Source: an uncultured Spirochaetales bacterium (GTDB taxonomy: Bacteria > Spirochaetota > Spirochaetia > CAZEKV01). Taken from it: a stretch of 24,000 nucleotides of DNA. A program made the translations under genes and the position numbers. Under the pieces are notes generated by a model. It saw nothing but the letters and a program-made list of their open reading frames with translations. It did not search any database and was not told where the DNA came from. Of this stretch, positions 1 through 24,000 are shown piece by piece. The stretch's first letter is position 1. Every line of letters starts with the position of its first letter. The stretch is from contig CAZEKV010000004.1 of NCBI GenBank assembly GCA_964512945.1, positions 13,172 to 37,171 on the forward strand. The letters run 5' to 3'.

Positions 1-737
1 GGAATCCCCGCAGCTCTGGCAGTTTTTATGTAATCCTGTTTTAGAACCTCAAGCATGGAGCTTCTTGTGGTTCTCGCTATAATGGCAAGGGGTATGGATC
101 CCAGGGCAAGCGATGGGAGGATCAGGTGGTGGAGGGCGGACAGCAGGAAAGAAGCGTTCCCTTTTTTGAACAAATAGATAATACTGTCAAGGATGAAGAA
201 GTTGGTGATTGGAGTAAAGCTGCACCTTAGATCCATCCTTCCCCCCGTGGGGAATATATCGAGTCCAACGGAGAATATCATTATCAGAACAAGGGCAAGC
301 CAGAAAACAGGCATGGACACCCCCACAAGGGCACCGACCATGGACGAGTAGTCTATTATTGTATTCTTTTTGGTAGCGGAAACAACCCCTATAAAAATAC
401 CGAGGCTTACGGCAAAAAGCATGGCGAAAAAGGACATCTCTATTGTCGCCGGGAAACGAGCCATAATCTCATCGGTAACCTTTTGACCGGTAACGATAGA
501 CCTCCCAAAATCGAGGTGGCAGACGTTACCGAGGTACTTCAGATAGCGTTCATGAGGGGGTTTATCCAGTGCCAGTTCTTTTCGTAATTTTCTCAGACCC
601 TCAGGATTGGCACGCTCCCCCATCATAACCTGTGCCGGATCCCCGGGAATGGCTGCAATTACAAAAAAGACAAGGGTAATAATTCCAAACAGAGTGGGTA
701 TCAATTGAGCAAGACGCGTAAGAATGAACTTTATCAT
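1..737 (-). CDS. ABC transporter permease, DppB/OppB family (first ~245 codons; gene continues past the window start)
   Basis: My own minus-strand translation from ATG 737..735 stays open to position 1: MIKFILTRLAQLIPTLFGIITLVFFVIAAIPGDPAQVMMGERANPEGLRKLRKELALDKPPHERYLKYLGNV...LALGSIPLAIIARTTRSSMLEVLKQDYIKTARAAGI. It is absent from the ORF track because no stop lies inside the window. The N-terminal MxKFIxxRL, PGDP and ARxTRSSMLEVLxQDYIxTARAxG (EAA-loop region) blocks are typical of DppB/OppB permeases. It lies directly downstream of a family-5 SBP gene. An alternative in-frame ATG sits at 746. Confidence 0.85.
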   Translation of the reverse strand, partial: MIKFILTRLAQLIPTLFGIITLVFFVIAAIPGDPAQVMMGERANPEGLRKLRKELALDKPPHERYLKYLGNVCHLDFGRSIVTGQKVTDEIMARFPATIEMSFFAMLFAVSLGIFIGVVSATKKNTIIDYSSMVGALVGVSMPVFWLALVLIMIFSVGLDIFPTGGRMDLRCSFTPITNFFILDSIIYLFKKGNASFLLSALHHLILPSLALGSIPLAIIARTTRSSMLEVLKQDYIKTARAAGI

Positions 738-892
738 GTCTACCATCCCGAAAAGTATTACAGCCTGATAATAAAAAGAATTTCAAAAAAACTGTACGAT
801 AGGACAGCATTTATGGAATTCCTCTGAAAAATCAGGGCAGAACCAGTCAAACCCCGGATTACTGCCTGAGTAGACCTCATCAATGTCTATTA

Positions 893-926
893 TAATAAAC
901 AGGCCGCTGAAAAATGTCCAGCGGCC
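893..926 (-). terminator. Intercistronic hairpin / partial terminator after the SBP gene
   Basis: Perfect 8-bp GC-rich stem GGCCGCTG (902..909) / CAGCGGCC (919..926) with a 9-nt loop, 20 nt downstream of the SBP stop. On the minus strand it is followed by TGTTTATTAT. This is the usual arrangement for giving an excess of SBP over permease. Confidence 0.5.
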
Positions 927-945
927 CTAAAAACAGAATTTTCTA

Positions 946-2502
946 CTATTTTTTTATCCAAACTTTACGGAAAACACGTTTTCCCGTAGGGTAGAGGACA
1001 AAACCCATAACAGTCTTTTTCATTGGTTCTGTAACAAGAGAATGAGCGATTGGCACCCATGGACATTCCTTTTCAAAAATTACCTGTGCCTTTTTATAGT
1101 ATTTTACCCGGCTGCTATAGTTACTGTCTTCTTTTGCCTTAGCAATGAGATCTGTAAATTCTTCGTTTCTCCAGAAAGAAATATTTCCCGCAGGTTTTTC
1201 GGCGGCAGTGGACGAAAGAAGGACATTCAGGAAATTATCAGGATCCCCGTTGTCCCCGGTCCATCCGAGAAGAGCCATTTCATGTTCGCCATCAGCAGTT
1301 TTATCAAGATAAATACCCCAGTCGTAGGAAACAATTTCTGCATTGATTCCAACCTTTGCCAGTTGAGCCTGCATAATTTCGGCGACCTTTCTCCCGTTCG
1401 GATTGTATGGTCTGGAAACGGGCATTGCCCAGATATTGGTATCAAAACCATCGGGATATCCTGCTTCGGCCAGAAGCTTCTTTGCTTTTTCAATGTTGGT
1501 CTTATAGCCCTTGAGGCTTTTGTTGTAAGACCACATTCCCGGAGGTATGGGATTGGTAGCGGCAGTACCTGTTTCTCCCTTGTCTATGGCATAATTAACA
1601 GCCTGCCTTACCCTTACATCGGCAAAATGCTCTGTATCGCAGTTCATGGCAAGATAGCCCACATTGAGGCCGGCCTGCTGAATTACCTTGATATCGGGGT
1701 TGCTGTTTACATCCTCAAGATCCTCGGGCGATGGAAAGTCGATGATATCAACCTCTCCTTTTTTAAGGGCAAGATACCTTGCCGTAGCGTCTGGAATTAC
1801 CTTAAAGATAAGTCTATCCAGATAGGCCTTCTCTCTCCAGTAGTCGTCATTCCTCTCAAGGACAATATTGTCATCCTTCTGCCATGAAACGAATTTAAAG
1901 GGACCTGTTCCAACAGGATTGGAACGGAAATCTTCACCACTTTTCTCGACAGCTGCCGGAGAAACGATGGCGGCGAAATTCATCGCAAGATTTGCAACAA
2001 AAGGTGCTTCTTTTCTCTTTAGCGTGAATTTAACCGTATAGGCATCAACTGCCTCTACGCTTTCAATTATATTATCCATATCCATATATCCCCAGTACTG
2101 CCAGGGCCCGAGGTTGTTAAATGGATGATCCTTTTTGAACTGTCTCTCAATTGAAAAGACAACCGCATCGGCATTGAAATCCGTACCATCGTGGAATTTT
2201 ACGTTCTCTTCCAGCTTAAACACAAACTCAAGACCGTCATCGGAAACCGTCCAGCTTTTAGCAAGACAGGGCTGAACCTCCGTGGTACCCGGCTTAAATT
2301 CCACCAGGGTTTCAAAGACATTATCGGCAATGTAGAATGACTCACCGTCTGTTTCCCTTCCTGGATCAAGACCAACCGAATCTCCTGAACGGGCAAAAAT
2401 CAGAACCCCTCCGCTTTCACCCTTTTCAGCTCCACCACATCCTGAAAAAACAAAAGAAATAAGCAGCAACAAAGTAATTGCGGCAAATGTTATTTTCTTC
2501 AT
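946..2502 (-). CDS. ABC transporter substrate-binding lipoprotein, solute-binding family 5 (peptide/nickel type, DppA/OppA-like)
   Basis: 518-aa ORF. The N-terminus MKKITFAAITLLLLISFVFSGCGG is a signal peptide plus lipobox Cys. Length and overall sequence fit SBP family 5. SD AAGGAGGAG lies just upstream of the ATG, and a DppB-like permease follows on the same strand. Confidence 0.9.
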   Translation of the reverse strand: MKKITFAAITLLLLISFVFSGCGGAEKGESGGVLIFARSGDSVGLDPGRETDGESFYIADNVFETLVEFKPGTTEVQPCLAKSWTVSDDGLEFVFKLEENVKFHDGTDFNADAVVFSIERQFKKDHPFNNLGPWQYWGYMDMDNIIESVEAVDAYTVKFTLKRKEAPFVANLAMNFAAIVSPAAVEKSGEDFRSNPVGTGPFKFVSWQKDDNIVLERNDDYWREKAYLDRLIFKVIPDATARYLALKKGEVDIIDFPSPEDLEDVNSNPDIKVIQQAGLNVGYLAMNCDTEHFADVRVRQAVNYAIDKGETGTAATNPIPPGMWSYNKSLKGYKTNIEKAKKLLAEAGYPDGFDTNIWAMPVSRPYNPNGRKVAEIMQAQLAKVGINAEIVSYDWGIYLDKTADGEHEMALLGWTGDNGDPDNFLNVLLSSTAAEKPAGNISFWRNEEFTDLIAKAKEDSNYSSRVKYYKKAQVIFEKECPWVPIAHSLVTEPMKKTVMGFVLYPTGKRVFRKVWIKK

Positions 2503-2532
2503 TTCCTCTCCTCCTTTTTGATTAATACCGCC

Positions 2533-2561
2533 ATTATACGGGATTAAATCAAGACAATCAA
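2533..2561 (-). promoter_or_regulatory. Sigma-70-type promoter of the SBP/permease operon
   Basis: The minus strand reads TTGATT-N17-TATAAT (-35 at 2561..2556, -10 at 2538..2533). This leaves a ~24-nt leader ending in SD AAGGAGGAG before ATG 2502. Confidence 0.55.
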
Positions 2562-2681
2562 TTACTTTTTGGGATAATCAAGATGGTTACAGAGCTATTT
2601 GATAGAAAATCGGGGTATCCGGTGTTTATCCATCCGGGGAAGGAGATCTATATCCATCTTGTTTTTGCTCTTGATTGTCGT

Positions 2682-3290
2682 TTAAGAGGTCTGCAGAAAT
2701 CCCTCAGTCAGTAATTTTTCTGTTTTCAGAATATCACCTCCAAAGGCAATAACCCCTTCAGTATGCCCCGCCATCGGGAAGATTCCTCGTTTAACACTGT
2801 TTCCCTTTATCAGTCTGAATATATCCTCAGCAATCTCAGGGGTTCCGTATTCCGCATCTTTTGATGTTGCAGGAAAGTTGTTATCTAAAAGGAATTCCCA
2901 TATTTTTTTATTATGTATATGAATAACACAATTTACACTACCAGCGGCTAGATAAATTGCAGCGTGGCTTAATGATTCCGATGAAGCCTTACACATCCCG
3001 CAGCATGAAATTTCATTTTTTCCGATATCAAATCCATACACCTCGGAATAATCTGATATTTCAAGTTGTTTTTTATAACCGGTTTTTGATCCGGTTATAA
3101 GGAAACTCCCCGAGCTTCCAATTCTCATGCTGATGTTCCCGTAACCTATTCCGGACGGGAGAACCCCGATGTATTTTTTTTTATGGAGCCGGGAACGGGC
3201 GTTATTCAAATCTGTAAAGTTGTCATACAGGGGACATTCTTTTTTAGAGTAATTAATATTGAACTTAATATATCCGTCCGCACTTTTCAT
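2682..3290 (-). CDS. Class II aldolase/adducin N-terminal-domain family protein
   Basis: 202 aa. Family-like blocks are LITGSKTG, SSESLSHAAIY, the HxH metal-ligand pattern CVIHIHN and a later AGHTEGVIAFG (third His). Its start overlaps the upstream gene's stop by 4 nt (ATGA). Confidence 0.7.
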   Translation of the reverse strand: MKSADGYIKFNINYSKKECPLYDNFTDLNNARSRLHKKKYIGVLPSGIGYGNISMRIGSSGSFLITGSKTGYKKQLEISDYSEVYGFDIGKNEISCCGMCKASSESLSHAAIYLAAGSVNCVIHIHNKKIWEFLLDNNFPATSKDAEYGTPEIAEDIFRLIKGNSVKRGIFPMAGHTEGVIAFGGDILKTEKLLTEGFLQTS

Positions 3291-3889
3291 TCTATAATAT
3301 CCTCTATGCTGATTACAATGTCTTTTATGTCCAGCATTGCATTTATCAAATAAACCTCTTTAAATTTTTTTATATCTTCTCTTCTAATCCGTTTTTCTTT
3401 TATTGTTTTGCTGTCAAGAAGCTTCTGCCTTTTTGTCCCCCGCAAAAGGGGAGTTGCGGGGGTAAACAACCCCGCTTTTCCGCTGAAAATAATATTGCAA
3501 AAAGAGGTATCCGTTACCAGATCGTCTTTTATAATTAGAATATCATCACATGTTCCGCGGAGTTTAAACAATTCATCAAGACTGTTTCGGTTGTTAAATT
3601 TATATTTGTACTCGATTTCATCGTTGTTGATTATTTTTATTCTGCCAATTTTCTTTTTTTTATATTTAACAAATTCTATGCCTTCAATTTCTCTGGAATA
3701 TAGTATTCGGGACTTGAATAATCCCTTTGCAGGAAAATCGGAATTTTGCAGGAAGCTCCACAGGTTAACAACATTTTCAAGGCCGTATAAATCATGCCTT
3801 GTTTTATTCATCCTGCACATATGATATTCGACATTGAAAAAAACGCCGTTATAAAGCTTTACTGTTTCTATCAGTTTTTCCATCATCAA
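3287..3889 (-). CDS. Short fold-type-IV PLP enzyme (aminotransferase class IV / 4-amino-4-deoxychorismate lyase-like)
   Basis: 200 aa. Motifs are N-terminal NGVFFNVEYHMCRM (cf. HxxRL), a candidate PLP lysine in YKYKFNNR (cf. KTTNR) and C-terminal TPATPLLRGTKRQKLL (cf. TPxxxxLxGxxR). The start abuts the stop of the tatB-like gene with no gap. Confidence 0.65.
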   Translation of the reverse strand: MMMEKLIETVKLYNGVFFNVEYHMCRMNKTRHDLYGLENVVNLWSFLQNSDFPAKGLFKSRILYSREIEGIEFVKYKKKKIGRIKIINNDEIEYKYKFNNRNSLDELFKLRGTCDDILIIKDDLVTDTSFCNIIFSGKAGLFTPATPLLRGTKRQKLLDSKTIKEKRIRREDIKKFKEVYLINAMLDIKDIVISIEDIIE

Positions 3890-4126
3890 TTATTTTTCCG
3901 TGTCCTTTCGATTCCTGTGTTTTTCGAGAACAGACATCTCATCTTCTACATCAGCATTTCCCGCCATTTTTGCAGCCTCTTTTATTTCGGCAAGTTCTTT
4001 CTTTATTTTATCGAGTTCAGAGAAGAATTCCCCCAATTTTTTCATGACTTCGGGTATATCTTTTGGAGATATTAAAAAGATAATCAACAAAACAATCAAT
4101 ACTTCGCCGGGGCCTATTCCAAACAT
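3890..4126 (-). CDS. tatB: TatB-like Sec-independent translocase subunit (TatA/B family)
   Basis: 78 aa. MFGIGPGEVLIVLLIIFLISPKDIP has an N-terminal TM helix with polar Glu8, then a hinge and an amphipathic helix (EVMKKLGEFFSELDKIKKELAEIKE), matching the E. coli TatB pattern MFDIGFSELLLV...GPQRLP. The hinge Gly is replaced by Ser. The start abuts the tatC stop. Confidence 0.6.
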   Translation of the reverse strand: MFGIGPGEVLIVLLIIFLISPKDIPEVMKKLGEFFSELDKIKKELAEIKEAAKMAGNADVEDEMSVLEKHRNRKDTEK

Positions 4127-4849
4127 CTATTCCCCCTGTTTATTATGCGGTATGAAAATTATGCCTATCAAGATACAAAGCAAATATAAAACTACCATAG
4201 GAGCGGCAAGGGCTATCTGCGAAACAATATCGGGGGGGGTAAGTATCGCTGAAATTATAAAAATAATCCCAACAACGTATTTGAAGTTTTTGATAAGTGA
4301 GGCTGTCCTGATAATATTCATTTTCAATAAAAAAAGCAGGACTACGGGGAACTGGAAACATAAACCAAAACCTATGAGAAACTGGAACAGGAAAGAAATG
4401 AATTTTTCGAAAGATATTACCCTTACAACATTTTCCGGGTAAAAGATCTTTTGTTTAAGGAAAATTATTGACGCAGGCAGGACGGATTTATAGGCAAAAA
4501 AAACACCGGAGAGAAAAAGTAAATAAGATGAGCCCAGAGCAAGAAACATATAAACTTTTTCCCTGGCCTTTAATGCCGGCAGGACAAAAAGGATAATCTG
4601 GGATAAAAGAATTGGTATGGAAAAAAATAAACCCAGGAGAATGCTTATGTTTACAAGGGTCAGGAATCCCCCGGGGTATGTGAAAACGTAAACTTCCTCT
4701 TTTATGATATTCCCGACTTCTTTGACAATAAGCGGATAGAATAAGCTGCTTGCCACCGACAAAACCAGGACACTCCCCGTAACAACAAGAAGTCTGTTTC
4801 TGATCTCATATACATGATCCCAGAATGCCATATCCCTGTTTTTATTCAC
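4127..4849 (-). CDS. tatC: Twin-arginine translocase subunit TatC
   Basis: 240 aa with six hydrophobic segments and the conserved C-terminal-half motif LTPPDIVSQ. It is flanked by TatA/B-family genes. Confidence 0.9.
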   Translation of the reverse strand: MNKNRDMAFWDHVYEIRNRLLVVTGSVLVLSVASSLFYPLIVKEVGNIIKEEVYVFTYPGGFLTLVNISILLGLFFSIPILLSQIILFVLPALKAREKVYMFLALGSSYLLFLSGVFFAYKSVLPASIIFLKQKIFYPENVVRVISFEKFISFLFQFLIGFGLCFQFPVVLLFLLKMNIIRTASLIKNFKYVVGIIFIISAILTPPDIVSQIALAAPMVVLYLLCILIGIIFIPHNKQGE

Positions 4850-4852
4850 CTC

Positions 4853-5035
4853 TTATTTAGCCTCCGGTCTTCCCTCCTGATCTCCATCCCCTTTTTCTCC
4901 TTTTACTTCTCTTATTGACTTTTTGAATTCTTTCAAACCCTCTCCAAGGGAACGGGCAATTCCGGGTATCCGTGATGCGCCAAAAATAAGTACTAAAATA
5001 CCCCCAATTATTATTATTTCTCCGGTACCTATCAT
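4853..5035 (-). CDS. tatA: Twin-arginine translocase subunit TatA/E
   Basis: 60 aa. MIGTGEIIIIGGILVLIFGASRIPGIARSLGEGLKEFKKSI is the canonical TatA TM helix, FG hinge and amphipathic helix. SD GGAGGG lies upstream, and a 3-nt gap separates it from tatC. Confidence 0.85.
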   Translation of the reverse strand: MIGTGEIIIIGGILVLIFGASRIPGIARSLGEGLKEFKKSIREVKGEKGDGDQEGRPEAK

Positions 5036-5068
5036 TTTCCCTCCGCCGGAACTAACGCTCCACGTTTA

Positions 5069-5096
5069 AGTCTATGGCTTTTTCCGGCCATATCAA
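5069..5096 (-). promoter_or_regulatory. Candidate sigma-70 promoter of the tat operon
   Basis: The minus strand reads TTGATA-N16-TAGACT (-35 at 5096..5091, -10 at 5074..5069), leaving a ~27-nt leader with SD GGAGGG before tatA. The -10 is only a partial match. Confidence 0.35.
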
Positions 5097-5247
5097 GTGA
5101 TTTATTTCGTTTTTTTCGGGTTCACCCCCTCCGGGGAAGCCTGTCCCTTCTCCTAAAAGGTGATAAAAATCACACAAAAAGGTGGCAATACGAAAATTGT
5201 TTTTGCAGATAGATTCGAGCCTGAGTATCAATATTTAAGGAGGAATT

Positions 5248-5427
5248 ATGAAAAACAAAAAGAATGTTACAGGATGGTTACTGCTGCCGGCCGTACTGGT
5301 AGTATGTTTACATCAATTTCCTGGATTATCCCTGAAAGTTTTGATCCGCACATCCGACTGGAATGCCTGCAGGATACCATGGAGACTGGCAGGCCTTTTT
5401 TTTATAAAATACCAGGGTTTCCGGTGA
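5248..5427 (+). CDS. Doubtful small ORF (59 aa) with a signal-peptide-like N-terminus
   Basis: Not in the ORF track (under 60 aa). My own translation is MKNKKNVTGWLLLPAVLVVCLHQFPGLSLKVLIRTSDWNACRIPWRLAGLFFIKYQGFR. A strong SD AAGGAGGA (5237..5244) lies 4 nt before the ATG. The N-terminus is positively charged and followed by a hydrophobic run ending LVVC. Against it: the hairpin plus T-run at 5365..5403 lies inside the ORF, before its stop. Confidence 0.25.
   Translation: MKNKKNVTGWLLLPAVLVVCLHQFPGLSLKVLIRTSDWNACRIPWRLAGLFFIKYQGFR
5365..5403 (+). terminator. Candidate intrinsic terminator (plus-strand orientation)
   Basis: GCCTGC (5365..5370) pairs with GCAGGC (5389..5394), followed by C and T8 (5396..5403). 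The stem is only 6 bp with an 18-nt loop, so it is weak to moderate. The minus-strand reading has no U-tract. Confidence 0.4.
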
Positions 5428-5433
5428 GTAAAT

Positions 5434-7227
5434 TTACTTTTGTCTTTTAAGACTCAACTGAAAACGGCAGCCGCCCCTCCTGCGATTTTCAACCCTGATT
5501 GTGCCCTTATATTTCTGCATAATTCTATAGCTGAGGGGAAGCCCCAGTCCCATATTACGCCCTGTTGCGGCTTTTGTAGAAAAAAACGGTAAAAAAATCT
5601 CCTTCTGCTGATCTGCAGGGATTCCCGGACCTGTATCCTCAAACAGGATAATAACCAGGTCTTTTTCGGTTTTCAGGCATATACCAAGAGAGCCTCCGTC
5701 GGGCATAACCTCAAAGGCGTTATATGCAAGATTCAAAAAAACCTGTCTTAGCTCGTTTTTATCCGCTTTGACCTGGCAGGATTCCCCGGCTCTGGAAAAT
5801 TCTATCGTAATTCCCGATTCCTCTGCTTTAACTTTTAGCAGCCGGGTTAGGCTCTGGAGCAGATCTCCGGGATCGAAGATTGTAACCTCACTGGATGATC
5901 TATCCGAGAAAGCTATCAGGTTGCCGACAATTTTCGCTACTGATTCTATTTCTTCCTCGATTCCCCTGATAATATCCATTTGTTTTTCGTTAATGCCGGA
6001 GAATTTCAGATTTTCCAGACAGTAGCCCATGATATCGAGGGGATTGTTTATTTCGTGGGCCACTCCTGCAGATAAAAGCCCGAGAGAGGCCAGATTCTCC
6101 GACAGGGTAATTTTCTCTCTAAGTTTTTCCTGTTCTGTTATATCTGTCATAATTAAAATATTTCCGAGAAGGGTAGACCTTTCCGTTATGGGATAGATAG
6201 TCAGGTTGAACAAGAGGTTTTTCCCATTTTTTTTAAGGGGTATCTGGTAGTAGGTTTTGTATTTTCTGTTACTAAAGGATTTTTTAAGTATTTTTGAGAA
6301 TTTTTCATTTCCCGGGGGTATTAATTCTATAATCCGTTTATCCCCTATATTCGATCCAAGGATATTTTCTGCCGCTGTATTCTGCATTCGGATTTTTCCG
6401 CTGCCGTCCAGTATTACAAAACTAACCGGAAGATCCTTTATTACCGCTTCATTGTATTTGAGTATCTGACTGAATGTTTCTTTTGTCAGGACATCTCTTG
6501 TGTTAAGGCTGTGGGTATAGGCGAGCCGGATCAGGTTTGTTTTGTCAATGTGATCGACTTTTTCCGTGAGAAGAACCCTTCCTTCACGAATAATTGTAAT
6601 CCTGTGGGCTATGTTGTAGATATCATCCACCCTGTGGCTGATAAACATGACCCCCATTTCTCCGGCGGCAGTCCTTTTGTTAAGGATGTCCAGAAGCCGG
6701 CTCTGGTTTTCCGATGATAGTTTTTCAAGGGTTTCGTCCATTAATAAAAATCTGGGGTGGTGGTAAAGATGTCTCAGGATATCAACAAGAACCTTGTCTG
6801 ACAGTTTCAGATCCGACAGCAGGGTAGAGGGATCAAGATCGAAATCCATTTTTTCAATGTACTCACCGGCTGTCTGGAGGTTCTTCCTCCTCGTAATAAA
6901 GGGATAAAGTCCTGCTTTATTGTCAAGGAGAAGATTTTCGGCAACTGTCATATTCTCATAAAGGGGGTTGTTCTGTGCGACAATTCTGATTCCCAGAGCC
7001 ATGGCGGTTCCGGGGATGAGGGGTTCCATTAGTTTTCCCTTCCAGTAGAGTTCCCCTTTTAAGGGGCGCTGCATCCCCGCCACTATGTGGGCAAGTGTTG
7101 ATTTTCCCGCTCCATGCTCGCCTATGATAGCGTGGATTTCTCCTCTCTTAAACTCAAGGTTTATATTTTCCAGGGCGGTTACACTGTTGTATTGCTGGCA
7201 TATCCCACGGGTTCGCAGTAGTACCAT
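5434..7227 (-). CDS. Cytoplasmic sensor histidine kinase with an N-terminal ABC-type ATPase (NBD) domain: NBD-PAS-HisKA-HATPase_c
   Basis: 597 aa with no TM segment. NBD: Walker A GEHGAGKST (aa 36-44), Q-loop Q85, Walker B FLLMDE (aa 160-165), H-loop ISHR (H198), and a degenerate signature LKLSDKV. PAS-like region at aa ~250-365 (VILDGSGKIRMQNTAAENILG...IMTDITEQEKL). H-box GVAHEINNPL (His391 = codon 6057..6055). N-box LNLAYNAFE, G1 DTGPGI, G2 GLGLPL. The start ATG shares one base with the stop of the upstream regulator gene (TGATG). Confidence 0.85.
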   Translation of the reverse strand: MVLLRTRGICQQYNSVTALENINLEFKRGEIHAIIGEHGAGKSTLAHIVAGMQRPLKGELYWKGKLMEPLIPGTAMALGIRIVAQNNPLYENMTVAENLLLDNKAGLYPFITRRKNLQTAGEYIEKMDFDLDPSTLLSDLKLSDKVLVDILRHLYHHPRFLLMDETLEKLSSENQSRLLDILNKRTAAGEMGVMFISHRVDDIYNIAHRITIIREGRVLLTEKVDHIDKTNLIRLAYTHSLNTRDVLTKETFSQILKYNEAVIKDLPVSFVILDGSGKIRMQNTAAENILGSNIGDKRIIELIPPGNEKFSKILKKSFSNRKYKTYYQIPLKKNGKNLLFNLTIYPITERSTLLGNILIMTDITEQEKLREKITLSENLASLGLLSAGVAHEINNPLDIMGYCLENLKFSGINEKQMDIIRGIEEEIESVAKIVGNLIAFSDRSSSEVTIFDPGDLLQSLTRLLKVKAEESGITIEFSRAGESCQVKADKNELRQVFLNLAYNAFEVMPDGGSLGICLKTEKDLVIILFEDTGPGIPADQQKEIFLPFFSTKAATGRNMGLGLPLSYRIMQKYKGTIRVENRRRGGCRFQLSLKRQK

Positions 7228-8570
7228 CAGGTTATCCCGTACTTCTCAAGTTTGTTGTAGAGTGTTTTTCGGCTTATCTTAAGGAATTCTGCTGTTTTTT
7301 TCTTGTTAAAACGCCAGGTTTTCAGTGTTTCGCGGATCAATTTTTCTTCCATTTTGTCTCCTGGTTTTTTTTGGGGAGTTCCCTCTCCATGAACTGTTTT
7401 TTGCAGGAGATCCGGGGGTAAATCCTGGATGGTGATAGATTTACCGGTAGAGACCGCTTCCATATAATGAATAGCGTTTTTTAATTCCCTTATATTTCCC
7501 GGCCAGGTGTAGTTATTTATTATTTCCATTACTTCATTACTCAGGGATTTCTGAGGGGTGTTAAGGTTTTCCGAGATCTCTTTTAGAAAATAATCAATAA
7601 GGAGGGGGAGATCCCCCTTTCTTTCCCTTAAGGGAGGGATCCTGATTGTTGCGAGATTGAGTCTGTAAAACAAATCCTCCCGGAATTCTCCTTTTTTAAG
7701 CATTTCCTGGAGATTTTTATTAGTAGCTCCTATAAAACGAACATCAACTGTTATTGTTGATTCCCCCCCGAGTCTTCTTATTTCCTTGTTCTGAAGGGTC
7801 CTCAGTATTTTCGATTGAATTTCCAGGGGCATATCTCCTATCTCATCGAGGAAGAGGGTTGTTCCCCCGGCTCTCTCGAATATGCCCTTGAAATTCCTGT
7901 CTGCACCCGTATAGGCACCCTTCTCGTGGCCGAATAATTCATTATCAAGAAGATTTTCGGGAAGAGCGGCACAGTTTAGCTTGTAGAATTTTTTGTTGCT
8001 GCGTGAGGACTGTTTGTGAATAAAATCAGCTATCAGCTCTTTCCCCGTCCCGCTTTCTCCCGTAATCAGAATGGGGAAATCCCTTTCTGCAAGTTTTCTT
8101 AGCTTTTCAAGGATTCCGAGCAGCTCCCCGTTTTTTGTAATAAGCCTGTTTTTATTTTCCTGGAGAAGCTCCTTTAGTTTGGTATTCTCCTCTTTCAGGT
8201 GCTTATAGCTTCCTGCATTGATGACCCTTTGATATATTTTTGCAAAGTTTACGGGTTTCTGGATATAATCATAGGCTCCGAGTTTAAGTGCTTCAACTGC
8301 GTTTTCTACTGTCCCGTATCCTGTTACCATAATCACCGGAATGCTGCTGTAGTTTTTTCTGAGATATTTCAGAAGCTCCAGCCCGTTTTCTTCTCCGAGG
8401 CGGAGATCGAGAATAATTGTATCGGGAATGAATTTCTTCAGCTTTTTTTTTGTTTCAGCAGTATTGAGGGCGTATTCCGCTGCACATCCCATGTGCTCGA
8501 AGTCTTTCACAAGTATGCGGCAGAGTTTTTCTTTATCGTCAACCACAAGTATTTTCATAGGGCTATGCAT
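7227..8570 (-). CDS. Sigma-54-dependent response regulator (NtrC family: REC + AAA+ + Fis-type HTH)
   Basis: 447 aa. REC: KILVVDD...IILDLRL. AAA+: Walker A GESGTGKE, sigma-54 contact loop GAYTGA (a GAFTGA variant), Walker B LFLDEIGDM, RFIGATN and FREDLFYRLN. C-terminal HTH: KKKTAEFLKISRKTLYNKLEKYGI. The start could instead be the second Met at 8558 (MKILVVDD). Confidence 0.92.
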   Translation of the reverse strand: MHSPMKILVVDDKEKLCRILVKDFEHMGCAAEYALNTAETKKKLKKFIPDTIILDLRLGEENGLELLKYLRKNYSSIPVIMVTGYGTVENAVEALKLGAYDYIQKPVNFAKIYQRVINAGSYKHLKEENTKLKELLQENKNRLITKNGELLGILEKLRKLAERDFPILITGESGTGKELIADFIHKQSSRSNKKFYKLNCAALPENLLDNELFGHEKGAYTGADRNFKGIFERAGGTTLFLDEIGDMPLEIQSKILRTLQNKEIRRLGGESTITVDVRFIGATNKNLQEMLKKGEFREDLFYRLNLATIRIPPLRERKGDLPLLIDYFLKEISENLNTPQKSLSNEVMEIINNYTWPGNIRELKNAIHYMEAVSTGKSITIQDLPPDLLQKTVHGEGTPQKKPGDKMEEKLIRETLKTWRFNKKKTAEFLKISRKTLYNKLEKYGIT

Positions 8571-8589
8571 TTAGTTAAATCCATTTTTT

Positions 8590-8614
8590 TACACACTGTG
8601 TAATTATTATACAC
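8590..8614. promoter_or_regulatory. Overlapping dyad repeats: candidate enhancer-binding-protein site / operator
   Basis: TACACA-C-TGTGTA is a perfect 6+6 palindrome at 8590..8602. TGTGTA-N7-TACAC forms a second dyad using 8597..8602 and 8610..8614. The element lies 96-120 bp upstream of the sigma-54 -24 element and overlaps the -10/start region of the divergent regulator promoter. Confidence 0.45.
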
Positions 8615-8635
8615 TTTTTTGGGGTATGTTGTCAA
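8606..8635 (-). promoter_or_regulatory. Sigma-70-type promoter of the response-regulator/kinase operon
   Basis: The minus strand reads TTGACA-N18-TATAAT (-35 at 8635..8630, -10 at 8611..8606). Confidence 0.5.
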
Positions 8636-8709
8636 ATTAGCGAAAAATTTGTTTATGTTTCTATCACCTAACAGGGTAACTCTTTTACAGATAGATAATT
8701 AAAATTTTC

Positions 8710-8725
8710 TGGCATGATTTTTGCA
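8710..8725 (+). promoter_or_regulatory. Sigma-54 (-24/-12) promoter of the CUT2 ABC operon
   Basis: TGGCATGATTTTTGCA matches the consensus TGGCACG-N4-TTGCW. GG is at 8711-8712 and GC at 8723-8724, which is the exact canonical spacing, with only one mismatch (C to T) in the fixed positions. It lies 72 nt upstream of the GTG start at 8797. A sigma-54-dependent activator is encoded divergently. Confidence 0.75.
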
Positions 8726-8796
8726 TTGTAGTTTTAATAAACTTCGAAACTCCATCTACTTCAGGGTTTCGGATATAAAACAGGAGGAGAAAAAAG

Positions 8797-9930
8797 GTGA
8801 AACATTTTTTTACGATTTTGTTGGTATTTACTCTGTTTGTTGCAATCCTGCCCGGATGCGGGAGAGGGAGGGGAAATAATTCAGGAGAGGTATCCGTTCT
8901 TCCGGGTGATTCTCCAGAGACAACGGATGAGCAGCTGGCTCTGGCAACGGGTCCCAACGGTGAGACCGCAGTAAGGGCAAAGGAAGTCGTTCTTACAGAA
9001 GACCAGATTGCCAGTATAAAAACTAAGGGCTATACAGCTGCCATGCTATGGGCCGGTTCAGGAGAATGGTATAATGCAATGTCTGATGGAGCCTCTGCCA
9101 TGTTTAAGAAGCTTGGTATAAAGGTTCTTATTAATTCCGATGCCCAGTTCGATATGGCCAAACAGGCTACGGATGTTGAAACAAGTCTTTCTCTAAATCC
9201 GGATATCATTCTTACCCTTGTTGTCGATCCTGTATCCGGAGCCAGGGCCTTTCAGCCGGCAGTAGATGCGGGGGTAACCCTTGTTCTGGCAGACAATGGT
9301 GTTGACGGCTATACCGCAGGAAAGCAGTATTGTTCTGTAGTAACAGGGGATCACTTCGGTATGGGGCGTGCTGCTGCGGAGTTGATGAATGAGGCTATTA
9401 ATGGTTCGGGTGAGATTGGTTTTATCTTCCATGATGCGGATTTTTTTGTAACAAATAATCGGGATAATGAGTTTAAGCGTACTATCAAATCCAGATATTC
9501 AGGTATAAAAATAGTCGCAGAGGGAGGCTTTACCGATGAGGCTGGCACGGAAGAAATTGCCGCAGCGATGTTGACACGTAATCCGGGGATCAAGGGTATA
9601 TATGTTGCCTGGGATGTCGCCGCAGAGGGAGTAATTGCAGCGTTAAGGGCTGCAGGAAGGGAAGATGTAAAAGTCATTACACACGATCTTGGAGCTACAA
9701 ATGATCTTGATATGGCGATGGACGGGAATATGTACGGTAAGGTAGCGGATCTACCCTATGATCTTGGGATGTGTATGGCAAAGATCGCCGCTCTAAACCT
9801 TCTTGGTAAAAAGGTTCCCCCTTTTGTAGTTGTTCCTTCTGTTAAAATGACAAAAGAAAACATTGTTGAGGCATGGAAGGTTTCGTTAAGAAAAATGCCT
9901 CCTGAGAATATACTTAAGACATTAAAATAA
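8797..9930 (+). CDS. ABC transporter substrate-binding lipoprotein, periplasmic-binding-protein type I (ribose/sugar, RbsB-like)
   Basis: 377 aa. GTG start with SD AGGAGGAG. The N-terminus MKHFFTILLVFTLFVAILPGCGRG is a signal peptide plus lipobox Cys. The body has the alternating beta-alpha pattern and length of type-I sugar-binding proteins (VVDPVSG..., LVLADNG..., ITHDLG...). CUT2-type permease and ATPase genes follow. Confidence 0.8.
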   Translation: MKHFFTILLVFTLFVAILPGCGRGRGNNSGEVSVLPGDSPETTDEQLALATGPNGETAVRAKEVVLTEDQIASIKTKGYTAAMLWAGSGEWYNAMSDGASAMFKKLGIKVLINSDAQFDMAKQATDVETSLSLNPDIILTLVVDPVSGARAFQPAVDAGVTLVLADNGVDGYTAGKQYCSVVTGDHFGMGRAAAELMNEAINGSGEIGFIFHDADFFVTNNRDNEFKRTIKSRYSGIKIVAEGGFTDEAGTEEIAAAMLTRNPGIKGIYVAWDVAAEGVIAALRAAGREDVKVITHDLGATNDLDMAMDGNMYGKVADLPYDLGMCMAKIAALNLLGKKVPPFVVVPSVKMTKENIVEAWKVSLRKMPPENILKTLK

Positions 9931-9956
9931 TAATCTAAAATTCTACACTTATTCAG

Positions 9957-9982
9957 CCAGGCGGGAAGTAAAACCCGCCTGG
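9957..9982 (+). promoter_or_regulatory. Intercistronic GC-rich stem-loop after the SBP gene (attenuator / mRNA-stabilising hairpin)
   Basis: Perfect 9-bp stem CCAGGCGGG (9957..9965) / CCCGCCTGG (9974..9982) with an 8-nt loop, 27 nt after the SBP stop. No clear U-tract follows (AGGGTTTATCT), so it is probably not a full terminator. Confidence 0.55.
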
Positions 9983-10007
9983 AGGGTTTATCTCTGGAGG
10001 ATCCTTG

Positions 10008-10967
10008 ATGCAAAATAAATTGTCCGGGCTGCTGAAAAAGAACTACAGCCAGTATGTTGTCTATGTTAGTTTTTTCCTTATTTTGATATTTTTTTCCATA
10101 ACACTGTCGCCTGCGGTATTTTTGTCGCCTTTACAGCTCATGAATATCCTTAGACAAACGGCTATGGTTTCGATTATGGCCGTTGGCATGACTTTTGCGT
10201 TAACCGCCGGGGAGATTGATCTTTCCATAGGATCCCTCGTCGCCCTTTCTGCTCTGGTGACAGGGGTTGTACTGAACAGGTTTGACAGTATACCTCTTGC
10301 ACTTTTTGCGGGGCTTGGTACTGGAGTTACTGTGGGTTTTGTAAATGGGCTTATTACGACAAAAGCACGAATACCCGCTTTCCTGGTAACTCTTGGAACT
10401 GCGAGTATTCTAGGAGGTTTGGCTCGGTCCATCACAAATCTTGAATCTGTTCCCATCATAAATAAAAGTTTTAATTATATATTTGGTTCGGGGAATGTGG
10501 GGATTGTTTCAACCCTTTTTATCTGGACTATTCTAATAGCCTGTGCAGGTCACCTTCTCCTTAAGAACACACCCTTTGGCAGGGCGGTCCTGGCAACGGG
10601 AGGTAATAGAAGTGCTGCAAAATACTCCGGGATACGTACCGACCGTATCAGAATAGCTGTTTTAACAATCAGTGCTCTTTCGGCTTCCTTTGCGGGGGTT
10701 CTCTACGCCGGGCGCCTCCATGGTGCACGCTATACACTGGGAGGATCGGATCTTATGACGGTTATTGCAGCGGTTATAATAGGCGGTACAAGTTTTTCGG
10801 GGGGCATGGGTTCTGTTGTGGGTGCTATAATAGGCTCGCTGGTTATGGGGATGATGAACAGCGGTCTTCTCCTTATGGGGTTGAATGTTTCCCAGCAGAT
10901 GATAGCCCGCGGAATTATCATTATTGTTGCTGTTTCCTTGAGTCTCAGGGAAAAATCCGAGTCCTGA
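10008..10967 (+). CDS. ABC transporter permease, CUT2 family (RbsC/AraH-like)
   Basis: ~319 aa, highly hydrophobic. Family blocks are AVGMTFALTAGEIDLSIGS and ATGGNRSAAKYSGI. The ORF track starts at TTG 10005. ATG 10008 is preferred because SD GGAGG (9996..10000) sits 7 nt upstream of it. Confidence 0.9.
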   Translation: MQNKLSGLLKKNYSQYVVYVSFFLILIFFSITLSPAVFLSPLQLMNILRQTAMVSIMAVGMTFALTAGEIDLSIGSLVALSALVTGVVLNRFDSIPLALFAGLGTGVTVGFVNGLITTKARIPAFLVTLGTASILGGLARSITNLESVPIINKSFNYIFGSGNVGIVSTLFIWTILIACAGHLLLKNTPFGRAVLATGGNRSAAKYSGIRTDRIRIAVLTISALSASFAGVLYAGRLHGARYTLGGSDLMTVIAAVIIGGTSFSGGMGSVVGAIIGSLVMGMMNSGLLLMGLNVSQQMIARGIIIIVAVSLSLREKSES

Positions 10968-10979
10968 CGGGGAGGTGCC

Positions 10980-12161
10980 ATGTTTCTGGATGTATTGAAA
11001 AAAAGGAATCCCGATTTTATAAAAGCTGCGGTTGTTCTCCACCAGAACCGCCGGATCCCCTCAAACTGCTATCTTCTGGATCTTGATAGAATCAGGGAAA
11101 ATGCCAGGATTATCAAGGCAAATGCAGATAGATACAATATGAAAGTGTTCGCCATGAGCAAGCAGATCGGCAGAGAACCCTCGGCGATAAAGGCTCTTTT
11201 TGAGACAGGAATAGTTGACTATGTTACTGTTGATATTCAGGGAGCGAGGGCAGTTGTTTCCGCCGGAGGGGGGATAGGTCACGCCGGACATCTTGTTCAG
11301 ATTCCTGGGGGAGATATCCCCTGGATGATAGAGCATTCTCCTGAGTTCTGGACCGTTTTCAGTTATGAAGCCGCAAAAGAGATAAGTGAAAACCTTCCAC
11401 CGGGAAAAACCCAGAGGGTTCTTGCCCGGATTCAAGCCGAAGGGGATATCTTCTACCGTGGACATGAGGGGGGATTCCCCGCCGAAGAGATCCTGAAAAC
11501 CGCAGAAAGGCTTGCTTCTCTGCAGGGCATAGAGTTTGCAGGAATAACATCTTTTCCCTGTCTGCTTTTTGATAATGTCAAAAAAGATGTATATACAACT
11601 CCCAATCTTAAAACATTAGCCAGGGCTGCAGGGCTTCTGGAAAAAAATGGATGGAATAATCTTGAAATCAACACGCCTGGAACAACAAGTTCCCGGGTCT
11701 TATCCCTTTTTGCCGAGGCAGGTTCGACACAAATTGAACCCGGTCACGGTTTTACAGGAACAACCCCTCTTCATGCCGTAAGGGATCTTCCCGAAACTCC
11801 CGCAGTTCTTTATGTTTCGGAAATCTCTCATTTTCTGGGGGAAACCGCCTATTGCTACGGAGGGGGGCTTTATATAGATCCTGTTTTTCCTCCCTATGAT
11901 GTTCAATGTCTATGTCTGAGTGCTCCGGAAGAGATCCTCCAGAGACAGTTCCATATAGAACTTCCGGCAGATAATGCCATTGATTATTACGGGATGATCC
12001 GGTCTTCTTCTCCACGGCGGGGAGATACGGTAATAATGGGATTCAGACCCCAGGTCTTTGTTACAAGGTCGTATGTTGCAGGAATATCGGGGATAAGCAG
12101 GGGAAACCCCGTACTTGAGGGGATATCCTTTTCTGACGGAAGGAGGGTGGAATGGCCGTAA
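10980..12161 (+). CDS. PLP-dependent alanine-racemase-fold protein, YhfX-like putative amino-acid racemase
   Basis: 393 aa. SD GGGGAGG upstream. The N-terminal region MFLDVLKKRNPDFIKAAVVLHQNRRIPSNCYLLDLDRIRENARII, the candidate PLP Lys in VFAMSKQIGR and GHAGHLVQIP resemble, from my memory, the E. coli YhfX / alanine-racemase N-terminal TIM-barrel family. Family assignment was not verified by a search. Confidence 0.55.
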   Translation: MFLDVLKKRNPDFIKAAVVLHQNRRIPSNCYLLDLDRIRENARIIKANADRYNMKVFAMSKQIGREPSAIKALFETGIVDYVTVDIQGARAVVSAGGGIGHAGHLVQIPGGDIPWMIEHSPEFWTVFSYEAAKEISENLPPGKTQRVLARIQAEGDIFYRGHEGGFPAEEILKTAERLASLQGIEFAGITSFPCLLFDNVKKDVYTTPNLKTLARAAGLLEKNGWNNLEINTPGTTSSRVLSLFAEAGSTQIEPGHGFTGTTPLHAVRDLPETPAVLYVSEISHFLGETAYCYGGGLYIDPVFPPYDVQCLCLSAPEEILQRQFHIELPADNAIDYYGMIRSSSPRRGDTVIMGFRPQVFVTRSYVAGISGISRGNPVLEGISFSDGRRVEWP

Positions 12162-13669
12162 AGAATGGGTATCTTCTTGAGGCAAGGGGAATCCGGAAAA
12201 GTTTTTCCGGTGTGGAGGTTCTTCACGGTGTTGATTTTCTCCTTGAAAATGGGGAAATCCACGGTCTTGCGGGAGCCAATGGGGCGGGCAAGTCCACTTT
12301 AATGAAAATTCTTAACGGGGTTTATCATCTTGACGGGGGGCAAATTTATCTGAACGGGAAGATTATGGCGATAAAAACCCCCATAGAGGCCGCCGGAGCG
12401 GGTATTGCCATGGTCTTTCAGGAATTCAGCCTGATTTCGACAATGACGGTGGCCGAGAATATCTTTCTTGCACGTGAACCCCTGCATAGAATTCTCTTTA
12501 TAAACAAGGAAGAAATTCATGCGAGAACCCTCAAGGTATTGGAACGCCTTAAAGTGGATATCGATCCGGATGAAACCCTGGGGAATCTATCTGTTGGAAC
12601 CCGCCAGATAGTGGAAATTGCGAAAGCTCTCAGCAAGGACTGCCGGGTTTTGATCCTTGATGAACCGACAGCCTCGCTCAGTCAGAGTGAAATATTGATT
12701 TTTTTCAGGATTCTCGCAACCCTCAAAGAACAGGGAATTTCAATTATCATGATAACCCATCATCTCCAGGAGATTATGGATATCTGTGACAGGATTACTG
12801 TTTTAAGGGATGGTAATGTTACCCTGCGGGAGAAAATCGATTCCATTTGCCTGGAGGATGTTATAAAGGCTCTGGCGGGGCAGACGGTAAATCGGGAGGT
12901 ATTCTCCCGTGTTTATAAGTCCTATCAAGGGGGGACTCCCTGTCTTGAAGTAAAAGGTTTGAGGTATGCCTCTCTTCTTTCCGGCATCGATTTTTCTCTT
13001 TACAAGGGCGAGGTTCTTGGTTTTGCCGGATTGCTTGGAAGCGGGAGAACCGAAATTCTCAAGAATATCTATGGTCTTCTGCATCCATCAGGGGGCGAGA
13101 TTCTGATAAACACTAAAAATGTCAGGGTAAAGCATCCTGCCGATGCTCAGAAAGAGGGGGTCAACTTTGTTCCTGAGGACAGGCATAAGAACGGTATAAT
13201 CAGGGGGCAGTCCCTGATGAATAACATAATGCTTTCAGTCTGGAAGGAATATACCCATTTTTTATTTTTGCGTCTGGAAGAAGCCGCAAAGAAGGTCGGT
13301 GTTTTGATAAAACGCCTTAAAATAAAAACTCAGGGATGGAGTCAGCTTATTGAGCAGCTCTCTGGAGGGAACCAGCAAAAAGCGGTTATAGCCAGAGCAA
13401 TAGCGGCAAACACAAGGATCTTACTCCTTGATGAGCCCACCGTTGGGGTTGATATAGCCTCCAAGCAGGAGATTCTCAGTGCGGTGCGTCAGTTTGCCGA
13501 TGAAAACAAGGCCGTGATTATCGTATCCAGTGAGATGGAGGAACTTGCGCAGGTCTGTGACAGGGTTCTGGTTATAAAAGAGGGAAGAATAATAAAGGAG
13601 TTTAATCGCCGCGATGATGTTGAAATAACGGAGGATATTCTAATGGCTGCATCCCAGGGCCGGGTATAG
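12152..13669 (+). CDS. ABC transporter ATP-binding protein, CUT2 family, tandem NBDs (RbsA-like)
   Basis: 505 aa. NBD1: [41 protein letters not shown]2: the family-typical degenerate Walker [25 protein letters not shown] and [11 protein letters not shown]. The start overlaps the racemase-fold gene by 10 nt, and SD GGAGGG lies upstream. Confidence 0.92.
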
Positions 13670-13696
13670 TCTTTCTTTCTCCTATTCGCATTAGAT

Positions 13697-13725
13697 TTGA
13701 CAGTATCAAAAAAAGAGCGTATTAT
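13697..13725 (+). promoter_or_regulatory. Near-consensus sigma-70 promoter abutting ptsI
   Basis: TTGACA (13697..13702) - N17 - TATTAT (13720..13725). Only 9 nt separate the -10 from ATG 13735. Confidence 0.55.
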
Positions 13726-13734
13726 ATTCAGGTA

Positions 13735-15477
13735 ATGAAAGAGTATAATGGTATCTCTGCATCCCAGGGCATTGTCGCGGGAAAGGCCTTTCTGTACATC
13801 GAAGACAATATTAAGATCCCGGCCTATGAGATAAAAAGCAAAGAAATAAAACAGGAGCTGGATAGGTTTCTTAAGGCCGTAAGAAAGGCCGAGGAAGAGC
13901 TGGGAGAGCTGAAGAAACGGACTGTTGCTGAACTGGGAGAGCAAGAAGGGAGAATACTCGACGCTCATATTCTTATGCTGAATGATCCTGAATTTCAGGA
14001 TGAAATCAATAAAAACCTGATTACAAAAAAGAGAAATGTTGAATGGGTTCTGCTTGATGTAATAAATAATTTGATAGACAAAATGAAATTATCAGAGGAT
14101 ACCTATTTGAGAGAGCGTTCTCTTGATATCAAGGATATTTCCGTAAGAGTGCTTAACAATCTGCTCTACAGGAAGAGAAAGCTCCTTTCCGATATTACTG
14201 AAGAAGTAATTCTGGTTACGCATAATCTTTTACCATCGGATGCCCTGTTGATGAACAGGCGGATGGTTAAGGGAATCGCCATGGATGTCGGGGGCAGGAC
14301 ATCTCATACGGCGATCCTTGCTCAGTCGTTTGAGATTCCAGCGGTGCTGGGACTTTCGGATATTACAGCACATATCCGGGATGGTCAGGAAATAATAGTG
14401 GATGGTAATGCCGGTAAGGTTATTATTTCCCCCGATGCCCCCACAAAGAGAAAATATGAAAATAAATATCAGGAGTGGCAGAGGCGGGAGGTTCAGCTCC
14501 TATCTTTGAATGAGTTATCCGCTGAAACAAAAGACGGTAAGTTAATCAAACTAAAAGCCAATATAGAGGTTCCGGAAGAAGTTGATTCCGTAATGTCTCA
14601 TGGGGCTGACGGGATAGGGCTTTTTCGTTCGGAATTCCTTTTCTTGCAGTCGTCGAGGATATATTCCGAAGAACAGCAGTTTGAAGTTTATAAAAAAGTT
14701 TTAACCGATATGGATAAAAAAAGCGTGACAATTCGTACTCTTGATGTCGGCGGTGATAAAATTATTCCTGATTTTGAGAGTTTTAACGAGAAAAATCCTA
14801 TTCTGGGATGGCGGGCTGTTCGTTTTTGTTTATCAAAGGTTGAATTGTTTAAAAACCAGCTTAAAGCCCTGCTGAGAGCCTCTATCTACGGTGAGCTAAA
14901 AATCATGTTCCCGATGATTTCGGGAATTGAGGAGCTGAACGAGGTCTTTGCCATACTGGACGGGGTTAAGGATGAATTCGATAAAAAAGGGATAGAGTAC
15001 AAAAAAGATATTCCGGTTGGTATAATGATCGAAGTGCCCTCTGCGGCTCTAACCTCCGATATCCTTGCAAGAAAGGTTGATTTCTTTTCAATAGGAACAA
15101 ATGATCTGATCCAGTATACAATTGCCGTTGACAGGGGTAATGAAAAAATAGCCTACCTCTACGAACCCTTCCATCCTGGAGTTTTGAGGTTAATAAAATT
15201 GATAATTAATAATGCCCACGATGTTGGAATACCGGTGGGGATGTGCGGAGAAATGGCAGGTGATCCCCTTGCCACGGTAATACTCCTGGGATTCGGACTT
15301 GATGAATTTAGTATGAGTTCCTTCGGGATTCCTGAGATAAAAAAGATTGTCCGTTCGGTTTCAATAGCCGAGGCTGAGGAGCTGGTTGGCATGATTGAAG
15401 AGATGAAATCCTATAAAGAAATAGACCCCTTTATTACGAACTGGATGGAGAGCAGGTTTGACGTCATTGCTGGATAA
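13735..15477 (+). CDS. ptsI: Phosphoenolpyruvate-protein phosphotransferase (PTS Enzyme I)
   Basis: 580 aa. Active-site His block [19 protein letters not shown], plus [17 protein letters not shown] and the catalytic Cys block [10 protein letters not shown]. The N-terminus [14 protein letters not shown] is typical of EI. Confidence 0.95.
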
Positions 15478-16804
15478 GCCGCATATACCCGGAATAGCAA
15501 TTGTCGGGCGTCCGAATGTGGGAAAATCGACCCTGTTCAACAGATTCCTGAAAAAAAGGAGAGCCATTACGGATCCTACGCCGGGTGTCACGCGGGATTC
15601 AATAGGAGAGGTCTGTGAGATTTCCGGAAAAAAAGTGATTCTCTTTGACACCGGCGGGATAAAACTGGATAATGACGATCTCGATGAAATTGTAAAATCA
15701 AAAAGCCTTGAAACCGCCAAAAATGCCGACTTGATATTGTTACTCATGGATGTCATGGAAATTACCCCTGAAGACAGGGAATTTATAGAATACCTGCGTC
15801 CCTATTCAAAAAAAATTATTCTTGTTGTAAATAAAGTTGATAATGAAAAAAGAGAACAGGATTTATGGAATTTCTATTCAATAGGCTTTGAAAAGGTTGT
15901 AGGTATTTCCTCCGCTCACGGCAGCAATATTTCCAGTCTTGAAGACATGATTGTTAAGGCTGTAGGGGATTTCTCCGGAAGTGAAATAGGGGGAGTTGAG
16001 GAGGAAACCGAACCGGAAATAAAATTGGCAATACTGGGAAAACCCAACACCGGAAAATCTACCCTCGTAAACTCCCTGACCAATCAAAAATTATCGATTG
16101 TATCCGAGGTGTCCGGTACAACGAGGGATGTTGTAAGGGGGGAGTTTATACATGATAATCATCACTACCGGGTTCTGGATACAGCAGGGATAAGGAAAAA
16201 GAAGAAGGTCAACGAGAATGTTGAATACTATTCCGTAAGCCGGGCAATAGGGACTATTGAGGAAAGTGATGTAATTTTTCTGATGATTGACGCAGAAGAG
16301 GGAATTTCCGATCAGGATAAAAAGATTGCCGGATTAATTGTAAAAAAGGGGAAAGGGGTAATTCTTGTTTTAAGTAAATGGGATAAAATCAAAGCCTCTC
16401 TGAAATCGGAGAAAAATGCTGTAGAAAAGATTCGCTTTCATTTTCCAGTACTCGATTTTGCCCCCGTAGTAACGATTTCCGCCATAAAAAATAAGGGTAC
16501 AGGGAAACTGCTTAAAACGGCGTACGAAGTCTGGAGTCAGTTAAATACCAGGGTTGAAACATCCCACCTGAATCGCCTCCTGGCGGTATGGGTTCAGGAT
16601 TTTACTCCCCCAGGGGTCAGCCCGAGGAAAAATTATAAAATACGCTACATTACCCAGTTTAAATCAAATCCTGTTATATTTATCCTTTTTATAAACAGAA
16701 TAAAAGCCTTTCCTGAAAGCTATATCAGGTATATTACGAACATGATACGGAATGATATTGGATTTAAGAACGTTCCGATTACCCTGGAGTTAAGGAAAAG
16801 ATAA
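15458..16804 (+). CDS. der: Ribosome-associated GTPase Der (EngA), tandem GTPase domains + KH-like C-terminus
   Basis: 448 aa. G1 motifs GRPNVGKST and [13 protein letters not shown] / DTAGIR, NKVD / SKWD. TTG start at 15458 with GGAGAG 7 nt upstream. It overlaps the ptsI 3' end by 20 nt. Confidence 0.93.
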
Positions 16805-16839
16805 TAATTTATTCCTGAAATCCGATAGGTAAAAGTAGG

Positions 16840-18165
16840 ATGAAGATATATTTTTTGTTATTTTTCTTTTTTCCCTGTTTGTTTCTTTTTACGCAGCAGT
16901 ACTGCCCCGATCTTTACGATATAGAAAATAATCTACTACGGCGGGAATATAAGAAAAAAATAATTCAATCAACAGCAGATGTTCTCATGCTGCACTCAGG
17001 ATATTTAACCTCCGGGAGCGGAAGGAGAGTACATTTCGATATCCAGCGGAAAAAAGATTTCTATTTTATATTGTTTACAAACGAATTGAACAACTCCTTC
17101 CCTGTTTTCAGTGCCGGAAGCGTTATAATAAAGCGTAGTATTAAGGACGGCTCATTCCTCCAGATAAAAATGTTTATAAGAAATGATCCCGGCTGTTTTA
17201 TCAGGATTTTTCCTCTTTACAAAGATCTGATTGTGGGAAATGGAAGCAACAACTCAATATCAGAATTGCAAAGATCGAGTATGGATGTCTATTTATACGG
17301 AAAATTACTCTATGAGAATATTATTCTTCCATGTTCTTTCGATACGGCTCTAACAATCTCATTTTCAAAGATTGTTGAGATGACGGGAGACAGTGTTGAA
17401 TGGGAGCTGTTGCTGCCGGAAAAAAAGAAGAACAGTGAGAACCTTCTTACAAAGAAGATTGCCCAAAAAATCAGGGCAGAAATTCCCGGGTTAAGGGAAG
17501 CTGAAGACGGGGCAATAGATGAGGACGGCGAATATGTTTATATAGAAACACTGGAAAAACAATTCCGGGATGATTGTGGTCTTAATTGTTCGGGGTTTGC
17601 CAAATGGGTTGTTGACGGTCTGTTTTATCCCATTCATGGTAAATATATAGAAATTAGCAGATTGAAAGAAAAACATCCCGATCTGAGGGGGAGTGACTGG
17701 AGTGAGAGATACGAAGATCAAAGAGATCCCTATTTTGGGCTGGATTGGATCAGAAATTTGGGTTTTGTGATGAAAAATACGGATGCTCGCAGCTATCTCC
17801 AGGATAGAGATAAGATTGATGTATCAGGTGTTCCCTTTTTTAAATACACAACCAATGTTGGATATCCTGTCAGGGATCTAAAACTTCTGTTTTACTTTCT
17901 TGCCAGGATTGAGCCCGGTTATATTTATATAGGATCTGTTAACCGTGAAGTTGGGAAAAAGCCTATGCTCCGTCAGTATGTCCATGTTGTTGTTTTTTGT
18001 CCCTACATTGATGAAAATGATGAAATAGTAGTTGATGTTTTTGAGAGGTACACGGGGGTACTGGAAACGAATCTGGAATCACTTGAGAAGAGATTTCGAA
18101 ATGATTATATCCATCTTGTAAGAATCAGGGCAGAGGGCGACTTCTATCATAAAAACGATTTTTAG
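16840..18165 (+). CDS. Secreted hypothetical protein (441 aa); possible papain-fold Cys/His enzyme
   Basis: N-terminal hydrophobic signal-like segment MKIYFLLFFFFPCLFLFTQQ. I recognise no family. The motif GLNCSGFAKWVVDG (Cys250, codon 17587..17589) resembles the NlpC/P60 catalytic DCSGF block, and a later YVHVVVF (His382) followed by an acidic DENDE run could supply His and a third residue. The Cys-His spacing (~130 aa) is much longer than in canonical NlpC/P60. Confidence 0.6.
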   Translation: MKIYFLLFFFFPCLFLFTQQYCPDLYDIENNLLRREYKKKIIQSTADVLMLHSGYLTSGSGRRVHFDIQRKKDFYFILFTNELNNSFPVFSAGSVIIKRSIKDGSFLQIKMFIRNDPGCFIRIFPLYKDLIVGNGSNNSISELQRSSMDVYLYGKLLYENIILPCSFDTALTISFSKIVEMTGDSVEWELLLPEKKKNSENLLTKKIAQKIRAEIPGLREAEDGAIDEDGEYVYIETLEKQFRDDCGLNCSGFAKWVVDGLFYPIHGKYIEISRLKEKHPDLRGSDWSERYEDQRDPYFGLDWIRNLGFVMKNTDARSYLQDRDKIDVSGVPFFKYTTNVGYPVRDLKLLFYFLARIEPGYIYIGSVNREVGKKPMLRQYVHVVVFCPYIDENDEIVVDVFERYTGVLETNLESLEKRFRNDYIHLVRIRAEGDFYHKNDF

Positions 18166-18280
18166 TATTTTTTGGGTCTTTATGCATGATTCCGGGAAAT
18201 ACCACAAAACTCATAATTCGGCGTTCAAAAAATTTCCGTCCTGTACAGGCCTGCCATATGGATATATGGAATCACTGCTC

Positions 18281-18309
18281 TTGATTACTAATTGAGTCTT
18301 ATGTACTAT
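18281..18309 (+). promoter_or_regulatory. Sigma-70-type promoter abutting the HAD hydrolase gene
   Basis: TTGATT (18281..18286) - N17 - TACTAT (18304..18309). Only 7 nt separate the -10 from ATG 18317, and there is no SD. Confidence 0.5.
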
Positions 18310-18316
18310 GTAGCAT

Positions 18317-18997
18317 ATGATTAAGGCCGTTATTTTTGATATCGACGGTACCCTGTACCCCGATTTTAAGATGTATTTTCACTCCATATTCTTTTTCCTC
18401 TGTCATCCCAGGCTTGTATTTTTTTTTAGCAAAATACGGAAGCAGATACGAAAAGAAAGGCCAATAGGGAATTTTAGAGACAAACAGGCGGAAATGCTTG
18501 GAAAAATATATAAAATACCGGAGAAGAAGGCCTGTGAAATACTGGAAAAATATATCTACGGTAAATGGGAATCCACATTCAGGGGAATAAAAATAACCAG
18601 AGATGTAATCGATGCTCTTAATGAATTAAGGAATATGAAACTAAAGTTGGGCGTACTGTCGGATTTTCCCGTTGAGAGAAAGCTTCGGTTTCTCGGTCTT
18701 GAGGGGATATGGGATTGTGCAGTCTGTTCGGAGATTACAGGTTATCTAAAACCGAATCCCGAATCTTTTCTGTATGCAGCTAAGAGGCTGAATGTCCCTG
18801 TGCATAACATTTTGTTTGTCGGAAATAATTATTTTTATGATATAATTGGTGCCAGTAATGTGGGGATGAAAACGGCACATTTGTCTCTGAGAAAATCAAA
18901 AGCGGGTTCTGCGGCTGATTTTACATTTTCAGAATATTCCAGTTTGGTTGAGTTTATAAAAAATGAAACCGGAGGGAATTGCAAAGCAGATGAGTAA
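18317..18997 (+). CDS. HAD-superfamily hydrolase (subfamily IA-like phosphatase)
   Basis: 226 aa. Motif I is VIFDIDGTLY (DxDGT). Motif II-like is LGVLSDF. Motif III/IV is KPNPESF...FVGNNYFYDIIGASNVGM. Confidence 0.85.
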   Translation: MIKAVIFDIDGTLYPDFKMYFHSIFFFLCHPRLVFFFSKIRKQIRKERPIGNFRDKQAEMLGKIYKIPEKKACEILEKYIYGKWESTFRGIKITRDVIDALNELRNMKLKLGVLSDFPVERKLRFLGLEGIWDCAVCSEITGYLKPNPESFLYAAKRLNVPVHNILFVGNNYFYDIIGASNVGMKTAHLSLRKSKAGSAADFTFSEYSSLVEFIKNETGGNCKADE

Positions 18998-19094
18998 GGA
19001 TTTATCGACTGGATACCGGTTATAGCAGCGGGATGCCGGCAGAATACCTAAATATCCCGGCATAAGATATATTAAAGTTTTGGGAGCGGGAACT

Positions 19095-22000
19095 ATGGAA
19101 TATTTTTATGTAACTCTTTTTAATATCGGGATTGTCCTGGTAATTTTGATGGTTTATCGTCAGATGGATCAGAACAACAGATCTTTAGAAAAAGTAAAGC
19201 GCTATACCGATAGAATGAAAGAGAAGTTAAGCGGTTTTGTTGATGAAAAAACCCTTGAGTTGAAGGATCTTTCTGTTGAAGTCGATGTACACCAGAAGGC
19301 TGCCAAAGAAATTCTAAAAAGAATTATTAAGGCAGAAGAAGACTTGAGCGGAAGATCCGATAAAATCGAGTCTATCAATAAACGAATAATCGAGTACGAT
19401 AGCTCCCTTGATGATCTGGTCAAGATGTCAATAAGGGTTGATACAAACCTGAAGCATTTGCAGGAGGAATCCGATTTTGTAGACAGGGTGGGCAGACAGA
19501 TAAAAGAGGCCTCATCTCAGATGCAGAGGATTGAACAGAAGATTCCTGGAATAAGCAAGGAATTTTCAAGACAGAATGGTGAGCAGCTGGTTAATATCAG
19601 AAAAGAAATAGTGAAGAATACCGAAAAACAGGTAGCTAGCATATCAGGACATGTCAATAAAGCAGAACAGATGGTCAAGGATTTTTTAAACCATATTGAA
19701 CGTCTTGAGGCGAGGAGAGATGAGGTTGAATCCGACACAATAAAATCCCTCAAGGATATTTCCGGCGGATTTATCAGGGATGCCGAAAAAGAAAAAATTA
19801 GTTTAAGCGAAAATTTTAGTGCCGAGCTTGATGATATATTTTCAAACAACCTTGAGAAGGTTAATGCTCTTAATGGAAAAGTTAAGGAGAATTATGAAAA
19901 ACTCAAGAGAGAAATCTCTGTAACGGGGAGTACAGTAACTGAAAAGGTAAAAGCTTTTCAATCTAATCTGAAAACCCTTGAAAGGGAATATCAAAATAAT
20001 ATCCAGGCTATTGCAGTCAGGGGAAAAAATTTAGAAGATGAAGTTTTTATTAACCTGAAAAACCACATCGTTTTTGCTTCCGAAAAAGTTAAAAACGAAA
20101 TGTCCGAAAATGTGGGAACGCTGAATGAAAGGATCGTCAAGATTCAGGAAAATGCTGATAAAAAGATGGAGAAAATAGAGAAGTCCATACAGGAATATGA
20201 AGAGAATCTCTTATATAAATTCACCAAGCTTGAAGATGTAAATGTTGATATTATAGAAATCGAGAAAAATCTCCATAATTCAATGGGGGGAATAACAGAG
20301 AGGATTCAGGAAGATCTGGATGAATTTTCAAAGGAAATTGAGGCTAAACAGACTAAGGAAAAGGAAAAAGTTGAGCTTGAAATGGCGAAAGTTCAGAAGA
20401 CCATGGAAACCCTTGAAAATGAACTTGTTCAGCTTAAAAAGCGTGCCTACGATAATGTTTCGGAAAAGCTGCAGGTATTTGAGGATGATTTCTTTTCAGA
20501 TATCAAGAAACGGGATGATAATATCCAGAAAACCATGGGTAAATGGGAAAAGAAGATTGAAAAGGATGTCCGGCTGGTGGCAGAGGAGAATTCTTCGGCA
20601 AGGGAAATAATGGAAAAGCATTATTCGGAAGAATTGAAGGACAGGCTGACGGAGCTTCAAAACAAGACCTATCAGCAGTACGACAAGTTTGAGGATCAGG
20701 TTCTTGGTTTTCAGGAGAGACTTAATCAGAGAATACTTCTTTCAGAGGGTTCGATCAAAAATCTAGAAGATAGTATAAAAAATGATATTGAAGAAGTTGA
20801 AAAAAATTCAAAGACTTTTTTTACAAAAGAGATCGAAAGCAGCAATAGAATTATAAATGATAAGATAAAGAAATTTGAAAAAGAAATTGAAGATCAATTA
20901 AAGACTTTCAAAAACAGTGTGGGTGAGTCCAGAAAGGATTTCATGGCTGTTATGGAAACCGCCCGGTCGGAGGCTACTGTCTGGCAGGCGAAAATTCTCC
21001 AGCAGATGAAAGTTGAAGAGGCGGATGTAAGCGATAAAATTACCAATCTAAAAACAGAGCTGTCGGCAACTATCGGAGAGATTCAGGAAGAATTTAAGGC
21101 TCAGAGGAATGTTCTTATAACCAATACCCGGAAGGAACGCAATGATCTAAAGAATGAGTTAGTAATGGTTTCCGGCAAGATTGATGATTTTGTAGATGAT
21201 TTCAAGCAGAAAACCATTGAAATTACTGATAGTTTTAACAAGGAAAGAGAAAAAAATGATTTTGAATTCCAGCAGAAAATAAGGGATTTTAGCCTGGAAA
21301 TTGAACAGCAGGTTAAGGATTTCCGTATTTCTACAAAGGATTTCAAGGAAAAAGTTGATTCAATGCAAAAGAAAATGTACGGCAAAATTGAGGAAAATTC
21401 AAAAATACTTACGGTAAATCTCCAGGAAATCGACAAAAAACAGAAAAGTTTTATTGAGCAGACCAAAATATTTGACAGGGCAGATGCCCTGAAGGTTAAC
21501 CTGCAGGAAGCCATAGAAGATTTAAAGCAGGAGATAGTGCGTGTTGATCATCAGGTAAAAGAATTTAAAGAGGCCGAGAGGAAATTCCTTAAAATCAGAA
21601 AAATGGGAGAAGAAGTATCAACGAAATTGACAGGCTTTCTATCTGAAAAAAGAAGGATTGAGGTCATGGAGGGAGATTTTAAGAAATTGATAAACATGTC
21701 CCAGGCTGTAGATGTTAAACTGGATCAGGTCACCGGAAGCTACGATTCCCTTCAAAAGATTCAGGCAAAGATCAGGGGGCTTGAGGAGCTTGAAAATGAG
21801 GTTCTTCAAAAATATGAAAGGCTTGAGAACAAACGGGATGTGGTTCAAACAGCCATTGACGGTGTGGAAAGTAATTTTCAAAATCTTGAAAAACTGGAAA
21901 AGCGTTTTTTTGCTATGAGTAAAGAAATTGAAAAGATTCCTGGAAAACTTAACGACACCGCTAAAAGAATTGACATTCTGACAAAGGATAGAAAAAAAGC

Positions 22001-22340
22001 GGATCAAGCAATCAAGCAAATCGAGAATATTGATATCCTGCTGGGAGAAATCGAACAGCGGATGAAAAAAATGCAGCAGGCCAGGGAATGGCTTGCAAGA
22101 ACCGAAACTCGTCTTGATGAGATTCAAAAACAGGCAAAAGAACAGGTTCAGCTGCTTGGATCCCTTCTTAAAGATAATGCCAGGACAGGGAAGAAGGAGA
22201 AGGGTGCTCCCCCTATGAGTGTCAGGGATATGGTTATACGCCTTGCCCATCAGGGATGGAAGGTAAAAGAAATAGCTCAAGCCACGAAACTTAGCAGGGG
22301 TGAGGTCGAATTGATTCTTGAATTGATTCCCAGGGCTTAA
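19095..22340 (+). CDS. Membrane-anchored giant coiled-coil protein with a C-terminal HTH-like domain (~1081 aa)
   Basis: The ORF track starts at TTG 19080. ATG 19095 is preferred because of GGGAGCGGGA upstream. N-terminal TM: MEYFYVTLFNIGIVLVILMVY. About 1000 aa are E/K/Q/L-rich and essentially free of Pro and Gly, i.e. coiled-coil character. The last 41 aa (22215..22337), MSVRDMVIRLAHQGWKVKEIAQATKLSRGEVELILELIPRA, look like a three-helix HTH of the kind found in sigma region-4 or small transposase-type HTH domains. Confidence 0.8.
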   Translation: MEYFYVTLFNIGIVLVILMVYRQMDQNNRSLEKVKRYTDRMKEKLSGFVDEKTLELKDLSVEVDVHQKAAKEILKRIIKAEEDLSGRSDKIESINKRIIEYDSSLDDLVKMSIRVDTNLKHLQEESDFVDRVGRQIKEASSQMQRIEQKIPGISKEFSRQNGEQLVNIRKEIVKNTEKQVASISGHVNKAEQMVKDFLNHIERLEARRDEVESDTIKSLKDISGGFIRDAEKEKISLSENFSAELDDIFSNNLEKVNALNGKVKENYEKLKREISVTGSTVTEKVKAFQSNLKTLEREYQNNIQAIAVRGKNLEDEVFINLKNHIVFASEKVKNEMSENVGTLNERIVKIQENADKKMEKIEKSIQEYEENLLYKFTKLEDVNVDIIEIEKNLHNSMGGITERIQEDLDEFSKEIEAKQTKEKEKVELEMAKVQKTMETLENELVQLKKRAYDNVSEKLQVFEDDFFSDIKKRDDNIQKTMGKWEKKIEKDVRLVAEENSSAREIMEKHYSEELKDRLTELQNKTYQQYDKFEDQVLGFQERLNQRILLSEGSIKNLEDSIKNDIEEVEKNSKTFFTKEIESSNRIINDKIKKFEKEIEDQLKTFKNSVGESRKDFMAVMETARSEATVWQAKILQQMKVEEADVSDKITNLKTELSATIGEIQEEFKAQRNVLITNTRKERNDLKNELVMVSGKIDDFVDDFKQKTIEITDSFNKEREKNDFEFQQKIRDFSLEIEQQVKDFRISTKDFKEKVDSMQKKMYGKIEENSKILTVNLQEIDKKQKSFIEQTKIFDRADALKVNLQEAIEDLKQEIVRVDHQVKEFKEAERKFLKIRKMGEEVSTKLTGFLSEKRRIEVMEGDFKKLINMSQAVDVKLDQVTGSYDSLQKIQAKIRGLEELENEVLQKYERLENKRDVVQTAIDGVESNFQNLEKLEKRFFAMSKEIEKIPGKLNDTAKRIDILTKDRKKADQAIKQIENIDILLGEIEQRMKKMQQAREWLARTETRLDEIQKQAKEQVQLLGSLLKDNARTGKKEKGAPPMSVRDMVIRLAHQGWKVKEIAQATKLSRGEVELILELIPRA

Positions 22341-22418
22341 TTCCCGGGGCTTCGCATATTTTTCTAAAAAACTTACTCCATAATACGGGAATATTCTCCT
22401 GTGTATTCGGTAAAATGC

Positions 22419-22447
22419 TTGCCGCTTTTAGATTTGGTTAGTATCTT
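22419..22447 (+). promoter_or_regulatory. Weak candidate sigma-70 promoter for grpE-dnaK
   Basis: TTGCCG (22419..22424) - N17 - TATCTT (22442..22447), ~30 nt upstream of ATG 22478, which has a GAGG SD. Both hexamers are imperfect. Confidence 0.3.
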
Positions 22448-22477
22448 AAAGCAATAGCTGAGGAATTAGAGGTTGGT

Positions 22478-24000
<1,523 letters not shown>

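Follow-up and report, generated by a model that had tools for sequence, protein, structure and literature searches.

Organization of the locus

The window analysed here, a 24,000-nucleotide stretch of DNA from an uncultured Spirochaetales bacterium, carries the genes of a two-component system alongside a divergently oriented CUT2-type ABC transporter operon (Table 1). The response regulator gene precedes the histidine kinase gene, its TGA stop codon overlapping the ATG of the latter at 7227, and its product matches the NCBIfam profiles of AtoC (2.4e-123) and also NtrC. The transporter operon encodes a substrate-binding protein, a permease, which is the only one in the window, a YhfX-like enzyme and an ATPase composed of two fused nucleotide-binding domains (NBD1 and NBD2). 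A YhfX-like gene is also found at a related locus, L014, and the presence of this enzyme in the operon hints at an amino-sugar or amino-acid derivative as ligand of the binding protein. A sigma-54 promoter element lies 71 nt ahead of the start codon of the binding protein. Both the pairing of the kinase with a sigma-54 activator and the divergent sigma-54-driven operon had been put forward in the initial annotation; the gene overlap and the exact -24/-12 match agree with this, actual control of the operon being a prediction. Around 100 bp upstream of the -24 element is a palindrome which is a candidate binding site for the activator, and similar palindromes occupy the same place in L011, L013 and L014.

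Table 1. Positions of genes, domains and motifs in the window
Feature	Position	Strand	Basis
NBD-PAS-HisKA-HATPase_c histidine kinase gene, 597 aa, soluble	5434..7227	-	ORF, Pfam/NCBIfam, AlphaFold2
HATPase_c catalytic domain, aa 441-597, and stop codon	5434..5907	-	Pfam
DHp/HisKA domain, aa 363-440	5908..6141	-	Pfam
Phospho-acceptor His391 codon, in H-box GVAHEINNPL	6055..6057	-	motif
PAS domain and conserved N-cap helix, aa 249-362	6142..6483	-	Pfam, AlphaFold2 model
NBD-PAS tether, aa 238-248, variable, low-confidence	6484..6516	-	AlphaFold2 model, alignment
ABC nucleotide-binding domain, CUT2 NBD1 type, aa 1-237	6517..7227	-	profiles, AlphaFold2 model, BLASTP
Walker B/catalytic LLMDE, aa 161-165, D164-E165	6733..6750	-	motif
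Former ABC signature position, aa 140-151, LKLSDKVLVDIL	6775..6810	-	motif, alignment
Walker A GEHGAGKST, aa 36-44, K42	7096..7122	-	motif
Cognate response regulator, REC + sigma-54 AAA+ activator + HTH_8, AtoC/NtrC-like	7227..8570	-	Pfam/NCBIfam
Candidate activator-binding site GTGTA-N7-TACAC	8598..8614	.	read from sequence, no statistics
Sigma-54 promoter -24/-12 element TGGCATGATTTTTGCA	8710..8725	+	exact motif match
Substrate-binding protein, Peripla_BP_4, N-terminal lipoprotein-like signal (…LPGC)	8797..9930	+	Pfam/NCBIfam
CUT2 permease, BPD_transp_2	10005..10967	+	Pfam/NCBIfam
YhfX-like PLP-fold enzyme inside transporter operon	10980..12161	+	Pfam
CUT2 ATPase, fused NBD1-NBD2	12152..13669	+	Pfam/NCBIfam, BLASTP

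Domain architecture of the kinase

The kinase is encoded by a single open reading frame without interruption. Pfam places an ABC_tran domain (PF00005) at aa 19-166 (E 2.3e-19, 70.8 bits against a cut-off of 25), followed by PAS_9 (aa 267-365), HisKA (aa 383-443, 30.3 bits against a cut-off of 26.9) and HATPase_c (aa 489-596, E 5.7e-20), while aa 253-596 align with the NCBIfam AtoS model (7.5e-61). The N box (NLAYNAFE, aa 499-506), G1 box (DTGPGI, aa 531-536) and G2 box (GLGL, aa 560-563) of the catalytic domain can all be identified, and the H-box with its histidine is found in 89/89 family representatives. No transmembrane segment was detected, the highest Kyte-Doolittle average over 19 residues being 1.35 compared with 2.34 for the permease, and neither the Pfam scan nor the AlphaFold2 model contains a membrane helix or a periplasmic domain. 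These results bear out the architecture read from the sequence in the initial annotation, namely four domains in one chain with no hydrophobic segment; the peptide blocks it quoted are all present as written, and its numbering of K42, Q85, D164/E165, H198 and H391 is correct. Proteins of this kind are at present named ‘ATP-binding cassette domain-containing protein’ in the databases.

In the AlphaFold2 model, the NBD fold is complete at aa 1-237, with pLDDT values of 82-94 except in the loop at aa 104-108, and it superposes on LptB (4qc2) with a TM-score of 0.86, normalised to the target (Foldseek). The NBD is joined to the PAS domain by a short, variable tether with pLDDT below 50, which in the alignment corresponds to the linker separating NBD1 from NBD2 in the CUT2 ATPase. 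The helix that caps the PAS domain at its N-terminus carries a family motif, F-x-x-LLKYNEAIL-x-x-LP.

A CUT2 NBD1-type domain with an altered signature

The input domain belongs to a well-defined class of transporter ATPase. Residues 3-249 of the kinase match the N-terminal half of CUT2 ATPases, most strongly YtfR (5.6e-46) but also LsrA, AraG, GguA, XylG, AlsA, MglA and RbsA, and the ten best NCBIfam matches are all to CUT2 models at positions ~1-260 of ~500. The scores fall well short of the equivalog cut-offs (157 bits against 850 for YtfR), and the kinase has one NBD only, with no tandem NBD1-NBD2. Within the window, as had been claimed from the sequence, the domain aligns with the N-terminal half of the CUT2 ATPase (aa 3-257 against aa 8-256, 32% identity, E 7e-35, BLASTP), the corresponding values for NBD2 being 20% and 2e-9. 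The CUT2 ATPases RbsA, AraG, MglA, XylG, YtfR and LsrA share with the kinase the Walker A, Q-loop, Walker B and H-loop set of NBD1; unlike them, the kinase lacks an NBD2, has an altered signature and DEPT motif, and has an NBD that falls in a separate clade.

The motifs of the nucleotide pocket are retained. In addition to Walker A and Walker B, the domain contains an A-loop tyrosine (Y13), Q-loop Q85 and H-loop H198. Across 118 close homologues, the Walker A lysine, Q-loop glutamine, Walker B Asp-Glu pair and H-loop histidine are invariant or at least 98% conserved, and the A-loop tyrosine is present in 81% of core-clade homologues. A T/S-V-A-E-N segment following the Q-loop is kept in the family along with it; five residues beyond the Q-loop glutamine, the hydrophobic position is only moderately conserved (F/Y 53%, V 19%, N 14%). 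The ABC signature is eroded, as first noted from the sequence: it is replaced by LKLSDKVLVDIL in the window and by a family-specific motif with the consensus LKLSDRVLVDIL, LSGGQ being found in 0/89 family representatives, and DEPT has become DETL. The altered positions (the signature, DEPT and residues beside the D-loop) form the NBD-NBD face, whereas those of the nucleotide pocket are unaltered.

The transporter ATPase is itself asymmetric. Its NBD1 combines a canonical ATP site with an already degenerate signature (LSVGTRQ), while in NBD2 the Walker A motif (GSGRT), Q-loop and H-loop are degenerate and the signature (LSGGNQQK) is canonical. Judging from these motifs, the signature of the kinase NBD has eroded further from that of an ancestor which was already asymmetric. 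The kinase NBD is likely to bind ATP, given that none of the binding residues varies within the core clade. Its hydrolysis of ATP is probably poor, as both half-sites of a homodimer would be without a signature motif. Invariance of the catalytic Glu165 and of His198 in the core clade is, however, awkward for a purely non-hydrolytic docking module.

An old family of kinases

The initial annotation had left the frequency and the neighbours of this architecture as points to be checked. Clustering at 50% leaves at least 89 full-length representatives of the family, mostly from Spirochaetota, and more than 100 independent full-length homologues of ~600 aa were collected from NCBI, JGI, ENA and Logan, among them proteins of the complete genomes CP070696.1 and CP036150.1. 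A scan of genome contigs with the single kinase protein gave, among the matches listed, only distant generic kinases and ATPases. Among those listed for a scan of metagenome contigs with the family alignment, only L025 and L026 are family members and the rest are generic PAS kinases, which dominate because the pattern AGVAHEIN is common to AtoS-type kinases.

The NBDs of these kinases are 34-56% identical among themselves compared with 25-34% to any transporter NBD1, and that of the window kinase is ~31% identical to the NBD1 of its neighbour compared with 26-30% to the NBD1s of other genomes. As the kinase NBDs are closer to each other than to those of transporters, the fusion is, on sequence relationships, an old and separate NBD1-type lineage and no recent copy of the neighbouring gene. 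The proposal that the domain is paralogous to NBD1 of the adjacent transporter consequently holds for its type but not for a specific relationship to that neighbour.

In two divergent members of the family, P0235 and P0203, the P-loop has been destroyed, and the domain and the regulator are kept. At L022 the neighbouring binding protein is kept too. Retention of the NBD after loss of the P-loop suggests that the domain does more than bind nucleotide, acting as a structural or docking element.

Conserved association with CUT2 transporters

Neighbourhoods were counted at 13 loci, two of which are too short to judge. At the 11 with enough sequence (the window, L011, L013, L014, L016, L017, L019, L020, L025, L022 and the P0257 contig), CUT2 components adjoin the kinase, and none contradicts the association. 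A sigma-54 regulator with REC, AAA+ and HTH_8 domains lies directly upstream of the kinase in all 12 loci with an annotatable upstream gene; on the P0257 contig the gene in this position has no Pfam record. Upstream of the transporter genes, a -24/-12 element is present in 10/10 loci, against a background of 0.34 per kb per strand.

The divergent member L026 adjoins an Opp-type transporter, its upstream side being cut by the contig end. The NBD of this kinase is still of the CUT2 type, so that the NBD does not track the class of the neighbouring transporter. An extra permease found beside the kinase in L011 and L013 was considered as a dedicated partner, but this is no general rule, there being none in the window, L014, L016, L019, L020 or L025.

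Comparison of eight loci revealed different degrees of conservation among the components. Kinases are 38-53% and regulators 43-60% identical, while the binding proteins are ~18-30% identical (mostly 22-30%, mean 28%), which suggests that one signalling module serves transporters of different specificity. Mean identity is 42.6% for the NBD, 39.4% for the genuine ATPase, 35.6% for the permease and 30% for the PAS core, the least conserved folded part of the kinase. Identities in the NBD correlate with those in the ATPase (Spearman 0.53), permease (0.43) and binding protein (0.25), although these are weak values from 28 non-independent pairs in which the window and L014 are dominant.

A proposed model for transporter-coupled signalling

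The reading preferred here, to which a probability of about one half can be attached, is that the NBD of the kinase is docked on the permease of the transporter, whose state it reports. Coupling to the transporter is better supported by the genomic evidence than is pure nucleotide sensing, in view of the constant CUT2 adjacency, the widely divergent binding proteins and the retention of the NBD where the P-loop has been lost.

In this scheme, the two-component system would switch on the adjacent CUT2 sugar-type operon through the sigma-54 regulator and the promoter at 8710. The sensory input would be an old and diverged copy of the transporter NBD1, with no membrane or periplasmic sensor. The kinase would dimerise through its DHp domain, presenting two NBD1-like domains which could dock as a pair on the permease dimer at its coupling helices, replacing or competing with the motor ATPase. 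Docking of the binding protein with its ligand at the permease, or cycling of the transporter, would then alter the spacing of the NBDs or their ATP-dependent closure, and the effect would be relayed by the tether and PAS domain to DHp/CA, setting the balance of kinase and phosphatase activities. Specificity for the ligand would reside in the binding protein and not in the kinase. As the linker between NBD and PAS is short, variable and modelled with low confidence, the kinase may in fact signal by recruitment or sequestration. The variable PAS core could itself be a ligand sensor.

A more far-reaching version can be offered only tentatively. Here, some of the permease dimers would carry the kinase dimer instead of the motor ATPase, so that binding protein, permease and NBD-kinase together constitute a transmembrane receptor. 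Ligand occupancy on the outside would cross the membrane via the ABC permease and be read through a non-hydrolysing NBD plug, with competition from the motor ATPase for the same permease site providing feedback. If this is true, the kinase would act as a general-purpose adaptor with which any CUT2 importer could be made into a receptor.

Alternative explanations

PAS domains often bind small molecules, and the PAS domain of this kinase might sense the imported sugar or its metabolite, leaving the NBD as an ATP-dependent dimerisation clamp or gain control which makes no contact with the transporter. The variability of the PAS core is as expected if binding pockets track ligands, and the flexible tether speaks against rigid mechanical coupling. 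Identity in the PAS core does not, however, track that of the binding proteins (Spearman 0.11, a weak test), and induction by an internal substrate needs prior uptake. Why a CUT2 NBD1 should be the specific input, kept in at least 89 clusters at 50% identity, and why it should persist after loss of the P-loop, are left unexplained, making this explanation unlikely.

The NBD might instead be a cytoplasmic sensor of ATP/ADP or energy, licensing expression of the importer when energy is available. Such a sensor would be consistent with the (near-)invariance in the core clade of the Walker A lysine, Gln85, Asp164-Glu165 and His198, with the frequent A-loop tyrosine, and with the slow hydrolysis predicted from the missing signature, which fits a binding sensor. 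It would nevertheless confer no substrate specificity on operons with widely differing binding proteins, it does not explain the exclusive linkage to CUT2 systems rather than to any ABC importer, and members with a destroyed P-loop keep both the domain and its context. It is therefore decidedly improbable.

There is a slim chance that the partner of the kinase NBD is the motor ATPase rather than the permease, with the intact Walker A site of the kinase facing, for example, the signature of NBD2, and that ATPase turnover is sensed in this way. On paper the two domains are complementary, the kinase NBD having a full catalytic set and no signature and NBD2 a canonical signature with degenerate Walker A, Q-loop and H-loop. 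In CUT2 ATPases, however, NBD1 and NBD2 of the same chain already form a pseudo-dimer in which the NBD2 signature is occupied, and the dimer face of the kinase NBD (the signature and D-loop region) has diverged from that of NBD1.

Finally, the possibility, raised in the initial annotation, that an assembly or frameshift artefact has joined an ABC ATPase gene to a kinase gene is refuted by the occurrence of the single-ORF architecture and its junction in more than 100 independent clusters, two complete genomes among them, nothing having been found in its favour.

Relationship to known systems

A literature search found no published description of a kinase with an ABC-NBD input domain, in line with the initial annotation, which knew of no characterised example. 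The Bce modules of Firmicutes, consisting of BceS/BceR and BceAB, have a kinase that relies on the neighbouring ABC transporter; they sense the activity of this transporter and induce it (PMC6978683). They resemble the present system in having a kinase without an extracytoplasmic sensor of its own beside an ABC transporter. BceS, however, is located in the membrane and is not joined to the permease BceB with which it makes contact, and BceAB is a resistance pump of exporter-like type, whereas here a soluble kinase with a covalent copy of an ATPase domain is found with a binding-protein-dependent CUT2 importer and a sigma-54 activator. In the PstSCAB-PhoU-PhoR system, an ABC importer informs a kinase that lacks a periplasmic sensor, PstB being in complex with PhoU and PhoR (PMC6978683). 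There a genuine motor NBD signals through the adaptor PhoU, unlike the dedicated, signature-less NBD paralogue fused ahead of PAS in the present kinase, whose locus has no conserved adaptor gene.

Fusion of a transporter-derived domain to a PAS/HisKA/HATPase_c kinase has a precedent in the SLC5-STAC kinases CbrA, CrbS and RpuS (PMC7096432, PMC5715377, PMC9100948). In these proteins the domain is the membrane part of a secondary carrier, whereas here a primary ABC transporter is the source, and its soluble ATPase domain forms part of a non-membrane protein; the kinase has no match to SSF/SLC5 or STAC, its N-terminal domain being ABC_tran (Pfam). The remainder of the kinase is like AtoS/AtoC, ZraS/ZraR and NtrB/NtrC, with a PAS-HisKA-HATPase_c core matching AtoS and ZraS and output through a sigma-54 activator. 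All of these scores nonetheless fall well short of the equivalog cut-offs (206 against 646 bits for AtoS), AtoS and ZraS, which have periplasmic parts, are located in the membrane, and kinases of the AtoS, ZraS and NtrB type are without an ABC NBD.

A further likeness is to MalK, MetN and GlcV, whose N-terminal NBD leads into a C-terminal module with a dimerising or regulatory function; these chains and the model can be aligned over 385-410 columns. As with MalK and MalT/EIIAGlc, a C-terminal module below the NBD links transport state to gene regulation. MalK, however, is a working motor that sequesters a separate activator, whereas the present protein has a histidine kinase as its C-terminal module and an NBD with no signature.

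Implications

How transporters signal to kinases is a long-standing question. To our knowledge, the partners in Bce, Pst/PhoU/PhoR and DctA/DcuS are always separate proteins whose contact is hard to map. The ATPase domain of an ABC transporter normally clamps the coupling helices of its permease. In the family described here, the kinase and the likely contact element share one chain, so that the interface should be predictable, mutable and open to the standard tools of ABC transporter research. If docking is true, these kinases would represent a natural pseudo-ATPase NBD put to new use in signalling, and would offer synthetic sugar sensors a portable design. They would also form a new class of input domain for censuses of histidine kinases, serving better than the current database name, and would provide a modular way of making receptors from importers.

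The kinase and its family

The kinase is encoded by a single uninterrupted ORF of 597 aa, in which Pfam recognises four domains. In NCBIfam, aa 3-249 align with all CUT2 sugar-transporter ATPase models over their N-terminal half (YtfR, at 5.6e-46, LsrA, AraG, GguA, XylG, AlsA, MglA and RbsA) and aa 253-596 with AtoS (7.5e-61), although all of these scores lie well under the equivalog cut-offs. The initial annotation had read the same domain order from the sequence, and its numbering of the key residues K42, Q85, D164/E165, H198 and H391 is correct. The lack of a hydrophobic segment that it described is borne out, as the highest 19-residue hydrophobicity window is 1.35, compared with 2.34 for the permease; the kinase is therefore soluble.

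An AlphaFold2 model (91 homologues as input, mean pLDDT 79) contains a complete and confident ATPase domain (NBD, aa 1-237), a tether of low confidence (aa 238-247), a PAS N-cap helix (aa 249-264), the PAS core, two DHp helices and the catalytic domain. The NBD part is matched in the PDB by LptB (TM 0.86 normalised to target) and the PAS-kinase part by YF1 and ThkA; no PDB chain covering both parts was found.

Features of the kinase and of the surrounding genes (nt positions in the window; aa positions in the kinase)
Feature	Position	Strand	Remarks
Kinase gene	5434..7227	-
ABC_tran	aa 19-166		Pfam, E 2.3e-19
PAS_9	aa 267-365		Pfam
HisKA	aa 383-443		Pfam
HATPase_c	aa 489-596		Pfam, E 5.7e-20
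Regulator gene	7227..8570		REC, sigma-54 AAA+, HTH_8; its TGA overlaps the kinase ATG
Palindrome	8598..8614		GTGTA-N7-TACAC
-24/-12 element	8710..8725		TGGCATGATTTTTGCA
Binding protein	8797..9930		Peripla_BP_4; divergent operon
Permease	10005..10967		BPD_transp_2; divergent operon
YhfX-like PLP-fold enzyme	10980..12161	+	Ala_racemase_N + YhfX-like_C; divergent operon
Double-NBD ATPase	12152..13669		divergent operon
ORF, 59 codons	5248..5427	+	unannotated
PTS Enzyme I (PtsI)	13735..15477	+
ORF, 441 aa	16840..18165	+	downstream of der
ORF, 1086 aa	19080..22340	+
grpE	22478..23203	+
ORF, 206 aa	23242..23862	-	PF10712 'NAD-GH', E 4.8e-33

A search of 5.8 billion proteins listed 120 matches, all with ABC_tran, HisKA and HATPase_c, and most with a scored PAS as well; at 38-55% identity they span 92% or more of the query (97-100% in nearly all), and only two fall outside a length of 594-640 aa. 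When a profile of the junction only (aa 196-392) was run against 1.84 billion clusters at 50% identity, it retrieved 210 representatives at E<=1e-30. Among the best 150 of these, 89 are proteins of ~600 aa matched at residues ~200-400, the remainder being either fragments or giant proteins with many PAS domains. Where a source is named, it is Spirochaetaceae, Sphaerochaetaceae, Oceanispirochaeta crateris (Spirochaetota) or, in one case, a Spartobacteria MAG; a termite-gut metagenome is the origin of one member. An assembly or fusion artefact is excluded by the recurrence of the architecture as a family, with members in two complete genomes (CP070696.1, CP036150.1). Five cluster representatives of 364-448 aa (P0128, P0129, P0147, P0166, P0174) start with Met and lack the first 140-190 NBD residues, but have the junction, PAS and kinase parts. 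Gene calls cut short at contig ends could explain them, or they could be real variants without most of the NBD.

Origin and conservation of the ATPase domain

By BLASTP, aa 3-257 of the kinase are 32% identical to aa 8-256 of the ATPase encoded in the window (E 7e-35), compared with 20% for the second NBD of that protein. Because the alignment extends into the NBD1-NBD2 linker, it looks as if the PAS-kinase module has been substituted for NBD2 at this linker. The domain had been called a paralogue of NBD1 in the neighbouring transporter, which holds at the level of the subfamily, but not in the sense of a local copy. Across six loci the identity among kinase NBDs is 34-56%; compared with CUT2 NBD1s it is 25-34%, and with NBD2s 15-24%. 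The window kinase NBD is no exception, sharing 31% with the NBD1 next door and 26-30% with those of other genomes. On these values the copy is old, and the kinase NBDs make up a separate lineage. The window ATPase is itself asymmetric: NBD1 has a canonical ATP pocket and the signature LSVGTRQ, whereas in NBD2 the Walker A (GSGRT), Q-loop (E) and H-loop are degenerate and the signature, LSGGNQQK, is canonical. What the kinase inherited is the NBD1 pattern, its signature then eroding further.

Among 118 close homologues, conservation is complete or at least 98% for Walker A (G36, G41, K42), Q85, D164, E165 and H198, and 81% have Tyr as the A-loop aromatic; the signature position holds a conserved, family-specific motif, LKLSDRVLVDIL, and DEPT has become DE[A/T]L. 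Ten neighbouring transporter NBD1s share 47 positions (46 without the initiator Met) that are at least 90% conserved. In the kinases 25 of these are unchanged, every nucleotide-pocket motif among them, another 6 have changed to a different conserved residue and 16 are relaxed; the signature Gln and DEPT's P and T, which lie on the NBD-NBD face, belong to the changed or relaxed positions. Across the 89 representatives of the broad family, H391 is present in 89, D164 in 87, K42 in 86, E165 in 81, H198 in 73 and Q85 in 64, and an LSGGQ signature in none. A few divergent members have a destroyed P-loop (e.g. NRQHDEIG, GEDLEEET) and retain the whole domain; the NBD thus persists in proteins that must have lost ATP binding.

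Gene neighbourhood

The initial annotation had placed the kinase with a sigma-54 activator, divergent from a sigma-54-type transporter operon. The domains of the regulator agree with this, as does the element 71 nt ahead of the binding-protein start, the sole exact TGGCA-N7-TGCW match in the window. In 10/10 loci such an element (<=2 mismatches) lies ahead of the transporter genes; the background rate is 0.34 per kb per strand. Forms similar to the palindrome were read from the sequence in L011, L013 and L014.

In eight homologue loci (L011, L013, L014, L016, L017, L019, L020, L025) the regulator-kinase pair lies beside genes for a CUT2 binding protein, double ATPase and permease, which are divergent or downstream. 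On L022, whose member lacks the P-loop, and on the P0257 contig, a Peripla_BP_4 gene is seen before the sequence runs out, L024 and L026 have too little sequence on the relevant side to judge, and none of the loci compared runs against the pattern. In L026 (2701..8137, -), a divergent member (27% identity), with Walker A GEHRAGKS and a signature region, LTQAQQLMVEFA, nearer to CUT2 NBD1, converges on the genes of an Opp/Dpp-type peptide transporter whose OppD and OppF ATPases are fused. The NBD of this member is nevertheless of CUT2 type, and the contig end cuts off the side where a CUT2 operon would be. Right behind the kinase gene, and convergent to it, L011 (11888..12850, -) and L013 (11790..12857, -) have an extra BPD_transp_2 permease gene. 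The L013 product is 70% identical to the in-operon permease, and that of L011 62% identical to the window permease versus 50% to its own operon's. These could be second transporter subunits or kinase-dedicated partners.

The YhfX-like gene sits between the permease and ATPase genes, its end overlapping the ATPase start, a placement repeated in the closest homologous locus (L014, 5166..6356). Given such an enzyme within the operon, the transported substrate may be an amino-sugar or amino-acid derivative, not a plain sugar. The PtsI gene comes directly after the ATPase gene in the same orientation and is itself overlapped at its end by der/engA; a link of PtsI to the sigma-54 circuit is uncertain, as the adjacency is not kept in L014. 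The 59-codon ORF, which converges on the kinase 3' end, has a strong AAGGAGG ribosome-binding site, read from the sequence, and a hydrophobic N-terminus (MKNKKNVTGWLLLPAVLVVCLHQ…). The 441-aa ORF has no Pfam match at E<=0.01, and the matches of the 1086-aa ORF are limited to weak ones of coiled-coil type and a C-terminal region resembling DUF6115/DUF2802. Just after grpE, the 206-aa ORF lies opposite the expected dnaK start; it is probably not a gene, since PF10712 is a spurious family of dnaK-antisense ORFs.

Proposed coupling to the transporter

Across eight loci the binding proteins are mostly 22-30% identical (mean 28%) and so probably bind different ligands, whereas the kinases (38-53%) and regulators (43-60%) are conserved. 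One conserved signalling module thus serves transporters of varied specificity, as expected if the binding protein reads the ligand and relays it via a conserved transporter surface. Mean identity is 42.6% for the kinase NBD, 39.4% for the genuine ATPase, 35.6% for the permease and 30% for the PAS core; constraint on the NBD is on a par with that on ATPase and permease and above that on the PAS core. The variability of the PAS would suit a cytoplasmic ligand sensor, but PAS-core identity does not follow that of the binding proteins, and the NBD would be left unexplained. Were the NBD an energy sensor, its invariant pocket would be accounted for; such a sensor lacks specificity, however, and neither the P-loop-less members nor the exclusive CUT2 linkage fits. 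Pairing of the kinase NBD with NBD2 of the ATPase, for which the motifs are complementary on paper, is countered by the partner that NBD2 already has in its own chain.

In ABC transporters generally, the usual partner of an NBD is a permease coupling helix. There is a single permease gene in the window, and its product is presumably a homodimer with two identical coupling helices on offer. A kinase dimerised through DHp would offer two NBD1-type domains to these two helices. MalK, MetN and GlcV are laid out in the same way, with the NBD at the N-terminus and a dimerising module at the C-terminus.

Bce-type flux sensing and Pst-PhoU-PhoR signalling follow a similar logic (PMC6978683), and the SLC5-STAC kinases CbrA and CrbS are likewise transporter-domain fusions (PMC7096432, PMC5715377, PMC9100948). 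Unlike the present kinase, none of these has an ABC ATPase domain as its input. The apparent novelty claimed initially stands provisionally: a full-text literature search, with most subscription journals outside its scope, returned no description of such a kinase, and databases name the family only 'ATP-binding cassette domain-containing protein' or 'PAS domain S-box-containing protein'. Coupling of the kinase to the adjacent CUT2 transporter is the reading that we infer to be best, and the locus would then be a form of transporter-coupled two-component sensing, a kind of signalling that is already known.

Follow-up and report, generated by a model that had tools for sequence, protein, structure and literature searches.

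How two gene units that are read away from each other could be controlled from the 226 bp of AT-rich DNA between them is the question raised by this locus. It lies in the stretch of 24,000 nt analysed here (the window; C4:13172-37171), which belongs to a metagenome-assembled genome of 2.35 Mb (39% G+C, 82% complete) from an uncultured spirochaete-class bacterium. In our view, the gap is likely to be a back-to-back control region, in which the phosphorylated form of a response regulator encoded on one side would activate a transporter operon on the other side and block its own promoter.

Genes and promoters on either side of the gap

The regulator gene on the minus strand (Table 1) encodes a protein with profile scores for Sigma54_activat (4.6e-67) and HTH_8 (9.9e-11; both Pfam), and a motif check and an HTH alignment revealed Walker A and Walker B motifs, GAYTGA at residue 214 and a Fis-type HTH. 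Judged by its sequence, the protein is an intact sigma-54 activator. GAYTGA is a natural working variant that is invariant and functional in HrpS (PMC3105312) and that belongs to the variants tolerated in Clostridiales (PMC6615313). The genome also holds a complete rpoN gene on contig C11, the product of which comprises 457 aa with AID, CBD and DBD domains.

Table 1. Coordinates of the features discussed in the text (positions of the window).
Feature	Position	Strand	Remarks
Cognate soluble histidine kinase, 597 aa	5434..7227	-	ABC-type ATPase domain, PAS, HisKA, HATPase (Pfam)
NtrC-type response regulator	7227..8570	-	receiver, Sigma54_activat, AAA lid, HTH_8 (Pfam)
Regulator start codon, two candidates	ATG 8570 or ATG 8558	-	8570 with weak GGA; 8558 without SD
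Perfect palindrome TTACACA-C-TGTGTAA	8589..8603	.	7-nt arms; left arm 8589-8595 is the extra upstream half-site
Conserved dyad GTGTA-N7-TACAC, candidate UAS core	8598..8614	.	-10 hexamer lies within spacer and right arm
Predicted sigma-70 promoter TTGACA (8635-8630)-N18-TATAAT (8611-8606)	8606..8635	-	12/12
Predicted sigma-54 (-24/-12) promoter TGGCATG-N4-TTGCA	8710..8725	+	TGGCATGATTTTTGCA; GG 8711-8712, GC 8723-8724
Possible leader hairpin	8744..8772	+	arms 8744-8750 and 8766-8772; weak
Target operon	8797..13669	+	binding protein, permease, YhfX-like PLP enzyme, tandem ABC ATPase (Pfam)
Peripla_BP_4 binding protein	8797-9930	+	Pfam
BPD_transp_2 permease	10005-10967	+	Pfam
YhfX-like PLP enzyme	10980-12161	+	Pfam
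Tandem ABC ATPase	12152-13669	+	Pfam
ptsI sigma-70 promoter TTGACA-N17-TATTAT	13697-13725	+	11/12; followed after 9 nt by the ptsI ATG (13735)

Upstream of the regulator gene, a 9-codon ORF (MDLTKCIAL, 8555-8584, minus strand) starts with ATG 8584 and ends with a TGA that overlaps ATG 8558 (ATGA), and in the closest orthologous locus (L002) the counterpart of its start, ATGGAT, shares the reading frame of the regulator. Since this start thus opens a separate ORF in the window and an in-frame reading in L002, the true start of the regulator, 8570 or 8558, is uncertain. The kinase gene follows directly after the regulator gene, and co-transcription of both is predicted. Within the genome, the kinase's ABC-ATPase domain has its closest paralogue in the adjoining transporter, namely the first ATPase domain there (32% identity).

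On the plus strand, the gene order of the target operon is identical in L002, L035 and L036. As ptsI has an 11/12 promoter of its own, the operon probably ends at 13669; a terminator-like site between the ABC ATPase gene and ptsI was looked for, and none was found.

The original prediction placed a -24/-12 promoter for this operon at 8710-8725, with a single mismatch to TGGCACG-N4-TTGCW, followed after 72 nt by a GTG start codon at 8797 with an SD sequence. All of these elements are present. The motif reads TGGCATG-ATTT-TTGCA, with a distance of exactly 10 nt between GG and GC, one C-to-T change relative to the above consensus and no mismatch to TGGCAYG-N4-TTGCW, and the SD is AGGAGGAG at 8782-8789. 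Transcription of the operon is predicted to start near 8735-8736, giving a leader of ~61 nt. Such motifs are rare: the strict form TGGCAYG-N4-TTGCW occurs five times in the 2.35-Mb genome, compared to ~0.7 occurrences expected from base composition, and a weighted sigma-54 score of at least 20.0 is reached by ten sites genome-wide, among which the one at 8710-8725 ranks third. All ten are located outside same-strand ORFs, and for nine of them an ORF begins 5-71 nt downstream; the majority of the sites scoring 19.0-19.9 are located within ORFs.

Eight other top candidates of the genome (C7:30391, C39:11832, C65:6517, C35:11564, C8:6005, C30:5096, C135:5278 and C126:617) are found outside same-strand ORFs, 5-38 nt before an ORF start, and provide a preliminary outline of the sigma-54 regulon in this organism. 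A further sigma-54-like motif of the window, TGGCATGACTTTTGCG (10184-10199, plus strand; score 19.9, one mismatch to the degenerate consensus), resides in the permease ORF and is probably a coding by-product; the permease gene of L002 holds AGGTATGACTTTTGCT (L002 4548). A second sigma-54 promoter that would serve the regulator gene was rejected, as the window contains no minus-strand match.

Facing the regulator and kinase genes, the proposed TTGACA-N18-TATAAT promoter was found exactly where it had been placed, and the regulator mRNA is predicted to start near 8599 on the minus strand. Perfect TTGACA-N16-18-TATAAT combinations number only 13 in the whole genome. The N18 spacer exceeds the sigma-70 optimum, which is a point against the control proposed here.

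Less remained of the leader hairpin that had been suggested at 8753-8759 and 8775-8781. The arms TCGAAAC and GTTTCGG really stand 9 nt away (Table 1), the fold has a z of -0.78 compared to shuffles (42 of 200 shuffles fold as well), an Rfam search of the leader gave no match at E up to 1, and the consensus fold with L002 reaches only -3.75 kcal/mol. In L035 and L036, leaders are far shorter, and the hairpin is absent from short-leader orthologues. With its z score, the lack of an Rfam match, the weak two-sequence consensus and the misplaced arms, a riboswitch or attenuator was rejected, and the hairpin is probably not functional. No match to the IHF consensus WATCAR-N4-TTR was found on either strand between the putative enhancer and the promoter, another point against the proposed control; the genome holds two genes of the HU/IHF family.

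Conservation of the layout in related loci

A comparison of the gap across related genomes had been suggested as a check, and in it both the -24/-12 element and the half-sites described below turned out to be conserved. The comparison set consisted of 37 non-redundant loci, from which the window was excluded and in which the regulator is 47-74% identical to that of the window; since these loci are mutually related, the shuffle statistics given for them overstate independence. The loci (L002, L010-L012, L034-L040 and L043-L068) were obtained by a protein search with contig look-ups and by whole-genome searches of the class.

In all 37 loci, a kinase with an N-terminal ABC-ATPase domain follows the regulator (tblastn, 33-73% identity). 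What is encoded on the divergent side is in most cases a sugar-type ABC transporter or a catabolic enzyme. A sigma-54 site that scores at least 19.0 and points away from the regulator is present in 35 of the 37 loci, compared to ~0.2 expected at the density that such sites have across the genome of the window, which supports the assignment of a sigma-54 promoter to the transporter operon. Similarly, a sigma-70 promoter of at least 10/12 towards the regulator was found in 26 of the 37 loci (27 of 38 when the window is counted, compared to 3.4 in shuffles), and this backs the promoter that had been proposed for the regulator and kinase genes. The two elements keep a characteristic distance in the related loci, with 56-104 bp, mostly 71-91, between the -35 hexamer and the TGG of the sigma-54 site.

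L002, a Spirochaetaceae MAG locus with the same gene order, is the closest orthologue (regulator 74% and binding protein 80% identical). According to a pairwise alignment, it has kept both sigma-70 hexamers and the N18 distance with a different spacer sequence. The -24/-12 motif is retained as TGGCATATTTCTTGCA and the half-site cluster as TATACA-AAA-TGTATA followed by TATACA, and the rest of the gap has diverged.

The binding protein also occurs without a divergent regulator, as seen in L003 and L004 (Chloroflexota; MAG labelled Mycobacteriaceae) and in the metagenome locus L029 (62-73% identity, with 73% in L029). In L029, what lies just upstream of the gene is another ORF of equal size (379 aa) in place of a regulator, which made this locus uninformative for the comparison. 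The run of downstream ORF sizes in these three loci is similar to that of the window, and a strong -24/-12 motif was not found in L003 or L004. It seems that the same transporter is wired to different regulators in other lineages.

The half-site cluster and the protein that would read it

The original prediction had singled out the palindrome TACACA-C-TGTGTA at 8590-8602, with a third half-site, TACAC, 7 nt past it, as a site for the neighbouring GAYTGA activator, at the 80-150 bp upstream that are usual for dyads of the NtrC family. The palindrome is indeed there and extends to arms of 7 nt, the third half-site was located at 8610-8614, and the distance from the half-sites at 8589-8614 to 8710 is 96-121 bp, within this range and with the activator gene beside them. 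If transcription starts at ~8599, they reach from about -16 to +9 in the sigma-70 promoter of the regulator, so that the proposed overlap of activator site and promoter stands. The part to be corrected is the rank of the 1-nt-spaced palindrome as the core, as the best-conserved unit is GTGTA-N7-TACAC. This dyad has its left arm in common with the right arm of the palindrome, brackets the -10 hexamer (8606-8611) and covers about -16 to +1 of the promoter; its centre is 104.5 bp away from the -24 GG, near -130 relative to the predicted start at ~8736.

A scan of the genome for other copies, as originally suggested, showed that the 13-nt palindrome is unique. The chance of finding some perfect palindrome with 6-nt arms and a short spacer in 230 bp of AT-rich DNA was estimated to be roughly 0.3, which is not rare, and the significance of the palindrome at 8590-8602 hence rests on conservation. 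When hexamers were counted in the 37 gaps in an unbiased manner, TACACA/TGTGTA ranked first (26 loci compared to 3.6 in shuffles, z 9.4) and TGTCAA/TTGACA second (24 loci compared to 3.5). With at least 9 of the 10 arm positions, GTGTA-N7-TACAC was present in 17 of the 37 loci, compared to 0.19 in shuffles with a shuffle maximum of 2, and it is invariant, as one block, across the five loci of alignment A2.

TGTGTA and the next TA(T/C)ACAC stand at a constant distance in the nearest relatives (L034-L036, L043, L054, L058 and L066), L038-L040 show variants of this arrangement, and in L002, L034-L036, L043, L054, L058 and L066 the dyad surrounds the -10 of the regulator promoter with the same geometry. 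The additional half-site upstream is placed less regularly: it is 1 nt away from the right arm in the window, L057 and L064, 3 nt away (xACA-N3-TGTG) in L002, L034-L040 and L066, and L043, L054, L058 and L066 have a separate TACACA at ~22 nt from this arm; such variation is a point against a clear role of the half-site. Overall, the window has three half-sites (1.5 dyads), and its relatives have three to four with variable upstream spacing.

One could argue that the 1-nt-spaced TACACA-C-TGTGTA is nevertheless the functional unit and that TACAC at 8610-8614 is conserved as promoter context alone. The palindrome is perfect (7+7) and unique in the genome, the same 13-mer stands beside the regulator gene in L064 and with one change in L057, and the N1 form is enriched (at least 10 of 12 positions in 9 of the 37 loci, compared to 0.6 in shuffles), as is the N3 form (10 loci compared to 0.74). 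We consider this reading unlikely. Half-site centres that are ~12 bp apart suit a dimeric HTH of the NtrC/Fis type better than the 7-8 bp of the palindrome, which are short by what is established for such proteins, the spacing of the left arm varies among the nearest relatives (3 or ~22 nt) whereas that from TGTGTA to TACAC is fixed, and the CAC at -15 to -13 is outside any sigma-70 consensus element. GTGTA-N7-TACAC is thus probably the core binding site of the response regulator, and the left arm of the palindrome (8589-8595) may be read as an auxiliary half-site that is less constrained.

As the conserved block includes the -10 hexamer, the predicted start and the early leader of the regulator mRNA, its conservation might also reflect only what the sigma-70 promoter and this mRNA's 5' end require, without any enhancer bound by a protein. 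We give this hardly any credence: the GTGTA and TACAC arms are symmetric, lie outside the -10 and are unlike a TGn extended -10, the 11/12 promoter of ptsI in the same window has no such arms, and with a start at ~8599 too little of the dyad would be transcribed for an RNA stem.

If a protein binds the GTGTA-N7-TACAC core, the question arises which protein this would be. Dyads rich in TGTG/CACA loosely resemble CRP-type sites, and some sigma-54 activators work without enhancers. As such, the cluster could belong to another, possibly global factor (CRP/FNR-like or a sugar repressor), with the activator binding elsewhere or without specificity. This appears very improbable to us, since the motif travels with the regulator family across many genera, in a fixed place beside the regulator gene, and since the regulator retains a full HTH_8 domain. 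The genome contains GTGTA-N7-TACAC at two places (this gap and C3:31531), unlike what is expected for a global regulator, and the extended pattern here alone. With one other genomic place the regulon is probably local, and a wider regulon in this genome was rejected on the same count.

Regulator subgroups with altered HTH helices have different dyads at the equivalent position. TGAGTAA-N3-TTACTCA stands in L056 and L062 and, in imperfect form, in L055 and L068; L010 has TGAACACT-N12-AGTGTTCA, L012 three TTCTGAACA repeats, and L061 two TGTCCT-N5-AGGACA palindromes (AAATC and GATTT as spacers). Dyads of a GAGTA type and repeats of a TGAACA type are thus among them. The recognition helix, too, varies between these subgroups (for example, SRKTLYNK versus SRKTLYSK or SRNTLYSK), and such a concurrence of other helices with other repeats speaks for the neighbouring regulator rather than for a global factor. 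When helix and dyad type were related to each other, the dyad was found in 14 of 26 YNK loci and in 3 of 11 others, a trend among related loci; as proof of the binder this correlation was therefore set aside. The subgroup-specific repeats and helices are possible raw material for a recognition code of this activator family.

Proposed control and its relation to known systems

The most likely, and also the most economical, course of events is the following, classical one. The sigma-70 promoter (8635-8606, minus strand) would provide a basal level of the response regulator and of its ABC-ATPase-fused kinase. Dimers of the regulator would bind via their Fis-type HTH to the TGTGTA/TACACA cluster at 8589-8614, with GTGTA-N7-TACAC as the core, and, upon phosphorylation, would oligomerise on these sites into an active AAA+ ring. 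The ring could then loop over ~105 bp of AT-rich DNA to the sigma-54 RNA polymerase waiting at 8710-8725, where ATP and the GAYTGA loop would open the promoter, and the genes for the binding protein, the permease, the YhfX-like enzyme and the ATPase would be transcribed from ~8736. Since the bound sites extend from -16 to +9 in the promoter of the regulator, their occupancy would at the same time hinder the sigma-70 polymerase there and thereby cause negative feedback. The distances between dyad and sigma-54 promoter in the related loci (82.5-115.5 bp, 181.5 bp in L034) revealed no clean 10.5-bp periodicity of helical phasing; in homologous register, L002 deviates from the window by 9 bp.

Sites with such a dual role have long been familiar from NtrC of enteric bacteria, which at glnAp1/glnAp2 activates the sigma-54 promoter from enhancer sites that overlap and repress the sigma-70 promoter. 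NtrC is likewise a response regulator; however, its two promoters both point towards glnA and its site is TGCACC-N5-GGTGCA, whereas the promoters of the window diverge and the proposed target of repression is the regulator's own promoter.

A divergent pair exists in the case of XylR at Pr/Ps of the TOL plasmid pWW0 (Pseudomonas putida): its gene has a sigma-70 promoter that stands back to back with the sigma-54 promoter activated by XylR, and activation of Ps down-regulates transcription of the activator itself (PMC3469447). XylR differs in being a one-component, effector-binding protein with another regulator gene as the target of Ps, whereas the window encodes a response regulator that would be phosphorylated, a kinase with an ABC-ATPase input domain and a transporter operon as the target, and the sites of both systems have no sequence relationship. 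In Desulfovibrio vulgaris Hildenborough, the palindromic sites of OrpR (DVU2106) overlap its own sigma-70 promoter in a negative loop and also serve sigma-54 promoters (PMC3897727). That system serves a pair of divergent sigma-54 operons and depends on IHF sites placed between enhancer and promoters, in contrast to the one sigma-54 promoter and the lack of an IHF consensus in the window. OrpR/DVU2106 and XylR at Pr/Ps are thus precedents for an enhancer that sits on the sigma-70 promoter of its own activator.

The spacing of the dyad has a parallel in NorR/norVW of Escherichia coli, where the activator gene diverges from a sigma-54 target and the inverted repeats have a 7-nt spacer with the core GT-(N7)-AC (PMC2831303). 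NorR needs three full dyads (PMC2831303) and senses NO via a GAF domain, whereas the window has GTGTA/TACAC arms, a regulator with a receiver domain and 1.5 dyads, the latter being a point against the proposed mechanism.

Beyond this locus, it is possible, and for the time being a tentative thought, that the TGTGTA/TACACA cluster around the -10, at a fixed 60-105 bp from the sigma-54 promoter, is a cis-code of the whole family, by which sigma-70 polymerase and activator would compete for the same 25 bp and form a toggle. In the literature, we found no description of a site for this regulator family and no report that such transporters are under sigma-54 control in spirochaetes. The sigma-54 switch mechanism itself is textbook knowledge, and the added value lies in the cis-code proposed for a family with ABC-ATPase-fused kinases. 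If this code is shared, the family would consist of undescribed two-component systems whose kinases sense via the ATPase domain of an ABC transporter, and if the toggle is real, regulator synthesis and transporter induction would be mutually exclusive and tied to transporter activity.

Since the layout and a related half-site recur across the sampled regulator family, the motif can be used to predict its regulons, and it can also be used to design reporter assays for what the ABC-ATPase-fused kinase senses. For an uncultured bacterium of the spirochaete class, a testable wiring diagram thus becomes available that comprises the promoter of a transporter operon, the putative docking site of its activator and the way in which this activator may limit itself.

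Follow-up and report, generated by a model that had tools for sequence, protein, structure and literature searches.

The locus raises the question of why the gene of a PLP enzyme should lie inside the operon of a sugar-type ABC importer, and of what such a module would take up and convert. The window, a 24,000-nucleotide stretch of DNA from an uncultured Spirochaetales bacterium, carries on its plus strand the genes of a CUT2-type lipoprotein SBP (8797–9930; Peripla_BP_4, E = 8.7e-40), a CUT2 permease (10005–10967; BPD_transp_2, 1.2e-43), a 393-aa YhfX-family fold-type III PLP enzyme (10980–12161; Ala_racemase_N, 1e-15, and YhfX-like_C, 8.6e-26) and a tandem-NBD CUT2 ABC ATPase (12152–13669; two ABC_tran domains). 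Open reading frames and Pfam searches agree on this order, which is the one given in an earlier note on the same DNA. Reading of the DNA also confirmed the gene junctions described there: the permease gene ends with a TGA at 10967 and the enzyme gene starts with an ATG at 10980, leaving a 12-nt gap with GGGGAGG inside it, and the TAA of the enzyme gene, ending at 12161, produces a 10-nt overlap with the ATPase gene, whose ATG lies at 12152 and is preceded by GGAAGGAGGG. The SBP gene begins with a GTG codon located 8 nt 3' of AGGAGGAG and encodes the lipobox LPGC. The enzyme gene is predicted to be coupled in translation to its permease and ATPase neighbours. The earlier note had gone on to call its co-expression with the transporter stoichiometric, but translational coupling does not imply stoichiometry.

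The likeness of the inserted ORF to E. coli YhfX (b3381; PDB code 4KBX), the founding member of the family, had been noticed before and is extensive. The match to the 4KBX structure covers the full length (residues 1–382, E = 1.8e-71), and Foldseek aligns the predicted model of the enzyme, which is confident (pLDDT 92.8), with a TM-score of 0.92 and an identity of ~36%. Both proteins have the Ala_racemase_N plus YhfX-like_C architecture, with Pfam scores for the window enzyme of 58.5 bits (PF01168) and 90.8 bits (PF21279), each over the cut-off, and they have the lysine motif in common (xMSKQ/xMTKQ). Lys61, the K of AMSKQ that had been proposed as the PLP lysine, is located in the first strand-loop of the barrel and is invariant in all 121 homologues, and it aligns with the K of LMTKQ in YhfX as well as with the PLP lysine of D-threonine aldolases; ~60 positions besides it are also invariant. 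The enzyme is cytoplasmic. By sequence, the ORF is assigned as a true YhfX-family fold-type III PLP protein, with K61 as its predicted PLP lysine.

After YhfX, the folds closest to the enzyme are those of D-threonine aldolases and related D-β-hydroxy-amino-acid enzymes, ahead of alanine racemases, and include D-3-hydroxyaspartate aldolase/dehydratase and a putative D-serine deaminase. The D-threonine aldolase and D-3-hydroxyaspartate structures (PDB codes 7DIB, 4V15, 7YQA, 6QKB and 4PB5) have TM-scores of 0.64–0.68, and this group provides the only other significant PDB profile matches (E = 3e-4 to 3e-3). The sequence alignment with them spans the N-terminal barrel only, and the C-terminal domain of the window enzyme belongs to a different family, PF21279. 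Metal-dependent fold-type III enzymes of the D-threonine aldolase/D-serine dehydratase type have C-terminal metal ligands, a His plus an Asp or Cys, next to the PLP. Alanine racemase is only a fold neighbour of the model (TM ~0.6): the enzyme has no NCBIfam match at E ≤ 1e-5, the family profile retrieved no alanine racemase from the PDB at E ≤ 1, and hhalign against E. coli Alr returned a probability of 0.3%. On sequence similarity, membership of the Alr/DadX family was rejected.

Alanine racemase has a catalytic Tyr that is supplied by the partner subunit. The ornithine racemase OrnR of Salmonella, a fold-type III enzyme that is devoid of this Tyr and, like the window enzyme, is encoded among transporter genes, uses instead a Lys36/Cys164 two-base mechanism, with the Cys in an N-F-x-C motif (PMC13397332). 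The window enzyme carries S191-F-P-C194, and E. coli YhfX, which shares the F-P-C, has H-F-P-C; the equivalence of the Cys with that of OrnR is by motif only. The OrnR-type family keeps its Cys throughout, at the third residue after the PLP-stacking position (N/H-F-x-C), whereas position 194 in the 121 homologues is Ala in 103, Cys in nine, Thr in seven and Ser in two, the Cys being retained only in the small clade of the window enzyme. A Lys/Cys two-base mechanism is therefore not general for the cassette. The gene neighbours differ too, since OrnR is accompanied by amino-acid-type transporters and a decarboxylase, and the window enzyme by a sugar-type ABC system (PMC13397332). The proposal in the earlier note that the imported compound is racemised or epimerised on entry is weakened by the prevalence of Ala at position 194 and by the proximity of the D-threonine aldolases; racemase or epimerase activity of the enzyme is unproven.

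The variable residue would be accounted for by a one-base elimination, as envisaged in a reading that we consider unlikely, in which the importer brings in a 2-amino-2-deoxy-aldonic acid, either D-glucosaminate or N-acetylated D-glucosaminate, and the enzyme is an OngC-like deaminating dehydratase. In the OngC/OngB pathway for oxidised chitin in Pseudoalteromonas, a fold-type III PLP enzyme follows a cytoplasmic N-deacetylase (PMC9537276). The likeness lies in a PLP enzyme acting on a sugar-like D-amino compound, with genes clustered with dedicated transporters (PMC9537276). A possible source of the substrate would be oxidative chitin breakdown, and the products would be 2-keto-3-deoxygluconate (KDG) and ammonia, with the M20 enzyme encoded beside some cassettes in the role of the OngB deacetylase. 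The aldolase, dehydratase and deaminase folds listed above favour this reading, as do the presence of a KDPG aldolase in the genome of the window and the typical action of ArgE/DapE-type M20 enzymes, which deacylate N-α-acyl amino acids. The Ong locus, however, encodes a sodium-solute symporter, TonB receptors, a D-aminoacylase-family deacetylase, KdgK and RidA (PMC9537276), whereas the cassette is associated with a CUT2 ABC system, an M20 deacylase and glucosamine-6-phosphate deaminases in place of KDG enzymes. Genes for KDG kinase or KDPG aldolase do not recur next to the cassette in the surveyed loci, and the recurring NagB, NagB-II-like and NagK-like/ROK kinase partners would serve no purpose in a KDG route.

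The earlier note had treated the arrangement as an oddity of one operon. A survey of 92 loci with a full-length homologue identifies it instead as a conserved cassette: a CUT2 permease gene lies directly upstream of the enzyme gene in 75 of 84 informative loci (8 of the 92 were too short), an ABC NBD/ATPase gene directly downstream in 70 of 81 (11 too short), and the median permease-to-enzyme gap is 15 nt (n = 76). This gene order is far beyond chance. The loci come from Spirochaetaceae, Chloroflexota, Thermoanaerobacterales/Clostridia and Alphaproteobacteria, and the four-gene core is an ancient co-inherited unit of at least four bacterial phyla. In the tree, the cassette-linked enzymes form one clade apart from E. 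coli YhfX, whose gene belongs to a yhfZYX-yhfW-php-yhfUTS cluster and not to an ABC operon. A cassette found across phyla makes the functional link between enzyme and transporter much stronger than the earlier note could know, and offers a promising way into an orphan enzyme family. No published description of the cassette was found.

An invariant slot between permease and ATPase genes across phyla, together with the tight coupling, is what would be expected for subunits that co-assemble, and type-A loci have the four-gene core without any other accompanying enzyme. Both observations would suit a YhfX-type protein that is primarily an accessory subunit of the transporter, that is, a PLP-dependent sensor, gate or channelling partner. 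We regard this as very unlikely: the invariant PLP lysine and the ~60 further positions resemble a working active site, and in some loci (L005, L090/L105 and L092) the cassette's transporter genes are missing and the enzyme gene has a ROK gene on one side and a SIS gene on the other. These transporter-less loci are nested within the cassette clade.

The transporter has all the parts of a CUT2 importer, namely a Peripla_BP_4 SBP, a BPD_transp_2 permease and an ATPase with two fused NBDs (Pfam, NCBIfam), the same architecture as RbsABC/AlsABC, from which the cassette differs by the enzyme gene between the permease and ATPase genes. It is the only CUT2 system found in the assembled genome of the window. 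The permease is closest to GguB, AraH and RbsC, and the SBP, permease and ATPase are all nearest to ribose, allose, arabinose and xylose systems, as a plain monosaccharide transporter with an unrelated passenger gene would be. All parts, however, score far below the equivalog cut-offs of the ribose, allose, arabinose, xylose and AI-2 models (NCBIfam), and the specificity is therefore new; nor would a passenger stay in one position in 75 of 84 loci from different phyla and diverge in step with the transporter. A variant of this reading, vitamin-B6 uptake with a PLP-binding acceptor protein, draws on a match of the ATPase to the 'putative B6 ABC transporter' model that remains below threshold (321 bits against a cut-off of 670), but Nag-like partner genes do not suit B6 salvage. 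We consider the passenger reading, in either form, extremely improbable.

When the SBPs were compared with E. coli RbsB, an alignment at ~25% identity, the pocket residues R90, Q235, N190 and P14 of RbsB were replaced with N, D, W and D/E, respectively, in 50 of 50 cassette SBPs, and R141 and D215 were kept. The predicted pocket thus differs from that of ribose-binding protein and would suit a cationic ligand, although sugar hydroxyls, too, are bound by Asp residues. For an amino-aldonate the changes are unfavourable, as the pocket loses an Arg and gains none.

The accessory genes, which vary by lineage, bear on the substrate as well. They encode NagC-like ROK regulators, NagK-like/ROK kinases, ArgE/DapE-type N-deacylases and glucosamine-6-phosphate deaminases, the deaminases being either NagB or SIS-type NagB-II-like enzymes, which are unrelated to each other. 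The ROK partners resemble NagC or ROK kinases, and a BadF-type kinase partner resembles the GlcNAc kinase of Shewanella. In L036 the gene directly 3' of the ATPase gene encodes a bona fide NagB (TIGR00502, 263.9 bits; cut-off 236.9), and cluster mates of this NagB occupy the same slot in L041, L055 and L076; overall, deaminase genes adjoin the cassette in a minority of loci only. The M20 partner is an ArgE/DapE-family deacylase, and no signal peptide was found in the M20 proteins, so that deacylation would follow import. Regulator, kinase and deaminase types match those of the Nag pathway (NagC, NagK, NagA, NagB), but the cassette is without NagA, has an M20 deacylase instead in some lineages, and adds the PLP enzyme. 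The pathway parts, kinase, M20 deacylase and NagB or NagB-II-like deaminase, are found in other lineages, and of them the genome of the window (82% complete) has only NagB, a bona fide one (413 bits) encoded elsewhere than the cassette; searches of this genome for NagA, ROK, Glk and PTS EIIC proteins, and for a kinase that would yield the 6-phosphate, returned none. Taken together, the accessory genes point to a predicted amino-sugar route that ends at glucosamine-6-phosphate.

The SIS partners also bear on the possibility that the importer takes up a glycated amino acid of the Amadori or Heyns type, for instance fructoselysine, which kinase and SIS protein would phosphorylate and deglycate. 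The YhfX-type enzyme would then racemise the free α-amino-acid end, in the manner of ornithine/lysine racemases, or act on the released amino acid. As the earlier note stated, E. coli yhfX is itself uncharacterised and its cluster directly adjoins frlABCDR. In L105, genes for a ROK regulator, a ROK kinase, YhfX and a SIS protein accompany an APC-family amino-acid permease (the FrlA family) and a GntR/UTRA regulator (as is FrlR), and next to this set is an frl-like cluster of the B. subtilis type, with genes for SBP_bac_1, two permeases, PfkB and SIS. M20 enzymes, moreover, include dipeptidases that could trim glycated peptides. Yet the SIS partner scores 250–276 bits as NagB-II and at most 46 bits as fructoselysine-6-phosphate deglycase, the partner in four loci is a bona fide NagB and no deglycase, and a catabolic pathway has nothing evident to gain from racemising a glycated amino acid. 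We judge this substrate improbable.

Our preferred reading, to which we assign a probability of about 0.5, is that an amine-bearing sugar is imported and then converted towards glucosamine in a PLP-dependent step. The Nag-like partner genes make an amine-bearing rather than a plain sugar, as the earlier note had suggested, the best reading. We infer the functional steps from import to product from gene context. The module would be self-contained for uptake and conversion. The imported compound would be an amino sugar other than glucosamine, or its N-acyl form where the lineage has a deacylase, and the PLP enzyme would form an aldimine with its primary amine and alter the amine-bearing carbon to give glucosamine, or allow entry as glucosamine-6-phosphate, which NagB would deaminate to fructose-6-phosphate. 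The favoured reaction would be a C2 epimerisation, for example of mannosamine to glucosamine, and in the clade of the window enzyme K61 and C194 might serve as its two bases, on the model of ornithine racemase. To our knowledge, a PLP-dependent amino-sugar 2-epimerase has no precedent, and PLP-dependent epimerisation of a free amino sugar, or another change at its amine carbon, would, if true, be an unprecedented enzyme activity. Counting against the preferred reading are the frequent Ala or Thr in place of Cys194, the D-threonine aldolases as closest folds after YhfX, the missing kinase for a 6-phosphate and the minority of loci with an adjacent deaminase gene. It is conceivable, but quite unlikely, that the importer physically includes the YhfX-type enzyme as a fifth component, docked on permease and ATPase and converting the substrate as it emerges; such docking would amount to a PLP-dependent 'transport with conversion' reminiscent of group translocation.

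Control by sigma-54, also proposed earlier, is well supported. The element TGGCATGATTTTTGCA (8710–8725, plus strand, 72 nt upstream of the SBP start) is the sole match to TGGCAY-N5-TTGCW in the window, where 0.05 would be expected by chance, and each of the three sister loci (L001, L014 and L015) has this -24/-12 element ahead of its SBP gene. Divergent from the operon and upstream of it lies the gene of an NtrC/AtoC-type response regulator and sigma-54 activator (7227–8570, minus strand) with receiver, AAA+ and Fis-type HTH domains (Pfam, NCBIfam), and beyond it that of a soluble sensor histidine kinase (5434–7227, minus strand) with an N-terminal ABC-ATPase (NBD) followed by PAS, HisKA and HATPase_c domains (Pfam). 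The NBD half of the kinase resembles CUT2 ATPases (NCBIfam), and both regulatory genes adjoin the cassette in the same sister loci; the NBD-fused kinase is the probable regulatory partner of the type-A cassette. With rpoN encoded in the genome of the window, the -24/-12 element, receiver-domain enhancer-binding protein, kinase and sigma factor of a sigma-54 two-component operon are all present, and the four genes are predicted to be transcribed from this promoter.

The stretch from the ATPase stop to ptsI showed no intrinsic terminator, and we take as the downstream boundary of the operon the putative sigma-70-type promoter of ptsI (TTGACA-17-TATTAT, 13697–13725, plus strand), a pattern match; ptsI does not lie 3' of the cassette in L001, L014 or L015. 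A candidate consensus sigma-70-type promoter (TTGACA-18-TATAAT, 12/12; 8606–8635, minus strand), likewise a pattern match only, faces the regulator genes.

Four closely packed genes were called on the plus strand at 8797-13669. Pfam identifies the first as a Peripla_BP_4 binding protein (SBP), the second as a BPD_transp_2 permease, the third (10980-12161, 393 amino acids) as a protein with Ala_racemase_N and YhfX-like_C domains, and the fourth as an ATPase with two ABC_tran domains, which bears out the order SBP, permease, racemase-fold ORF and tandem-NBD (nucleotide-binding domain) ATPase described in an earlier note. The junctions claimed there agree with the DNA: 12 nt separate the permease stop from the enzyme ATG, with GGGGAGG inside the gap, and the ATPase ATG, preceded by GGAAGGAGGG, overlaps the end of the enzyme gene by 10 nt. 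The SBP gene starts with GTG, preceded by AGGAGGAG, and its product carries the lipobox LPGC. In NCBIfam, the SBP, permease and ATPase are nearest to ribose, allose, arabinose, xylose and multiple-sugar systems, with scores far under the equivalog cut-offs for all three, and no model matched the enzyme. That an ABC operon includes an enzyme gene is familiar; the novelty is that, in several phyla, the gene for an orphan PLP enzyme of fold type III separates the permease gene of a sugar-type importer from the ATPase gene. In our literature search, which covered YhfX, COG3457, yhfS, yhfW and CUT2 amino-sugar transporters, we came across no functional study and no description of YhfX function or of a permease-enzyme-ATPase cassette.

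The structure of E. coli YhfX has been public since 2014 and its homologues number in the thousands; to our knowledge, the family is an orphan with no known function. The window enzyme matches this structure (PDB code 4KBX) over its whole length (E = 1.8e-71), and its AlphaFold2 model (pLDDT 92.8) superposes on 4KBX with a TM score of 0.92. Judged by sequence and predicted structure, it is a genuine YhfX-family protein. Lys61, the lysine of AMSKQ that had been put forward as the candidate PLP lysine, is kept in 121 of 121 homologues, and the lysine that binds PLP in D-threonine aldolases aligns with it; Cys292 and many His, Asp, Glu and Tyr residues are also invariant in the family. Beyond YhfX, the family profile matches significantly in the PDB only to D-threonine aldolases and a D-3-hydroxyaspartate aldolase, and these matches span the barrel only. 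A Foldseek search likewise placed D-threonine aldolases at the top (TM 0.64-0.68), with alanine racemases, D-Orn/D-Lys decarboxylase and D-hydroxyaspartate enzymes close behind. On these relationships, the earlier proposal of a racemase fold is correct, but a racemase reaction does not follow from it. An alignment with alanine racemase was discarded for mapping catalytic residues, the hhalign profile match to E. coli Alr not being significant.

Ornithine racemase (OrnR) lacks the Tyr of alanine racemase, and the Cys of an N-F-x-C motif serves instead (PMC13397332). By motif, the S-F-P-C of the window enzyme and the H-F-P-C of E. coli YhfX resemble this arrangement. The corresponding position 194 is Ala in 103, Cys in 9 and Thr in 7 of the 121 homologues, and in the tree the small clade of the window, E. 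coli YhfX and a second paralogue from the window's genome retain Cys194. An OrnR-type Lys/Cys mechanism is therefore ruled out as a family-wide trait, since most homologues carry Ala. By analogy with OrnR, such a mechanism limited to the window's clade is a possibility, with Lys61 and Cys194 as a putative pair of bases. The second paralogue (contig C186; L011:1486-2745, plus strand) has 419 amino acids, is 37% identical and also contains S-F-P-C; its 4-kb contig places it outside transporter operons and convergent with a NeuB-family (sialic-acid-synthase-like) gene.

A first survey, by tblastn of the window's proteins against six genome loci, returned the order SBP-permease-enzyme-ATPase in a Spirochaetaceae MAG, a Chloroflexota MAG and three Alphaproteobacteria; identity to the Spirochaetaceae MAG is 71-83% across all six genes, kinase and regulator included. 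The survey was widened to 92 loci, drawn from annotated contigs and 80 metagenome loci and labelled with seed proteins. A CUT2 permease lies directly upstream of the enzyme gene in 75 of the 92 loci (8 are too short), with a median permease-enzyme gap of 15 nt (n = 76), and an ABC NBD lies directly downstream in 70 (40 single, 30 tandem; 11 are too short). The cassette-linked enzymes form one clade in the tree, separate from E. coli YhfX and the paralogue clade, and the few transporter-less loci are regarded as secondary because they nest inside it. A structural role of the enzyme on the transporter appears unlikely, and a mere passenger gene is very unlikely. A close homologue was found in none of 40 sampled genomes of the same class and a distant one in a single genome, so that the cassette is patchy among relatives and probably mobile. 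The operon region is slightly richer in G+C (0.45-0.47 at 9001-13000) than the downstream 8 kb (0.37-0.42 at 14001-22000), and this contrast, together with the patchy spread, hints at horizontal acquisition.

Four context types, A to D, were distinguished among the surveyed loci. In type A, that of the window, the core is accompanied by an NBD-kinase and a sigma-54 regulator, without other enzymes. Type B comprises ROK, M20, one or two SBPs, permease, enzyme and a single NBD, at times followed by a SIS gene; type C has ROK and a BadF-type kinase, then the core with tandem NBD; and type D has ROK (plus ROK kinase), enzyme and SIS, with a different transporter nearby. According to NCBIfam, the SIS partner is NagB-II-like (250-276 bits) or GlmS-isomerase-like, the BadF partner is similar to the Shewanella GlcNAc kinase, the ROK partners are similar to NagC or ROK sugar kinases, and the M20 partner is an ArgE/DapE-family deacylase. 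The M20 proteins have no signal peptide, and deacylation would therefore take place after import. The gene immediately 3' of the ATPase gene in locus L036 is a bona fide NagB, over the TIGR00502 cut-off, and its cluster mates occupy the same position in L041, L055 and L076. Two unrelated kinds of glucosamine-6-phosphate deaminase near the cassette are the strongest pointer to the end of the pathway. Among the clustered neighbours of the surveyed loci, neither a KDG kinase nor a KDPG aldolase recurs beside the cassette, and the clustered unlabelled ORFs yielded no broad conserved neighbour apart from ROK, M20, BadF, SIS and NagB.

Several features of individual loci were also recorded. The ATPase of the type-B (M20/ROK) branch is a single NBD of ~245-253 amino acids, in contrast to the fused tandem NBD typical of CUT2. 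It occurs in L009 (L009:11206-11946), L010, L016, L017 and about 40 other loci and matches best to the N-terminal halves of CUT2 ATPases (NCBIfam), and the switch between single and tandem NBD follows the enzyme tree. A 343-residue ORF without a Pfam or NCBIfam match lies directly 3' of the ATPase gene in L026 (L026:11808-12839), L027, L029-L032 and L034, which represent one organism sampled repeatedly. Locus L105 (L105:12422-19494; Ga0179596_10000052) carries a ROK, ROK kinase, YhfX and SIS set without a transporter, between a group with a TonB-dependent receptor and an APC amino-acid permease and a B. subtilis-type frl-like cluster (SBP_bac_1, two BPD_transp_1, PfkB, SIS), with a GntR/UTRA regulator between gene groups. 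Two Firmicute loci (L005:753-3042 and L007:19202-20455) have NAD/Mn-dependent family-4 glycoside hydrolases close to the enzyme, and the monomer may derive from an oligosaccharide; L005 also carries a YesMN-like two-component system and a CUT1 ABC transporter.

We give a probability of about 0.5 to the reading that the core imports an amine-bearing sugar, which the PLP enzyme converts towards glucosamine. [quoted passage not shown] The M20 lineages may also handle the N-acyl form, perhaps via the second SBP of many type-B loci. An OngC-like deaminase of amino-aldonic acids, for which there is precedent (PMC9537276), would suit the fold neighbours and the M20 partner, but the Nag-type partners weaken the case and make it an unlikely assignment. 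Equally doubtful is a glycated amino acid as substrate: E. coli yhfX adjoins frl, and L105 contains, next to an frl-like cluster, an APC permease and a regulator of the GntR/UTRA type, yet a bona fide NagB is present in four loci and the SIS partner has a weak FrlB score. A vitamin-B6 transporter was ruled out, the match being sub-threshold and the Nag-like context wrong for B6. The gene context makes YhfX-family function testable, as a four-gene cassette found across phyla is tied to genes ending in glucosamine-6-phosphate, and it narrows the candidate substrates to amine-bearing sugars; genetics is feasible in the cultured carriers Mesorhizobium, Roseibium and Nitratireductor. Should the enzyme be a PLP-dependent amino-sugar epimerase or lyase, this would extend the known chemistry of PLP and add a branch to the recycling of amino sugars in soils, sediments and digesters.

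The binding-protein pocket was compared by aligning 50 cassette SBPs with E. coli RbsB and AlsB, and the blocks look sound. At the RbsB positions known to contact ribose, all 50 proteins replace Arg90 with Asn, Gln235 with Asp, Asn190 with Trp, Pro14 with Asp or Glu, Gly142 with Asp, and Phe164 with Ser, Thr or Ala; Arg141 and Asp215 are kept in all 50. The predicted pocket would be more acidic and less basic and contain a new Trp, a composition to be expected if the ligand is a cationic amine; the evidence is soft, since the alignment to RbsB is at about 25% identity and Asp residues bind hydroxyls too.

The assembly of the window's own genome (2.35 Mb, 82% complete) contains the window cassette as the only CUT2 system found. 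It encodes ptsI and a bona fide NagB on contig C5 (L106:4827-5633, 413 bits); NagA, ROK, a Glk-type glucokinase and a glucose/lactose-type PTS EIIC were not found in the 82% assembled, and tblastn for the ROK, BadF, SIS and M20 partners gave nothing convincing. A NagB unaccompanied by NagA is consistent with an amino sugar supplied in non-acetylated form. No hexosamine-phosphorylating step was identified in this 82% complete genome. BadF-family matches fall in unrelated 1400-residue proteins, and a Glucosamine_iso match on contig C150 proved to be a 6-phosphogluconolactonase. A KDPG aldolase is encoded on contig C74; the gene contexts of C74 and C145 showed no link to the pathway.

The only sigma-54 consensus match in the window, TGGCATGATTTTTGCA at 8710-8725 (0.05 expected by chance), has counterparts 5' of the SBP gene in the three closest loci (L001, L014, L015), and RpoN is encoded in the window's genome. 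Divergently upstream of the operon, Pfam and NCBIfam identify an activator of the NtrC/AtoC type and a membrane-less kinase with an ABC ATPase domain as its input, and the pair stands alongside the cassette in the same three loci. A sigma-70-type promoter (12/12, by pattern match) is directed at the regulator genes. No terminator was detected 3' of the ATPase gene. The ptsI gene was excluded from the module because a near-consensus promoter serves it separately and because, in the three sister loci, the cassette is not followed by ptsI. With its NBD-fused sensor kinase, the window version offers a compact model of the wiring between transporter, enzyme and regulator. The NBD-PAS-histidine kinase (5434-7227, minus strand) always occurs with the type-A cassette and the sigma-54 regulator, in the window and the three sister loci, and its NBD and the first half of the adjoining ATPase share ~32% identity.
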